Shown: piece by piece, positions 1 to 57,447 of the stretch
How positions within the stretch are numbered: the stretch's first letter is position 1
Layout: each line of letters begins with the position of its first letter
Source of the DNA: a virus
Taxonomy: Duplodnaviria; Caudoviricetes
DNA length: 57,447 nt
IMG/VR virus record: IMGVR_UViG_3300012931_000003
Location: 1 to 57,447 of that record
Reading direction: 5' to 3' (one strand)
Notes under the pieces: generated by a model
The model's input: only the letters and a program-made list of their open reading frames with translations
The model's database searches: none
Told to the model about the DNA's origin: nothing
Made by a program: the position numbers and the translations under genes

Positions 1-837
1 GCGTGGTCTCCGGAACTTGGGTTGTTTGTGATGACCGCATACGGCAGTACTGTTTGTGCAACATCCCCAGACGGAATAACATGGACTGAAAGGACCATAT
101 CGGCAACGTCGAGAAACTGGCGTGGAGTCGCGTGGTCTCCGGAACTTGGGTTGTTTGTGATGACCGCGTCCAGCGGAACTTTTTGTGCAACATCCCCAGA
201 CGGAATAACATGGACTGAAAGGACCATATCGGCAACGTCGAGAATTTGGTATGAAGTCGCGTGGTCTCCGGAACTTGGGTTGTTTGTGATGACCGCGTCC
301 AACAGCACTGTTTGTGCAACATCCCCAAACGGAATAACATGGACTGAAAGGACCATATCGGCAACGTCGAGAAACTGGTGTGGAGTCGCGTGGTCTCCGG
401 AACTTGGGTTGTTTGTGATGACCGCATACGGCAGTACTGTTTGTGCAACATCCCCAGACGGAATAACATGGACTGAAAGGACCATATCGGAAACACCTAG
501 AGGCTGGTACGGAATTGCGTGGTCTCCGGAACTTGGGTTGTTTGTGATGATAGCATACGGCAGCACTGTTTGTGCAACATCCCCAGACGGAATAACATGG
601 ACTGAAAGGACCATATCGGCAACGTCGAGAGACTGGCGTGGAGTCGCGTGGTCTCCGGAACTTGGGTTGTTTGTGATGACCGCGTCCAGCGGAACTGTTT
701 GTGCAACATCCCCAGACGGAATAACATGGACTGAAAGGACCATATCGGAAACACCTAGAAGCTGGTACGGAATTGCGTGGTCTCCGGAACTTGGGTTGTT
801 TGTGATGATAGCATACGGCAGCACTGTTTGTGCTACC
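1..837 (+). repeat. Tandem 129-bp (43-codon) near-identical coding repeats; 7 units counting the partial unit at about 57290-57331
   Basis: Units start at 1, 130, 259, 388, 517, 646 and 775. Confidence 0.95.
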
Positions 838-1203
838 TACAAACTATATGATTATCAGAAAGTTGCAGGGTATCCACAGTCAGGGTACGTCTCCGGTAGA
901 GGCTGGTGGACGAAGTTCGCGGACGGGACGCTGATTCAGAGAGGCAGTAATGATATGACAGTTGCTTTGGTTAATCAAAACATTGGAACATATGGATGGT
1001 CATACTACGTGGCAGGCCAGGCTATTCTATTTCCTTTAGAGTTTTACGGAACTACTGATGATTTTGATATAGCCACATCTTCCTTTATGGATTCTGGGGC
1101 ATTGAAGTCGCAAGGCGTGACAGGAGTTTATTTATACCGAAAAGACATATCCGGCACGACGCGCGCCGTGTCGTGGATCGCAATCGGAAGGTGGAAGGCA
1201 TGA
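1..1203 (+). CDS. C-terminal part of the receptor-binding protein: 43-aa beta-propeller-type repeats plus a gp53-like C-terminal fibre domain
   Basis: Repeats AWSPELGLFVM..TSPDGITWTERTIS carry an Asp-box/BNR-like S-x-D-G-x-T-W motif. The C-terminal GWWTKFADGTLIQRG...WIAIGRWK motif is typical of tail-fibre gp53-like domains. Confidence 0.8.
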   Translation, partial: AWSPELGLFVMTAYGSTVCATSPDGITWTERTISATSRNWRGVAWSPELGLFVMTASSGTFCATSPDGITWTERTISATSRIWYEVAWSPELGLFVMTASNSTVCATSPNGITWTERTISATSRNWCGVAWSPELGLFVMTAYGSTVCATSPDGITWTERTISETPRGWYGIAWSPELGLFVMIAYGSTVCATSPDGITWTERTISATSRDWRGVAWSPELGLFVMTASSGTVCATSPDGITWTERTISETPRSWYGIAWSPELGLFVMIAYGSTVCATYKLYDYQKVAGYPQSGYVSGRGWWTKFADGTLIQRGSNDMTVALVNQNIGTYGWSYYVAGQAILFPLEFYGTTDDFDIATSSFMDSGALKSQGVTGVYLYRKDISGTTRAVSWIAIGRWKA

Positions 1204-1287
1204 TGCATCAAATACAACTTGAAATATTTAAAGAAAAACAGAGATGTATAAACAAAATATCAAAAATAAAATTTAAATCAAAGGGGC

Positions 1288-1674
1288 TTGGCAAAAATGC
1301 TTGATGCTATATTTAAGACTGTTTTTAGTACACTGTCGGTGTCGCTAATAGTTTATATTATTAGTAAAGTTGTTGTCAGGTTCACATTGCCAATAGAGCT
1401 GAAAACAAGGCTTGATAAATTTGAAAGCAAGTTCGATGAGTTTAGTAAAAAATATAGTGAAGGGTCAGAAAGAAATAAGGCATCTCAGGTTGCTATGTTC
1501 ACAATGCAGGATATACAATTCGACGCAATGAAAAGTACGAATGGTGCAATACGAGAGCTTGCGAAAAGCGTGTGCAATGGAAATAAAGAAGACGCAATCA
1601 GGTTGTGTAATGAATCAGACAATGATATAAGTAAAGGCAAGGAGATACGACGTTCGGTAAGCATAGGAGTGTAA
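1288..1674 (+). CDS. Membrane protein at the start of the lysis cassette (holin/antiholin-like)
   Basis: N-terminal hydrophobic helix (VFSTLSVSLIVYIISKVVV) followed by coiled coil; lies between the RBP and the lysin candidate. Confidence 0.5.
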   Translation: MAKMLDAIFKTVFSTLSVSLIVYIISKVVVRFTLPIELKTRLDKFESKFDEFSKKYSEGSERNKASQVAMFTMQDIQFDAMKSTNGAIRELAKSVCNGNKEDAIRLCNESDNDISKGKEIRRSVSIGV

Positions 1675-1675
1675 T

Positions 1676-2242
1676 ATGATTAGAAACGATTGTAAGTTTG
1701 TTATACGAAGGAAGATGCCGTCTTACAACTTCAAGAAAAACATGAAGTCTAAAGATTCATGGGACGGTGACCATAATGCGCAGTACAACATGGAAGATGA
1801 TGTCTTGCTGCTAAAAGACGGCGTTGAGGTGTTCTCTTGCAAGGCTCAGACTGTTGCGAATATGCCGGGATGTAGGCATACCGATACGATTATGCCCGGA
1901 AGCGGCTCTATTAAATGGGACGTACCTCGCAGAGCGTTCAAGGGCCATGTTCATGGATTTGTTGGGTTCTACGACCAAGACGGTCAACTCATAGACGATA
2001 ATAGCGTAGAGCCAATAGAAGGAAAAGACGGATCGCCTAAAGATTGGGCAAGATGGATTTTTTGTCACTCTACGGCAAAGAATGATCCGGCTCCAGACGG
2101 AGAAGTGACAAGATTCGCTTGGTCTGCCGGTTGTACTATAACCACCCCAGAGAAACAAGCTGAGTTATTCGAAGTCGGGTCAAGTCTTGGTTTTAAGGCT
2201 GGTGATATAATACCTTGCAAGCTCATCGAAGTGGAAGGTTAG
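1676..2242 (+). CDS. Putative endolysin of L,D-transpeptidase (YkuD/Tlde1/DUF5675-like) fold
   Basis: H...WSAGC catalytic-type motif (CHSTAK...AWSAGC) and upstream TIMPG; occupies the endolysin slot before a holin-like gene. Confidence 0.55.
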   Translation: MIRNDCKFVIRRKMPSYNFKKNMKSKDSWDGDHNAQYNMEDDVLLLKDGVEVFSCKAQTVANMPGCRHTDTIMPGSGSIKWDVPRRAFKGHVHGFVGFYDQDGQLIDDNSVEPIEGKDGSPKDWARWIFCHSTAKNDPAPDGEVTRFAWSAGCTITTPEKQAELFEVGSSLGFKAGDIIPCKLIEVEG

Positions 2243-2243
2243 T

Positions 2244-2546
2244 ATGGACGACACGTTTGAGTTGATAAAGAAAGTAGCAGAGTGGCTTGACTCACTCGGA
2301 GTAAATCCGGTAAAGGTTGCAGGAATAATATTCCTAATGTGGGGTATAAAATCAGCAGACAAAAGAAAGAAGCTTAAGCCATTCTATGTGCTAATGACCA
2401 TGATCCCAGGCTCTATTGTATGTCTAATTACTGATAAATTCTCAGTAAATACGTGGGTACTCGACACGATAGTTCACTCTGCTGCTGCATCATTCTCATA
2501 CGCGATATGGGCTGCTGTATGGAAAGATAGAAAGAAGGAGAAATAA
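2244..2546 (+). CDS. Putative holin
   Basis: 100 aa, about 3 hydrophobic segments, highly charged C-terminus (KDRKKEK). Confidence 0.6.
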   Translation: MDDTFELIKKVAEWLDSLGVNPVKVAGIIFLMWGIKSADKRKKLKPFYVLMTMIPGSIVCLITDKFSVNTWVLDTIVHSAAASFSYAIWAAVWKDRKKEK

Positions 2547-3040
2547 TGTGCTCGAAAAACTTAAAAAAACTGCATTCATTTGTGGCCTTATTCTTGCTGG
2601 TATCATTATCGGCGTCATTCTCTCAGGCGCCTACTCAGGAAAAAATGTACGAGATCTCAGAGACAGACTTACTACGGTTACTGTGGATCGAGACTCGCTC
2701 AGGAGAGATCAACGCAGAGCTACAGAAAGCGCACGATCTGTCTATCGCGAAGTTAGGGAGCTTGCAGGAGGAGTTGCAAGCGCTACGCTTAGAGCTGAAC
2801 GAGCTGAAAAAGAAGGTGGAGAGCTTAGAGAAATCATCGTCGGAAGCGGTGGAAGCATCGCTGAAAGCGGAAAACTCTCTGAGGAAGCTAGAGGAATCCT
2901 TCGACGCGTATATGAAAGCGGCGGAAAGTAAAATAAAAGAGTTGGGCAAGAAGGCTTTTTTGTACAAGGTCCTAGCGTTTTTACTTGGAGCTGCTGCGGC
3001 TGGATTGGCCGCACATGACGCTCTAGAAGATGCGTTCTAA
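2546..3040 (+). CDS. Spanin-like protein A: signal peptide, coiled coil, C-terminal hydrophobic helix
   Basis: ATG 2546 after AAGGAG; FVALFLLVSLSASFS signal; heptad region; LYKVLAFLLGAAAAGLAA. Confidence 0.6.
   Translation: MCSKNLKKLHSFVALFLLVSLSASFSQAPTQEKMYEISETDLLRLLWIETRSGEINAELQKAHDLSIAKLGSLQEELQALRLELNELKKKVESLEKSSSEAVEASLKAENSLRKLEESFDAYMKAAESKIKELGKKAFLYKVLAFLLGAAAAGLAAHDALEDAF
2548..2931 (+). CDS. Spanin-like protein B (i-spanin topology), fully nested in another frame
   Basis: GTG 2548; TM helix AFICGLILAGIIIGVILSG followed by a helical/coiled-coil region. Confidence 0.6.
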   Translation: MLEKLKKTAFICGLILAGIIIGVILSGAYSGKNVRDLRDRLTTVTVDRDSLRRDQRRATESARSVYREVRELAGGVASATLRAERAEKEGGELREIIVGSGGSIAESGKLSEEARGILRRVYESGGK

Positions 3041-3220
3041 TCATCGCTCTTTTCCAGCCCTCTGCCTTTCAGCCCTCCTGGTCCTGGCCTCCCTCTTGGA
3101 TATGTAATCCCTCATCGCTGTGACTGCCATGAACTTTACGTTCTTCTCATTTCCCTCGTCATAGACGGTGAATCGGGAGTAAAGATCGTCATCAATCGTC
3201 AAAACCAAAGTCTTTGCCAT
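3041..3220 (-). CDS. Ribbon-helix-helix (Arc/CopG-like) regulator, 59 aa, not in the ORF track
   Basis: Translated by hand: MAKTLVLTIDDDLYSRFTVYDEGNEKNVKFMAVTAMRDYISKRE...; GGAG RBS; strand-helix-helix pattern. Confidence 0.6.
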   Translation of the reverse strand: MAKTLVLTIDDDLYSRFTVYDEGNEKNVKFMAVTAMRDYISKREARTRRAERQRAGKER

Positions 3221-3355
3221 GCCTCGTTCTCCATTTTTAGGTAGACTGTAGAGCCTTCCTGTATGATATGCTTATTTCTTCGCAGTCCTGCGTAATCCTG
3301 CGTAGAACTCACACCACAGAGTGTACACCACAGACGGTCGAAAGTCAACGTTTTC

Positions 3356-4903
3356 TCACTTCAGCCTGGATACAACCGAAATAGCCTCTCGAAGCTCAAA
3401 AATGCTCATTTCGTCCACGTGCTTGCGTATCAGTTTACCGTCTTCCCCTCGACCGTTGTTTATTTTCAGCTTGATCATGTCATATATGAGCTTCCGGCGC
3501 TTAACCGTAGCCGTGTTTATCCTTACGCTATCCCCATCTATGTCGGCCATGCTCTTCATATCTAAGTATTTGCATATAGCATCATCTAGATCCTTTCTTA
3601 GCTTGCGCTCAAGACCGGATACGGTCATGTGGTCGTTTACGATGTGGAACCCGGTTATCTCGGTGTAGATGGGATTCACGCGTGGCTTGGTATTGAACGG
3701 ATTGGGATTCTTGCTTCGTTCGTCAACTTGCCTGTCTTTTGAGGCATGGATTACTTCGTGTTGGATGTCGCTTACGACTTCTAATAAAAGACTGTCAGCA
3801 GGGGCGAACACGTATCCCTTGTCTTTTCCTGAGGCTAGTCGCTGGCATCTCGCTATGGCTTGATTTATCCATGATTTTGAACGTATGTGAGTAAGTAGGG
3901 CTATATGCGATATGTCTGGAACGTCAAGTCCCTCATAAGCTTTAGCACAGCTGCATAACGCATCGAATTTGCCATTTTTGAATAAATGTATATTTTCATC
4001 TGACTCGCTATCCTCTGACACGGATATTGTTGCGTTTATTCCTCTCGATATTAGATATTCGAATGTTCTTCTCGTGCTAATAACATTAGAGTCAATTGTA
4101 AGTAATTTGCTTTTTTTATTTATGGTAGTCCTATATTCATTCCAGTGCTTTCCGCATTCATATAGTATGTTTTCTGCTGCCGTAGTTTTCAATGCTGAAG
4201 ACAATGCACTCCTGTCGTATCCAAGTTTATCGAATGATACTTCTTTGTCGTCCTTTATGTATGAACCGGACGAGTTGAAAAATGCAAATTGGATTGGAAG
4301 TATTACGCCGTCGTCCAATGCCTGTTGGCGAGTGTATGTTATCCATCTTGTTTTATCTGTATTTGTCTTGTCTGGCTTTCCGTTAATATAGGGTATGTTT
4401 TTTATAAAACCATTGTTAGTTTCAAACGTACCTGTCATTAATATTCGTATTTTAGCCATGTCTATTAACTTATAAACACTCTCTCCCCAATCTGCTTCAT
4501 CTATAAGATGATGGACTTCATCAACTATTATTCCAAAGTTTTTCTCTGAAAGCTCTGAAATATGAAGATCTGTATCTGACGATACTCCCTGATATGTCGA
4601 TATATACCCATCACAACCACGCAGTAGGTTTTTTGTATTTTGGGCCGCTCTAAGTATATTCCCATGATAAAATCTAGCGTCGAGACAATCGGATTCAAAT
4701 TGGTCTCTAAGAGATATTCTTGGAACTATTACAACGAAAAAATCAACAGATTTGTGTACCAATGTATTGAATGCTATCAATGCTGCGCTGGTCTTTCCTG
4801 AACCTGGAGTTGCATCTAATATTATGTTTCTTATTCCAGAGCCGTTATTTATATCACGGCATATAATCTCAATATCCTCCTGGTGTCTTCTTTTTATTAT
4901 CAC
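3356..4903 (-). CDS. Superfamily 2 (DExH, ResIII-like) helicase
   Basis: Motifs ATPGSGKT, DEVHH, MTGT, EGLDVP, QAIARCQR. Confidence 0.9.
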   Translation of the reverse strand: MIIKRRHQEDIEIICRDINNGSGIRNIILDATPGSGKTSAALIAFNTLVHKSVDFFVVIVPRISLRDQFESDCLDARFYHGNILRAAQNTKNLLRGCDGYISTYQGVSSDTDLHISELSEKNFGIIVDEVHHLIDEADWGESVYKLIDMAKIRILMTGTFETNNGFIKNIPYINGKPDKTNTDKTRWITYTRQQALDDGVILPIQFAFFNSSGSYIKDDKEVSFDKLGYDRSALSSALKTTAAENILYECGKHWNEYRTTINKKSKLLTIDSNVISTRRTFEYLISRGINATISVSEDSESDENIHLFKNGKFDALCSCAKAYEGLDVPDISHIALLTHIRSKSWINQAIARCQRLASGKDKGYVFAPADSLLLEVVSDIQHEVIHASKDRQVDERSKNPNPFNTKPRVNPIYTEITGFHIVNDHMTVSGLERKLRKDLDDAICKYLDMKSMADIDGDSVRINTATVKRRKLIYDMIKLKINNGRGEDGKLIRKHVDEMSIFELREAISVVSRLK

Positions 4904-5511
4904 TCGCCTATCTCTTCTCTTTTTTTGTTATATGCAAGTATTGCATCGCTTCTTTTCTTGTATCTTCCCAAAGATATTCTTTTTTTATTTATTTGTATTG
5001 AGGCGCTGAATAATTTTCTATCTTTGTCGAATGTGTATCCAGGAACCTTCCCACTTCTGTGTATTTTGCAGTTCGTCATGTTTATTCTTCTTCCGACTTC
5101 TCTCATATTGCATATTCTATTGTCGTCAACATCTCCGTTTATGTGATCTATTTCATTGGTTGGCCATTCGCCATAATATAAAAACCATGCAGCTCGATAT
5201 GCATATAAATGATATCCAAATAGCTCAAACTGCCTTCTTCCATCATCTGATTTTATTGCCCCTATTAACATTCCAGCTTTGCATCTGTTCGACCTTCTTT
5301 TTAGCCATGTTAATTCACCAGTAATTGAATTGTATGATATGTATTCATATATTCGGGCAAGAATTTCATCACTTGGAGTTTTGATAAGTATTGGCATATA
5401 CACTCCGTATCCTACTTCACGGACTTTTTCATAAGGCTTAACGCTGCGGATCTGGCTTTCTTCCTGTCTTTTTTGCTCATTCTTGGCATTGTCTTTGAAA
5501 GAGTAGCTCAC
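4900..5511 (-). CDS. HNH homing endonuclease with AP2-like C-terminus (true start may be ATG 5397)
   Basis: GEWPTNEIDHINGDVDDNRICNMR; C-terminal ASIQINKKRISLGRY. Confidence 0.85.
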   Translation of the reverse strand: MSYSFKDNAKNEQKRQEESQIRSVKPYEKVREVGYGVYMPILIKTPSDEILARIYEYISYNSITGELTWLKRRSNRCKAGMLIGAIKSDDGRRQFELFGYHLYAYRAAWFLYYGEWPTNEIDHINGDVDDNRICNMREVGRRINMTNCKIHRSGKVPGYTFDKDRKLFSASIQINKKRISLGRYKKRSDAILAYNKKREEIGE

Positions 5512-5642
5512 TTAGTGAGCATTATTTTCATGCCGCATTTCGGGCAAATACACGACTTTCCGTACTTTTCAAGCTCTTTCTTTACAAAATCAGCGTCGAA
5601 CTTATTCTTGCATTGAACGTATGGGCAAATGACGTTATCCAT
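5508..5642 (-). CDS. 44-aa zinc-finger protein, not in the ORF track
   Basis: MDNVICPYVQCKNKFD...KSCICPKCGMKIMLTK; AGGAGG RBS. Confidence 0.6.
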   Translation of the reverse strand: MDNVICPYVQCKNKFDADFVKKELEKYGKSCICPKCGMKIMLTK

Positions 5643-5657
5643 GAAAAGCCTCCTAGT

Positions 5658-5693
5658 AAAAAACGCCGCCCGACCTATTCAGGCAGGGCGGCG
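5658..5693 (-). terminator. Rho-independent terminator
   Basis: On -: CGCCGCCC...GGGCGGCG stem followed by TTTTTT, just after ORF 5717. Confidence 0.8.
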
Positions 5694-5716
5694 CTGCGCG
5701 TTGGAGCGGCCGACTA

Positions 5717-6118
5717 TCACGCAAACATATCGGAAGGTTCAGCGTAGCCCTGGTCGTTGGCGAGGGCCTGGAGCCTTCCGCGCGGATTGTAGGCTACCAC
5801 GTTGGTCTGGATCATAGTATTTGAAGGGATGAATAGGTTTCCCGCGATGACGGAAACGTTACTATTGGCGGGCTTGCTGCCGAAGAAAGGGCAGATAGGG
5901 GCCGCGAGAACGGCGGCGACCTGGATGGCTTCCGATTCGTCTCCGATGAAGGCGGGAGACGTGACGGCGGGCGCGAAGGTGATGACGTTGAAGTCTGCTT
6001 CGATGCCGAAGCTCACAGCGACATCTTGGGCGACCTTCTTGTCGGGAGGACTGGCGAACGCGGTGGTGGCGAAGATGATCGCCAGCGCCAAAGAAATAAG
6101 GAAAACCTTCTTCTTCAT
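5717..6118 (-). CDS. Exported protein of unknown function (own promoter and terminator)
   Basis: MKKKVFLISLALAIIFATTAFA signal peptide; AAGGAG RBS; GC-rich codon usage. Confidence 0.65.
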   Translation of the reverse strand: MKKKVFLISLALAIIFATTAFASPPDKKVAQDVAVSFGIEADFNVITFAPAVTSPAFIGDESEAIQVAAVLAAPICPFFGSKPANSNVSVIAGNLFIPSNTMIQTNVVAYNPRGRLQALANDQGYAEPSDMFA

Positions 6119-6321
6119 AGCATCTCCTTGATCTGATATGTAGCGAATATACACCCGCTACTTAGTATTGTCAATAGTCTTTTCTTTTGCAAGCTCTTCT
6201 TTTGCAAGAATTCTGCAATCTTTTTTGTTGTCTTTCCACTCGCACTTTGAACACGATAAAGTGCAGGCTTCTTTGAATGAAACATTGCGAGCTAGTTTTT
6301 CCAGGTCTTCCTTACATGGAA

Positions 6322-6612
6322 TCACTTCTTTTCTCCTTTCATGCCGAACCACATCAGAAATAGCAGGCAGCATCCAGCGTGAGCAAGATGTGGAAGACCG
6401 CTCTCCTCGTCGATGAATTCTCGGCATCTCCACGCATAGATATGACGCATCATTGCGGCGTAGTAGCGCTCTATGGGGTTTTCTACCTTCTGCCAGTTGT
6501 CAACCTCATACTTTTGAGCGCCGAACGTAAGGACTCGTACTATTTGCTCCACCTATTTGATGGGAAGTAAGTTCCACATAGGCTTCTTTTGGTCGTACTT
6601 TTCGCCGTTCAT
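6322..6612 (-). pseudogene. dATP/dGTP diphosphohydrolase-domain (DUF5664-like) gene with an in-frame TAG at codon 20
   Basis: ATG 6612 overlaps the thyX stop (ATGA); MNGEKYDQKKPMWNLLPIK*VEQIVRVLTFGAQKY...ESGLPHLAHA. Confidence 0.7.
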
Positions 6613-7241
6613 TCCGGTTCCCCCATTTCAAATACTTCAGGATATTTATTTCTCACTTCGTTGTAAAGAGGTATCATAAGATCGCGCATCTGAGGATGAG
6701 CGGCTTTGCTGATGGCGCGAAGCTTGAAGATGTGGCGCCACTCGCGGAAATTAGCCGTGACGACTATTTCTGTTTTGAGGGAGTTGGGGAGGACTGATCG
6801 AGCTGCCTGCGGAGCTAGGCCATGCTCTATCATTCCGAGATAAGTTTTTTCAGCCAGGATAACCGAATACCACCAGCCATATTCTATGTCGTTGAAATCT
6901 TTTTTATTTTTGTGTTCAAAAAAGTAAGGAAGGATGCATTGTATCTCGCTTCCAAATTTTCCTTTTGAGTAGTTCACGAAGCGGGTACTTTCCTGAGTGA
7001 AAGACGCAACCCTATGCCTGACAATCTCATGAGAAACCCCGCGATCTGTTACGAATAAAACGGACATCATGGAATGCTCAAGAACTGCCGTGTGATCGCG
7101 CTTGGCGATCATTTTGATGAAGTCTTTGTACGAGTCGTCGGTGATTTTATCCTCGGACTTGTAGGCAACACGACCAGCTAGCTCGATTAGTCTAGGATCT
7201 GACATTTCCAGTATTCTGTAGGATTGTTCAACGATCTTCAT
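6609..7241 (-). CDS. thyX: Flavin-dependent thymidylate synthase
   Basis: HEIVRHRVASFTQESTR signature; ARSVLP, NFREWRH; start placed at MKIVEQ. Confidence 0.95.
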   Translation of the reverse strand: MKIVEQSYRILEMSDPRLIELAGRVAYKSEDKITDDSYKDFIKMIAKRDHTAVLEHSMMSVLFVTDRGVSHEIVRHRVASFTQESTRFVNYSKGKFGSEIQCILPYFFEHKNKKDFNDIEYGWWYSVILAEKTYLGMIEHGLAPQAARSVLPNSLKTEIVVTANFREWRHIFKLRAISKAAHPQMRDLMIPLYNEVRNKYPEVFEMGEPE

Positions 7242-8148
7242 CTGATTCATCCTGTTCTTCATATTCATCAAGATGATCAGCCGCGAAGCGTATCATCTTT
7301 TTGTGCTTTTCTATTTCTTCGTCAACCTCATGGAAAAGATCCATGTCAACGTGGCGAAGAATAGCATCCTCTACGAGCTTGGACAGAACTGCCGGTTCGA
7401 GAGCGTCAAGCTCCCAGGAGGAAACTCCGTGCTCGAAACGGTACTTTTTGTACCTTGAGTCGGTGGTCTTGGCCGGATTCTCCGGTGGATTATATTTTCG
7501 GATTTGGTTCATGTTGAGGGCTTCGCGCTCTACGTTATTGAACGCTCCTTCTCCGTACAGGAATAGGCCCATGCGATCTTCGATATCCCTGGTCATATCC
7601 AGGCCGGAGGGGTCATGATCTCCGAAATAGATGACGAATACTTCCTTGTCGTCTTGTATTTTATTCTCAAGCCTCTGGTGAGCTTCATACATCGCGGACT
7701 GAGAAGAGTATCCGCGATTCGCCATGAAGGTTACGTCGTATTTTGAGCACACCGGCTGGAGGATGTTGCTCACGGCATCCTTCTCACACCACACCTCGAC
7801 GTACTGAGGCTGGATCTCCCAATGGTCCTTGTAGTAGCTGCGAGAGGACTCCCTGAGAATTTCTTCAGGACTATCCCAATGCTGACGACCCTGAGCGACC
7901 CTTACGCGGTCCTCGATGGAATCCCAATCGATTATGCCTGCGAGGCGAGCATTTGATACAAGATTTCCCATATTCGAGTATGACTGTATAGAATTTGCAA
8001 TATAGTCTCTTGAAACCATCTGGTAGTAAAGCTGGCGAAGGGTAAGAATATACCCTTGTGCCTCATACGAATTGATGACATCCATCACCTTATTCAAAAG
8101 GCTTTTGGATTTTCCGGCAGGACGCCAGTCGATAAAACATTCCTTCAT
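7228..8148 (-). CDS. TopoVI-A/Spo11-like WHD-Toprim protein (DUF2399/JetD-like Toprim)
   Basis: TLRQLYY, EVWCEKDA, YFGDHDPSG, WELDAL motifs. Confidence 0.75.
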   Translation of the reverse strand: MKECFIDWRPAGKSKSLLNKVMDVINSYEAQGYILTLRQLYYQMVSRDYIANSIQSYSNMGNLVSNARLAGIIDWDSIEDRVRVAQGRQHWDSPEEILRESSRSYYKDHWEIQPQYVEVWCEKDAVSNILQPVCSKYDVTFMANRGYSSQSAMYEAHQRLENKIQDDKEVFVIYFGDHDPSGLDMTRDIEDRMGLFLYGEGAFNNVEREALNMNQIRKYNPPENPAKTTDSRYKKYRFEHGVSSWELDALEPAVLSKLVEDAILRHVDMDLFHEVDEEIEKHKKMIRFAADHLDEYEEQDESDEDR

Positions 8149-8723
8149 TTATTGCCTCCAAGTAAATTCTTTCCAACGACGCCGAATATTCTTCTTGCAG
8201 CCTCTATGTCTGACATTGCGTCGTGTGCGTTTTCTATATCGCAGCCAAACAGTTCTTTATGTACGGTGTTTAGTTTGAAGTTTGGCATTTTATGGCGAAC
8301 ATCCATGAGATATACACCGGCCAATGACATGATGTCTATTGGAGGAGTCCAGAACCAGGAACCGAAGTAAACGTCTCCGAATCTGTTGAACAACGCACGG
8401 ATCATATTTGAGTCAAATTGGGCGTTGTAGGCAATGAAGAATAACTTGTCAAATTTGTCGTACTGGTCAACGTATTCTGAGATAATGCCACGGAATTGGG
8501 CAAGAGCATCTTTTGGATCTTGGAAAGAGTCAATTTCCTCGCGAGTTCGGCCCTGGACCTTCAGGGCTTCGTCGGTAACGATGGCGCCTTCATGCGGACG
8601 CATCGTAATACTGAATTTCTCTTCTAGGTTTTCCTGGCGTATGATACCGGCAAGCTGAGTGATGGCGCATTTTTCGGTGTCAACTCCGGTGGTTTCAGTG
8701 TCGATGTAAATAAGCTTGATCAT
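8145..8723 (-). CDS. DEDDh 3'-5' exonuclease (DnaQ-like)
   Basis: DTETTG, AYNAQFD, AHDAMSD. Confidence 0.9.
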   Translation of the reverse strand: MIKLIYIDTETTGVDTEKCAITQLAGIIRQENLEEKFSITMRPHEGAIVTDEALKVQGRTREEIDSFQDPKDALAQFRGIISEYVDQYDKFDKLFFIAYNAQFDSNMIRALFNRFGDVYFGSWFWTPPIDIMSLAGVYLMDVRHKMPNFKLNTVHKELFGCDIENAHDAMSDIEAARRIFGVVGKNLLGGNK

Positions 8724-8977
8724 TATAGTCGATAGCCTCTTTTCCTTTCTTCTTCGTTTTTAGGTTCGAAGAAACAGGTATTAAAATTATCGGTTATGAG
8801 GTCACGGTCCTTGAAAGCTTGACTAAGATCCTTCCACTTGCCTAGCGATACAATGAACACGTCGAGATCGCTAAAAAATGCTGAGTCGTCACCCATATCT
8901 ACCTCAGCAATTGCCGTGGTGTTGAAGTTGGAAGACTCTCGTATTTCTTCTGGGTGTTTCTTGTATCGTAACTTCAT
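8723..8977 (-). CDS. Hypothetical protein
   Basis: Start MKLRYKK at 8977 overlaps the upstream stop. Confidence 0.55.
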   Translation of the reverse strand: MKLRYKKHPEEIRESSNFNTTAIAEVDMGDDSAFFSDLDVFIVSLGKWKDLSQAFKDRDLITDNFNTCFFEPKNEEERKRGYRL

Positions 8978-9219
8978 TCCTGCCTCGGAAGCCAAAGATC
9001 TACATCGTCGGTAAGGAAGCCGTGAGCTCCGTAGAATACGTGAGTTCCGTATTCTGGCTCTTTGCACTTCTCGTAGAATCCTTCATAGGCATTTCCCATG
9101 AAAAAATACCAGACTGGCTGGTTTTCTTTTGGGACGCTTCCAGATTTGATGGAATTCCACGGAATGTTAAGGGATGGAGCGTTCGATAAGTCTGGATTGT
9201 TGGTTATGTTAGGTGGCAT
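8974..9219 (-). CDS. Hypothetical protein
   Basis: AGGAGG RBS; tight packing with neighbours. Confidence 0.55.
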   Translation of the reverse strand: MPPNITNNPDLSNAPSLNIPWNSIKSGSVPKENQPVWYFFMGNAYEGFYEKCKEPEYGTHVFYGAHGFLTDDVDLWLPRQE

Positions 9220-9303
9220 AAAACCTCCTGGTAATTATCTCATAAAGATGAAATATAATCAAATAAATTGTCAGGAATATGATACATTTTCCTGACAAAA
9301 TGC

Positions 9304-9627
9304 TTACTCGGATACGCCATTTTTCGGGAACTTTATCCAGTCGCGCTTTGACACATGTTCCCAGGTCTTTTCAAGGGCTTCACCGATGTCTATCCCGTTT
9401 AGAGTGCAGTAATCTATGAGATAGATTAGGATGTCGCCAACAGCGTCCTCTTTGGCTGCTTGATGCTCTTCTGGAGTTCCACGGATTCCCTGTTCTAGCT
9501 TTAGGTGGGCGTGGCAAAGCTCTCCAACTTCCTCGGAAACTCCAAGAAGGGGCTGGTAGGGTTTCCTGTTTGGAAAGTTGTGCTGTACCCATTGGTAATG
9601 GGCTTTTTGGAATTCTTTAAGATCCAT
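9304..9627 (-). CDS. MazG-like nucleotide pyrophosphohydrolase
   Basis: EEVGEL...EDAVGD all-alpha NTP-PPase motif. Confidence 0.85.
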   Translation of the reverse strand: MDLKEFQKAHYQWVQHNFPNRKPYQPLLGVSEEVGELCHAHLKLEQGIRGTPEEHQAAKEDAVGDILIYLIDYCTLNGIDIGEALEKTWEHVSKRDWIKFPKNGVSE

Positions 9628-10014
9628 TTAATCCTCCGGTATTACTTCTACTGCGTGATTTATGGTGTGACATTTCAAATAGTCACGATCATTGTACTGA
9701 TGGTTTATTTCTATTGGACTTACGAAGTGAAGTTCAAAACATCCATCAACGAATACCACAAACGCGTGAACGTGTCTTCCTGACGCAAGCACAACGTCGC
9801 ATTTGTCTTTCTCGAATATATGAACGTTTTTCTTGTCCATAAACCAAGTGGCCTGTCCAACGGAATCAGGTATTACTTCGTGTACCATCCATCGGTTATT
9901 CTCGTTTTTTGAGTAGATGAAGCAAACTCCTTCACTTTCTACGAAGTGGCCGTATACCCAGGTGGAAGTTTTGATGAACTTACCACGGAAGAGAATTTCG
10001 CGCATGCTATTCAT
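9628..10014 (-). CDS. YopX-family protein
   Basis: MREILFRGK...WVYG...SVGQAT..DKKNVHIFEKD. Confidence 0.8.
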   Translation of the reverse strand: MNSMREILFRGKFIKTSTWVYGHFVESEGVCFIYSKNENNRWMVHEVIPDSVGQATWFMDKKNVHIFEKDKCDVVLASGRHVHAFVVFVDGCFELHFVSPIEINHQYNDRDYLKCHTINHAVEVIPED

Positions 10015-10270
10015 ACATTTGACTCGATTTTGATCGTTTGAATGTTAACTTTTGGATTAAAGTCACCATTCCAAACTTTATCTCGTTGGTGTATGAGTAT
10101 TGACGTGGTCCGTCTGCATGCATGAGTACTTGAGATGTTCCCTCGGCTCCTTCTTTTATGCCATGAATTGTGTGTAGGTGAACAAAAAGATCAGCATAAC
10201 TATTCATTTCTGGGTGGTTTTTGCATGACTGGCATTCGTATGTCTCAGATATGAGATTTGATTTAGACAT
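10007..10270 (-). CDS. Hypothetical protein with C2H2-like motif
   Basis: CQSC...HLHTIH. Confidence 0.5.
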   Translation of the reverse strand: MSKSNLISETYECQSCKNHPEMNSYADLFVHLHTIHGIKEGAEGTSQVLMHADGPRQYSYTNEIKFGMVTLIQKLTFKRSKSSQMYE

Positions 10271-11689
10271 TCAGATCTCCTCCAGATGTAGGCTTGTATC
10301 CGCGCTCCCTGTACTCATCAAGCGCGGATTTTACTTCGTGGTATCTAGCTTCATGGCAATACGCGATAATGTCGTCGATGGTATCGTGTTCCGCCTTCCG
10401 TCGCTCGTCCGCGCGGAGGGTGACGAGCGCTGGGTATATTACTTCATCCGTTATCCACGCCCAGTTTTCCTCGAATATCTCTATGCCAAGCTCGGCTTGC
10501 ACACCAATCAGTATTTGATCGGCGGCTTCTTCGTCCCTATCCGACGCTTCCGACTGCGGGGTGGTTAGGGCGCAAAGTGCTCCTATCGATGCTACGTTGC
10601 GCTCGATTACATCTCCGAAACCCGTTGCCCAGTGCATCGATATCCATTCATTACTAAGGCGCAACGCCTCAATTGCGTTTTCGATCCGTTCCTTCTGGTT
10701 CATGCCTTCCCCTTGCTGGTTGATACTCGTCGCAAACATGATCTGGTTTTACCCTTACATCTGGGACTCCATAGCACACAATTCGACCGTTATACTCGTC
10801 AATATCTATCATGCCCCAAGTTGCAGCACAATTTTCGCACCGCTTACCATTAGTCGCCAATCGATAGTTAGGTCTGTTCCAAGCTTCCATATATGGCTCG
10901 CGGGTCACGACTTATCTTTGATGGCGGCGAGGGCGCTACGCGCCAGGCTTACAGCGTTTGTCGCCGAGATATACCCGTCCAATCGATCGTATGTATCGAT
11001 AATCTCGGTGATGTAGCCTATCGCCTTCTCCACCTCGGCGCTCATGGGGAGGTAGGGGTGGCGGTTCCATGCAGGACAGGGCCTCATTGTTGGGTCGGGG
11101 CATTCCATCTGAGCTGTTCCGCACGTCTCGCACGTCCTTTCCGTCGTCGCGTGACTCTTCCCGTCGCACTCGTCGCCGCAGGCTAAGCCAGTGCAGTGGT
11201 CGCATTTAACTTCACTCATTCTACTTCCTACTGGTATTTGGCGAGGGCTTCACGGGCTTCCTCTACTACAACTGCGTAAGCGGTCATATATGAATGAGGA
11301 GACCGGTTAGCCTTTGAGATCTTTCGCATTGCTTCCACAAGCCCCTCCGACCGTTCCCGCTCTTTCGATAGCTGATCCGCAAGGCGGGCCATTTTGACGA
11401 GGATTGGTGTTGCTAATTCTTTTTCGAGCTCAGCGGTTCGGCTCTGAAGTTTAGTGAATGCTTCTATTATCGATTTTACGGCTCCGACCGATGAGCCGTC
11501 TGGAGTATCGATTCCGGCCCTGAAGCACAGAGAGGCTATTTCTTCGTGCGCGCGCTGAGCCTCGTCTGCATCATCGCTAGGTTTCTCGGATTCAATCTCC
11601 AAGAGGCATTCGTTGAATAACTGCCTATGGTGGCTCAATTGGGCGAGGCTAAGGCCAAGTTCGAGGGCTTCTTTGATTTTATTGTTCAC
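10263..11689 (-). CDS. Cluster of four hypothetical genes (10263-10703, 10669-10908, 10905-11219, 11228-11689)
   Basis: Overlapping start/stop packing and RBSs; two are Cys-rich. Confidence 0.5.
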
Positions 11690-11730
11690 GGATTGCCTCC
11701 TAGTACATTATACACATGTTGAAGATATTG

Positions 11731-12041
11731 TCAACTATTATTATCCTTGGTGAAGTTTTTTATGTCGTATCTTGTTTTGGAGCCGTCGAGAGCTGTTACG
11801 ATGCGCATGGCTTCCCAGTTGATGAGAATCCAGAAGATCTCGCCTTTGTATTTTATTTTGGTCCATACAACGTCGTGTACACCGTGCTGTTTTTTACCTA
11901 TGCCTTTGCCTATTTTGTATTTTTCAATGTATGAAGAATGACCTGCCTGTCGTGATGATTGATGTTTATTCCTACACGTTCTTTTACGCGTTTTACTGAG
12001 TGCATATGCATGGCGTGTAGGTGGAGTTTGGAATATTTCAA
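11731..12041 (-). pseudogene. Frameshifted small gene (H-x-x-x-R-x-x-ER motif)
   Basis: TTG start overlaps the upstream TGA; MKYSKL...HSVKRVKERVG... continues in the -1 frame as ...YIEKYKIG...RIVTALDG...; span 311 nt = 3n+2. Confidence 0.45.
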
Positions 12042-12634
12042 TATGGCTTAACCATTATTCTATTTCTATTGTTACCGTTGGCGTGTTCTCGCATCGCGTG
12101 AACGATGATATCTCTTTCCGCCATCATGTTCGGCCTAAACCTTTTGCTATCTACTTTTTTATAGAACATAGCCCCAGATACCCATATCAATCCCCACCCT
12201 ACCGGCAAGTCTTCTGGTTTTATTATTTCTTTTTCGCATACGAAATATCGCAACGTACCAAGGTGAGGCTTTTCAACGTATTCAAAATGACCTGTAATGT
12301 TATGTGAAAATCTTTTTATATTTGATAATTTGTATACAGTTTTCTTATCTGCTACGTATTCTCCGTTTTTGATCCTGTCTTCAATTCTCTCTATCGTATA
12401 GTCTATGTTGGTGTAGGAGACACCGTTAACATGCTTTATTCTTGCTTGTTTCTTTTTGTCAGCTAGAAAATCAGACCTGCTTGTTTTTATCTCAAGTAGC
12501 ATTGATGGTTTTGCTCCTAGGAGCAGGACATCAGGAAACTCGCTGGTGGAAAACGATTGGTATTCCCACAGGCCAACGTGGTAGTCTTTGAGGAAATGGC
12601 GGCAGGATAGTTCGCAAAGTTCAGAGTGGGTCAT
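12038..12634 (-). CDS. PD-(D/E)XK nuclease-like protein (MmcB-like)
   Basis: EFPDVL...LEIKTSRSDFLAD; EDLPVGWGLI. Confidence 0.7.
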   Translation of the reverse strand: MTHSELCELSCRHFLKDYHVGLWEYQSFSTSEFPDVLLLGAKPSMLLEIKTSRSDFLADKKKQARIKHVNGVSYTNIDYTIERIEDRIKNGEYVADKKTVYKLSNIKRFSHNITGHFEYVEKPHLGTLRYFVCEKEIIKPEDLPVGWGLIWVSGAMFYKKVDSKRFRPNMMAERDIIVHAMREHANGNNRNRIMVKPY

Positions 12635-12642
12635 ATGACTTA

Positions 12643-13053
12643 CTACCTCGCAATGCCTGTTGGAGTTTGATGAGAAGTACCGACTACTTCTACGAATCTA
12701 TTAAGAGAATATATTGATTCGTTGTCGGTGTCATACATCCAATCGGTGCATGTGAATGATGCAGTCTCGTCGCGCCACATAACCTCAGTTAGCCCATTGT
12801 CTTCTTTATCCCACTGATCATACTCAGGATTGTCGTTGCTGGTAGCCAGGAGGTCGTGTTCGTAGATCTCGGTTTTATTCTTATCATGTAGGCCGGTGAA
12901 GAGGTCGCGGGAGATGAGTTCCCAGGAATCGTTGGAAAGCATAAAAAACAGATGACCGCACGCGTCTTCAACTGCCTCTATTGTGGATATTATCATGTAG
13001 AGATGGCTGTCTGATTTGCGACGAAATACGTAGCGGAGTTTAATGGTTTTCAC
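12643..13053 (-). CDS. Second YopX-family protein
   Basis: LFTGLHDKNKTEIYEHDL; EVVG near the C-terminus. Confidence 0.75.
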   Translation of the reverse strand: MKTIKLRYVFRRKSDSHLYMIISTIEAVEDACGHLFFMLSNDSWELISRDLFTGLHDKNKTEIYEHDLLATSNDNPEYDQWDKEDNGLTEVMWRDETASFTCTDWMYDTDNESIYSLNRFVEVVGTSHQTPTGIAR

Positions 13054-13112
13054 GGTATTCCTCTCCGTATAGAACTAGCGGCGCTCAGACTGAAGCCGAG
13101 CGCCGCTTCCAA

Positions 13113-14255
13113 TTACTGCACTTCCAGGAGCTTCAGGCCGGAAGCCTCACACACGGTCTTGTACGAAGCAAGGGCCTTGATAGCGTTCGCTTCGGCCTCC
13201 TCCACGGTCGGGAATTCGACGGTTAGGTCGCGCTTCACGAATCCCTTGGCATCCTGAGCGAAGTTCATGCGTACCCGAGTTGTGATCTGGTCGTTAATCT
13301 CTGGCATTGTTGCCTCCTAAAAATAGTATCGCATAAGAGCGTGATGTTGTCAATGGGAAGTTTTGGTGTGTGGAAATTTTAATTTCTTCTGCATCTTTTC
13401 TCTTTTTATGTTTAGTTTTTCTATTTCTATTTCACTGCGATCTATGCAATCAATAACGAATACCCTATGTTCTTGGCACAGGATAGTAGTTTTCTTTACA
13501 AACTCGGGTAATTTCATCATGAGTTTTGGTTGAGTAAAAAGACTTCCATCTTCTCCGCATGGCTCAAGCGCACCGTTGCGCCAGACTCGATATTGGCATC
13601 CGGTCATAAGCTCGAACCGTGTCTCATTATCTTATTCTTGGTGATACCGAGCTTTCTGCCAAGAGATCGCCTTGCTCTTATCAGGCTTAATACGCTGCTA
13701 CAAGTCGGGCAAACCTCATCCATATCTAAAACGTCGCAGCAGTATTCTTCGAAATCCATGCCGCCTTCTTCGGTGTTACGAGCGTCTTTGTCAGCCTGGA
13801 AATAGTCGTGAACGTGATTGGAGGTGAACTGTCCGTCAATGGGATGGGTGTCATCTATGAATAACTTCTTAATTCGAGCTGTGGTTTTGATCATTGCGCT
13901 TCTGATGGAGTAATACTCTATGATTAGCATCTGTGATTTTACAAGGTTGTCGAGTTCGCGTTGGGTATAGTCGTCGATGGTTTTCACATGGGTCCTCCAT
14001 TTGTAGTATGAATGAGTTATGGAATATTGTCAACTAATCATTTTGTTTTGAATTTTGAAGTTCGAGAAATCTGGAGTGGAGTCTTTGAATCACTCTGGAC
14101 CATACGGCATGAAGGCCGTTTTGGACTTGTTCTGGCATTAGGTCCAGGTCGTACAGAAGTCCGTCTGTAGGTTGGTCGATTATTTTGTCGATAACTTCGT
14201 CAGTGATAGATAAGCCTTTTTGGATTGATTCTTGGTCGGTGAGTTCTAATGGCAT
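13113..14255 (-). CDS. Four hypothetical genes (13113-13307, 13350-13607, 13604-13987, 14034-14255)
   Basis: GGAGG RBSs; several have their own TTGACA promoter. Confidence 0.55.
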
Positions 14256-14297
14256 TCTTTTCCTCCGGGGGTATTGTTGCATGGATGTATAATATTG

Positions 14298-14855
14298 TCA
14301 ACCCCACTGCTCCGCCATGGCTTTTGCGATGCCTGGGTATGTCTTCGATCTTAGCCTTGCCCTGTCTGGAGATGGAGCCATCCTCCAGCATTTTGCTTCC
14401 CTGCCATCAACAATTTCTGTCGGCTGCAATTTAGGAAGCCCTTTGAGCCATAGGCATGTTGCCTTCGTCTCGCCATGACCAAATTGCCATGGTTGTATTA
14501 TTTGGTCTGGTTTTCTGTATATGTTTGACATTATGCCGACAGGGTTTTCAATTGCAACTTTTCCACATTTTAGATTTGTGAATAGCATAAAGAAGTCAAT
14601 GCTTCTACGCTGTCTGCCATCAACTCTTTTTTGTGCGAACCATCTTGCTCCAGACGAACACAGATCGGTGCATGGAGGAAATGCTATTATCATATCCCAA
14701 TCTTCTTCAAGTAATGGAGTTACATCTTGCTGTAGGTGCCATTCTGGATGGCCGCCCGAGCATGGAATAATGTCGCAGGAATACGCTTCATTACCGCGAA
14801 GGCGGAATTGGGTGGTTACGGCTTGGGACTCTTCGCAGGCGACCAATATTTTCAT
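14298..14855 (-). CDS. Short phage DNA cytosine-C5 methyltransferase-like protein
   Basis: ILVACEES, AFPPCT, IENP, RSKTYPGIAKAMAEQW. Confidence 0.75.
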   Translation of the reverse strand: MKILVACEESQAVTTQFRLRGNEAYSCDIIPCSGGHPEWHLQQDVTPLLEEDWDMIIAFPPCTDLCSSGARWFAQKRVDGRQRRSIDFFMLFTNLKCGKVAIENPVGIMSNIYRKPDQIIQPWQFGHGETKATCLWLKGLPKLQPTEIVDGREAKCWRMAPSPDRARLRSKTYPGIAKAMAEQWG

Positions 14856-14861
14856 TAGGGA

Positions 14862-14890
14862 AGTTTAACTGGTAATTATAATATTGTCAA
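14862..14890 (-). promoter_or_regulatory. Sigma70-type promoter (TTGACA-17-TAAACT); representative of a family with -35 boxes at 6169, 11729, 13348, 14028, 14296, 27313 (-) and 27855 (+)
   Basis: Consensus -35 with a 16-17 nt spacer and a -10-like hexamer upstream of gene starts. Confidence 0.75.
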
Positions 14891-15035
14891 CTGGAAATGA
14901 GAGCGAGATGGAAATGGGGCACCTTGGCACCTGGGGTGCCCCTATACAAAAAATTGCTAAAATTCTGTATAGTACTATTTTGTCGAATCTTAAAATAAAT
15001 ATGATAACACTGTATACTTGTGATATAATGTGTGC

Positions 15036-15503
15036 ATGAAACATACAGCGAAACTATTGAGCTTGCCCATTTTATTGGTCGCCCTGGTATCATGCGAAGC
15101 TATCCATAATGTACAGGCTATATATGAGTACTTTGATGATGCATACGCAGACCAGGATATACCCTATCAACCGTGCTCTCTTGACGAGGCATGGCAATGG
15201 GTGTCAGTCAACATCGAATACCGTGCCGATCCTCAAGGCGGACGCAAGCGCTCACCTGAAGAGACCTACGCACTACGCTATGGCGATTGTGAAGACTATG
15301 CGCTATTGCTCGCTTACTTTGGCTATACGCTAGGGCTTGACGTGCGCGTGGTAGTTTCCGCGGATCACGCCATATGTAAACACAACGGCCTATACATTGA
15401 GCCTCAAGTATATAATAAATACTATGATGAATTCCCGGTCACCAGGGAATACACCTATCAAGAGGCCTTTTATACCCCATTCATTCGATCAACAAACAAC
15501 TAA
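15036..15503 (+). CDS. Lipoprotein with transglutaminase-like cysteine protease domain
   Basis: Signal ending LLVALVS-C; GDCEDYA, DHA and IEPQ motifs. Confidence 0.75.
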   Translation: MKHTAKLLSLPILLVALVSCEAIHNVQAIYEYFDDAYADQDIPYQPCSLDEAWQWVSVNIEYRADPQGGRKRSPEETYALRYGDCEDYALLLAYFGYTLGLDVRVVVSADHAICKHNGLYIEPQVYNKYYDEFPVTREYTYQEAFYTPFIRSTNN

Positions 15504-15641
15504 CATCCGTATAGTATAAATCCTCATAAAATCATACGAATTATGCACTTATAAGCCATTGCCTACTATACGGAATAGCATAATCCGTGGTATTTTAATG
15601 TCGAGAGTGATTGACAATATCAATGCATGGGAGGCGAGATT

Positions 15642-18600
15642 ATGACAGTACGCGACCTTATAGAAACGGTAGGACCTGACGGACTCGATAGGGAATTATC
15701 CTTTTTACTTCAAGGCGCAAAGGGTATCGGATGCTCAAGAGAAATAACCAATATACATTGCGTTGACCACGCAAGCTGGAAGAAAAGTGTTTGCATATAT
15801 GGTCGCAATGATACCCTGAAAATAGACGAGACAAAAGAAGTCAAAAAGCATTTTGCTGATATAAAAAGACAAAACAGGGAATATGCGAAAGCTCACAAGA
15901 ATGATGCAAGGGAGGCGACCGAATGAGTAACGAAACCACCAAGAAAGCCCTGGACATCGCTACCGAGCGAGCGCGCGAAGCCCTCCGCAAGGCAGGAAGG
16001 CCGCAGGCGGCGCATAGTGAAGCGGTTATCGTGCGCAAGAGCTTAACTCTGTACAGCGTGCGCCGCACGGCTTAGTACCGTTATCAATGGCCTTGCAATG
16101 AGGCCATGAATAACCGCACTAGGCGGAATTTAGTATCGGGGGTTTTTATGACAGTAAAGTACAGCGCTAGCGTTCTAGTACCGGCCGGCTGGAGAAATGT
16201 GACGATCACGGCCGAAGTCGAAAAAACATCTGAAAAGATGGCTACTGTCACTAGAGTTATCTTTATCGATGGCGAGGCACCGATAGGGTATACCAGCAGG
16301 ACGGGAGCCAAGAGGCAAACATACCACGCCGCAGGAATTGCCGAACGGGAGAAAGGAAAGAAAAAGCGATTATCGGCTTGCAGTATTGTTTAAGCGCTTT
16401 ATTTTATCCGCCTAGCAATAGGCGGACTAAATAGCGCGCCTAGCGTGCTTATCTTAGGTTGGAGGTTTATCGTGACGAACAAAATCGGCCCCTATCCTAT
16501 CCATGAGCCTACGCGCTCGCACACTGGCGTTGATCACGTCGATCAATCCTACACGCGCGGGATTCAGGGTCAACGCGTATTCGACGGTCCCGTCCATCTG
16601 TACTATATCGACGGGCGCGTGAAGTCCATCGTTTCGGCCGGTATCAAATTGACCGAACAAAACGCGCATACCTTCGCCGATCGCGCCTATTATGGCGGGA
16701 TTCCCGCGTTCGTGGATGTTGAGGAATTCGAGGCGGCGCAATGAGTAGAAACAAGTATAAGCATCCCATATCAGTACCAATATTTTATAAAGGGTACACA
16801 ATAACTTATAATTACATGGCTATATTGTGGGTCATAAATAAGAACGGAGCACATATAGCCATGTCCACAAGCGAAGATATGGCGAAGCATACCATAGACA
16901 AATTAACGGAGCCGGTAAAATGATCATCGACCAATTCCGCGATTATGGCGGCTACTCCACGGACATCGACGCGCTCAAGTTGCGAGCTAGGTTATTTGCT
17001 AAGGGAGCAACACGCGCAACGGACATAGCTCTTGCGCGCAAGCTTTTCGGACATTCCAGGAAATTCGCGCAACGTGCGCACTACCTGGAAAACATGGCTA
17101 AGATTGAAGGGAGGAAGGCGCGATGAAATACACGAAAAAAGAGATTGCCGACGCATACGCGACCATTGAACAATATCGCGGATGCAATATCGCAGCGGCC
17201 GTTAATCACATTTCCCGTTCAGGGATGTCAAGGCGCATAGAATTCTATGCAATCCATGATAATGAGATAAGCCGTATAGGCTACCTTATCGCCAGAATTG
17301 CCGACTATCCATACGACGTTGATAAGGGAGGCATCCGTGCCGACGGCTGCGGCATGGACATGCGCTTTTCAATTCTCAGTAATTTCAATTACAAAATGTG
17401 GGACAAGGAAGTCAAAGCGCGCTTCCCTGAAATTGAAAACGCATTTTCACCGGAAGCGGCCGAAAAGATGGGAAGAGAAAAAGGATATCGGGTCTACGAT
17501 ACTTATTTTTTCAACGCTAATAACATTCGCGATATCTAGCGCGCAAGGTTAACGGACTTCTAGGCGGTTCACGGCCGCCTAGCGCTATATCTCAGCTTAG
17601 GGAGGTTTTTTTATGTCAAGATTTTCGGAATTGCTGAGAAAGAGGCGGAATGAATTAGGCAATAAATTCGATGCCTCAGACCTAGAATGTGTTTGCCCTG
17701 CCATCCTTGAGGCGTTCGAATCCGGTCAACGTGTAAGGCTTTCACGTGACGGTGGACAAACGTATTCCGATGGATATATCGGAAATACTACGGGATGGAA
17801 ACCGTGTTTCCTGTTAGTCCATAACAGGCGAAGTCTAGGAAGCTCATATTGTATTGATCAACGTGATTCGGTAATAAAGAAATTCAACACTTTTAGACAT
17901 AAGTAACCGCTCGCAAGTAGCCTAGTCCGCTTCATAAGCGGACGGCGGTATAGATCCGTATGGGTCAAAATTATGTTAGGGGGGGGCGTTATGGAGCTAT
18001 CTGAAGAAATGCTAGCCGATTATGAGGCTAGGGCAAAAGCGGAGCGAGACGCGGGCGGATTTATAGAGATAAATTCGCATATTCCGTATGTATCGGTGCA
18101 AATGTCCGATGGTTCGGAATATTTCTTCCAGGATCAGGAAGCATCGGAATTGCTGGACGAGGTGCCAGACAATATAAGCGAGGAAGATTATGTCTTCGCG
18201 ATTGCACAAGGTTGGTAATATGTCGAAACAATTCGAATTGGTAGATTGCCGACGCGGCGCGCCTATGGGTCGCTCGACTTTCGGCGAGGCCCGCGAGGTA
18301 TCAAACGGACGTATTGAGCTTTTCAGGGTCCGTTTCGTCGATGGTGATTATGATGATGGTGGAGCATACTGGGGCGGATATCCTTCATTGTCTCTTTATT
18401 GCGCAAGGACCGGAGACGGTTCTACCTATCGGAATTTCGCACGGGCGAAAAGCAGGAAAGAGGCGGCCGAAATAATGGAAATTCCTTTCGAAAAATTAAA
18501 AAGGGGATTTAATGCCTAAAATCAACCTAGGCTTCAAGGTCCTTTTAGTTGACGACGGCGCTATTTTTTGCGTCGATCGTGCATATCCGGGGCGAGACTT

Positions 18601-18739
18601 TTCAACGCGCCTAGAGACTGCGGACGCGGAAAAAGCCCTGAAAATGTATAACGTTTTCGACTTATCGCCCGGCGAGCGAAAAAGAATCGTCGTAAAGGAG
18701 GGAAGAAAAAGGCGAACGATAGCCGTGCATACCGCGTAA
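15642..18739 (+). CDS. Operon of 11 small hypothetical genes (15642-15926, 15923-16075, 16148-16393, 16472-16744, 16741-16923, 16920-17126, 17123-17539, 17613-17906, 17991-18218, 18220-18519, 18512-18739)
   Basis: Co-oriented, ATGA overlaps, GGAGG-type RBSs, closed by a terminator. Confidence 0.65.
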
Positions 18740-18761
18740 AGCGCGGATCGGTTCAGAGTGT

Positions 18762-18792
18762 AGGCCGTAGGCGATAAGCTTACGGCCTTTTT
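18762..18792 (+). terminator. Rho-independent terminator
   Basis: AGGCCGTAGGC-GATAA-GCTTACGGCCT-TTTT. Confidence 0.8.
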
Positions 18793-19562
18793 ATGTCTAA
18801 ATCCGGTATACATATGAGGTTACGAGATGCAATATGTATGGATAAGCTTATATCTTGCGGTTGATCTTGTAGGGCTTGTATACGTAGCGATTAGGATCGA
18901 TGAGATAATAGGGGAACGCGGATTATAAGCGAAGTGTTAATATATCAGAGACAATATATATCAAAATATGTAGGGACTAATTCATATAGGTAGGCATACA
19001 AACTTACGTTCTGAACTGTTTAAGCCGCCATTCTGAACTGTTGAATATAGCGATTCTGAAATATAAAAGAAGTCCGGGGCGGTCTAAATAACCTGGATAA
19101 AATCACGTTGAAATAAACACAAAATTCCACGACACCCTTATATACCCCCTTTCCAAAACCCTTATATCCGGGGCGTTTGCCCTTACATCCGGGCAAAAAG
19201 AAACCCTCCCGAAGCTGGAACCCGGTCAGGGGCCGCATCTGGAGGGTAAGGTCCGCGAGGAGGAGGCAGCCCCGCCGAGGATCTTCGACGACGATTGGTC
19301 GTTACTTGGACAGTATGGCATGGAAGGGAATAGAAGTCAAGAGTGTATACAAAACAATCGACAGGGTGTATAAAAAATCATACACTTCAGCCGTGGAACC
19401 AACTACATCTATGGAAGAGTATGAAAAATCATACAGTATATCTTCGGCACCCATTCTGAATACATTAGTATACACCCGTAAGAAACACTTGTACTGTGTG
19501 TATACTTTTTCATACACTGTATAATAAATAATACATAGACGGTTCCTCGGCTATTGACAATA

Positions 19563-21200
19563 TTAAAGCTTAAAAATGAACGTGATATGTATTGACGAAA
19601 ACCTAGCCCCATGCATTTCTATTTTGAAATTATTTATATCCTCCTCCCTAAGCCTCCCCCTAGTCGTTATTATCGAATCCCCCTTACCCGTAGTCCTGAC
19701 GCCACTAGTACTAAGATCAGAATACTCATAACTCACAAAATACTTCCTCATCTCCCGCCTCCCCAAATCCCCAAAATTACCGGCAGAAAAGCAATTACAA
19801 TTGCTATTCCCCACAAAACCTTAAATATATTATGCCTAGCATAATACCCAAATGTGTTTGACATTCTATACATCAGTTCATGATGTATGCAAATCATCCC
19901 ACTGAAAACCACCACCGTACAATACACTTCATATATCACGTAGAACCTCCTCCATAAAAAGTGCCTGCAATACTCCTGTCTTCATCATAGCATGCGCTCT
20001 GCATATTATAATGTTAACCCAAACTTCCCTCATCCTCCTCTTATGCCTTCTCCTCGTTAAAATACTCATGCTATATCCTCGGTGGTAACACTGGTGGCTT
20101 ATTTGGAAATCTCTTCTTAAAATCCTCAAGGCATTCATCAGCTACTTTAAGTGCCATTGAAGTTGTAACTCCTATGCAATTTATTGTTGCCTCAAACGCC
20201 CTCATCCAAACCTCTTCATCCCTACTCAACATCTCAACCTCCAAATGCTTTCACCAATATCACCGCCAGTATTGCGCCCAGCATTCCAATCCCAACGCCA
20301 TACGCAAATCCAATCCTCATCCCGTACCTCTTCCCAATCTCAAAAGCCTTACTTATAGTCATCAGCCCACCTCATTTTCTCTCCAATTTTCTCGCATATA
20401 TCAGACCAATACTTAATACCCTCGCTGCTTTCTCTGAATAAAAACAATCCTTTCAGCCTCTCCGCGTTATCAAAAAACTCCATCTCTCCAGAATTTCTGC
20501 TTAAAATTCTGTAATTATTTATTTTTCTTATGGCTACTATTTTTTCATCCCATTTCATCTTCCTGCATTTCTCAATCTTCTCGATAACTGCCTCGTAACC
20601 ACCTAACATATGATTTCTCCTATACAGGCCACCAGACGAACGAGAAGGCACCGCCATTCAATTCCTGCATATACACCCACCACCCACCCCCGTGCTACGC
20701 AGCCTACCCCCATAAACCTCATGTCTCAGAGGCGATTCTCGTCATATCTGAGGCCGACTCCTGCAAATTCCCCAATTCCCACTCAGCCCTGCTTAGATCC
20801 CACCCCTGAGCTAATAGGTCATAGTTGAGAAGTACTCCACAAGTGTGTAGGTATGATAGCTCCCGCTCCATCCTGTCTATGGCTAATTTGGATTGTTTTG
20901 AAAGGGCTAGTATGCGGTTATTTTCCCTGGATTTCGTGTCACTCCAACTATCAAGCATATACTCTTTGTAATAATCAACTTTTCTTTTATCTTTAAATTC
21001 ACACTTTGGTTGCAATATAATATTACTCATTATTAATACCCTCCTGATTTTCCTGCGAATATATAATATTAAAATTATTATTACCAAATAATATATTATA
21101 TATATAATTCCATAATTCTTCGATATTACCATAAGACTCATCTATTATTATAATATTATCTCTTATTTTTCCTACTCCTCCTCTGCATATACATATTCTC
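19563..21200 (-). CDS. String of about 8 very small hypothetical genes, some membrane peptides (e.g. MRKYFVSYEY..., MSILTRRR..., MLSRDEEVW..., MTISKAFEIG..., MLGGYEAV..., MSNIILQPK...)
   Basis: Abutting ORFs with GGAGG-like RBSs read by hand; individual boundaries uncertain. Confidence 0.45.
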
Positions 21201-21205
21201 ATATT

Positions 21206-22477
21206 CTACCTCCTATCCTCAAATCTCAATCTATCTGGATTAAAAACAGCATCTATTGTGAAGCATGTTCCATTCCTAGACTTTGCCCTTATTATCTTGG
21301 TATCGTTAGACTCTCTTTCCCTGTGTAGAAATATCACATCGTCCGCATCCTGCTCTAATGATCCAGATTCTCTCAGCATAGAAAGTGTTGGTATTTCCCC
21401 CTCAGCTCCTCGCGTTAACTGGCTTAACACAAATACAGGCACATCTAATTCCCTTGCCAACCTCTTGCAAGCTCTGCTCACAATAGATATCTGCTCATGT
21501 CGTGGTAGTTTTGGTTGCTCAGAATCTATGAGGCCAATATAGTCCAGAATTATCATCTGACATTTATCATTACGAACCATGCGCCTTGATCTCGCCTGAA
21601 ACTGCGATAGTGTTAATCCATACTCGCAGTCATCAATAAATAATTTATCCTCTCCAGCGAGTTCGTTTCCTGCTATCATCATCTTCTCGAAAAAAGAAGT
21701 GGTGAGTGTGATCATTCCGCGAGATGATGTATCTGCCCCTGATTGAGTGCGCAATAATCTTCTCGCTAATTTAGTCCCACTCATTTCCAATGAGAAATAC
21801 CCTACGTTTTTCTTGTCGTAGAATATAGCATCTCTTGCTAGGTTGTTTAACGCAAATACCGTCTTACCAATACTTGTTCGTGCCCCGATTATTATGTATT
21901 CCCCATTCCCAAAAGACCCCAATTTGTCCTGAAGGTCTGAAAGCCTTGGCGTTATCCCTGGCAATACACCTCCTAATGCGTGCTCCTTCTCCATCTCTTC
22001 CAGGGCTGACATGAAGTGCTTCTTGAGTGGGGAGTACTCAGCATTCCCACCACTAAAAGATGCAGCATCCAAACCCCTCATAAGATCACTAAAAATATCC
22101 TGCGTATTCTCAGATACGTTTGCTATCCTGTTTGCAGCCTTTAATATTTCAGCCTTCATCCTTCTTCGAAATGACAGGCTTGTAAGTTCAAGAAAGAAAT
22201 AGTCTATATTTGCAGAGCTTGGTACCTTATCATATATTTCGAGAACCAATGGCAGTAATTCCTTATCTTTACTTTTCACTAGCTCTGAACACACAACACT
22301 CTGTGTTGGTTTATACCCTTTTGAGTGCAAGTCAATTATTATATTAAATATCTTCCTGTTATCTTCAATGACAAAGTCTTCGTCTTTTATGCGTCCTAAA
22401 TAGGTGTCAATAGTTGATGTATCTTGCATGAGCTGACTTAGAAATATCTGCTCATACTCCAAGTTGTAGAGTTCCAC
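21206..22477 (-). CDS. dnaB: Replicative DNA helicase
   Basis: GARTSIGKT, FSLEMS, ILDYIGL, LSQLTR, LRESGSLEQDAD, KSRNG. Confidence 0.95.
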   Translation of the reverse strand: MELYNLEYEQIFLSQLMQDTSTIDTYLGRIKDEDFVIEDNRKIFNIIIDLHSKGYKPTQSVVCSELVKSKDKELLPLVLEIYDKVPSSANIDYFFLELTSLSFRRRMKAEILKAANRIANVSENTQDIFSDLMRGLDAASFSGGNAEYSPLKKHFMSALEEMEKEHALGGVLPGITPRLSDLQDKLGSFGNGEYIIIGARTSIGKTVFALNNLARDAIFYDKKNVGYFSLEMSGTKLARRLLRTQSGADTSSRGMITLTTSFFEKMMIAGNELAGEDKLFIDDCEYGLTLSQFQARSRRMVRNDKCQMIILDYIGLIDSEQPKLPRHEQISIVSRACKRLARELDVPVFVLSQLTRGAEGEIPTLSMLRESGSLEQDADDVIFLHRERESNDTKIIRAKSRNGTCFTIDAVFNPDRLRFEDRR

Positions 22478-23647
22478 TTACATCCCCTTAGCCATATTCT
22501 CTTTGAACGCTTTAAGTCTTTCGAATCCAGCTTCGGTGTCTTTGCGAAGTTGTTCCTTCTCAGCATCGGTGCCATATTTCATTATCTTAAAAGCCTCAAG
22601 CTCATCTCGCGTATCGTATCCGCAATTCTCGCAGATATATAATCCGCCATTCGCTTGCACAATACTTCCGCAGTTAGGGCAAGGCTTGGATCTCACCGTA
22701 ACTTTCTTAGCTCCTGGTTTAAGAAAAGTAGTGAATGGATTTGCTGATGTTAGATATCGCGATATTCCCTTCGCGAGAAATCCTTCGCATCCATACTCAA
22801 ATTGCTCATAGCTGTCTTTGTTGTCTTGAATAACCTTGAAGTTATTTATGGCGTCTTTTATCTCGAAAAACTTGTATACTGAAACGCCCTTAACTGCGTC
22901 GGCTGATTTTGCTGGAGGCCACTGAAGTGCGGGTAGGCGACACTCGGGCGTGACTTTTTTATCTTGCCAGTATTCACGAGCGAGTTCGAGCTTCTGTGCG
23001 GGTGTGGGTTCGTCGTCGGGAATGTCGTCGAACTCTTGGGGTTCCTGGGGCTCGTCGGGAGGGAAGGCGTTGCTGTAGTCGTCGGGACCGAAAGGGGAGT
23101 CGTTGCGAATGTCTGGCTCTTGAGGCGTTTCGATTTTTGGTACCGTACTGTGAGATGTATCCGTATCCTTATCCAGATCAAATTCCAAGTCCGAATTCAG
23201 ATAGCTCGGGCGATAGTCGGCGGTAGGTGTAGGAACCTGTACGGTATGTATATCATATAGGTTTGTATCTATAGGGTACTGGTATCCTACCTGAAGCAAT
23301 AGAGATATTATATCTTTTGGAGTAGAAAACAGGCACTTGTCGATGCCTTCTTTGATTGTTTTCTTGTTCTGCCACTTTTGATGTTTCGGCCATGAAGGGA
23401 GCACGATCCACCCATTAAAATAAAAACACTTCTTGCTTGACTTAAATTTTGATAAAATTATTCCAATAGCATCTTTATTGAAACCAGTATCGAAAGACAT
23501 CCTGTCTATTGTTATCTTATACACGCCAGCTATATTAGTCAGCGTGTTAGTCATCAAATAAAGATACAAGAACTTTTCATTAGGATTAAGCGTCCTGATC
23601 CAATCATCATCCCAAAAGCTTGTGGAAATGTATCTCTGTGTTGACAT
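22478..23647 (-). CDS. Phage replication initiator (N-terminal HTH, acidic linker, C-terminal Zn ribbon)
   Basis: RYISTSFWDD...EKFLYLYLMTN...GVYKI N-terminus typical of replisome organisers; CPNC...CENC; directly upstream of dnaB. Confidence 0.75.
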   Translation of the reverse strand: MSTQRYISTSFWDDDWIRTLNPNEKFLYLYLMTNTLTNIAGVYKITIDRMSFDTGFNKDAIGIILSKFKSSKKCFYFNGWIVLPSWPKHQKWQNKKTIKEGIDKCLFSTPKDIISLLLQVGYQYPIDTNLYDIHTVQVPTPTADYRPSYLNSDLEFDLDKDTDTSHSTVPKIETPQEPDIRNDSPFGPDDYSNAFPPDEPQEPQEFDDIPDDEPTPAQKLELAREYWQDKKVTPECRLPALQWPPAKSADAVKGVSVYKFFEIKDAINNFKVIQDNKDSYEQFEYGCEGFLAKGISRYLTSANPFTTFLKPGAKKVTVRSKPCPNCGSIVQANGGLYICENCGYDTRDELEAFKIMKYGTDAEKEQLRKDTEAGFERLKAFKENMAKGM

Positions 23648-23663
23648 TATAAACCATCCTAAA

Positions 23664-23846
23664 TTATTCTACTATTTCCACTCTAGTTGATTCGTTAATC
23701 CTCGGAAGCCTTCTGGGGATTCCACACTCGTCGAGAGCCCGGTATAAAGCGTATGTGGTTATTCCGTAATATTCGCAAAGTTCCGACACTGATTTTTCTT
23801 GATACTGCCTTAAAAGTTCTTCCTTGGTTATCTTAACCTTCTTCAT
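23664..23846 (-). CDS. Small HTH DNA-binding protein
   Basis: SVSELCEYYGITTYALYRAL. Confidence 0.65.
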   Translation of the reverse strand: MKKVKITKEELLRQYQEKSVSELCEYYGITTYALYRALDECGIPRRLPRINESTRVEIVE

Positions 23847-23959
23847 TTATAGCCCTCCGTGTTAATTGTAATCATAATTCAGATTACGAAACCGGTCAAT
23901 ACCAGATCAAATAAAAATAGCCCACCCTCCGGCAGGCTATATAAACTTACTTGAATATA

Positions 23960-25289
23960 TCAGAAGGGCTGCTCATTCCTCTGGATATCCTCCCCATCCT
24001 CCGTAAACTCCACCCTCACGTCGTCCTTCCGGCAGGCGCAGGTAATCGCCAACACCTCGAATGTCTGCCCTGGATTCATCGCCGCGAGGCGCTTTGCCTC
24101 ACATATCGCATCACTATGCATCCTGTGAACCACCTTCGGCGGAATCGAGCGGTCAGAATTGAACACGTAGTAACCCTTGTTAAGATCTGCCATCTTCTTC
24201 TCCTTTTCTTCTTGTCTTAACTCTGCGGTATATCTTTCCACATCAGACAAACAAAAAATTGTTTTGTGTATGGTTCCTGCTCCTGGACATTTGCAGTAAT
24301 AATAACAAAATCCTTTTATTCCATATCCAAAATATAGTGGATTACATTGCTCTCCACATCTTTGGCAATATAACTTCAATTCCTACCTCCTATTCTTTTC
24401 CTTCGCATTGATCTCAGCCGCCCTATTAATCTCATCCTGCTTCTTGCAAAGCTTCAAAAAATCTTCCTTGAATGATATAACTGGCCCGTTTTTTCTATTT
24501 ATTGGAACAACTCCAAACATATCCAAAGCCGTGGAAAATGCCAGTGCGTCTACCACATGCTCAACGCACACCATTTTTTTACCAATTGACGCCACGGATC
24601 TCTTCCCGCAAGCCTTCAATTCTTTTGACTCATTATCCCACTCTTCAAAATCACATACCCTATCAGAGTCTCCATACTTCAAAATATTGGCTTTCATAGG
24701 CACTCCAAAATAGACAGTTGTCTATATGCTATGTTGTTGAATTTAAATGATCTCGAAGCCATTCAGCATCTACCAGATTGTCGCAGTCAAATGACCTTTT
24801 CCCGTTGGTTACAGTCCATCTCTGCCAAAAACCTTCATCTCCGGGGCCTGTGTCGTTATCATATTCAACATTCCACATAAAAAACTACCTCTCATATCTC
24901 ATCAAACTAGAATCCCACTTGTCGAACCTGTATCCTTTTCCGAGTAAAACTCCTTCCTCTATATGGAACTCGTTATTTACTGGTTTTTCAGGCTCTATCT
25001 TCTTTCCATCGTAATATCCTTCAGGGGCTTCACCCATAAATATAACCCATTTTTTATACTTAAAAGATCCGCCATTTCCAACGAATCCATCCTGCTTTCT
25101 CTTTTGCCTCAGAGATGTCTTGTTGGCTTTTGCGTCCAGAACAAGATGAGGATCGAGTCTTGCCCCGTTTATTGTAAGTTTGTCGGCCATGGCAGAAATG
25201 GACTTAGAAATAACAACCACTCCGTTGTCTATAGTCCAGCAGCATTTCGGATTTCCTCCGTGGCTTTTTACGTCAGCATTAGTGCCCAC
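23960..25289 (-). CDS. Hypothetical genes (23960-24379, 24383-24703, about 24730-24879 MWNVEYDND..., 24885-25289)
   Basis: Co-oriented, packed ORFs with RBSs. Confidence 0.5.
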
Positions 25290-25785
25290 AGTATGCCTCC
25301 ATGTAGTGATTTATCATCTTTATGTAGTAATGGCATACGCCATGTTTATCAACCCAATTCGTACCTTTGTGATATGCGGAAAATGCAAGATCTTTATTTC
25401 TAAACTTGTCTAATTCTTCTTTGTATTCAAGTGCAGATATTCTGGTATAGTCATAAGGGTTATTGGGATTATACTCACCCCACTTTTTAACTCTCTCTGC
25501 GTGTATTTTTTTTGTCTCATGTAAACCCATAGGACTTACGTCTAGTTTATTTGGATGGTTCTTAAATTTCATCATTGAAGATTCTGCATAACAAATAGCA
25601 GCCAAGTCGAGAACTTCAACTTGTGCGTAATTGGCTGCCATGAAGAAAGCATCATAGTATTCTTCTTTAAGCAGCGGTATTTCTATTTTGCACATTTCTA
25701 TAAATATTTCGTATTTTACAAATGGATGATAAAGTTTAGCCGAGAACGTGAGAAGCGGAATTATTAGAAATAATAGCCTTCTCAA
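25279..25785 (-). CDS. Lytic transglycosylase (SLT)-like protein with N-terminal signal
   Basis: AAICYAESS (catalytic ES), PMGL, SAYHKG. Confidence 0.6.
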   Translation of the reverse strand: MRRLLFLIIPLLTFSAKLYHPFVKYEIFIEMCKIEIPLLKEEYYDAFFMAANYAQVEVLDLAAICYAESSMMKFKNHPNKLDVSPMGLHETKKIHAERVKKWGEYNPNNPYDYTRISALEYKEELDKFRNKDLAFSAYHKGTNWVDKHGVCHYYIKMINHYMEAYCGH

Positions 25786-25888
25786 ATTTACCTCAAACTT
25801 AGGGAGTCTTTCCTCCCTGCCAGCCGATAGCAGCTTCTAATCTGCGACAATAACCACAATGCCATCCTCATGGTATTCAAAACGCAGA

Positions 25889-25962
25889 TGCCCCCGCATT
25901 GATTTGAACAATGGACCCGCTGATTATGAGTCAGCCGCTCTAACCAACTGAGCTACAGGGGC
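25889..25962 (-). tRNA. tRNA with CAU anticodon, most likely tRNA-Ile2 (lysidine); no encoded CCA
   Basis: GCCCCTGTAGCTCAGTTGGTTAGAGCGGCTGACTCATAATCAGCGGGTCCATTGTTCAAATCAATGCGGGGGCA folds as a cloverleaf; C4:G69 and C5:G68 pairs (TilS determinants), A73. Confidence 0.9.
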
Positions 25963-26070
25963 TAAAAACAGAATAACACATCCGCCCCAAAACTGACAGT
26001 CTCAAGGCGGATAACTTGCATAGTGCCCATGCCCGTATAGTCACGGGCTACGATCTACCGATGCCGAAGG

Positions 26071-26343
26071 TTACGCGAGCGGGTTGAGGTCGCCCTGCTC
26101 GGGCGCAGCGGCGGACTGCTCGGCCTTCTTGCCGCGCGGCTTCTTCTCCCTGGTCACGTCGAGGGCGTCGATGAGCTTGTAGATCTTGTCCACGGTGGTC
26201 GTGGCGACTTCCGCGTACGAGCGGTCGCCGACGATGAAGGGCTTCGGGCCGTTCTCGTCGCCGTAGAGCATATCGGACTTCTTGACGGGCTTCTTGGAAA
26301 TGTCACAGACCTGCTCAGTGACTTTCTTGGTAATCGTTCCCAT
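26071..26343 (-). CDS. Possible Lsr2-like/nucleoid-type protein
   Basis: KKVTEQVCDIS...FIVGDRSY...helix, then KKPRGKK; AGGAGG RBS; GC-rich codons. Confidence 0.4.
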   Translation of the reverse strand: MGTITKKVTEQVCDISKKPVKKSDMLYGDENGPKPFIVGDRSYAEVATTTVDKIYKLIDALDVTREKKPRGKKAEQSAAAPEQGDLNPLA

Positions 26344-26392
26344 AGGAACCTCCTGAGAAATTTTCGAACACCAAATCAACGATCTGGTTTAC

Positions 26393-26479
26393 CGGAGCCT
26401 GGAAGATTCGAACTTCCGTAACCATTGCTGGTTATACAGTTTTCAAGACTGCCACCTTCGGCCTCTCGGTCAAGGCTCC
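26393..26479 (-). tRNA. tRNA-Ser(UGA); no encoded CCA
   Basis: GGAGCCT acceptor, GCAGT-CTTGAAA-ACTGT anticodon arm, long variable arm, GGAAG-TTCGAAT-CTTCC T arm, G73. Confidence 0.92.
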
Positions 26480-26492
26480 ATCTATAAAATAA

Positions 26493-27008
26493 ACCGGCAC
26501 TGGCGCCTGACCGGGCGATGGTCCATGTCACCCAGGCTGAATTTTTAGGACTTCCAGTGTGGCACTCTCCAATGCCGGTAGTATCCAAAATCAACCCCGG
26601 TTTCCACGGGGCCAGGAGTTTCACCTGTTGGCTCCTACGTTTCGGGCCGCTAAGCCTCGCCGGTAGGTATCACTCGTTGAATCGGTTTCTTTCCGTCTTG
26701 CGGTTTTCCGATCCATTGTTACCCATACGAATGGGTAGATATTTTCTACACGAAGATTCCCATCGGCAACGCAACTGCCTGCGTGGCGGTCACAAATTCT
26801 AGGCCGATTTATTGGGATGTATTAGGCCCGTTATGCGGAACGCACTAATTCATCTCCATATCTGTAGCAATTACTCTAAGCTGAGAGGGACCACTCTGTA
26901 AGGTTCCATAGTAATGGTCAGTTAATGCGTGGTAAACACCACGCCTTCCTGGGCTCCCAGGGATAAAGTCACTTCAATGTTGGCACCTCCCATCCACAGC
27001 GCTGCATG
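26493..27008 (-). ncRNA. Candidate large structured non-coding RNA(s) of unknown class
   Basis: About 515 nt with no credible ORF and dense, nested hairpins; lies directly 5' of tRNA-Ser in the same orientation. Confidence 0.55.
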
Positions 27009-27215
27009 TTAGGCCGCCCAACCGGGAACCACATTCCCGTGGTATGCCTTCCCAACTATGAGCCTGCGCCGGATCTTCCGGCAAGCGCTGGTAGCGTGAT
27101 CGGCTATGGCGTATTCAATGGCAACGGTTTTGAGACGCGTCACCTCAGGGATAACCGCGTCAATGGGAGCGGTAAAGAACGCCAGAAAGGCCGATGCAAC
27201 GCAAATCAGGATCAT
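27009..27215 (-). CDS. Small protein with hydrophobic N-terminus; first gene of the RNA operon
   Basis: GAGGAG RBS; promoter TTGACA(27318-27313)-17-TAGTAT upstream. Confidence 0.5.
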   Translation of the reverse strand: MILICVASAFLAFFTAPIDAVIPEVTRLKTVAIEYAIADHATSACRKIRRRLIVGKAYHGNVVPGWAA

Positions 27216-27314
27216 GCAGACTCCTCATCTTTTTTTTACAGGGCAAATGTAAGTTGGACTGGCGCCAGCATCACTTACGTGACTTCTTGATACTACACCT
27301 TCATAAATATATTG

Positions 27315-27575
27315 TCAATCTTTTTCTTCTTGTTTTGAAAAGTTTTTTATTCCGGCATTTATGAATGCTTTATTAGCAGCCTTTTCCATCTTCTCAAGAA
27401 CGTCTTCCATTGTAACTATTGATTCTCGCTTGCGAGGAGTCATCTTTCCTAGGAACCAGTTTTTGTATGTGTTAATATGTACTCCGAGATATACGGCTGC
27501 TTCTTCTTGAGAAAAGCCAGCAAGGCCCTGGAGTCGAATAAGCTTGTCTTGAAACTCGCTATTCTTTGACTTCAT
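27315..27575 (-). CDS. XRE-family HTH regulator
   Basis: GFSQEEAAVYLGVHINTYKNWFLGKMTP. Confidence 0.85.
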   Translation of the reverse strand: MKSKNSEFQDKLIRLQGLAGFSQEEAAVYLGVHINTYKNWFLGKMTPRKRESIVTMEDVLEKMEKAANKAFINAGIKNFSKQEEKD

Positions 27576-27831
27576 ACTTCCTCACAAGATTCGCATAGTT
27601 CTTAGGCTCGTGCTCTTCATCAAGTCTGACCACAACGACACAGTCGCTTCCGAGGCCCCACCGGATAGCAAGAAAACACCCAGGAACTAGCTCTGCTTCG
27701 CTATAGGTTGAAAGTCTTGCATCTCCAGCGAAGCATTTTGCCGCTTTTTCAGCAAAAGCCACCTCTGCGTTTATCTCATCAACTCTGACTTGCCTCATTG
27801 CATGCCTCCTGTCTATTTTTCTATAATACAT
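27559..27831 (-). CDS. Hypothetical protein (likely start MRQVRV)
   Basis: AGGAGG RBS before the internal ATG. Confidence 0.5.
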   Translation of the reverse strand: MYYRKIDRRHAMRQVRVDEINAEVAFAEKAAKCFAGDARLSTYSEAELVPGCFLAIRWGLGSDCVVVVRLDEEHEPKNYANLVRKYEVKE

Positions 27832-27901
27832 GTCTTATTATGTTTTGTCTACTGTTGACAACATCCTTTCTATATGATACCTTGTTCTAACGGAGGAAAA
27901 G

Positions 27902-28336
27902 ATGGCAGACATCAACCATGTAACCATAGTAGGAAGACTAACCAGGGACGCCGAACTCAATTACACAGCCACCGGTCAGCCGGTATGCAAATTTTCCATT
28001 GCCGTTAACCGACAGAGAAAAGAAGGAGATAAGTGGGTCGATGAGGCCAGCTTTTTCGATGTAACCCTATGGGGGAAGCGCGGAGAATCTGTGAACCAGT
28101 ACTTATTGAAGGGTAAACAGATCGGTGTTGAAGGGGAACTTCGCCAGGACCGATGGATTAAGGAAGGTCAGAACCGATCCAAAGTGGAAATCATGGCTAC
28201 CAACGTCCAACTTCTGGGCGGTGGAAATAAGGACTCGCAGTCTTCGCCTTCTGCTCAGCCGGAAAAGAGCGCAAACGCGTCGTCAACTGCTAGCGGCAAT
28301 TCCGACGAAGGATTTGCAGACGAAATTCCGTTCTGA
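27902..28336 (+). CDS. ssb: Single-stranded DNA-binding protein
   Basis: NHVTIVGRLTRDAEL OB-fold N-terminus; acidic DEIPF tail. Confidence 0.97.
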   Translation: MADINHVTIVGRLTRDAELNYTATGQPVCKFSIAVNRQRKEGDKWVDEASFFDVTLWGKRGESVNQYLLKGKQIGVEGELRQDRWIKEGQNRSKVEIMATNVQLLGGGNKDSQSSPSAQPEKSANASSTASGNSDEGFADEIPF

Positions 28337-28343
28337 TATTGTC

Positions 28344-28775
28344 ATGCAAAAAAACCGCCGTTATTGCTTGGTAGTAATACTTCCCCAGGTTTCCTTTGAG
28401 AAGCTTGGGGAGATTTGTACTAAATACAATATACTCAATCCAAAAAACCAGAATTACCCAAACGTATCCGACATCATTCGCATGATGCTTTACTACCAAA
28501 TACGTCTAAATAAAGTCAAATGTCTTTCGCCAGTTGATACTTCTCATAGATTCAAGCAGCTTTTAGACTCCATTGGTTTCGATAAAATAGAATTCAAGCC
28601 AATGAAGGATGACATAGGCCGAGATAAATGTGAAGAAAGAAGAACCATAAGAGTTACAGATTACTTGCACGAATCAGTCCTGGCTCTTTCCGATCTCTTG
28701 AAAGTGGATTACGGCGACATTGTAAGATGTTGCGCCGACTTTATTATTACTGCGTATAATGGAGGCATAAAATGA
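28344..28775 (+). CDS. Putative tandem ribbon-helix-helix protein
   Basis: NVSDIIRMML and RTIRVTDYLHESV...YGDIVR patterns. Confidence 0.45.
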   Translation: MQKNRRYCLVVILPQVSFEKLGEICTKYNILNPKNQNYPNVSDIIRMMLYYQIRLNKVKCLSPVDTSHRFKQLLDSIGFDKIEFKPMKDDIGRDKCEERRTIRVTDYLHESVLALSDLLKVDYGDIVRCCADFIITAYNGGIK

Positions 28776-30058
28776 ACCGTGAAGAATATGAGAAGGCTAA
28801 GGCTGCCGACCTAAAGGCTAACAAGATCGTAATAGACAGAGTCCCACCGAACGCCGAAGTTCCAGAAATGTTCATTGAGAAAATTACAAGATTCGAAATC
28901 ACCATGGATAAGCTCTGGAAATACCCGGATGGAAAAAAGCTCGTAACTTTCGGCGGCGGTACTATCATGATGATGCCTTCATTCTCCCAAATGCTTTCCG
29001 AGGCGGGCGGGATAATGTTGAAAGATCCGATAGTTCAAAAGGTGATGTCATATCACGAAATACCTATGCCGAGCGGCATCATCAAGAAGAACCTGTACTG
29101 CTCCCGTGTGGTAGGGAAAATAGACTACAATAAGACCACCGACTCGGGTGCAAAGCATTTCGGTTTTTACGCGAGTGAAATAGATATCGACAATCTTTTC
29201 GCTCGTCAGAACGTGAACGACCTTGAGCTTATTGGCTCAACGAAAAATGGTCGTCCGGTAACCGAAGCTGGTACGCTCTACAACACCGGAAACGAGTACA
29301 AGGACAGCGTTGCTGCTTACAAGGAAAAAATACGCCTGGGCCAACATGCCTACCAGACCCTTATTACGAGGCTTCGCTCTCATGGCGTTGAAAAAGCCCT
29401 CGGAATGGACCACCTAAAAGTTGCAAACGTCGGTGGAGTTATATACATCCAGAGGGTTACCCCTGACGCATCGAATCCAACCGTTAGGAAAATGCTGCTG
29501 GTTTCAGCCGCGAATGATATGACGGGCGGAAGCATACAGCGGCTTATCCCCGGACCGCAGGAGTCATCCGTAGTTTCGGAACCAGAGACAATCAACGTTA
29601 CCGAAAACGATATTCCGGTTACTCAGCCCGTCGAGCCTGAAGAAGAGCTTGACGTTGACGACATCCCCTCCGATGATTTAGATGAAGACGTTCCGCTGTG
29701 GCACGGAGAGGAAGAGCAACCTGCCGATGGGGGGCCACTTAAAACAGCCGTAATTTCCTGGCAGGCTTCCGAGTCGGTAAAGAATCAGATCTGCGCTGAC
29801 TTCATAGACGCCACAATCGATTCAAATGAATCAGAGGAATTCTACAAAGCCGAGATCGAGGCAATAAAACTCCTTGCTGACGGCCACGAAGATGACGGAA
29901 TTGTCGCCATGGCAGATTCAGTAAGGTTCACCAAAACTTACGCGGGCTTCAACGAAACTCAATCAAACTTCGTAAAGGAATCCGTAAGGATAAAAAAAAT
30001 AGTTAACTGTTCTGCTATTTTGCAAAACATTACCGTTTTGGTAAAAGGCAAGAAATAG
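28772..30058 (+). CDS. Unknown protein, possibly a ssDNA-annealing/recombination protein
   Basis: 428 aa; globular N-domain plus acidic linker; function inferred only from position between ssb and SbcCD. Confidence 0.35.
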   Translation: MNREEYEKAKAADLKANKIVIDRVPPNAEVPEMFIEKITRFEITMDKLWKYPDGKKLVTFGGGTIMMMPSFSQMLSEAGGIMLKDPIVQKVMSYHEIPMPSGIIKKNLYCSRVVGKIDYNKTTDSGAKHFGFYASEIDIDNLFARQNVNDLELIGSTKNGRPVTEAGTLYNTGNEYKDSVAAYKEKIRLGQHAYQTLITRLRSHGVEKALGMDHLKVANVGGVIYIQRVTPDASNPTVRKMLLVSAANDMTGGSIQRLIPGPQESSVVSEPETINVTENDIPVTQPVEPEEELDVDDIPSDDLDEDVPLWHGEEEQPADGGPLKTAVISWQASESVKNQICADFIDATIDSNESEEFYKAEIEAIKLLADGHEDDGIVAMADSVRFTKTYAGFNETQSNFVKESVRIKKIVNCSAILQNITVLVKGKK

Positions 30059-30117
30059 TTTTTAAGGTCCCGGTAACCAATGCTGGCGAAAGGGCATGTT
30101 TTTAATGGAGGCGCGTA

Positions 30118-30838
30118 ATGTCATTTAGAACGGCAAAGCCAGACGATGATAGTCCTGGTTGGTTTAAGCTAGGAATAATATGCAGCGTTAAGAATCACGG
30201 ACACAAAGAACCAATAAGGGATAACGCTATTATTGTGTGGTTCAATGATAACCACTTCATAGATGAATATGGGAATTATTGGGACGAAGCAAAACCGTGC
30301 GATTTTTGGGAGCCATTAGAAAATGAGATAGTGGCGTGTTTCGGATTCGGGAATGCGATAGAAAGCATGTCCTACCCAATGGTAGGCGTTTACCGGGCAT
30401 CTGATAACGGGCATCACATAATAAGATGCTGCTCTGTATACGAGATGATAAAATGCGATAACGTAGCACGTCTGCAATATCCAGATCATCGCGTAATAGA
30501 CTGTGCCTGCACCGTCGAAGAACTCAAGAAAAGAACCGACTGGATCTAATTTTTTACTGGAGTACGCTGTGAGCGAAATAGAAGATGGGAGAGGGATTGA
30601 ATGCCCGCAATGTGGAATGAAGTGGTTCGGATTTGTAAACAGGCGAGAGGTATGTGCATGTGGGATGTACGTAAAATGGCATGTAAAGGCATCTTCTAAT
30701 AAAAGCATGCCTGTCGCCGAGTGGATAGCGCCTGATAACCAAGAAATTGGTAAGACAGCCTCAAAAATACTTGAAGGCCAGGGCTATAAATGGGACGAAA
30801 CAAAAAAGATGTGGTTATCACCATATCTGAAGAAATAG
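30118..30838 (+). CDS. Two hypothetical genes (30118-30549; about 30570-30838 with Zn ribbon CPQC...CAC)
   Basis: ORF track and RBS. Confidence 0.5.
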
Positions 30839-30859
30839 CAAATACTACTGGAGGCAACC

Positions 30860-33800
30860 ATGTATTTCATTCACGCTCCCGAGATTCATTTTTCACCAAG
30901 CAAGGCCAAAGAGTGCCTGTATGCGCTCGAAGAAATGTACTTTCACATAGCTGGAATAAGAGCTAGGCAAGTAGTATCGCACGATCAATCAAATATCTAC
31001 GTCTTCTTTACAGGCGATCTTTACGATCATGCCATGCAGAATACCGACAGGTCAGGCTTCGTAGCTCTCCACAAGGCCCTGGAGAAGATTGCGTCGATCG
31101 CATTCGTGATATACCAGTACGGAACAAGAAGCAAGCACGACATGGAAGGGAGCTACGAAGTTCTACGCATATACGACAGGTCGGAAGTGCTGAGCGTAAA
31201 CAATCGAACATTCGCTAACGATGAAATATCCGTATTCTCATTTGAAGAGCCGCAGATGTCCGAGTTTCGCGGAGAGTCAGTCGAAGAAATATGGTCGAAC
31301 ATTCAGGCTCACGAGAAAAAGCTGTGCCTGATGGCCGCCGAGTTTTTCAGAGAAAATCCAGGCAAGCGCCACATCCTCATCGGACACGGAGCAGTTCTGT
31401 GCGATGCTACGGTGAACAACCCCGCCGTGGTATTCGGTAACTACCATGTATCAGAAACCGAACTCGCTGAAACCGGCGCCGACATCGCCTTGTGGGGCCA
31501 TCTTCACCAGCCCTACATATTCTCAAAACTCCGTGGTGGGTACACGAGATCCCTAGCTCACAACTACAGCGATTGCGGCTTCCTCCCTGGGTTCTCAGTT
31601 TACGATGATTCGTATGAGGAATCCGTAATAAGGCTCAAGGAGCTTCCGGCTCGTTTCGGGATCAACGTGAACATCCCCGATGACGGCGATCCGGTCATCG
31701 AGCTGAATAAACAGGCGGTAGCACTTCTTTCTTCAGGTGAAAAAGTTGCAATACGGCCGGACGTGAGCATTCCTCACGACATAAACGATTCAACTCACCG
31801 TAACCAAATATCAGAACTCATCCTTTCGAAATATCCTGGAGTTGTTCTTGACGCTCCGAGGATCATCGAAAGAACAGGATCGAAAGTGCGGAACGCTGAT
31901 ATCGCAAACGACACCTCGTACCGAGCGCTTTGCAAAAAAGTTTACCCTGATTGGGACGAAGAAGACCTCTTGGAAATGGACAAGCTTGAAGAGGAAGACA
32001 TCAAGGAAGGAATAATCCCCGTCAAGAAAGAAATCTCGCTGAAAAGTATATCAGCTCGCGGATATATCCCGCTGAAAAACGGTATAGGGTCGGACGAATT
32101 CAGGGTTGACTTCGACCAATACGGCAGATGCGTTCTTGGGCTTGTAGCTCCCGGAGGATTCGGGAAATCATCCACAGGAGATCTCGTATTTCCGCACCCT
32201 GAATGCCTATCTCAGCCAGAGAGCAAAGCGAATCTTTTCTTCCTTCAGGATTCATACATCATCAACAAATTCGACGTTGATGGTCACGACGTAGAGTGCA
32301 AAATCATCGGCGGGCCAGAAGGAAAAGGAGCCGCATATTTCTGCTACGTTGACGGGCAGGAAAAGTGCAAGAAGGGAGTCCGCGAGTATAAGGAAGTAGT
32401 AAACTCCATATTTGGTACCATTCATGAATTCGCGCTTGTTATGTCGAGAACTCAGTTCAAGTTTGCGCGCGTGGTTGATGGGGCTAACTGTAACCCTGAC
32501 ATAAAGTACGCCGCGAACAAGGAAATGAAGGATCTTTACGCTCCACTGTGCGGAAGCGACAAGACAAAAACCATGCTTCGCTGCAAGGCTCGCGCGGACG
32601 AGTTCAAGAAGACTTACGAGCGCCTTGAGCACGAGATATCTGGCATCCGGTCTAGCATAGATAATCTCGTAACATCAACAGGAGACATTAATCTGCTTAC
32701 TGATGAACTTATAGAAAAAGAAGACGATCTGTCAGTAATAAGAGAAGGTCTTGAAATAATAATCTGTAATGGAAAGGACGCAGCCGCAAACATCGAATCG
32801 GCAAGGTCGGCATCAAAGAAAAACGAAGCAGAAAAGGAAAAACGCAGGACTGACATCACGAAGATGTCTGAGCTTTCCGTCAAGGCGGAAGAGTGCTCAG
32901 GAAAGATCAAGGCTCTGTCTGAAAAGTCTCAGAAACTCGAATCGAACAAGAAACTCATAGCAGAGGACGACCAGCGCATAGAGTTCAATTCTTCGAATGA
33001 GTCCTCCGGGGTCAGGAACTCAGAGCTCAGGAACAAGTACGACGCAGAACTAAACGCGTGGAATACGAAGCTTTCATCGGTAAGAACGGAGGTTTCGTCC
33101 AGGAATGATGCTCTCATGGCTAAGTTTAGGGCTGAGTCTTCGAAGGCCCTTGAAGAACACTCAGCGCTTGTCCGTAAGTACAACTCCGATCTTTCAGAAT
33201 GGAACGCAGAGCTTGAGCGAGTGCAATCAGAAGCACGCAAAAAAAACACGTATGAGGCAAAGAAGTACGAAGACGCCATCCGTATTTACCGACAAGCAAA
33301 ACAGTCGGCAGAAATGTCGATCAACGAATCAGAGCACAAGATATCGGTAAACTCTTCATCTTGCCCAAATTGCGGGTATATCAGCCCCGACGCTAAAAAA
33401 ATCATCGAGGATGAGGCTAGAAATATAGAAGCAAAGCGCTCGGAGCTTGCTTCACTTTTTGAGCCTGTTGCTCCGTCCGAAGTCATAGTACCGGCAACCC
33501 TCGACAGGCCAAAACCATTGCCTGTAGCGGAATACGTTGCTCCTGCTGAACCAGTCCTAGAACCTATTCCTGAATCCATAGAAGATCCCAAGCCTTCGGA
33601 GCCTCAGTACGAGCCGGTAGCCCAGGCTATTCCTGCTTCAATCGACCGGGCTTCTGTCTTGCGCGAGATTGAGGAGGCGTCTGGAGCCTCGTCGTCAATA
33701 GCAACACTGGAAGATCTTCGGACTTCCATCAATGATCAGATAGACGAACTCCAGTCCCGAAGGTATGACATCGACGAAAGCGCCGAAGAGAAACTCAGGA

Positions 33801-34492
33801 TGGCCGAGGCTGAAAAATCAAGGCTTGAGACCCTGTATCTTTCAAAGATGTCGGAATCGAAGAGCATGGAATCATCCGTGTCTTCCATAAAGGAAAAAAT
33901 CGCGGCTGCGAAGCAGAGCGAAGATAGCCTCAATGCTCTCAAAAAGAATATGTCAGACAAGTCACTCGAAAAAGAATCGGCTGAGACTCTTCACCTTCGC
34001 TGGAAGAAATATCAGGCAGCCTGGGACCGAAACGGAATACCCGCGCGGTTCGTAGAACTTGCCGCCCCAATGATAGATTCGATGGCGAACGAGATTCTTT
34101 CTCAGTTCTATCCCGACATGTTCATCGAGACTTGCACTACGAAGGAAGATTCAAATGGAGAAACAGCCGACACGTTCGAAGTTATGGTGTATAACACCAG
34201 AGAAGGAACAAAACAGAAACTTTCGTCACTCTCAGGAGAGCAAACAAACTTTGTTCTTTCCGCAATGTTCTTCGCATTCAGAAAGAAGTACGAAGAAAAC
34301 ACCGGTCGCAAGATCAACTTCGTATTCGAGGATGAACAGGATGACCATGTTTCGCTTTTAATGCAGCCTGCGTACTGGAACATGGTGCAATACCAGCAGC
34401 AGCTTGAAAACAAGTTGCGTATATGCACTTCTCACTCTGCCGAGTTCCCGAATAGGATTGAGAACGTGATAGATTTGGAGGCTATGAAATGA
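30860..34492 (+). CDS. Fused SbcD(Mre11)-SbcC(Rad50) nuclease-ATPase
   Basis: Metallophosphoesterase motifs EIH, GDLYD, KHD, GH, GHLH; Walker A APGGFGKSS; coiled coil with CPNC zinc hook; LSGEQ signature; FVFEDE Walker B; TSH. Confidence 0.88.
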   Translation: MYFIHAPEIHFSPSKAKECLYALEEMYFHIAGIRARQVVSHDQSNIYVFFTGDLYDHAMQNTDRSGFVALHKALEKIASIAFVIYQYGTRSKHDMEGSYEVLRIYDRSEVLSVNNRTFANDEISVFSFEEPQMSEFRGESVEEIWSNIQAHEKKLCLMAAEFFRENPGKRHILIGHGAVLCDATVNNPAVVFGNYHVSETELAETGADIALWGHLHQPYIFSKLRGGYTRSLAHNYSDCGFLPGFSVYDDSYEESVIRLKELPARFGINVNIPDDGDPVIELNKQAVALLSSGEKVAIRPDVSIPHDINDSTHRNQISELILSKYPGVVLDAPRIIERTGSKVRNADIANDTSYRALCKKVYPDWDEEDLLEMDKLEEEDIKEGIIPVKKEISLKSISARGYIPLKNGIGSDEFRVDFDQYGRCVLGLVAPGGFGKSSTGDLVFPHPECLSQPESKANLFFLQDSYIINKFDVDGHDVECKIIGGPEGKGAAYFCYVDGQEKCKKGVREYKEVVNSIFGTIHEFALVMSRTQFKFARVVDGANCNPDIKYAANKEMKDLYAPLCGSDKTKTMLRCKARADEFKKTYERLEHEISGIRSSIDNLVTSTGDINLLTDELIEKEDDLSVIREGLEIIICNGKDAAANIESARSASKKNEAEKEKRRTDITKMSELSVKAEECSGKIKALSEKSQKLESNKKLIAEDDQRIEFNSSNESSGVRNSELRNKYDAELNAWNTKLSSVRTEVSSRNDALMAKFRAESSKALEEHSALVRKYNSDLSEWNAELERVQSEARKKNTYEAKKYEDAIRIYRQAKQSAEMSINESEHKISVNSSSCPNCGYISPDAKKIIEDEARNIEAKRSELASLFEPVAPSEVIVPATLDRPKPLPVAEYVAPAEPVLEPIPESIEDPKPSEPQYEPVAQAIPASIDRASVLREIEEASGASSSIATLEDLRTSINDQIDELQSRRYDIDESAEEKLRMAEAEKSRLETLYLSKMSESKSMESSVSSIKEKIAAAKQSEDSLNALKKNMSDKSLEKESAETLHLRWKKYQAAWDRNGIPARFVELAAPMIDSMANEILSQFYPDMFIETCTTKEDSNGETADTFEVMVYNTREGTKQKLSSLSGEQTNFVLSAMFFAFRKKYEENTGRKINFVFEDEQDDHVSLLMQPAYWNMVQYQQQLENKLRICTSHSAEFPNRIENVIDLEAMK

Positions 34493-34701
34493 ACGTAAAT
34501 AAGGAAACTATAAACAAAAAGGTAACAACAGCTTTTATCTCAGAAGAAGAAATAAAAGAATTGATATCTTCGCATGTGATGAAATCACAATCAATAGAAA
34601 AAGACAGCGTTAAGGTTAGGTCGACGGTTACGATATTAAACGAAGACTCATCAACTGGATTTCATCCAAAAGCCAAAGTTGTAATAGAGGAATATGAATG
34701 A
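34489..34701 (+). CDS. Hypothetical protein
   Basis: ATGA overlaps on both sides. Confidence 0.55.
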   Translation: MNVNKETINKKVTTAFISEEEIKELISSHVMKSQSIEKDSVKVRSTVTILNEDSSTGFHPKAKVVIEEYE

Positions 34702-34988
34702 GATTCATTCTGACTGACAAGCAGCGCGATGTGCTTGACGAAATAAAAAGAATAAAGCTTACAGGTCGAGAACCTACAATTCTCGGCCTGTCAACTAAGT
34801 TCAAAATATCTCGATCCTCCATTAAATCTCATTGCAGGGCAATATGCGATAAGGGGTATATGCGAATGGAGATGGTTGAGATAGCTACCAGGGGAATTCC
34901 GTCTAAGTTGAAATTCACTGTGCTTGAAGAAAGCCTTGCTATGGATATAGTAAGAAAAATGAAGGATGGAAATAATGGGAATGGGTAA
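34698..34988 (+). CDS. LexA-type N-terminal winged-HTH protein (no peptidase domain)
   Basis: LTDKQRDVLDEI...PTILGL...SIKSHCRAICDKGY. Confidence 0.7.
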   Translation: MRFILTDKQRDVLDEIKRIKLTGREPTILGLSTKFKISRSSIKSHCRAICDKGYMRMEMVEIATRGIPSKLKFTVLEESLAMDIVRKMKDGNNGNG

Positions 34989-35571
34989 GCCTTACGCATC
35001 ACGCAAGCCAATGTGGGAACATCCAGAATCAGACTTCTATGAGACTCCATATTCGCTAATATGGGAGCTTGCAAATCATACAGACGAGCTAAAAGGATTT
35101 TCAAAATTCAGAGACCCTTGCTGCGGAAAACACAATATTAAAACATCATTAGAATCAAGTTCTCTTGACAAAATATTCGATGTATCAGAAGACGACCTAA
35201 GCATAAATGGATACGACTTCCTTGACGACGAATCAAAGCACGGATTCATAATATCAAATCCTCCATTTTCACTTTTCGATGAATTTGTATTTCACGCAAA
35301 GGCTGTATCAGAGAAGGTAGCTTTCATTGGAAGGCCGGACGCATTCGGAGCATACAAAAGAAATGACGCAGGTCTGTGGAAAAATCTAAAATCATGCTAC
35401 ATCTTTGACAGAAAAGTTGACTACCGTACCCCTCATAGAGAAGACGGGTTGTTTCACGTTGGGGCTATGGTGACGTGCTGGCTTATATGGGATATGTCAT
35501 ATAAAGGAAAGCCATCTCTTGAAGTATTGCGAGTCAACAAATACGCTAAACTTGGTCCGTTCGAGGAGTAA
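34966..35571 (+). CDS. DNA amino-methyltransferase (N6-adenine-type)
   Basis: DFYETP, DPCCG, ISNPPF. Confidence 0.8.
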   Translation: MEIMGMGKPYASRKPMWEHPESDFYETPYSLIWELANHTDELKGFSKFRDPCCGKHNIKTSLESSSLDKIFDVSEDDLSINGYDFLDDESKHGFIISNPPFSLFDEFVFHAKAVSEKVAFIGRPDAFGAYKRNDAGLWKNLKSCYIFDRKVDYRTPHREDGLFHVGAMVTCWLIWDMSYKGKPSLEVLRVNKYAKLGPFEE

Positions 35572-35573
35572 TT

Positions 35574-36092
35574 ATGCCAATAACTAAATGGACAAAAGAT
35601 GATGCAGAATGGTTGTCTAAGATTATGATAATGTTCTCAAATGGAGAAATAACCACTCTAAGCGAAACTCAAAAAAAGAGATTTGATCTTTACGCAAAAA
35701 GGATAGCTTCTTCTGCTGTTAAGATAAAACCTCGCTCTGCAAAAAACAAGGGTGCTTCCTGGCAGAAGGATGTAGCCAGAGAGTTGTCCGAAATAACAGA
35801 AGTTCCATTCGACAACCAGAGCGACCAGAGCGAGATCCTATGCAGGACTATGGGGTGTTCTGGAAACGACATCATCCTGCGCGGAAAGGCCCTTGAGCGC
35901 TTTCCATTTGGAACGGAGTGCAAGGACCAGAACAACGTATCGCTTCCAGACTGGTGCCGTCAGGCTGCTTCAAATGAAATAAACGGAAAATGGATGCTGT
36001 TCATAAAGTCAGCACTTTTGGATGAGCCTATCGTTGCATTCCCAATGAGACTGCTGAAGGAATACTTCAAGAAAGAATTTGGGAGGTGGTGA
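35574..36092 (+). CDS. Holliday junction resolvase (Hjc-like PD-(D/E)XK)
   Basis: SAKNKGASWQ, GNDII, ECK motifs. Confidence 0.7.
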   Translation: MPITKWTKDDAEWLSKIMIMFSNGEITTLSETQKKRFDLYAKRIASSAVKIKPRSAKNKGASWQKDVARELSEITEVPFDNQSDQSEILCRTMGCSGNDIILRGKALERFPFGTECKDQNNVSLPDWCRQAASNEINGKWMLFIKSALLDEPIVAFPMRLLKEYFKKEFGRW

Positions 36093-36386
36093 ATGTCTGA
36101 CTTTTCAAATATAACGTCTATCAAGAGTATAAGAAAAGATAGGCATTGCTTCCTATGCCTAAGGAAAACAGAAGCCGGTAACCACATGAACAAATGGACC
36201 GGAAGATACGAAGGAAGCTTTTTCAGTGATTATATATGCGATACATGCGAAAAACTAACTCATATAATAGACGATTATGGAGACGGATTCAGCCAGGGTG
36301 ACACCCTTGAATATATGGATAGTCATGGAGTTAAAACTCCAGAAGATCTACTTGAGAAGTTGCGATCTGTTGGTACTTGTAAATAA
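36093..36386 (+). CDS. Hypothetical Zn-binding protein
   Basis: RKDRHCFLC...CDTC. Confidence 0.55.
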   Translation: MSDFSNITSIKSIRKDRHCFLCLRKTEAGNHMNKWTGRYEGSFFSDYICDTCEKLTHIIDDYGDGFSQGDTLEYMDSHGVKTPEDLLEKLRSVGTCK

Positions 36387-36407
36387 ATACCTAGATTTAG
36401 CAACGAA

Positions 36408-37560
36408 TCACAATTTTCTATACAGTGAATCATTCCTATCATAAAGAACATACCTTCCTTTGAAATGCCTTCTAAGCATTCTCAGGAAAGTATCTACATA
36501 CATATCTTTGCAATCAGGAAACAGGCTTGTGCATTCGTTCCTTAAATCTACTCCAAAGAAGAAGTGCCCGTTTTCCCATCTTTTGAATACCATTTTCACC
36601 GCTTCCGTCATGCTTGTTATCTTCTCTGACATACAACGCCTCCTTGGAAATATCTTCAAGTTTTCCAATGTAGTCAGTTAGCATATTCAATCTACCGACA
36701 GTATCAGATCTATTATCTGCTATGGACTTATTTCTCCATTTATCAATCCACGCATGAAGATCGTTTTTTAACGTATTGTCATTATTTATTTTTAACTCTC
36801 TGTATGAATATTCTTCATTTTTTTTCTTCTTGGAATCATACAGAACTGAAACTTCAAGCAATGTGGCCCTTATTATGAAAAACACCCATATAATTATTCT
36901 TACGTCAACTCCAGTCTTATCAGCAATTATCTGGAATTGAGTCATAGATTCATCTGAAACATTCTCAGACTCATATTTTAGCAATTCTTTTTGATAATAG
37001 TCTCTAAATGATATGTAATCTTTTAGTATATCTGTTTCTTTTTGAGGAACTAATTTATCAGGCGTGTCCCTAATTCTCTTTTCCTGCATTAATATCAAAT
37101 CTTCCTGTTTTTTAATATTATCTTTTAGGCTAAGAACGTATGATTTATTTGTTTCTTTGTATGATGCCTTCAACGTCTCAGAGACAGAGCTGCCAACAAA
37201 TGCTATCATTGAAATGATGATAAATATTGAAGCCATAAGCCTCTTTCCATCATCCCATAGCTGGACTCTCTTTACATCGAACACAACTCCAGATATTCCA
37301 TTGAACCAGTAAAAGAACAAATTGCTTCCAGCAAGAGATGAATAAAATAGAAATGACATCATGGCAGACATAATAAAAGCTATAAGCCTATTCGACCCAT
37401 AAAAAAGTGATTTTATCTTTTCCATAATTGTTACGCAAGATCTATATCATTCCCGATCTCATCTTCCTCAATATCTACCGGGATATCAGCCTCTTCTTCA
37501 GGCTTGATATTGACATCCTGCAAAGCCTCCTTTTCTTTTTTCGGGAATATCTTGAACATT
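36408..37560 (-). CDS. Three - strand genes: 36408-36632, multi-TM/coiled-coil protein 36514-37425, small acidic protein about 37431-37559
   Basis: ORF track; hydrophobic helices in 36514-37425. Confidence 0.5.
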
Positions 37561-37622
37561 TTTATCCTTAACTCTTGATTATACATGATTATATCTCCAG
37601 ATATGTCAAAAGTCAATTGGCA

Positions 37623-37651
37623 TTGACGATAGATACAGTTGAATATATCAT
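37623..37651 (+). promoter_or_regulatory. Promoter of the packaging/head operon
   Basis: TTGACG-17-TATCAT followed by an AAGGA RBS. Confidence 0.65.
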
Positions 37652-37663
37652 ACATTCAAAGGA

Positions 37664-38032
37664 TTGAATATGGCAAATTCGATAAAACTGTCCAGGGCAA
37701 TGCAGAAAACAATTGTTAGTTCTCTGAAAGACGCCATGCAGATACATGAGCAATTCGTGGACAGGAATGGTGAGTTCGTAGATGCCTCACTTAGCGAAAT
37801 AGCGTCAGCTCTTATCATAGAAGAGGCAATGCCGTTTGATGAAGATAAAGGAGTTCGAGTTCTTGGAAATTACAAAATACTAAAAGATATACTTGACGCT
37901 ACTAGAGAGGAGGAGGGGGACGAAAATAGTCTTGATGCAGCTCTCGAAAGAGTTGTTAATAGGATTTCAGAAAGAAAAAAAGAAAATTTAATAGCAGCGC
38001 AAGAAGATGTTATTGATGCGGAAATAGAATGA
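37664..38032 (+). CDS. Probable terminase small subunit
   Basis: Size, and position overlapping the terL start. Confidence 0.5.
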   Translation: MNMANSIKLSRAMQKTIVSSLKDAMQIHEQFVDRNGEFVDASLSEIASALIIEEAMPFDEDKGVRVLGNYKILKDILDATREEEGDENSLDAALERVVNRISERKKENLIAAQEDVIDAEIE

Positions 38033-39579
38033 AAAGCGCAATGGCAGAGCTTCAGGAATATTATTTTGATAAGCCTTATGAATATGTGTGTGATATAATA
38101 TTTGAAGGAAATATAAAACTAGACGGTCCTAGAGAAGAGCGAAGAGGTCCAACTGGACAACAAAAAAAAGTATTATTAGCTTGCGGTAAATCAGCGCGAG
38201 ATAGAAGGCCAGTATCGGTAAAATCTGGGCATGGTACAGGAAAAACATGTCTCGCTGCGTGGATAATCCTTTGGTTCCTATTTACTCACCCATACTCAAA
38301 GGTTGGATGCACGGCCCCAACAGAACGACAATTAAAAAACGGATTATGGGGCGAGCTTACTAAGTGGATAAATAGGTCAGAAATATGTAAGGCTTTCTTT
38401 AAGTGGAAAACAGAGACAGTTGAAGTAAAAGGCTTTGGAATGGCATGGGCTGCCGAACTTAGAGCCGCATATAGACCAGAAAATCTTGCTGGTCTTCATG
38501 GAGAGGGCGGAACACTCATAATAGCCGATGAAGCGTCAGGTATTCTTGATGATAACATTTGGGACACGGTAAGTGGAGCTTTGTCAGACGTTGGCTCATT
38601 CCTAATGATGATAGGGAACCCAACTCAAATACGTGGTAATTTCCATAGATCATTTTTCGATAAATCAGGTAGAGCGCGCTGCATAACACTTTCATGCGAG
38701 GATGATGACTATCGAGGAGACCCACACTACGCGAAAGAAATGGCTGCAAAGTACGGAAGAGATTCGGATAGATATCGAGTCCGCGTTTTGGGCGAATTTC
38801 CAATAGACATGCCAGACGCATTTATAAGATTGCGATGGCTTCAGGATTGCTATAACAGAGACTTCACTCAATCTTTAACCCCAGTTGTTTCGATAGATCC
38901 GGCAGATCAGGGGGATGACGATACAGAGATATGTGCTTCTGTTGGGTACAGGCTGGTGTATCGCAGGACCATGGCTGGAGAAACTGATGGACCTATGAAT
39001 GCACAGGGGGTATTGGTAGCAATTCATTACATGCGACAGAATTGCAAGGAGTTCGGCTTCCATAAAGACGTTCCAATAACAGTAGTAGTAGACTCGACCG
39101 GCCTTGGGGCTGCGACAAGAGATGCACTTAGAGTGTTTGAGCGTGTTGAAAATTTCAAATTAATCTGCGTAAATGCTGCCGAGTCTGGAAATGACGAATA
39201 TGAAAGGATGAGCGACTTACTCTGGGGAAATCTAAAAACATTAATATCGCATGTATCGATACCAAGAAGAAGCGATAGTTTCGAAGATGGGAGAGTTGTA
39301 AAAGAAAGCAGGCGCGGAGACGGTTTTGACGACGCTGAGTATTTTGAAGAACTTGAGGATCAGGTATGCGGCAGAAAATATACAATAAATCCTTCGAGCG
39401 GAAAGATATCACTTGAAACTAAGGCCGACTTAAAGAAGCGCGGAAAGCCGTCTCCAAACATGGCGGACGCTCTCACACTGCTCATGGTCCCATTCATGAG
39501 GTATGGTATTGACTCAAAGCCGAGTAACGGTAAAAGATATAGTATTAAGGCGAAGAGTCCTTATGACGGAGACTACTGA
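38029..39579 (+). CDS. terL: Terminase large subunit
   Basis: SGHGTGKT, IADEASG, IGNPT, SIDPA, VDSTGLG, SPNMADAL. Confidence 0.95.
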   Translation: MKSAMAELQEYYFDKPYEYVCDIIFEGNIKLDGPREERRGPTGQQKKVLLACGKSARDRRPVSVKSGHGTGKTCLAAWIILWFLFTHPYSKVGCTAPTERQLKNGLWGELTKWINRSEICKAFFKWKTETVEVKGFGMAWAAELRAAYRPENLAGLHGEGGTLIIADEASGILDDNIWDTVSGALSDVGSFLMMIGNPTQIRGNFHRSFFDKSGRARCITLSCEDDDYRGDPHYAKEMAAKYGRDSDRYRVRVLGEFPIDMPDAFIRLRWLQDCYNRDFTQSLTPVVSIDPADQGDDDTEICASVGYRLVYRRTMAGETDGPMNAQGVLVAIHYMRQNCKEFGFHKDVPITVVVDSTGLGAATRDALRVFERVENFKLICVNAAESGNDEYERMSDLLWGNLKTLISHVSIPRRSDSFEDGRVVKESRRGDGFDDAEYFEELEDQVCGRKYTINPSSGKISLETKADLKKRGKPSPNMADALTLLMVPFMRYGIDSKPSNGKRYSIKAKSPYDGDY

Positions 39580-41051
39580 TGGCATGGAATTTCCCATTCT
39601 TCAAAAGCACAACCAGTTCAGAGTTCCGGTCTTCAGCTACGTGCTCTCCTCCCGGTAAAGATTTAATACTTGAGGAAAGACTTGACTCACAAAGAATTAG
39701 ATCGATTTGGAATAACACAGACAAGGAATACAAGCTATCCGCATCTGTAGTTATTTGCGGAATACAAGCTCTTATCGATTACGTTTCATTTCCAGAATTC
39801 TCATCATCTTCAAAGTCAGAGATAAAAAAAGAAATAAATAGGATAACCAAATACGACTCCGACACTTTTAATAGGAAGTCTTTTACGGAAGGAAACTTCT
39901 ACGTTTGGTCAAACTACAACTCTGAGAAAAAACAACTTGAGCATGTAATATTTGGACATGACGAAATGTATAAGCCTTTCTTTGATGTTGATACTCACGA
40001 GCTTATTGCAATCAAATTTAAGCAGACTATAAAGTTCTTGAAGCCTGACACGACAGAGGCATCAACAACTAGATATATGTATTTTGATAACAAGAATATA
40101 ATAACAGAATACGAAAATGACTTACCTCCTGGTAAAAAAAGGAAAACTACATTTGAACATGGGCTTGGTGTAATTCCAATAAAATATTGGGCGTTCAATA
40201 AAGGAAACGATGAGATTGAGGGACATGGTTTTGTAGAGCCGTGCGAACCTCACATGCGTATATTGCATGACGTTATGCTAAATAGGGCAATTGAGGATCG
40301 CCGTTCTTCCAGAAAGAAACTTTCAATAACAGGATTCAATGCTGACGAGTGGATAGACAATACAAAAAAGGTAAATGGATTTGTTGACGAGCATGGCGCC
40401 GCAACTTCAAGCTCAATAGACCTTGAACAGATGGAAGCATTTTTTAATACTATAAAAAACGATGGCAACGCAGAGAAAATAGCATACCTCATTCCAGAGC
40501 AGTCGGCAGCAGACTCAATACAGATAGCCAAGCTTTGCTTTACCAATATAATAGAAATACTTGGAGTTCAGGAATTTGTATTTCCACCGAAACTCGGAGC
40601 ATCATTCGCTTCGGTTGAAGCCCAGATCCCAAGATTCGTGAAAAGAATAGAATCTCTTCGAGGGCAAATGGAAATGCTGTGGCTCGCTCAGTGGGAACTC
40701 GATGCTGCCGTTATGTCAAAGGCCACCCTTGGAAAAACAGGGACCACCGTAAAGGCCATATGGAAACGCCTTGACCTTGAAAGCCAGGAGCTTCGCGCTC
40801 AGATCGTAAACTACATGATGTCGTCAATGAAGATTGCGAAAGAATCAGGGTTGATGACTGACGAAGAGATCCGAGCCTACCTAGATTCTTTCATGTGCCA
40901 ACTTAAAGACAATGATGAGTTCGAGAAGGGAAAAGAAAAGATGTTGAAAGACCTGGAAGCCGTAAAGAAGGCTTTCGGAGCTGGAAAAGAAAACGAGCAG
41001 GACGGAGACAAAAAGATAAACAACAAAAATAGAGATAAGGATAAAGGATGA
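39579..41051 (+). CDS. Portal protein
   Basis: 490 aa directly after terL; HGLGVIPI...GHG pattern reminiscent of SPP1-type portals. Confidence 0.7.
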   Translation: MAWNFPFFKSTTSSEFRSSATCSPPGKDLILEERLDSQRIRSIWNNTDKEYKLSASVVICGIQALIDYVSFPEFSSSSKSEIKKEINRITKYDSDTFNRKSFTEGNFYVWSNYNSEKKQLEHVIFGHDEMYKPFFDVDTHELIAIKFKQTIKFLKPDTTEASTTRYMYFDNKNIITEYENDLPPGKKRKTTFEHGLGVIPIKYWAFNKGNDEIEGHGFVEPCEPHMRILHDVMLNRAIEDRRSSRKKLSITGFNADEWIDNTKKVNGFVDEHGAATSSSIDLEQMEAFFNTIKNDGNAEKIAYLIPEQSAADSIQIAKLCFTNIIEILGVQEFVFPPKLGASFASVEAQIPRFVKRIESLRGQMEMLWLAQWELDAAVMSKATLGKTGTTVKAIWKRLDLESQELRAQIVNYMMSSMKIAKESGLMTDEEIRAYLDSFMCQLKDNDEFEKGKEKMLKDLEAVKKAFGAGKENEQDGDKKINNKNRDKDKG

Positions 41052-41102
41052 TTGGTATTGACTTATTGATATATACGTAACATATCTATATTGGAGACTA
41101 GC

Positions 41103-42254
41103 ATGGTTAAGTATAAGGAAGACGAGACAGTTTTTATAACATCTCAGTACGAGGAGAAGCCGTCTCCTTCCGTTGACCTTGATATTATAAACTCAGTCCC
41201 AATGTCTGCGGCAAATAAGAAAAGATTCGATATAGTTTCCAAAAACGATACTGAGCCATTTGAATTTGTGCAGGCAATAAAGTTTGGAGAAAAGTATCCG
41301 TGCCAGGGAATTCCAATTGGCGCTACTTTTTCTAAGTCTTGGGCTGATAGTTATGCAGACAAAAGCAACAGGGTTTTAATACCTGGATCTGCATTCGGTC
41401 ACGTAGCAGATGAAGCCTCCTGGAAAATGCAAAGGGCAAAAAATCAGCTATATGTAACAGGAGCAAAGGTAATCGGAGAAGATACTTTGCTTTTGAGACA
41501 TTACGTTTCCAGGGAAATGGATGAGCACGAATACAATCTTCTTATAAAAGAAATAAAAGCTGGCCTACTTTCAACTTCTATATACGAAAGGACCAAATAC
41601 GAGGTTTCTATTGACGAGAAAAAAGGTACTGAAAAACTAGTAGCAATAGAGTCTCTTGGAAGGCAAAGAAATGATTTAGTGGAATGGGACCAAACCGGAA
41701 TGCCAAGTAAATTGATGGCGACTTCTCAGAAGGCGTCCATTGAGAATAATCAAGAACAAGGAGAAGCCAGTATGACACATTCCGAATTGATTGCGGCTCT
41801 CAAGGCGTCAATCGTCGAGAACCGTACCGATCCGTTGAGTGTCGTGAAAGACCTCGGGCTGGAAATCTCCGTCATGACTGCGGAAAACAAGGCGGATCTC
41901 GACCGCTTCACCGCTCTCAAGGCGAAGGTCGAAGACCCGGAATCATTCATCGCCACCAATCTCTCAGCTCAGGGCGAAGCATTCAAGACCCTGAAAAACG
42001 CGGCCATCGAAACTGAGTTCGGAAAGAGCAAGGATCTCAAGGACCTCGCGCTGGACATGTTCCAGATCAAAACCGGAGGGCAGAAAGAGATCAACGCCGA
42101 GATCGAGCGCATCAAGGGGCTTGAGTCTGTGAAGACTCTTGCCGCGAAAAACGCCGATGGCCGTGACGGAAAGATCGTCGAAGGCTCAACCCAGACGAAG
42201 AGCATCTTCGATAAAAAAGAAACGTTGATCGTCGGGAGGAAGTCAAATGGCTAA
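41103..42254 (+). CDS. Prohead protease-scaffold protein
   Basis: Position; GH...STSI protease-like N-half and helical C-half; GGAG RBS before ATG 41103. Confidence 0.6.
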   Translation: MVKYKEDETVFITSQYEEKPSPSVDLDIINSVPMSAANKKRFDIVSKNDTEPFEFVQAIKFGEKYPCQGIPIGATFSKSWADSYADKSNRVLIPGSAFGHVADEASWKMQRAKNQLYVTGAKVIGEDTLLLRHYVSREMDEHEYNLLIKEIKAGLLSTSIYERTKYEVSIDEKKGTEKLVAIESLGRQRNDLVEWDQTGMPSKLMATSQKASIENNQEQGEASMTHSELIAALKASIVENRTDPLSVVKDLGLEISVMTAENKADLDRFTALKAKVEDPESFIATNLSAQGEAFKTLKNAAIETEFGKSKDLKDLALDMFQIKTGGQKEINAEIERIKGLESVKTLAAKNADGRDGKIVEGSTQTKSIFDKKETLIVGRKSNG

Positions 42255-43158
42255 GATCGTACAGCATCTTTTCGGTCAGAACGTCGCCGCCATGGAGGCC
42301 CGCATCGAAACGGAAGCCCTCTATGACGCGCTGAATAGCGGCGACTTCATCATCGACATCTACGACGCTGGGAAGGGCGGCGTGTGCCGCGCTCCTTCGA
42401 AAAACAAGTGGGGCGGATCGGTAAATGCACCGGTCCCTGAAGATCCTCGCCCGTATGGATTCTACGCGTCAGTTGAAGGACAGACCGGCGACGTGGTCCT
42501 GTTCGTCAACGACGACAAGACGACCGAAGTGGGAACCGGGTCATTCGCTTACGGCGACCCCGTATACGCAACCCCGGCAGCGAGCCTCAAATGCACCATC
42601 GCGGACACCGCGAGCGTTGGGTCATACTTCATCGGCACCGTCGAAGGCCCACTCCAGACCGCCACGGTGGACGGAAGCACCTACAAATACGTGTGGGTTC
42701 GCCTGCGGAAAGAAGGCGTCGGATTCGCCTCGGTCAACAAGATCGCGTCGGCGGTTCTATCGGGGACTGCCATCGCGGGCGGCGTCGGTGAAGCGGCAAT
42801 CGTTACGGGCGGCGAGACGATCATAATCACGCTCACCGGCGACACCTGGGCCACGTATGACGGTACGGCTCTGTATCTGATCGCCACGGCGGATAAGCTC
42901 ATCGACGGTCTCGCTCACGTTTCCGGCACAGACGATCTGGCCGACATCAAGACGGCCCTCAAGGCTGCTTGCAACTCAACCGACAATACGGCGGTTATTC
43001 GCACGAGCGCTACGGTCATGACGATCACGCTTCCTGCGGTTGCCGGATACTCCATCGCCGCCGACGAGGAAATTTCACTCGAAATAGACGCCGATCTGCT
43101 CGTTTCGACGACCACACCGCTCGCCTCTTCGCCGCACATCACCGTGACGGCTGCGTAA
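42247..43158 (+). CDS. Head decoration/cement protein with extra C-terminal beta domain
   Basis: Between scaffold and capsid; Thr/Ala/Gly-rich; high-expression-type codons. Confidence 0.5.
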   Translation: MAKIVQHLFGQNVAAMEARIETEALYDALNSGDFIIDIYDAGKGGVCRAPSKNKWGGSVNAPVPEDPRPYGFYASVEGQTGDVVLFVNDDKTTEVGTGSFAYGDPVYATPAASLKCTIADTASVGSYFIGTVEGPLQTATVDGSTYKYVWVRLRKEGVGFASVNKIASAVLSGTAIAGGVGEAAIVTGGETIIITLTGDTWATYDGTALYLIATADKLIDGLAHVSGTDDLADIKTALKAACNSTDNTAVIRTSATVMTITLPAVAGYSIAADEEISLEIDADLLVSTTTPLASSPHITVTAA

Positions 43159-43170
43159 AGGAGAAGAAAA

Positions 43171-44316
43171 ATGAGGATCATCGACAAGCATTTCGACGTT
43201 CCAGTAACCATGCAGGGAGAGCGATCAACTATCTCCGGCATGGAAACCATAGCCCTTTTCAAGGACTATGCGTCCGCGATGAAGGGCGGGGCACTTTCAC
43301 AGCAGGCTCTCGACGGAGCGAAAGAATTCGTCGGAGACAGTTTCATCAGGATTTCAGGCCAGACAGAAACCCTTCCGGCCGACCTGTACGATCAGCTTTC
43401 TACCCTCGACCCGACTTGGAAGCCGTACATCATCGACTTCACGCGAACCATCGCCATGCGGGAGAAGGTGTATCAGCCGATCTACGAAACTATGGAGTCA
43501 CCAGACTTCGATGAAACCATGAAGACCATCGACTTCACCGGTTTCTCATCGTTCGCATACACCAAATGGATCGACGGAGCCGCCGTTCTCATGAACACCT
43601 TCCGAGAAGGCGAGAGTGATTCCGTTACCCTCCAGATCCACGCTGGCGGTTACGTCCGAACTCTGCGCGACAAGCTTTTCAATAAGCGCTGGCGCCAAGA
43701 AAAGGTTGCTCGTGCTCAGGCTCAGGGCTACAACGACTTCCTCAACCACTTGTACCTAGGCCCGATCCTGAAGGCTTCGTACACGGGGAAGACGGTCGTC
43801 GTCGGCGACGTTGACGCAACTCAGGCTACTACGTGGTGGGCGAAGAACTGGTCCATCATGAAGCTCGCCAAGGATGCGTACTTCACCGCGAAAGACCCGC
43901 TCGATCAGCCGTTCGAAACTCCGATCCTGATGATGAACAAGGCCACGTACATGACCGCGTTCTCCGACACCCTCGATGCCATCAACTTCGCAGACAGTAA
44001 GAGGTACGCCTCAATGCGAGGATGGTGGAGCGGAATCGTGATTTACGACGGTGCTACCGTTGACTTCGACGGAAGGCCGGTCGTGTATCCGAAGCCTGCT
44101 GACGGAGAGGTCTACATGATCTCACCGAAAACCGGCTTCAAGGAACTCATCAAACAGCCTCTCACTATGGTTACTTCACCCGGCGACGCAAACCACCTGA
44201 GCGAACAGACTCAGGTCTGGTGGGACTGCCGAGGAATCATCTGCGCCGCTGACGACTACGGCGTGAAGATGACCCTCATCATGGCGAGCGACACCACGAA
44301 CGGAATCGCTGCCTAA
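43171..44316 (+). CDS. Major capsid protein
   Basis: 381 aa, AAGGAG RBS, strong codon bias, followed by a terminator. Confidence 0.75.
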   Translation: MRIIDKHFDVPVTMQGERSTISGMETIALFKDYASAMKGGALSQQALDGAKEFVGDSFIRISGQTETLPADLYDQLSTLDPTWKPYIIDFTRTIAMREKVYQPIYETMESPDFDETMKTIDFTGFSSFAYTKWIDGAAVLMNTFREGESDSVTLQIHAGGYVRTLRDKLFNKRWRQEKVARAQAQGYNDFLNHLYLGPILKASYTGKTVVVGDVDATQATTWWAKNWSIMKLAKDAYFTAKDPLDQPFETPILMMNKATYMTAFSDTLDAINFADSKRYASMRGWWSGIVIYDGATVDFDGRPVVYPKPADGEVYMISPKTGFKELIKQPLTMVTSPGDANHLSEQTQVWWDCRGIICAADDYGVKMTLIMASDTTNGIAA

Positions 44317-44318
44317 CC

Positions 44319-44353
44319 AATAGGCGGCGGTGAAATACCCGCCGCCTATTTTT
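44319..44353 (+). terminator. Rho-independent terminator after the capsid gene
   Basis: AATAGGCGGCGG...CCGCCGCCTATT-TTT. Confidence 0.85.
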
Positions 44354-44362
44354 GGAGAATCG

Positions 44363-45992
44363 ATGTCTAGCTACATAACAAGAATCGCTGAACTTTGCGG
44401 CGATCAAGACATGCAAATATTCTCACCAACAAGAATAGCGTCTGCATATGAATACGCTTCAGCAAGATACACTTCAGTTGAAAATAGGTGTTATTCGGCG
44501 GCAGTAGAGCTGCTTACTTCTGACCTTCAAAAATTAATAGACAGATATGAAATAAAATCAGAGAGTGACGGTGTTGAAAAAACAGAGATGCAGTCACTCA
44601 CTGCAATAATTCAAGCAAGAAAATCAATGATAAGTCTTTACCAGAATTCAATAGTTACTGAATCTGTTCGCGGTTCGGCCAGAAGTTTTGGAATTGGATT
44701 TAGAAAGACCATAATTCGAGGAATAAATGACTAGCGATAGACTCACTCGGAAAAGAGAAAGAGTCTCGAAAAGTATTTCCATAAATCCGTTTCATCCAGA
44801 ATTCATTGAAAGGCAGTTTTACAATAGAAGCGAATCAAACTCAATGGACCCTGTTGGAGATCCTATAAAAATACCTGGATTTGTTAATCCGGTAAGAATA
44901 TATAAGAACGAAAAACTAGAAGGAATTGGAATAATTGACGGAGTGCCTTCAGTTGAAACAAAAAGCTACTTAAAAGCTGAGCACGATGAAGAATTGTTTT
45001 ACGGAATGCAGTTTGAATATATGGGATCGAAATACAAGGTACTTCAGCCAGTTCCTGTTATATATTATGGTGGCGTTGCTTTCATTAGGGCAGAGTTAAG
45101 AGACATAACAGAGGGCACTAATTATGCCGATTAAAGTTATAACAAATACTATAAACGAAGGTATGAGAAGTCTTCCAAGGCAAGTTAAACAGTCGGCATT
45201 ATCATTACTTGAATCTTCAGGAGAGGATTCATTAAAAGAAATAAATGGCCGAGTTAAGAATAATGAGTTTTGGATAAACAGAAGCATGAACGCAGCTAAT
45301 AGCATAAAAAAAGAAGTAGTTGATAATGGAGATTCAATAACAGTTGCAATAGGCTTCGAAAAAGGAAAGCCAAACGAAAAAGACGCACCTGAATATTACA
45401 AGTCAGGAAGAAATAGAGAATATGCTGAATATATTTCAGATAGGCAGGAAACACATTTTCTTGGAGCTGTATTGCAATCGTTGTCTAGGAATGTAGTTAA
45501 GCAACTTGACGGGTTTAGGGTCAGAACAGAGCGAGCTACCAGGATTTCAAAATGAGCATATTTGCAAAGTTCTCATTACAAAAATATATAATAGACCACA
45601 ACATATCAGATTCAATTGGAATAAAATCAGGAAGCATATTTCTGTCTGATGGAACAGACGCAATAACAGAAGCGCAGTGTCCTGCGGTTGTTATAGACCA
45701 AATGCCTGACATTCCTGCTGGAGGATACGAAGGATACGATCTATTCACTGTTATGCTTTTTCACAAAAAGATATCATTCGACATAAACGAAGAAATAATA
45801 TTTAGCAAATTGACCGGATTATTCAAAGATCGTAACGCAGTATCGGTGTACAGTTACGATGGAATTGACAGAAAGGATTACTTCGAGTATCAAAATGGAT
45901 CAGAGGATAAATCCGGTATACAGACCGGTGGCAATAAGTTACGATACAAGCAGTTCGCGGTGGCTGCGCCTAAAACCAACGCAAGGAGATAA
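44363..45992 (+). CDS. Four head-tail connector genes (44363-44734, 44727-45134, 45124-45555, 45552-45992)
   Basis: Four overlapping 120-150 aa genes between MCP and tail tube; canonical synteny. Confidence 0.65.
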
Positions 45993-45994
45993 TC

Positions 45995-47044
45995 ATGGGA
46001 GAGAATACTGACGTTTTTTCCGAGTATGCGGCAAGTAGGGCGCTGGCTCGTCGGTTGAATTTCAACGGATCGCTTCCCCTCGCATACCCCATCACGCTTA
46101 CGCTTTCTGCCGATCTTGGCAACGGGGAGACGACCACCGTCGTGTGCCCTGCTGGTCTGTTCGGAAAAGCAGGAACGTTCGACATGTCGAGCTACGTTAC
46201 TGCCACTGAAATCGCTCTCAAATTCATTGAGCGCGGTGAAACCGACACGGTTACCATCCCGTGCGTAAGCGGAGATTTCGTAGCTCCGACCGCCGCAACC
46301 GTCGCTGAGATCGTAACGCTTCTAAGCAAGGTGACTACCGGAATCACTACGGCTGGAAACTTTACCAACATCGGCCATGCATTCACTCCGTCAGTTGACG
46401 GAACCACTGGCAGGCTCAAGATAGTCGGCGCGTCTGGTTCCGAAGTCACCGCCCCAACCATCCTCAATCTCATTTTCGAGATCCAGGACGTGTACGTTGA
46501 TGGAGTCCTCGACAGCGGGTTCGCAACGCTTGTTGGTCTTACCCTTTCCGAGGTCCGGCCCATCCGCAACATGGCGAGCCTCACGGCGACCGCCTCAGTC
46601 ACCGACGCCGAGGAGATCGAGAATACTGACGGAGAAGGAGCGGTAACTACGCTGACCATGGAGCAGGCAACTACCGGATATACCCTGGCCGCGGAAAACG
46701 CCGAGCGCGATCCGTACACAAGGCGGGTCCTTGCGGGAGGGCACATTGACACCAATGGAATATACACTCCGAAACCTTCCAGCATCGCGGCTCCAAAATT
46801 TGCACTGTTTTGCTTCAGCCGCGTGTTCGACGAAGGCTCCGTGTCCCTCACTGGCCAGCGGGAATTCTCGGTGGATATCTACCCAAGCTGCACCGCCGTC
46901 ATCAACAACAACGACAAGGCGTCAAAGGACTTCAATCACGATACCTTCGATATCGTCGCAGTTGACGGACCTTCAATCCCTGCGGCCACCTCGATGCTGA
47001 TCACGACCGATCAGTACTCGGCGCTCGCATTGCTGTACGCGTAA
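45995..47044 (+). CDS. Major tail (tube) protein
   Basis: 349 aa, Thr-rich, high-expression-type codons; precedes chaperone and TMP. Confidence 0.7.
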   Translation: MGENTDVFSEYAASRALARRLNFNGSLPLAYPITLTLSADLGNGETTTVVCPAGLFGKAGTFDMSSYVTATEIALKFIERGETDTVTIPCVSGDFVAPTAATVAEIVTLLSKVTTGITTAGNFTNIGHAFTPSVDGTTGRLKIVGASGSEVTAPTILNLIFEIQDVYVDGVLDSGFATLVGLTLSEVRPIRNMASLTATASVTDAEEIENTDGEGAVTTLTMEQATTGYTLAAENAERDPYTRRVLAGGHIDTNGIYTPKPSSIAAPKFALFCFSRVFDEGSVSLTGQREFSVDIYPSCTAVINNNDKASKDFNHDTFDIVAVDGPSIPAATSMLITTDQYSALALLYA

Positions 47045-47057
47045 GGAATAGCCCGCT

Positions 47058-47639
47058 ATGGAGAAATACATTTTCATAGCGGGCCTTGCCTTATTTTTGG
47101 CAGGGCTCGTTTTTTTTGTAAAAAGCATTCTCAATAAAAACAAATATACTGGAATTGGGTATAAGGAATTTATATCCACAAGATACTTCGTTGAAGACGT
47201 TCCGCTTGGAGGCGGAGTAAAAAAGAAACTTTTATTGCGAGAACTTGACATAAAAGACATTTGTGAAATATCGGATATGCCAAACTGGTTTGTAATGCTT
47301 GAGTCTCGCGGTCCTGACGCAGTCAACAAAGCAAAGAGGGAGCTTGAGGAAAAGAGCGAAGAAGAATTGCTCGACCAGACAAAAAAGTTCTACACGATGA
47401 TGCAGAAAGTAGGCGAGCGCGCAATTGTAAAGTGGTCCTTTTTCGTTGAAGAATGGAAGAAAGTTGACCCTGAATACACTGGCAAATTTGACAAAGAGAC
47501 GCTTGATTGGATGTTTGAAAGGTACACTAATAAGGCGGCCAACATCATAAAAAAAAAGAATTCGTACGCCGTCTTGCAATCACTTGCGAAAATTGTGGCA
47601 AAAGCCCAAGCGACTACTTCGAAGACGTACCAAGGCTGA
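47058..47639 (+). CDS. Tail assembly chaperone (gpG-like)
   Basis: Between tail tube and TMP; contains a slippery site. Confidence 0.7.
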   Translation: MEKYIFIAGLALFLAGLVFFVKSILNKNKYTGIGYKEFISTRYFVEDVPLGGGVKKKLLLRELDIKDICEISDMPNWFVMLESRGPDAVNKAKRELEEKSEEELLDQTKKFYTMMQKVGERAIVKWSFFVEEWKKVDPEYTGKFDKETLDWMFERYTNKAANIIKKKNSYAVLQSLAKIVAKAQATTSKTYQG

Positions 47640-47797
47640 CCGCGTTTTTTATAGACGAATATTGTTCTATAGTTCTTTCAGAAATAAGGCAAGAGCAGCG
47701 TGATAAAGTAGAAAAAGAAAAAAGTGGCGGTAAGGGCAAAAAGAAAAATAAGCCCGAACCAAAAATGGCGTTCCCAAAGAAGAGGGTCGTAATATAA
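47552..47797 (+). CDS. -1 frameshift extension (gpGT-like)
   Basis: In-frame A AAA AAG at 47552-47558; the -1 frame is open (EFVRRLAITC...PSDYF...AFFIDEYC...) to TAA 47795-47797, overlapping the TMP ATG. Confidence 0.8.
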   Translation, partial: KKEFVRRLAITCENCGKSPSDYFEDVPRLTAFFIDEYCSIVLSEIRQEQRDKVEKEKSGGKGKKKNKPEPKMAFPKKRVVI

Positions 47798-50700
47798 TGA
47801 GCATACTTGGTGATTGGGTAGCCAGAATAATAATAGACCACTCTAAAGTTTCACCGGCATTAGCGTCATCGGAACGCAGGTGGGATGAATACTACAAATT
47901 TATAGAAAGAAGAGATAAAAAACAGTTCGACATAACAAAAAAGTCGCTTGAAGATATTACTGGTATAAGGGTATCCTCTGCTGCGCAGGCTAAGACTCAG
48001 ATAAGTTCGTTGTCCGCCGTTGAGAAAAAAGCTGTAGATTCAAGAATAAAAGATTTATCTCGCGCTGAGGCCGCATACAATAGGCAAATAAAATTAGTAT
48101 CAGATTTACGACTGAAGATGCTTTCATACGCATCTGTAGCCATAACAATACCCGTCACATTCCTTGCAAAAAAGGCGATACAAGATTTTACTGAATTTCA
48201 GCAGGCTCTTCAGAATATAAAAGCAGTAATCGGAGCCACTGCATCAGACATGGTGCTATTGACCGACACAGCAATAAATCTATCTGAGAAATTCGCGACA
48301 TCTCCTACCAACATAGCAAAAGCAATGTTCGAGCTTGGGCAGGCTGGTCTTGACGCGATAGAAATATACCATGAACTTCCTTCTGTATTGCAACTATCTG
48401 CGGCAGGATTGAAAGATGTTGGATTTACCGCAAATCTTATAACAACCACACTTCAGGCATTTCAGATGGAATCAACTGAAGCGTCAAAAGTTGCAGACGT
48501 ATTTTCGTCATCAAATGCGAAGTCAGTATCTTCTCTTGACAAATTAAATGCTTCACTAAAATATACAGCCGGTCTTTGGTCTTCAATGGGATGGACTCTT
48601 GAAGATCTTGTTGGAACTCTTGATACTCTTTATGACACCGGAGTTCGCGGTGAAAAGGCAGGACGACTTCTTGCAAGTGCAATAAACGGCCTTCAGAAAC
48701 CATCAAAGTCAGCATCAAAAGCAATAACAAATTTGCTTGGTTATGCAGACGCCCTAAGCCCACAGTTTAATGACATAACTCAGATAATCGAAAAACTATC
48801 AAGGGCAAACGCTGACGCTGGGGACATAGTAAAAATATTTGGAAAAGAGTCTGCTGAAGTAATAAATAGGCTTGTGCAAAATTACTCAGTGTTAGGTGAA
48901 AATATCGCAGAGGTTTCAAATCAGACTGGTGCCACGGCATCCCAGGCAGCAGTACAGCTAGATACACTTGGTAAGAGGGCTGATGTTCTTCGAGTGGTAT
49001 TTGGTAATATATCAAAAGAAACTGTTGGGGTTTTCGAACCAGCAATGAAGGATATTGTAAATTCGCTAATATCATTTGGGCAAACCATAGCAAAGTTACC
49101 CTCCCCGGTCAAAGCATTTATAGCATCATTTGCTTTAATATCAACTGCCTCGATTCCGGTTATATTAGCAATAAATAGCATTGCTGCCGCTGCCGCAACG
49201 GCCGGGCTAACAATGTCTGCTTTTGTTGGAGCTATAGCACTCGCCGTCGCTCCAGTCGCTGCGTTTGCTGTAGTAGCAGGCGGCCTCGCATCTACATATT
49301 CAACAATAAGAAAGGCTCAGGAAGATTGGGGAAAATCAGTAATATCCTCAGTGTCGGAACTTTCCAAGCAGGGTAAGTCAATAGACTCATTAACCAAATC
49401 TTTAAATGATTTATTCAGCACCGGAAAGAACACACAGGAATTAAAGTCGGGATTAGAAGAGCTGGCTAATGTATTCCCAAAATTAAGAGATCAGCTTAAC
49501 AAAAATTCATCTGATACTGCGTCAGCAATTAGTGTACTTAATAGCGAATATGCTAAATTAAAGAAAATGCAGGCAGATATATCAAAAAACACAGTGCTTG
49601 GAGACTCTGCGACAAAACTAGAAGAAAGTATATTAAGATCTAAGCAAAAGATATCAGAACTTGATGCCGAACTTGCAGCATTAAAATCTAAGAGATATTT
49701 CTCAGAAATACAAACTGGTTTGAATGCTATAGGAAAAGGCGATCTCGCATCGACGTTTGAGACATTTGCTTTTAATTTAAGAAATGGAAAATTAAATTTG
49801 CAAGATATGATTAAAACAATAAGTAACAGTCCGGCTTCTACCATAATGCGTAGATGGGTAGAAGAAGTAGAATCTGTGTCTTCTGAGGCGCAGGAGGCTA
49901 GGTTAAATCTTACTAGGCTTACTACTGGGAAATATAATGTAAAAGTTTCTGTTGACAATAAGGATCTTTCAACGCTTGAGCGTGTAGTTGATATATATGA
50001 TGATATAGAAGGACGAGTAGTAAATGCAAAATTTAAGCTTAGTATGGAGAACGCAAGCGCTGAAGAGTCTGGAGAAACTATAGCAAAAGCAATATCCGAT
50101 GCTATTGGTGATTCTCTTGAGGATATAGTAATAGGCGATCAGCTTGACATGCAACGTCTTGGAATACTTCCAAAAGAAGGAGAAATAACAAACGCATATA
50201 AAACTGAATATGAGAAAATGTTGGCTGCCGTTAAGTCGGAAATAGCAAAGAATGGAATAAACTGGTGGGACACATTTAAATCTAATGTTCAGTCGGGTTC
50301 ATTCCAGAAAATAAAAGATGATATGTCTGCGATACAAGGATTGCAGAATGATATACGGATACTTCAGGACGTTATCACTCTTAGTGGAGAAAAGGGCGAC
50401 GCAAAAGCTTCGGCTTCAATATCAGAAAAAGAAAAAAAACTTGCTCAACTACAGACTAGGTATAAAAACCTATGGTCGGTTGAGGAATCTCAACTTACAT
50501 CTGAAGAAAAAGCCACAAAAAATATGATAACATTCTACGCTGTTATGACTGGAAGCATCGATGATATAACAGGGAAGCTTAAAGAGAATAATGATTGGTG
50601 GAAAACAATAATAAATAACATATCAGGAATGATTGATCTTCTTAATGGTAAGGGAAAATCAGGAGATAAAGATTACATAACGTCACTTAATAAACAATTG

Positions 50701-53049
50701 TCAGAGCTTAGATCTGGATCTGGAAGTGCCGTCAATGAGCTTATGGGTCTTGCGTCAGCTTTAAAGTCAGCGCTATCACAAAGCCCTGAGTTCGCAGGAA
50801 AAGACGAAATACTTAATGTTGAGGAAATATTTAAGCAGCTTGTAATAATAGTTGAAGAAACATATTCAAGTTTATTAAAGCAATTGGGAATAGAGCTACC
50901 CGTTCAAAGCTTTATAAATGCATCTAACAAAGCATCAATACTTAGAACTACTCTTGTTGGACTTAGAGATTCGTCGGAGGCTAATAGTACAGCGTTTAAG
51001 ATATTGCAGAAATCAATAGAAGACCTTGATAAATCAATGCTTGATTTAAAAGGATCGTCTGGAGCTATTTCTAAATTTGATTATGATGCAAGTAAATTCA
51101 AAAATGAATTTGACGAAAAGAAAAAGTCTGTATTAGATTTTCAATTAGCATTAGATTCATTTAATGCTAATAATTTTGAAAAATCTTTATATGTTATAGA
51201 AAACATAGACCCGGAAAAAGGGCTTCCAGAGCTATCTGAAAATATAGATGAAAGCAAATTTAGTGGATTGGCTAGGGCGTTTAGGCAATTGTCAATTGCC
51301 GAGCAAGACGTTAATAATAAAGCATCTGAGTATAAAAAATATTTAGATGATGGCGCCATAAGCATTGAAGAATATGAAGCAGAATTGTCAAAATTAAATA
51401 TTTTGTTAGAAATGATAAAAAATAAAAAAAAGATTAATCTTGAATTATCAATAAGCAGCATCACAAATGTAATATCATCAATAGGTGATATAGCATCAAG
51501 TTTTGACGACATGATTGAAACACTGTCTGATGGAGATTCAGAAATATCTGATATAGCCGAATCAATAGGTGGATCTATAACATCCATAGGTACTGCCATA
51601 GGATTAATATCTGGACCAATAGGCGGAATAATAGCTCTAGCCGGAATTGCCGTATCTGTTATTGGATCTATATTCGGCATATTTGAGGAAGAGGCTGCCG
51701 ATAGCTCGGAAGAAGTTGCTAGTAAATTTTCAACCACTCTAATGGACGCAGTAAAAGCCGCTGCGGAGGAAATGGAAGATGGATATAAAAGCGTTGGCCA
51801 GCAGTTAGGAGAATATATAAATGATGGCATGTCAGACGGACTTGATTTATCAAGCGATGACATGATACTTGCATTTAAGAAGTATTTGTACCAGATGATT
51901 TCGACCGCCTTGATAACGGCGTCTGGATTTGAAGATGAAATAGCAGAAATAGCAGAAGATTTATGGAATGCATTGTCTCCAGGTTCCGTACAGGCAGCAC
52001 AAATAAAAGCAACTCTTGAGAATTTATACGATGAAATAGATTCTGACGGTAGATTTGATCCACTAGAAGAAATGATATCTGGTCTGGTTGAATTACAAAA
52101 TACAATGGACACCACAACTAACAAATCGTCAACTACATATAAAAACGCAGCTGAGGCGTATGAGAAATTATATAAACAGATGATGAGTTTCATAAGCTCC
52201 CAGGCTACCAGCACCGAAGAATTAAATGAAATATCATTAATTGTTTCTAAAATATTATCTTTAGAGGATGAATTAGATGAACTTGATCTTGGAATTACAG
52301 GGGGACTTGACGATGAGGCAATATCAGAGGCGAGTGATGCAATAGATGAATACGCATTGTTAATATCAGAACTGGCAGATTCTCTAGGCTTGTCTTCAGA
52401 ATCTATATCTAGCAGCATAAGTGAAATATCTGATTCTTTGACTGAAACGCTGACAGATGCGATACTGCAAGGTTCATTTGCTGATTTCAAAGAGGCTGTT
52501 TATAACCAAATAGTAAGTTCTATAACAAGCGCTATAGTAGAATCTGAGTTGATATCAACGAGAATACAGGCACTCGTTGATTCGATAGTAAGTGCAGGAA
52601 CTGGTTTTTCATCATCTGACGCTAATTCAATATTAGAGGAAATAAGAAGCATTTGGGCAGAAGTTACAGATGAAAATACGCCGCTAGGCTCAGTAATGAT
52701 GGGACTGAGAGACGCATTGGCCGATTTCGGTCTTTTGGAAATAAGTGTTAATTCTGGAACTGTGGTAAGCGCTATACCGTCTGACGTTCGCGATGATTTG
52801 ATAGAAGCCATTGAGGGCACTATGGAATCTTTATCACAGGCTATAGCGGAGGCTGGGCTAAACTCAAGCATAGAAACGGTAAACATAACTACAGCGCATA
52901 TAGCTCAAATGATTGCAAGCACTGTGTCAATAGCACAGGCAAATCTCACACTAACCGGGAGTATGATATTTCAATTGTCTAGTGGCGAATCCATTGCCGA
53001 TTGGATGGAAAATTGGATGGAAGATTATCTTGCTAGGAGTTCTCCATAA
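47797..53049 (+). CDS. Tape measure protein (TP901-type core)
   Basis: 1750 aa, helical; AMFELGQAG, VADVF, GVRGEKAG motifs; hydrophobic segments. Confidence 0.92.
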   Translation: MSILGDWVARIIIDHSKVSPALASSERRWDEYYKFIERRDKKQFDITKKSLEDITGIRVSSAAQAKTQISSLSAVEKKAVDSRIKDLSRAEAAYNRQIKLVSDLRLKMLSYASVAITIPVTFLAKKAIQDFTEFQQALQNIKAVIGATASDMVLLTDTAINLSEKFATSPTNIAKAMFELGQAGLDAIEIYHELPSVLQLSAAGLKDVGFTANLITTTLQAFQMESTEASKVADVFSSSNAKSVSSLDKLNASLKYTAGLWSSMGWTLEDLVGTLDTLYDTGVRGEKAGRLLASAINGLQKPSKSASKAITNLLGYADALSPQFNDITQIIEKLSRANADAGDIVKIFGKESAEVINRLVQNYSVLGENIAEVSNQTGATASQAAVQLDTLGKRADVLRVVFGNISKETVGVFEPAMKDIVNSLISFGQTIAKLPSPVKAFIASFALISTASIPVILAINSIAAAAATAGLTMSAFVGAIALAVAPVAAFAVVAGGLASTYSTIRKAQEDWGKSVISSVSELSKQGKSIDSLTKSLNDLFSTGKNTQELKSGLEELANVFPKLRDQLNKNSSDTASAISVLNSEYAKLKKMQADISKNTVLGDSATKLEESILRSKQKISELDAELAALKSKRYFSEIQTGLNAIGKGDLASTFETFAFNLRNGKLNLQDMIKTISNSPASTIMRRWVEEVESVSSEAQEARLNLTRLTTGKYNVKVSVDNKDLSTLERVVDIYDDIEGRVVNAKFKLSMENASAEESGETIAKAISDAIGDSLEDIVIGDQLDMQRLGILPKEGEITNAYKTEYEKMLAAVKSEIAKNGINWWDTFKSNVQSGSFQKIKDDMSAIQGLQNDIRILQDVITLSGEKGDAKASASISEKEKKLAQLQTRYKNLWSVEESQLTSEEKATKNMITFYAVMTGSIDDITGKLKENNDWWKTIINNISGMIDLLNGKGKSGDKDYITSLNKQLSELRSGSGSAVNELMGLASALKSALSQSPEFAGKDEILNVEEIFKQLVIIVEETYSSLLKQLGIELPVQSFINASNKASILRTTLVGLRDSSEANSTAFKILQKSIEDLDKSMLDLKGSSGAISKFDYDASKFKNEFDEKKKSVLDFQLALDSFNANNFEKSLYVIENIDPEKGLPELSENIDESKFSGLARAFRQLSIAEQDVNNKASEYKKYLDDGAISIEEYEAELSKLNILLEMIKNKKKINLELSISSITNVISSIGDIASSFDDMIETLSDGDSEISDIAESIGGSITSIGTAIGLISGPIGGIIALAGIAVSVIGSIFGIFEEEAADSSEEVASKFSTTLMDAVKAAAEEMEDGYKSVGQQLGEYINDGMSDGLDLSSDDMILAFKKYLYQMISTALITASGFEDEIAEIAEDLWNALSPGSVQAAQIKATLENLYDEIDSDGRFDPLEEMISGLVELQNTMDTTTNKSSTTYKNAAEAYEKLYKQMMSFISSQATSTEELNEISLIVSKILSLEDELDELDLGITGGLDDEAISEASDAIDEYALLISELADSLGLSSESISSSISEISDSLTETLTDAILQGSFADFKEAVYNQIVSSITSAIVESELISTRIQALVDSIVSAGTGFSSSDANSILEEIRSIWAEVTDENTPLGSVMMGLRDALADFGLLEISVNSGTVVSAIPSDVRDDLIEAIEGTMESLSQAIAEAGLNSSIETVNITTAHIAQMIASTVSIAQANLTLTGSMIFQLSSGESIADWMENWMEDYLARSSP

Positions 53050-53843
53050 TGAAAGTATCAAGCGATAGAATTAATTGGACCGCTCTTGGAAATTGGTACG
53101 ATGCAAATAGATCGGTATTTGCAATGAATTCAGAAGTAACTAAATTTATAGATACACAGAAAACCATAACAAAATCTGGATATAAAATGATATCGGAAAA
53201 GCATACACTTGAAAGCAGGGTAATAAACGTATCTGGGCAAATAATAGGTGATGACATAGAAGATTGCAGGGAGAAATCACGAGAGACTAGGGTTTTATTA
53301 CTTGGAGAATCCAAGTATTTTCTTGATGAATATTACAACATGGTTGCTTACGGCTCAGTGTCAAATATAAATGATTCAATCTCAAGGGGTGAATACAACG
53401 GCAGAGTAAATCTAATAAATTTTAATATATCAATGGCTGACCCATTTTGGCAAACGTTGGATAGGCTATCATATGATTTCGACGCTCTTGATCCAATAGA
53501 AATAGACTATGATACGTTAGGAGCTGTAAATACTGATTATAAATTAATATTAACATGCAATACCGCATCAATACCAGTTACATCAATAATTCCAAGCCTT
53601 ATTGTCTTGTCATCTCCAATAACGCTGAACTCCGGAGATAAACTAATATTTTCAAGTGAGGGAAGTTCATTCACCGCGTCGTCGATAATAGGAGGGGTCA
53701 CTACAAACATACTTGGACTAGTAGGAGATGCATTCTTCTCATCTGGAATGGTATTGACCCCTGGCGACAACACGATCATACTGAACACCAGTATAGATGA
53801 TTACTTTTCTTCCAATGTGTCATTTTACGGGAGATCTATATGA
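53049..53843 (+). CDS. Distal tail protein (Dit-like)
   Basis: Follows TMP; SRVINVSG, ADPFW, LTPGDNTI motifs. Confidence 0.7.
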   Translation: MKVSSDRINWTALGNWYDANRSVFAMNSEVTKFIDTQKTITKSGYKMISEKHTLESRVINVSGQIIGDDIEDCREKSRETRVLLLGESKYFLDEYYNMVAYGSVSNINDSISRGEYNGRVNLINFNISMADPFWQTLDRLSYDFDALDPIEIDYDTLGAVNTDYKLILTCNTASIPVTSIIPSLIVLSSPITLNSGDKLIFSSEGSSFTASSIIGGVTTNILGLVGDAFFSSGMVLTPGDNTIILNTSIDDYFSSNVSFYGRSI

Positions 53844-54226
53844 GCGTAATGAGCGATTTAATATTTGCAATTCCAAATATAGTAACGCAAAAGGACCCGT
53901 CAGAATCAATAGGAGCCGCTTCTGTAATATACGAAGGATTCTACAAGCCTCTTGAATCATGGGTTGTAACAGATGATGAACCCACAATCTCAGACATTTC
54001 GTGCTACTCTCACATGATAGTAAGATGCTATTCATATTCTGGATTCGACATGCTAAGACAATACATAGAGGATCTTTTATTCTTTAATATATTGCACAAA
54101 ATAAGTTCATTAACATCTGATAAGTATTCAGACATACTTGAGTCAATAAAATTGAAATGGACTTCAAAATATTCATTCCTGGAGATAGATGCTTATCACA
54201 CGTTTGCGTCTATAGAGGCAGAATAA
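53840..54226 (+). CDS. Hypothetical tail-region protein
   Basis: ATGA overlap with Dit; abuts the next ORF. Confidence 0.55.
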   Translation: MSVMSDLIFAIPNIVTQKDPSESIGAASVIYEGFYKPLESWVVTDDEPTISDISCYSHMIVRCYSYSGFDMLRQYIEDLLFFNILHKISSLTSDKYSDILESIKLKWTSKYSFLEIDAYHTFASIEAE

Positions 54227-57200
54227 ATGATTGTCGCTAAGCTGTATACTGTAAATAAAGAATTCATAGATGCAGTTCCTTGCGTATCGCTTAAATGGAC
54301 AAGACAATCGAACAAAGAATATACATTTACGGTGGAATTCTCATCTAAACCACCGGACAATTTTTACTATGTTGTATGCATAGATCAGGATTCTTCTATA
54401 AAGTTTATACCATCTGGGTATGTAGCGTCTTCTAGTTCTGACACTGAATTTACCATGAATTCATGGGAAACAGCTCTTGAATCAGAGGGGTGGATTCCAG
54501 ACGATTGGGAGTGGTGGGATTCAAAATTACTATCAACAGTAATAGCAGATCATTGCTACGGATTTAGGAAGATTGGGTGCGCGGGCCTTTCTCAATTAGA
54601 AGCTGCGGTATCGACGTCTCAGGTCCAGATGGCAGAAATTGACGACGGGAATGGATCTGTATATCTTGACACTTATGGATATTTTGTTGAAAGCAGCGAG
54701 ACCGAGATTGCCTATTATTCTTCAGGGTATGCAATATACAAGATAGAAATACCAGATGAAGCGAGAAGATCCGGGATGGTCCTCAGGTGGTCAGATAGCG
54801 TAGGGACTACTACTGACATATCAGTTCAATTCAGGTGGAGTGATTCTGCAACTGATTATTCCGGAGAGTATACCACTGAAGAGTCTCCAGCCAGAAGCGA
54901 TAATGTAAATCCAAACGAGACCGTAGGTATAGATATACCAGAAAGTTCGCTTGCATATTTATTCGTAAAGTTTAATTTGAAATATGATTCTGGCGAAGAC
55001 GGTGAAAATTACGAGAACGAGATAACGACAGAAGACGATATTGTTTATTACGGTAAAACACCGCTATTGTCAGCATTTGAAGTTATATACAGAGTGGCAA
55101 CGAGTGTAGTTCCAGGAACGATAACAGTCGATGCGACCCAAACACTCACTGCTGACATACATGATAAAAGCGACCTACTTGAATCTCTAAAGGCTATCGC
55201 AGAGGCTTATGATATATCATTTTTATGCACAATAGATAGCGAGGGCGAAATATCTCTGAATGCATATTCAGATTACGGTGACAATATAAGAGATACTGCT
55301 GGATGTTTATCGGACATAAAAAATGCTACTGTTTCCGATAAGACCGAGACGCTCGACATATATGAGGGTTGCCATTGTTTCGGATCTGGTGACGGCATAG
55401 ATAGACTTTATGCCTTCGTTAAAATGGACGGAGTTGACGTACCAAAAAGAATAACCACGTTTGAAGATGATGATATAACGAGTATAAGCGACTTGCAAAC
55501 AGCCGGATCGGAATATCTTGAAGACGAGAATTCTGTGAGTTCGACTGTTGCATTTGAGTATTACGGAACACCGCTAGTGTCACTACACGACAATGTTGCA
55601 ATATCAGTTCTTGGAACAGTGTATGAAAATAAAATATCTGAAGAATCTATAACATGCGATGACAATGGCGTAAGCACCAGAAAATACACAATAGGAACAA
55701 AAGCGTACCCATTCAGAAAGCTTTATGGATATTCATTCAGCGGAACATATCTGAAGACTCCGGTATCTCCATCTTGCGTTACAACTAAAGAGGTTGATGG
55801 GACATGGTACATATCATGGATAGGAACTGCGGATAGCTATCTAGTCGAATACAAAAGATCCGACGCTACTGTTTGGAGCAGGACGACAGTAACCACTAAT
55901 TATTGCATTGTTAGTAACATAGTTTCTGGCACGGAATACCTATTTAGGATATACTCAGTATTAGATGGGTTACTTAGCATCGCGTCTACTACTGTTTCGA
56001 CTGCTGGAAACTCAGAAGATCAATTAACTCCAGATGAAAAAACTCAGTATAGAATAGATTGGGTTAAAATAGCTTCTGAGGTTTCTGTATATGACGCCCT
56101 TGCCATAGAATACGGAATGACGGAAGAAAAAACAGCATACGATACATCATTCGCGAACCTTGCTAATTACCTAAACGGAGGGACTACGTGGGTATCCGGA
56201 ATTCCTTTGTGGCTGAGCGACGACCAATTGAACACGACAACTATTATAGATTACGATGTGTGGACATCGATGTGGACATCATACTCTAATTCGCTTATTG
56301 CTCTTGAAGAAGCAATAAGGCTTTTGTTTTCAATATCTATTTCAATAACATCTAAATCAGCAATAAGAAATAGAGCTGGAATAATATCTCCGTCTGCAAT
56401 ATCAGTATCTGCAATAAAAAGCGATGGATCTGTATACTCTGGAAGATTTATAATATCTGGAACTCCAGATGGAATAACGTACGTAGATTTATATTCATCT
56501 ACTACTGATGAATCTACAAAATTATATAATATTCCACTAAAATTAACAATAGAATCTGTAGAATACTACTCGCTGGCCATAAGAATAAGACTGTATAAGT
56601 CTGGAGGAACTTCAATAAAACTAGCAGAGGATTCATGCATAATATCACTAAGCCAAGATACAACGCCAATATATTTCGGATCTATGAATTCAGCTCCAAC
56701 TACAGGGCTTGAACTTGTTAATGATTATTACTTCGATTCTAATTTGGTTGGAAACGGAGGAGGAGTAATAAGATATTATAATGGATCGGTGTGGGTTGAA
56801 GCTACAACATCATGGGCCATGTATGCAAACGCTGTTTCGTCTGCAATGACGGATATGATGGTATGGGTTGGATCTACAGGAGGGACTATAGCTGCCGCAA
56901 ACGCTGTTTTTGAATCTATAGTAGCCTCGTCAGCATTTATAAATAAACTATCAACCGCAAATCAATATTCAGCCCAAATGTGCGATGATGGCATAACGCC
57001 AAGGATGGAAATTGATTGGGATAATGCTGTTGCTACATTCAGGAGTGGAGATCAGGAATACATAACAAAAATAACTGAAAATAAAATAATAGCATATGAG
57101 GGAGCAGGTCTTGCTAGAAGATCTGTTTCAATAGAGTCCGGCTCAGTTAACTGGTATAATTCTCCAGATGGCGGAATTGATGAGCTGATTGGTAGATTAT

Positions 57201-57447
57201 TTAGAAAGTCTGCTGGAGCTGGGCCAATATTAATGGAGGGCGATTTTCAGTATAAGATTGATTATGATATAGCCATTACTGATTTTTATGAAAGGACCAT
57301 ATCGGCAACGTCGAGAGACTGGCGTGGAGTCGCGTGGTCTCCGGAACTTGGGTTGTTTGTGATGACCGCATACGGCAGTACTGTTTGTGCAACATCCCCA
57401 GACGGAATAACATGGACTGAAAGGACCATATCGGCAACGTCGAGAAA
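54227..57447 (+). CDS. Large tail tip/receptor-binding protein, N-terminal part (Tal-like hub, FN3-like domain); continues through the junction into 1..1203, about 1435 aa in total
   Basis: ATG at 54227 follows the previous stop directly (MIVAKLYTVNKEFIDAVPC...). It is absent from the ORF track, consistent with having no stop in the window. 57332-54227=3105 is a multiple of 3. FN3-like segment ISWIGTADSYLVEYKRS...SGTEYLFRIYSV; position after TMP and Dit. Confidence 0.8.
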   Translation, partial: MIVAKLYTVNKEFIDAVPCVSLKWTRQSNKEYTFTVEFSSKPPDNFYYVVCIDQDSSIKFIPSGYVASSSSDTEFTMNSWETALESEGWIPDDWEWWDSKLLSTVIADHCYGFRKIGCAGLSQLEAAVSTSQVQMAEIDDGNGSVYLDTYGYFVESSETEIAYYSSGYAIYKIEIPDEARRSGMVLRWSDSVGTTTDISVQFRWSDSATDYSGEYTTEESPARSDNVNPNETVGIDIPESSLAYLFVKFNLKYDSGEDGENYENEITTEDDIVYYGKTPLLSAFEVIYRVATSVVPGTITVDATQTLTADIHDKSDLLESLKAIAEAYDISFLCTIDSEGEISLNAYSDYGDNIRDTAGCLSDIKNATVSDKTETLDIYEGCHCFGSGDGIDRLYAFVKMDGVDVPKRITTFEDDDITSISDLQTAGSEYLEDENSVSSTVAFEYYGTPLVSLHDNVAISVLGTVYENKISEESITCDDNGVSTRKYTIGTKAYPFRKLYGYSFSGTYLKTPVSPSCVTTKEVDGTWYISWIGTADSYLVEYKRSDATVWSRTTVTTNYCIVSNIVSGTEYLFRIYSVLDGLLSIASTTVSTAGNSEDQLTPDEKTQYRIDWVKIASEVSVYDALAIEYGMTEEKTAYDTSFANLANYLNGGTTWVSGIPLWLSDDQLNTTTIIDYDVWTSMWTSYSNSLIALEEAIRLLFSISISITSKSAIRNRAGIISPSAISVSAIKSDGSVYSGRFIISGTPDGITYVDLYSSTTDESTKLYNIPLKLTIESVEYYSLAIRIRLYKSGGTSIKLAEDSCIISLSQDTTPIYFGSMNSAPTTGLELVNDYYFDSNLVGNGGGVIRYYNGSVWVEATTSWAMYANAVSSAMTDMMVWVGSTGGTIAAANAVFESIVASSAFINKLSTANQYSAQMCDDGITPRMEIDWDNAVATFRSGDQEYITKITENKIIAYEGAGLARRSVSIESGSVNWYNSPDGGIDELIGRLFRKSAGAGPILMEGDFQYKIDYDIAITDFYERTISATSRDWRGVAWSPELGLFVMTAYGSTVCATSPDGITWTERTISATSR
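57332..57447. repeat. 116-bp terminal direct repeat identical to nt 1-116 (circular assembly overlap)
   Basis: 57332-57447 (gcgtggtctcc...cgagaaa) matches 1-116 base for base, and joining keeps the 54227 ORF in frame. Confidence 0.9.

What the first reader, a model, noticed from the sequence alone, without database searches (positions are those of the whole stretch)
2535..3040. Two membrane proteins encoded in different frames from one Shine-Dalgarno (ATGTG double start)
Seen: AAGGAG (2535-2540) is followed by ATG at 2546 and GTG at 2548. Both frames stay open (164 and 127 aa), and both give a basic N-terminus, a hydrophobic helix and a coiled coil from the same DNA. The longer one also has a C-terminal hydrophobic helix. 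Known: canonical Rz/Rz1 pairs nest a lipoprotein o-spanin in the 3' part with its own RBS. Neither product here has a well-placed lipobox Cys. Inference: a non-canonical, possibly lipoprotein-free two-component outer-membrane disruption system with stoichiometry set by start-codon competition.
Basis: partly seen in the sequence, partly recalled or inferred. Interest (0 to 1): 0.72.

Follow-up and report, generated by a model that had tools for sequence, protein, structure and literature searches.

The report
Two membrane proteins, one overlapping start
At the end of a phage's cell-bursting gene cluster, one stretch of DNA is read in two frames from start codons two bases apart to give two different membrane-anchored proteins, an arrangement kept in distant relatives although what the pair does is still unknown.

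Summary
AAGGAG (2535-2540) precedes ATG 2546 (frame A, 164 aa) and GTG 2548 (frame B, 127 aa). A has a signal-peptide-like N-terminus, a heptad-rich helix and a C-terminal membrane helix. B has an N-terminal membrane helix and an Arg-rich heptad helix.

Given either protein and the phage's codon usage, about 10 stops are expected in the other frame; none occurs (0 of 3000 resamples). The same pair, with B always +2 of A and the starts 2-5 bases apart (ATGTG in five loci), follows the same 188-aa enzyme gene in 10 of 11 related loci. One of these is Tetrasphaera phage TJE1, where the pair is unannotated. The proteins themselves have diverged to about 20-35% identity. Neither hydrophobic N-terminus is a passive by-product of the other frame.

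One close pair of loci has 2 differences in 289 shared bases, against 9 in 127 A-only bases and 87 in 564 in the neighbouring gene. Spirochaete prophages carry look-alike A and B genes in the staggered "overlapped spanin" layout, but homology to this pair is not detectable.

The function is unproven. No lipobox is present, both proteins look anchored in the cytoplasmic membrane, and TJE1's host has no outer membrane. A canonical spanin is therefore unlikely.

The parts
2535..2540 (+). Shared Shine-Dalgarno sequence AAGGAG, 5 nt before the ATG of A and 7 nt before the GTG of B
   Evidence: Purine-rich SD-like sequences precede the paired starts in the related loci too.
2546..3040 (+). Frame A, 164 aa: signal-peptide-like N-terminus (residues 8-29, small-x-small S-F-S before Q27), heptad-rich helical ectodomain, C-terminal membrane helix (residues 136-158, nt 2951-3019)
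   Evidence: Homologues P0001 (91%) and P0002 (72%) were called in this frame on other contigs. The ESM Atlas model aligns to long helical hairpins.
2548..2931 (+). Frame B (+2 of A), 127 aa: N-terminal membrane helix (residues 5-31, nt 2560-2640) and an Arg-rich heptad helix. It ends before the DNA that encodes A's C-terminal helix.
   Evidence: The window's own record calls this frame (P0026). Kept open and hydrophobic in related loci.
2244..2546 (+). 100-aa holin candidate: 2-3 hydrophobic segments and a Lys/Arg-rich C-terminus. Its TAA stop overlaps A's ATG.
   Evidence: No family hit, so it is assigned by position, size and hydrophobicity only.
1676..2242 (+). 188-aa soluble protein of phrog_26752, an endolysin candidate by position
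   Evidence: E 9.5e-61, function unknown. 23 database relatives at E<=1e-5, one of them the window's own protein. In spirochaete prophages the same slot before holin-B-A holds either this family or an Amidase_2 (PF01510) enzyme. No PDB relative by sequence.
1288..1674 (+). 128-aa protein with an N-terminal membrane helix (7-36) and a charged helical tail; first gene of the cassette
   Evidence: Only weak hits to Phage_Gp23 and Holin_BhlA.

Best explanation
Positions 2546-3040 are a true dual-coding locus. One mRNA region with one Shine-Dalgarno sequence is translated from ATG 2546 and from GTG 2548 into two unrelated bitopic membrane proteins.

A is exported by a cleavable signal peptide and stays tethered by a C-terminal helix (type I topology). 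B is held by an uncleaved N-terminal helix with its helical domain outside (type II topology). The same DNA therefore encodes A's signal peptide and B's anchor in two frames, and two heptad helices in two frames.

The pair is the last module of a mobile lysis cassette (membrane protein, 188-aa enzyme, holin candidate, A/B).

Inferred, not shown: the two ectodomains meet on the outer face of the cytoplasmic membrane and act with or after the holin and endolysin in the final step of lysis. They sit in the spanin position but are not canonical spanins. The A:B ratio is set by which of the two adjacent starts the ribosome takes, plus re-initiation from the upstream gene onto A.
For: 1. Both frames are open against expectation: 0 of 3000 resamples each way in the window. 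Own-codon permutation gives P from 0.0008 to 0.13 in 8 loci. Fisher's combination over 7 loci gives 8.7e-8, with L010 dropped as a near-copy of L009 and L003 dropped as truncated.

2. Conservation. Of the window plus 10 loci whose 188-aa gene is 57% identical or more, 10 of 11 show the pair directly downstream. L003 and L006 are truncated but show both N-termini. L011 shows nothing in the 580 nt available. B is always +2 of A. The starts are ATGTG in W, L003, L007, L008 and L010; GTGTG in L009; and 5 nt apart in L004, L005 and TJE1. P0001 and P0002 begin with Met-Cys, which implies ATGTG there too. A and B are only about 17-38% identical between loci, so the frames have stayed open through near-saturating divergence.

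3. Neither hydrophobic N-terminus is a by-product of the other (3000 resamples per locus, synonymous codons weighted by locus GC). With A fixed, B's observed hydrophobicity is reached in 0.3% or fewer resamples in 8 of 10 loci (L005 19%, L008 2%). With B fixed, A's is reached in 5% or fewer in 10 of 10.

4. L009 against L010. The neighbouring gene has 87 of 564 differences, 67 at third positions. The overlapped core (nt 50-338) has 2 differences, both non-synonymous in A and silent in B. The A-only tail (nt 339-465) has 9, of which 6 are synonymous.

5. Composition. A's third positions are 70% purine and 57% GC, like a first codon position. The codon log-likelihood of B (-506.6) is slightly better than that of A (-512.2) over the same span. 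T at A's third position is 0.13, against 0.15-0.34 in 30 other ORFs.

6. Gene callers split: B is called in the window's record and A on the related contigs.

7. Lysis context.

8. In a second set of loci, mostly spirochaete prophages, proteins with the same two architectures are separately recognisable genes. A starts at about 0.4 of B's length, in B's +1 frame. L015 has the co-start form, ATGAATG.
Against: - There is no expression or protein evidence for either frame.
- High-GC relatives are weak evidence on their own. In TJE1, 4 of 36 annotated genes have a +2 run of 120 or more codons from their start, and TJE1's resampling P is only 0.013-0.02.
- One window gene, the capsid-like ORF, has a 113-codon +2 run.
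- The L009/L010 pattern rests on one pair and could be a recombination mosaic.
- B has no relative among 1.84 billion representatives apart from itself and one weak match of 39 of B's residues.
- Homology between the window's group and the spirochaete group is not detectable: hhalign probability is 2% for A and 12% for B. That comparison is therefore by architecture, position and frame only.
- No consistent charge complementarity between the A and B ectodomains.
- Binding of A to B was not tested.
- The host is unknown.
Confidence: 0.7

Rival explanations
1. The pair is a lipoprotein-free functional equivalent of a two-component spanin. B is the i-spanin analogue. A replaces the outer-membrane lipoprotein. 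Together they breach an outer membrane or other outer layer after the wall is degraded.
For: - The pair is the last module of the cassette, after the holin candidate.
- B has the i-spanin architecture, an N-terminal membrane helix plus a coiled coil (definition in PMC6139136).
- Out-of-frame overlap is the hallmark of spanin pairs. The spirochaete look-alikes have exactly the 'overlapped' layout, with the second gene starting at about 0.4 of the first gene's length, in its +1 frame, as described for o-spanins.
- 2 of 7 spirochaete B proteins hit PHROGs annotated 'Rz-like spanin' weakly (E 0.0017 and 0.0062).
- Spirochaetes have an outer membrane (textbook knowledge, not a call). The prophage ORFs listed after the holin are B, A and a third N-anchored coiled-coil protein; none was seen to carry a lipobox, but no lipobox scan was run on these loci.
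- A lipobox scan of the whole window finds no lipoprotein near the lysis genes.
Against: - A has no lipobox Cys and ends in a membrane helix preceded by Lys/Arg, so it should stay in the cytoplasmic membrane.
- Neither ectodomain has a Cys in any of the 8 complete group-1 loci. About 96% of spanin pairs have one.
- TJE1 infects a Micrococcales actinobacterium, which has no outer membrane.
- The window's terminase and capsid resemble those of Bacillota phages at 24-34% identity.
- No spanin family is matched by the window's A or B.
Confidence: 0.2
2. The pair tunes the holin (timing, antiholin-like, or holin-helper), acting only in the cytoplasmic membrane. Accessory membrane proteins that accompany holins in phages of single-membrane bacteria work this way. 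So does the T4 arrangement of an N-anchored holin with a secreted antiholin (recalled, not from a call).
For: - Both proteins are predicted to be anchored in the cytoplasmic membrane.
- A's start is translationally coupled to the holin candidate (TAATG in the window; GTGA in TJE1; ATGA onto B in L015).
- The pair occurs in a phage of a host without an outer membrane.
- Weak match of A residues 72-151 to phrog_937, annotated 'hemolysin' (E 0.012).
- Weak matches of A (window E 0.0015, TJE1 E 3.9e-5) to TIGR04211, both below its cut-off.
Against: - No family membership is shown.
- Known dual-start holin/antiholin pairs share one frame and one sequence, unlike this pair.
- Nothing here links the pair physically to the holin.
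- L005 has the pair directly after the 188-aa gene with no holin gene between them.
Confidence: 0.3
3. Only one frame is a gene. The other is an open 'shadow' frame caused by the purine-rich, T-poor codon mix of a coiled-coil gene, and its hydrophobic start is a mirror of the real one.
For: - Long +2 runs occur in other genes: 113 codons in the window's capsid-like ORF, and 4 of 36 TJE1 genes with 120 or more.
- With A fixed, frame B passes a hydrophobicity of 1.6 in 4-68% of resamples.
- B has no database relatives.
- Gene callers pick only one frame per contig.
Against: - Own-codon permutation, which keeps the T-poor codon mix, still gives a combined P of 8.7e-8.
- The observed hydrophobicity is far above the by-product level in both directions.
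- Start codons for both frames are conserved within 2-5 nt behind one SD in all 10 group-1 loci that show the pair, the window included.
- B ends before A's C-terminal helix in each of these loci that is complete.
- Synonymous change in A is suppressed only where B overlaps.
- Proteins of both architectures exist as separately recognisable genes in the spirochaete set.
Confidence: 0.1

Closest known systems
Two-component spanins (lambda Rz/Rz1 type; embedded, overlapped and separated architectures; Kongari et al. 2018, PMC6139136, passages read)
   Same: Last genes of a lysis cassette. Two proteins from overlapping frames of one DNA stretch. One partner (B) is an N-terminally anchored protein with a coiled-coil outer domain. 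In the spirochaete look-alikes the second gene starts at about 0.4 of the first gene's length, in its +1 frame.
   Different: The second protein is not a lipoprotein and carries its own C-terminal membrane helix. In the window the two genes start 2 nt apart behind one SD, instead of the second starting mid-gene with its own ribosome site. The ectodomains have no Cys. No sequence family match. At least one host has no outer membrane.
Unimolecular spanins (phage T1 gp11 type; PMC6139136)
   Same: A has an N-terminal export signal and a C-terminal membrane helix, the same end-to-end layout.
   Different: u-spanins need a lipobox Cys for outer-membrane anchoring, which A lacks. A is helical and heptad-rich. 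It comes with a second, co-encoded protein.
Dual-start holin/antiholin motifs (lambda S105/S107; recalled, not from a call)
   Same: Two closely spaced start codons behind one ribosome site in a lysis gene give two membrane proteins, whose ratio would depend on start choice.
   Different: Those starts are in the same frame and give nearly identical proteins. Here the starts are in different frames and give unrelated sequences with opposite topology.
TIGR04211 'SH3_and_anchor' proteins
   Same: Weak matches over the coiled-coil and C-terminal part of the model: window A residues 69-133, E 0.0015; TJE1 A residues 71-165, E 3.9e-5. That TIGR04211 members have a coiled coil followed by a C-terminal anchor is recalled from the family's name and description, not from a call.
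   Different: Scores of 18 and 23 bits against a cut-off of 65. No SH3 domain. This is a resemblance of architecture, not membership.

Membership tests
Two-component spanin (i-spanin + o-spanin) | i-spanin: N-terminal transmembrane helix followed by a helical or coiled-coil periplasmic domain | tested here: met
   B has a hydrophobic segment at 5-31. Heptad occupancy is 0.75 against 0.49 in shuffles, with 0 of 500 reaching it. The same architecture is seen in the 8 complete group-1 loci.
Two-component spanin (i-spanin + o-spanin) | o-spanin: lipoprotein signal with a lipobox Cys | tested here: not met
   A's only Cys is residue 2. By eye, in the sequences printed, group-1 A proteins end their signal with small-x-small motifs before Q, E or S (for example T-A|Q-S), and none has a Cys that fits the lipobox. 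The lipobox scan of the window finds only 15036-15503.
Two-component spanin (i-spanin + o-spanin) | Genes adjacent or overlapping, usually at the end of the lysis cassette | tested here: met
Two-component spanin (i-spanin + o-spanin) | Periplasmic Cys for intermolecular disulfides (present in about 96% of pairs) | tested here: not met
   0 Cys in the A and B ectodomains of the 8 complete group-1 loci.
Two-component spanin (i-spanin + o-spanin) | Host with an outer membrane | not testable with these tools
   The window's host is unknown (wetland metagenome runs). TJE1's host is Actinomycetota/Micrococcales. The spirochaete look-alikes are in hosts with an outer membrane.
Two-component spanin (i-spanin + o-spanin) | Match to a described spanin sequence family | tested here: not met
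   No match for the window's A or B in PHROGs, Pfam or NCBIfam. Only 2 of 7 spirochaete B proteins match, weakly.
Unimolecular spanin | Lipoprotein signal at the N-terminus and a transmembrane helix at the C-terminus of one protein | tested here: not met
   The C-terminal helix is present (136-158), but there is no lipobox.
Dual-start holin/antiholin | Two in-frame starts giving products that differ only at the N-terminus | tested here: not met
   The starts are 2 nt apart, in different frames.
Same-strand overlapping (dual-coding) gene pair | Second frame open beyond expectation from the first frame's protein and codon usage | tested here: met
   Control.
Same-strand overlapping (dual-coding) gene pair | Both frames conserved in diverged homologues, with reduced synonymous change in the overlap | tested here: met
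   10 of 11 group-1 loci. One close pair shows 2 differences in the overlapped core against 9 in the shorter A-only tail. This rests on one pair only, so recombination is not excluded.
Same-strand overlapping (dual-coding) gene pair | Both products made | not testable with these tools
   No proteomic or ribosome-profiling data. The runs found are DNA contigs.

The most novel reading that the evidence does not exclude
The A/B pair is a new, lipoprotein-free class of envelope-disrupting or membrane-fusing lysis proteins. It would be a type I plus type II pair of coiled-coil proteins that zip together antiparallel, like a post-fusion hairpin. It would be used both by phages of spirochaetes and by phages that lack recognisable spanins. 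In one lineage it has been compressed so far that signal peptide and membrane anchor, and the two coiled coils, are written on the same bases from a shared ATGTG start.
Probability: 0.2. Interest if true: 0.85.

Novelty: new variant of a known kind. Interest (0 to 1): 0.7.

Why it matters
Out-of-frame gene pairs in lysis cassettes are known from Rz/Rz1. In those, a short disordered lipoprotein is nested in the second half of a longer gene and has its own ribosome site.

Here two structured membrane proteins of similar length share their start region. An export signal and a membrane anchor are co-encoded on the same bases, as are two heptad helices, and this has held through divergence to about 20-35% identity.

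- It is a demanding natural case for how much two functional sequences can be superimposed. That bears on overlapping-gene evolution and design.
- It offers a simple system for studying start-codon choice between adjacent out-of-frame starts.
- Gene callers annotate only one frame (A on some contigs, B on the window's record) or neither (RefSeq TJE1). Half of the module is therefore missing from databases.
- If the pair proves to act on the envelope, it would add a lysis component for phages in which no spanin can be found. In PMC6139136, 91 of 677 genomes had none.

Tried and rejected
**Searches that found nothing**
- No family for A, B, the holin candidate or the 128-aa protein in PHROGs, Pfam or NCBIfam. 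A gets only weak coiled-coil hits.
- No phage record is similar to A by tblastn. Blastn of 1200-3300 matches only TJE1, over the 188-aa gene.
- A-based locus searches in viral and metagenome contigs found nothing.
- A profile of the 188-aa family against PDB sequences found nothing.
- The spirochaete A protein has no match in the phage collection.
- The window's portal was not found in the 401 Spirochaetota genomes searched, so this gives no host call.
- Rfam finds only the two tRNAs. The promoter/terminator scan is at background level.

**Tests that did not help**
- hhalign of group-1 A and B against the spirochaete A and B gave probabilities of 2% and 12%. A homology claim was therefore dropped.
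- Charge complementarity of the ectodomains is not consistent.
- Variable sites around the conserved 10-nt core are spread evenly over codon positions (15, 14 and 14 of 21), so they do not say which frame is constrained.
- In the spirochaete set, the region-wise substitution counts are mixed. Only the most diverged pair shows a lower rate in the overlap: 26 of 179, against 53 of 124 and 47 of 235.
- Laying contigs of four wetland runs on 1200-3400 gave only short pieces and no usable variants. The run search itself shows two likely source samples.
- ESM Atlas: the nearest feature clusters are unnamed, with 'commonest Spirochaetota' at score 0.92. This is a lead only.

**Literature**
- Searches for TJE1, spanin architectures, overlapping phage genes behind the same SD, and spanin plus Treponema turned up no description of a co-start pair like this.
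- I read passages of PMC6139136 only. For the other papers I saw search listings and abstracts.
- That paper's supplementary tables (S3-S5, spanin positions and frames) could not be seen. They might hold a similar case.

- The search of earlier findings, structure prediction, complex prediction, and the Atlas for B. No fold of the 188-aa protein and no A-B complex prediction could be made.
- The link of phrog_937 'hemolysin' to the XhlA holin-helper family, and a YkuD-like His...Ser-x-Gly-Cys motif in the 188-aa protein, are recollections and were not tested.

**Correction of my own note**
- Recounting one search gives 4 of 36.
Full report
**What is there**

The window is a complete 57,447-bp phage record with 43.6% GC. 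It has a long tape-measure gene, a large terminase and replication genes.

At 2535-2540 lies AAGGAG. ATG follows at 2546 and GTG at 2548 (ATGTG). The TAA stop of the upstream 100-aa ORF overlaps the ATG.

- Frame A (2546-3040, 164 aa) has hydrophobic segments at residues 8-29 and 136-158.
- Frame B (2548-2931, 127 aa) has one hydrophobic segment at 5-31.
- Both middle parts show heptad periodicity well above shuffles: 0.72 and 0.75 against 0.56 and 0.49, with 0 of 500 shuffles reaching either.
- A's N-terminal segment ends in S-F-S before Gln27, a small-x-small site typical of signal peptidase I.
- Neither protein has a lipobox.

**Is it more than chance?**

- With A's protein held fixed and synonymous codons redrawn from the phage's own usage, frame B should contain 9.6 stops in 127 codons. 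It has none, and 0 of 3000 resamples are open. The reverse test expects 9.9 stops and again gives 0 of 3000.
- Permuting only A's own codons keeps its unusual T-poor third positions (0.13, against 0.15-0.34 in 30 other ORFs). It still gives P=0.0034.
- A's third positions look like first positions of a coding frame (70% purine, 57% GC). A codon model trained on 19 long ORFs scores B slightly better than A over the same span.
- As a caution, one other window gene (capsid-like, 43171-44316) has a 113-codon +2 run from its start. In GC-rich TJE1, 4 of 36 genes have runs of 120 or more.

A single locus would therefore not be enough.

**Relatives**

- A has two database homologues, called in frame A on other contigs: P0001 at 91% and P0002 at 72%.
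- The window's own record calls frame B instead (P0026).
- B has no other relative among 1.84 billion representatives.

The neighbouring 188-aa gene (phrog_26752) is well conserved, so I used it as an anchor. It has 23 database relatives, one of them the window's own protein. An alignment of 21 sequences (the window's protein and 20 of these relatives) retrieved 18 metagenome loci, 6 viral loci and 1 genome locus. Tblastn also found Tetrasphaera phage TJE1.

The window and TJE1 share essentially only this gene, so the lysis module is mobile.

**Conservation of the pair**

I examined the window plus 10 loci whose 188-aa gene is 57-72% identical: L003 to L011, and L021, which is TJE1.

- 10 of 11 have, directly downstream, an A-type ORF (export signal, helix, C-terminal membrane helix) and a B-type ORF (N-terminal membrane helix, Arg-rich helix).
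- B is in the +2 frame of A in every case.
- Both ORFs start behind one purine-rich SD-like sequence.
- L003 and L006 are cut by the contig end but show both N-termini. L011 shows nothing in its 580 nt.

The starts are:

| Start arrangement | Loci |
|---|---|
| ATGTG | W, L003, L007, L008, L010 |
| GTGTG | L009 |
| Two starts 5 nt apart | L004, L005, TJE1 |

P0001 and P0002 begin with Met-Cys, which implies ATGTG there as well.

In TJE1 the pair lies in a 1.7-kb stretch that RefSeq leaves unannotated.

Between loci, A and B are only about 17-38% identical. The two frames have therefore stayed open, with the same architecture, through near-saturating divergence. Own-codon permutation P values for 8 loci range from 0.0008 to 0.13. 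Fisher's combination over 7 of them gives 8.7e-8.

**Is one hydrophobic N-terminus just the mirror of the other?**

This was tested by resampling, with synonymous codons weighted by locus GC.

- With A fixed, frame B is mildly hydrophobic by accident in 4-68% of resamples. The observed value is reached in 0.3% or fewer in 8 of 10 loci.
- With B fixed, A's observed value is reached in 5% or fewer in all 10 loci.

Both targeting sequences are therefore selected.

**Substitution pattern**

L009 and L010 are the only close pair with DNA available.

- Their 188-aa genes differ at 87 of 564 sites, 67 of them third positions.
- The overlapped core of the pair (nt 50-338) differs at 2 sites. Both change A and are silent in B.
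- The A-only tail (127 nt) differs at 9 sites, 6 of them synonymous.

This is what dual coding predicts. With one pair only, a recombination mosaic cannot be excluded.

**A second set of loci**

Loci whose 188-aa gene is about 30-36% identical include a prophage of Treponema socranskii. They carry a small holin, then a B-like gene of 96-111 aa, then an A-like gene of 129-152 aa. The A-like gene starts at about 0.4 of B's length, in B's +1 frame, and runs beyond B.

- The A-like protein was found in 8 of 301 sampled Spirochaetota genomes.
- All 6 of those loci that I examined have the B-like gene in front.
- In two of them the enzyme slot holds an Amidase_2 endolysin instead of the 188-aa family. 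This supports reading the 188-aa protein as the endolysin and the pair as part of the lysis cassette.
- One locus of this set, L015, has the co-start form, ATGAATG.
- Two loci, L022 and L023, lack the pair.

Profile comparison does not detect homology between the two sets. The link rests on architecture, position and relative frame.

**Function**

The layout recalls spanins: the last lysis genes, out-of-frame overlap, and an N-anchored coiled-coil partner (PMC6139136). Two of 7 spirochaete B proteins touch 'Rz-like spanin' PHROGs weakly.

Against a spanin:

- The defining lipoprotein is missing.
- A carries its own C-terminal membrane helix.
- The ectodomains have no Cys.
- TJE1's host is a Micrococcales actinobacterium.
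- The window phage's terminase and capsid are nearest to those of Bacillota phages.
- The only lipoprotein predicted in the window lies far from the cassette and has a transglutaminase-like core.

I therefore commit to this reading: a real dual-coding pair of cytoplasmic-membrane-anchored lysis accessory proteins, in the spanin position but not a canonical spanin.

| Reading | Odds |
|---|---|
| Both frames are genes (the 0.1 shadow-frame rival excludes this; the rest is left unassigned) | about 0.85 |
| The pair belongs to the lysis function | about 0.7 |
| It controls or helps the holin | about 0.3 |
| It breaches an outer layer | about 0.2 |
| Remainder: other or unknown function | |

**Verdict**

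- This is a new variant of the known theme of overlapping lysis genes. Its unusual features are the shared start and the superimposed targeting signals. The four literature searches turned up no description of such a pair.

Noticed in passing
window 15036-15503 (+): The only lipoprotein predicted in the genome: a signal ending in L-V-S-C, then a transglutaminase-like core (PF01841, E 7e-8). It has no C-terminal membrane helix and lies far from the lysis genes. It may be a surface or exclusion factor.
   Followed up: partly
L001 4556-6284 (TJE1 record 36,875-38,603): RefSeq TJE1 leaves about 1.7 kb unannotated after orf48. It holds a small membrane protein, the A/B pair (L001 4764-5267 and 4769-5179) and a further 116-aa membrane or secreted ORF.
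   Followed up: partly
window 43171-44316 (+), +2 frame; ORF 42969-43514: The capsid-like gene has a 113-codon open +2 frame from its start, and T at third positions is only 0.15. This may be chance in a T-poor gene or another overlapping ORF.
   Followed up: no
L005, L006, L009, L010, L021, about 30 codons into the pair: A 10-nt DNA core (CGCAATCGAC) is invariant in five otherwise diverged GC-rich loci. It encodes A-Q-S-T in frame A, at the predicted signal cleavage site, and R/A-A-I-D in frame B.
   Followed up: partly
window 1-1203 (+): An ORF that runs off the 5' end is made of about 44-residue repeats (W-S-P-E-L-G-L-F-V ... T-S-P-D-G-I-T-W-T-E-R) just upstream of the lysis cassette. It is probably the end of a tail fibre or receptor-binding protein that continues from the other end of the record.
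   Followed up: no
L032 (spirochaete genome locus), reverse strand: In one spirochaete prophage the enzyme slot before holin-B-A holds a DUF261 (PF03196) protein (E 1.3e-15) instead of a recognisable endolysin.
   Followed up: no
window 25889-25962 and 26392-26480 (-): Two phage-borne tRNA genes, Met (CAT) and Ser (TGA).
   Followed up: no
L027 5298-5624; window 1288-1674: A third small protein with an N-terminal membrane helix and a coiled coil accompanies the cassette. It lies after the pair in spirochaete prophages (weak DUF2730 match) and before the enzyme gene in the window. Its role is unknown.
   Followed up: no

Follow-up and report, generated by a model that had tools for sequence, protein, structure and literature searches.

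GOLLD and ROOL are described as large non-coding RNAs that phages and prophages encode, often close to tRNA islands, and whose function is unknown (10.1101/2024.12.08.627333). According to the same report, both form cage-like assemblies of unknown purpose, and GOLLD is often >800 nt long (10.1101/2024.12.08.627333). Phage RNAs of this type, encoded beside tRNA genes, are among the least understood RNAs. The tRNA gene cluster of phage T4 also encodes two stable RNAs that are not tRNAs, species 1 and 2, which tRNA-processing enzymes cut out of a common precursor. Inserts that bring their own transcription signals are represented by the morons, autonomous promoter-gene-terminator units of deviant composition; in the classic case the cargo is a protein gene, expressed from the prophage. 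Candidate structured RNAs (csRNAs) of IMG/VR, with motifs of 29-151 nt, are represented by 8495 published covariance models (PMC10690425).

The DNA analysed here (the window) is 57,447 nt long; the IMG/VR virus record to which it corresponds is complete and carries direct terminal repeats. No GenBank phage has a large terminase (TerL) more than 34% identical to the one encoded here. The phage genome encodes an SSB, its long ORFs are readable under table 11, and a search of the 57 kb for a tyrosine or serine integrase detected none. The sequence-only reading had called the genome gene-dense. This holds roughly, with ~90% coding by a crude greedy ORF cover and, besides the gap studied here, seven further gaps of at least 150 nt, of which several are close to the right end. 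The sequencing runs that contain this gap are labelled as wetland and freshwater metagenomes. The features that frame it are the following:

21206-22477, minus strand: DnaB-like helicase, a replication gene.
22478-23647, minus strand: DnaD-like loader, a replication gene.
27318-27290, minus strand: sigma-70-like promoter site TTGACA-17-TAGTAT, 10/12 consensus matches, pointing into the unit.
27215-27009, minus strand: 68-aa ORF with a hydrophobic N-terminus, GAGGAG upstream.
27008-26481, minus strand: ORF-free candidate RNA of 528 nt, from the stop of the 68-aa ORF to 1 nt before tRNA-Ser.
26480-26392, minus strand: tRNA-Ser (anticodon UGA), called by ARAGORN and by Rfam (tRNA, 53.2 bits).
26343-26071, minus strand: 90-aa ORF with GC3 of 0.89, AGGAGG upstream.
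26013-25979, minus strand: terminator-like hairpin of 16 pairs, from a consensus scan, at the end of a GC-rich island.
25962-25889, minus strand: tRNA-Met (anticodon CAU), called by ARAGORN and by Rfam (68.8 bits), just downstream of the island.

An RNA had been proposed from the letters at 26590-27008, which is the 5' 419 nt of the 528-nt ORF-free stretch. The promoter-like site named for it was confirmed at 27318-27290, pointing into the unit, and so was the tRNA-Ser said to follow, which begins 1 nt after the end of the stretch; tRNA-Met lies ~0.5 kb beyond tRNA-Ser. On the minus strand of the genome, a perfect TTGACA together with at least 10/12 matches occurs at seven sites: the one at 27318 and six others, which lie at 6-15 kb, in the leftward region. 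Both types of site, promoter-like and terminator-like, are consensus matches and as such putative. From the order of the genes, we infer that the stretch would be transcribed together with the tRNAs.

The claim that the stretch holds no credible ORF proved correct. All six frames of 26481-27008 contain 4-9 stops (6, 8 and 9 in the minus frames; 9, 4 and 9 in the plus frames), and because all three stop types occur in every frame, no single reassignment opens one. The longest ORF over the stretch, 94 aa on the plus strand (26518-26802), had no homologue and was itself absent from a collection of 5.8 billion proteins. Small ORFs of 27-34 aa are present on the minus strand, with no clear ribosome-binding sites, and none of the five small minus-strand ORFs looked up in the protein collection was found there. 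Nine stop-free frame pieces compared with Pfam and PHROG at E<=1 matched no family. Periodicity of GC at 3 nt was not detected in the gap, where the maximum window score of 0.23 equalled the shuffle mean; for comparison, the 90-aa ORF reaches 0.5-0.6. The stretch is non-coding.

Nor does it belong to a known RNA family. Scanning the whole window against Rfam 15 with cmscan at gathering scores returned the two tRNAs only. At E<=10, scans of 25800-27700 and of 26475-27020 (546 nt, scanned alone with lax filters) found inside the stretch only a CRISPR-DR60 match and a meaningless lncRNA fragment, so the stretch matches no Rfam family significantly, the outcome on which its proposed novelty depended. 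No match to tmRNA, RNase P RNA, SRP RNA, 6S RNA, group I or II introns, riboswitches or T-boxes appeared at E<=10, nor any to group-II-D1D4-1 (RF01998), in agreement with the earlier failure to see hallmarks of tmRNA, RNase P, SRP or group I/II introns in the letters. The ROOL model (RF03087; 574 positions, gathering score 99.1 bits), run by itself at E<=10 over the whole 57-kb record, gave 0 matches; control genomes were likewise unmatched, so the weight of this test lies in the model search itself. Since GOLLD is described as an Rfam family (10.1101/2024.12.08.627333), the Rfam scans cover it as well, and they returned no GOLLD at gathering score in the whole window or at E<=10 in 25800-27700 and 26475-27020. 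Having failed the model tests for both RNAs, the candidate is not a member of either family. Its location, in a phage and beside tRNA genes, is of the kind in which they are found.

Other types of element were also searched for. ARAGORN at default and 90% thresholds called no tmRNA and no further tRNA. A decayed tRNA array was rejected, the extra ARAGORN calls at 70-80% thresholds being noise only; at 70%, a 'tRNA-Arg' at 26586-26671 was one of 16 calls in 1.6 kb. A reading as an origin or array was dropped, as the direct repeats or iterons in 26300-27400 were only short and two-copy. Self-blast found no second copy of the stretch in the window.

The stretch and its neighbors form a GC-rich island of ~1.3 kb (25979-27283; GC 0.537 compared to 0.436 for the genome), with the promoter-like site at 27318-27290 and the terminator-like site at 26013-25979 as its limits. 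The ORF-free gap itself has a GC of 0.508, and below 25850 GC is back to about 0.37-0.43. Among the 58 ORFs of at least 100 aa, GC3 averages 0.47 with a maximum of 0.835, and the 0.89 of the 90-aa ORF is above this maximum. The composition of the island is foreign to the phage. Its own promoter and terminator, as judged from consensus sites, together with its deviant composition give the unit the marks of a moron.

Both small ORFs of the island look real. For the 68-aa ORF there is one homologue with conserved ends (P0125, 69 aa, 60% identity), and the 90-aa ORF has two JGI homologues, 89% and 70% identical; their contigs are 1,323 nt (P0002) and 2,235 nt (P0003) long. P0125 is encoded on a 56,506-nt Logan/ENA contig that also encodes a TerL 91% identical to the one here (P0004); this contig represents a sister phage, known here through its proteins. 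Neither small ORF belongs to a Pfam or PHROG family, and tblastn of both against phages gave no match. A protein-atlas look-up of the 90-aa ORF returned nothing informative (best score 0.88 against a bar of 0.9).

We examined the representation of the locus in a wetland metatranscriptome (X3), a single low-depth run chosen because it contains the stretch; 46% of sampled words of 26381-27320 were present in it. Alignment of X3 contigs was limited to 22000-32000 and yielded 11 contigs, of which four were at least 99% alike (26184-26334, 26630-26813, 26788-27007 and 27086-27235). As all four lie inside the island, the island is, among the matches listed, the only part of 22000-32000 represented in this way. 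Together they cover 26630-27007 of the ORF-free stretch; the contig at 26788-27007 has 2 differences, including C>A at 26829. X3 word depth of the four contigs was 2-6.7, and depth was 0 in 24/30 bins. The other X3 matches listed were tRNA-like or SSB-like pieces with 1-8 differences. Cover was interrupted in X3 at 26481-26629 and in the DNA runs X2, X4 and X5 at 26676-27009 (word shares of X4 and X5 were 0.14 and 0.10), and these gaps are not evidence of absence or divergence. Of the transcript that had been proposed, the presence of the stretch in contigs of an RNA library is thereby established; the contigs show neither strand, ends nor level.

Relatives of the stretch were sought by several routes. 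A 'distant' blastn of 26380-27320 against 50,697 phage records gave no match, and a whole-record search of 38 viral records gave only chance matches of 14-20 nt. IMG/VR scans anchored on proteins (an 86-aa HTH protein, the 90-aa ORF, the 68-aa ORF and a 428-aa protein) returned 0 relatives each. Scanning IMG/VR with 20 nt of the candidate RNA returned 0, and scanning it with 20 nt of tRNA-Ser returned 16 loci whose similarity was confined to the tRNA. TerL could be aligned to 22 IMG/VR and 31 metagenome loci, the best of them 62-66% identical; these best relatives sit on contigs no longer than 20.6 kb, which do not extend to the region and differ in gene order, and nhmmer and blastn of 26481-27300 against the TerL-relative loci found nothing. 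Alignment on the C-terminus of a 1210-aa protein recovered only a locus already in hand (L018), alignment of the 90-aa ORF against metagenome contigs recovered 0, and genome-contig searches with the 90-aa ORF and with TerL recovered 0 each. None of these searches yielded a homologue of the stretch, so its predicted pairs have no comparative backing.

Divergence could be read at closer range from metagenome contigs. Aligned to 26476-26660, a freshwater contig (X5) differs at 7 of 185 nt and has no gaps, and a contig of the same run over 26129-26279, within the 90-aa ORF, has 16 differences in 151 nt. The lower divergence of the tRNA-proximal 185 nt hints at constraint, in a comparison of two X5 contigs that may stem from different genomes. 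Over 27049-27309, a wetland contig shows 29 differences and three 1-nt indels, and two of these indels compensate within 4 nt inside the 68-aa ORF.

Folding was predicted for the minus strand in three contexts: 27008-26481 alone, with the upstream ORF, and with the tRNA. All helices below are single-sequence predictions. The elements are:

26867-27005, minus strand: predicted 5' domain, with long-range helices around hairpins 26961-26948, 26944-26927 and 26917-26906.
26814-26857, minus strand: predicted 11-bp hairpin, probability 0.97 in all three contexts.
26657-26769, minus strand: predicted three-way junction, probability 0.92-0.97 in all three contexts.
26592-26614, minus strand: terminator-like hairpin GGCCCCG-UGGAAAC-CGGGGUU then GAUUUUGG, from a consensus scan.
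26489-26579, minus strand: tRNA-proximal structured segment in the predicted fold.

The pair probabilities of the 5' domain are 0.75-0.98 when 27008-26481 is folded alone. Its closing helices shift with upstream sequence, and its tetraloop hairpins 26961-26948 and 26944-26927 are kept in all three contexts. In the three-way junction, an 18-bp helix (26769-26750/26677-26657) closes around hairpins 26737-26720 and 26715-26678. In two of the contexts (probabilities 0.95 and 0.72), a predicted 12-bp helix (26812-26801/26501-26489) encloses a domain of 324 nt, whose end is 8 nt from tRNA-Ser. All seven stems named in the sequence-only reading are readable in the DNA. The nested ATCGG...CCGAT stem has a predicted probability of 0.97; the two outer ones, ATCGGC/GCCGAT and CCTAC/GTAGG, compete with the 18-bp long-range helix, which the ensemble prefers. 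Perfect local hairpins (stem of at least 5, loop of 3-8) number six on the minus strand: 26961-26948, 26944-26927, 26784-26769, 26749-26735, 26737-26720 and 26611-26595.

How far does this fold exceed chance? The minus strand of 26590-27008 has an MFE of -142.8 kcal/mol (z = -3.03), and 0/100 dinucleotide shuffles folded as well; the plus strand has z = -2.01. For 26481-27300 on the minus strand z was -4.20. Sub-windows of 111-146 nt gave only z of -0.28 to -1.98, which indicates that most of the fold signal comes from long-range pairs. Against 100 GC-stratified 419-nt windows of the genome (8 shuffles each; mean z -0.74, sd 1.33), the minus-strand window 26461-26879 ranked 2nd with z = -4.21. 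The predicted folding signal thus appeared insofar as z = -3.03 beats all 100 shuffles, but 4/100 of the genome's own windows also reach -3 or lower. Hairpin counts behave similarly: six are found against 1.89 expected in shuffles, and six are reached by 12/1000 shuffles and by 67/544 genome windows (at least 6 perfect hairpins). The fold therefore beats chance only moderately, with a modest signal in the upper few percent of genome windows that is not unique. Elsewhere in the genome, region 19125-19320 gave a shuffle-based z of -1.16.

The reading that we prefer, tentatively and at somewhat less than even chances, is that the stretch is a non-coding RNA made together with tRNA-Ser. The ORF-free stretch would occupy the middle of a short, strongly promoted transcription unit that is GC-rich and foreign in composition; structured and not translated, it would yield a discrete RNA of about 400-530 nt. 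Its 3' end might form in one of two ways. The terminator-like hairpin 26614-26592 is a possible 3' end in the predicted fold and would give an RNA of ~420 nt, which fits both the span first proposed and the RNA contigs. Alternatively, an RNase P cut at the 5' end of tRNA-Ser (26480/26481) would give 528 nt. Stable RNAs beside phage tRNAs generally arise via such 3'-end formation. The RNA might then act in trans, binding a protein or serving as a decoy during infection. In favor of this reading we count the lack of coding, the framing by the promoter-like site, tRNA-Ser and the terminator-like hairpins, the contigs of the RNA library, the fold, the hint of constraint and the precedent of GOLLD and ROOL; against it count fold and hairpin signals that recur elsewhere in the genome, the weak z of the sub-windows and a plus strand that also folds (z of -2.0). 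Strand, ends, processing and role in trans are what we infer, and the stretch remains a candidate for a new phage RNA.

The most serious competitor of this reading, in our view possible though doubtful, is a functionless spacer: intergenic or long-decayed DNA from a donor of higher GC that arrived with the island and owes its transcription solely to its place between a strong promoter and a tRNA. The whole island is GC-rich and foreign (53.7% compared to 43.6% GC; GC3 of 0.89 in the 90-aa ORF compared to a mean of 0.47), so the stretch could be donor intergenic DNA carried along. A spacer would also account for fold and hairpin statistics that stay inside the upper tail of ordinary genome windows, and for the lack of an Rfam family or of a homologue beyond near relatives. 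On the other hand, 528 nt of dead weight would be unusual in a phage genome that is ~90% coding, and residual codon periodicity is absent. The 3' 185 nt, with 7 differences compared to 16 in 151 for the adjacent ORF, and the z of -3 to -4.2 on the presumed transcribed strand also argue for something other than a spacer.

The stretch might instead work in cis, and we consider this improbable. Such a leader or intercistronic regulator would control read-through into tRNA-Ser and the 90-aa ORF, or the stretch would be a long 3' UTR that stabilises an mRNA. The position of the terminator-like hairpin 26614-26592, 111 nt upstream of the tRNA, suits this, and in the ensemble the hairpin competes with the pairing 26601-26591/26540-26530, which is the anatomy of an attenuator. 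RNA contigs over 26630-27007 and over both ORFs are consistent with it too. However, ~400 nt is long for an attenuator, the U-tract at the hairpin (GAUUUUGG) is weak, no riboswitch, T-box or leader family matched at E<=10, and alternative 3' ends are not in evidence.

Far less probable still is a solitary CRISPR-repeat mimic (an SRU or a Racr-type RNA anti-CRISPR) at 26685-26722, where a small hairpin is followed by AAAGAAAC inside the predicted three-way junction 26657-26769. The CRISPR-DR60 match there is full-length (model 1-37, 21.9 bits), and viral SRUs are described as intergenic and often just downstream of a promoter (PMC10651486). With this score well under the gathering score of 45 and an E of 0.18-0.62, the match is not significant; moreover, the site is ~600 nt from the promoter-like site, has no second repeat, and accounts for only 38/528 nt. 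Hidden coding or a divergent known RNA (small peptides, a recoded gene, a decayed tRNA array, an intron, RNase P RNA or tmRNA) has an equally slight chance: the 27-34-aa minus-strand ORFs and the 'tRNA-Arg' called at the 70% threshold speak for it, and against it stand the three stop types in each frame beside long ORFs that read under table 11, the absence of the small ORFs from the protein collection and of clear ribosome-binding sites before them, and the lack of any extra tRNA or tmRNA at default or 90% ARAGORN thresholds or of any such Rfam family at E<=10.

A wider claim can be attached to the preferred reading, that of a non-coding RNA made with tRNA-Ser, and we think it unlikely as a whole. 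The stretch would be the founder of a new class of structured RNA of ~0.4-0.5 kb in uncultivated wetland and freshwater phages, carried in a mobile GC-rich tRNA cassette, made by tRNA processing, abundant enough for metatranscriptome assembly, and targeting in trans a protein of the host or the phage, an action that GOLLD and ROOL are also suspected to have. If true, it would be a third, unrelated tRNA-adjacent RNA, with in situ expression, and the pairing of tRNAs with a large RNA would appear as a recurrent phage strategy; it would also be a smaller object of study than GOLLD or ROOL. Its present value is that of one sequence, well delimited, with a modest fold signal and a named sister contig.

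Comparison with the described systems places the candidate between several of them. SRUs and Racrs are intergenic and phage-carried, and the stretch shares with them a short hairpin-plus-tail element that resembles a repeat, at the level of a match that is not significant; Racrs, however, are small RNAs encoded right after their own promoter, whereas the element here sits in a structured stretch of 0.5 kb. Like morons, the unit combines promoter-like and terminator-like sites of its own with deviant GC and GC3, and, among the matches listed, it is represented in the RNA library by contigs at least 99% alike when the flanking 9 kb are not. It differs from classic morons, which carry a protein gene and are expressed from a prophage, in containing a tRNA and a long non-coding stretch in a phage with no integrase detected. 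With species 1 and 2 of T4, it may share the route of production that we propose here by analogy, the T4 RNAs being much smaller. GOLLD and ROOL have structures supported by covariation across many sequences, whereas the fold of the candidate is a single-sequence prediction, and at ~420-530 nt the candidate is shorter than the 574 positions of the ROOL model or than GOLLD, reported as often >800 nt (10.1101/2024.12.08.627333). The niche is the one that these two RNAs occupy: the candidate is phage-borne, non-coding, large and adjacent to tRNA genes.

The GC content of the island that carries the candidate RNA (25979-27283) is 0.537, compared to 0.436 genome-wide. Within it, the 90-aa ORF (26071-26343) has a GC3 of 0.89, which exceeds that of each of 58 ORFs of at least 100 aa in the genome (mean 0.47, max 0.835). 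The composition of the island is foreign to this genome, and the GC content of the island together with the GC3 of its 90-aa ORF suggests horizontal acquisition of the complete cassette, tRNA, small ORFs and spacer alike.

In the IMG/VR relatives L019 and L020 (large terminase, TerL, 62%), an SLT-domain gene immediately precedes the ORF homologous to 34966-35571 of the window. The SLT gene in the window is at 25279-25785, adjoining tRNA-Met. Given this different position of the SLT gene, gene order near the tRNAs is not conserved between the window and these relatives.

Inside the candidate RNA, 26685-26722 (plus strand as matched) gave a full-length but sub-threshold match to the repeat model CRISPR-DR60, with 21.9 bits against a gathering score of 45 and E of 0.18-0.62. 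Read on the minus strand, the presumed transcribed strand, this segment consists of a small hairpin followed by AAAGAAAC.

Besides the site at 27318, from which a minus-strand promoter-like sequence points into the candidate RNA, six others elsewhere in the genome are promoter-like and combine a perfect TTGACA with a spacer of 16-17 nt:

6174, minus strand, promoter-like site
11734, minus strand, promoter-like site, score 12/12
13353, minus strand, promoter-like site
14033, minus strand, promoter-like site
14301, minus strand, promoter-like site
14890, minus strand, promoter-like site

With 27318 included, these sites resemble a group of early promoters of the sigma-70 type.

At the left genome end, a tandem repeat (1-833) with a period of 129 nt, or 43 codons, runs for 6.5 copies with 89-93% matches and is contained in a 393-aa ORF (22-1203). 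The stretch 21016-21170, between ORF 20719-21141 and the DnaB-like helicase gene, is very AT-rich and dense in A/T palindromes; windows there reach the genome maximum of perfect hairpins (14 per 419 nt), and the stretch may be a replication origin. In a second ORF-poor region, 18814-19560, a 22-nt unit is repeated in tandem (19009-19060), TGTATAC-like words occur several times and a patch at 19140-19320 is GC-rich; the folding z for 19125-19320 was only -1.16 with proper shuffles. Near the right end (54227-57275), a crude greedy ORF cover left several ORF-free gaps, of 337, 350, 824 and 606 nt.

One further gene encodes a large protein:

30860-34492, 1210-aa protein that begins with a calcineurin-like phosphoesterase domain (N-terminal)

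The C-terminus shares 55-56% identity with a fragment from the locus L018 and carries two motifs, one of LSGE type and one acidic, FEDEQDD. On visual inspection, the protein looks like an Mre11-Rad50/SbcCD-type fusion.
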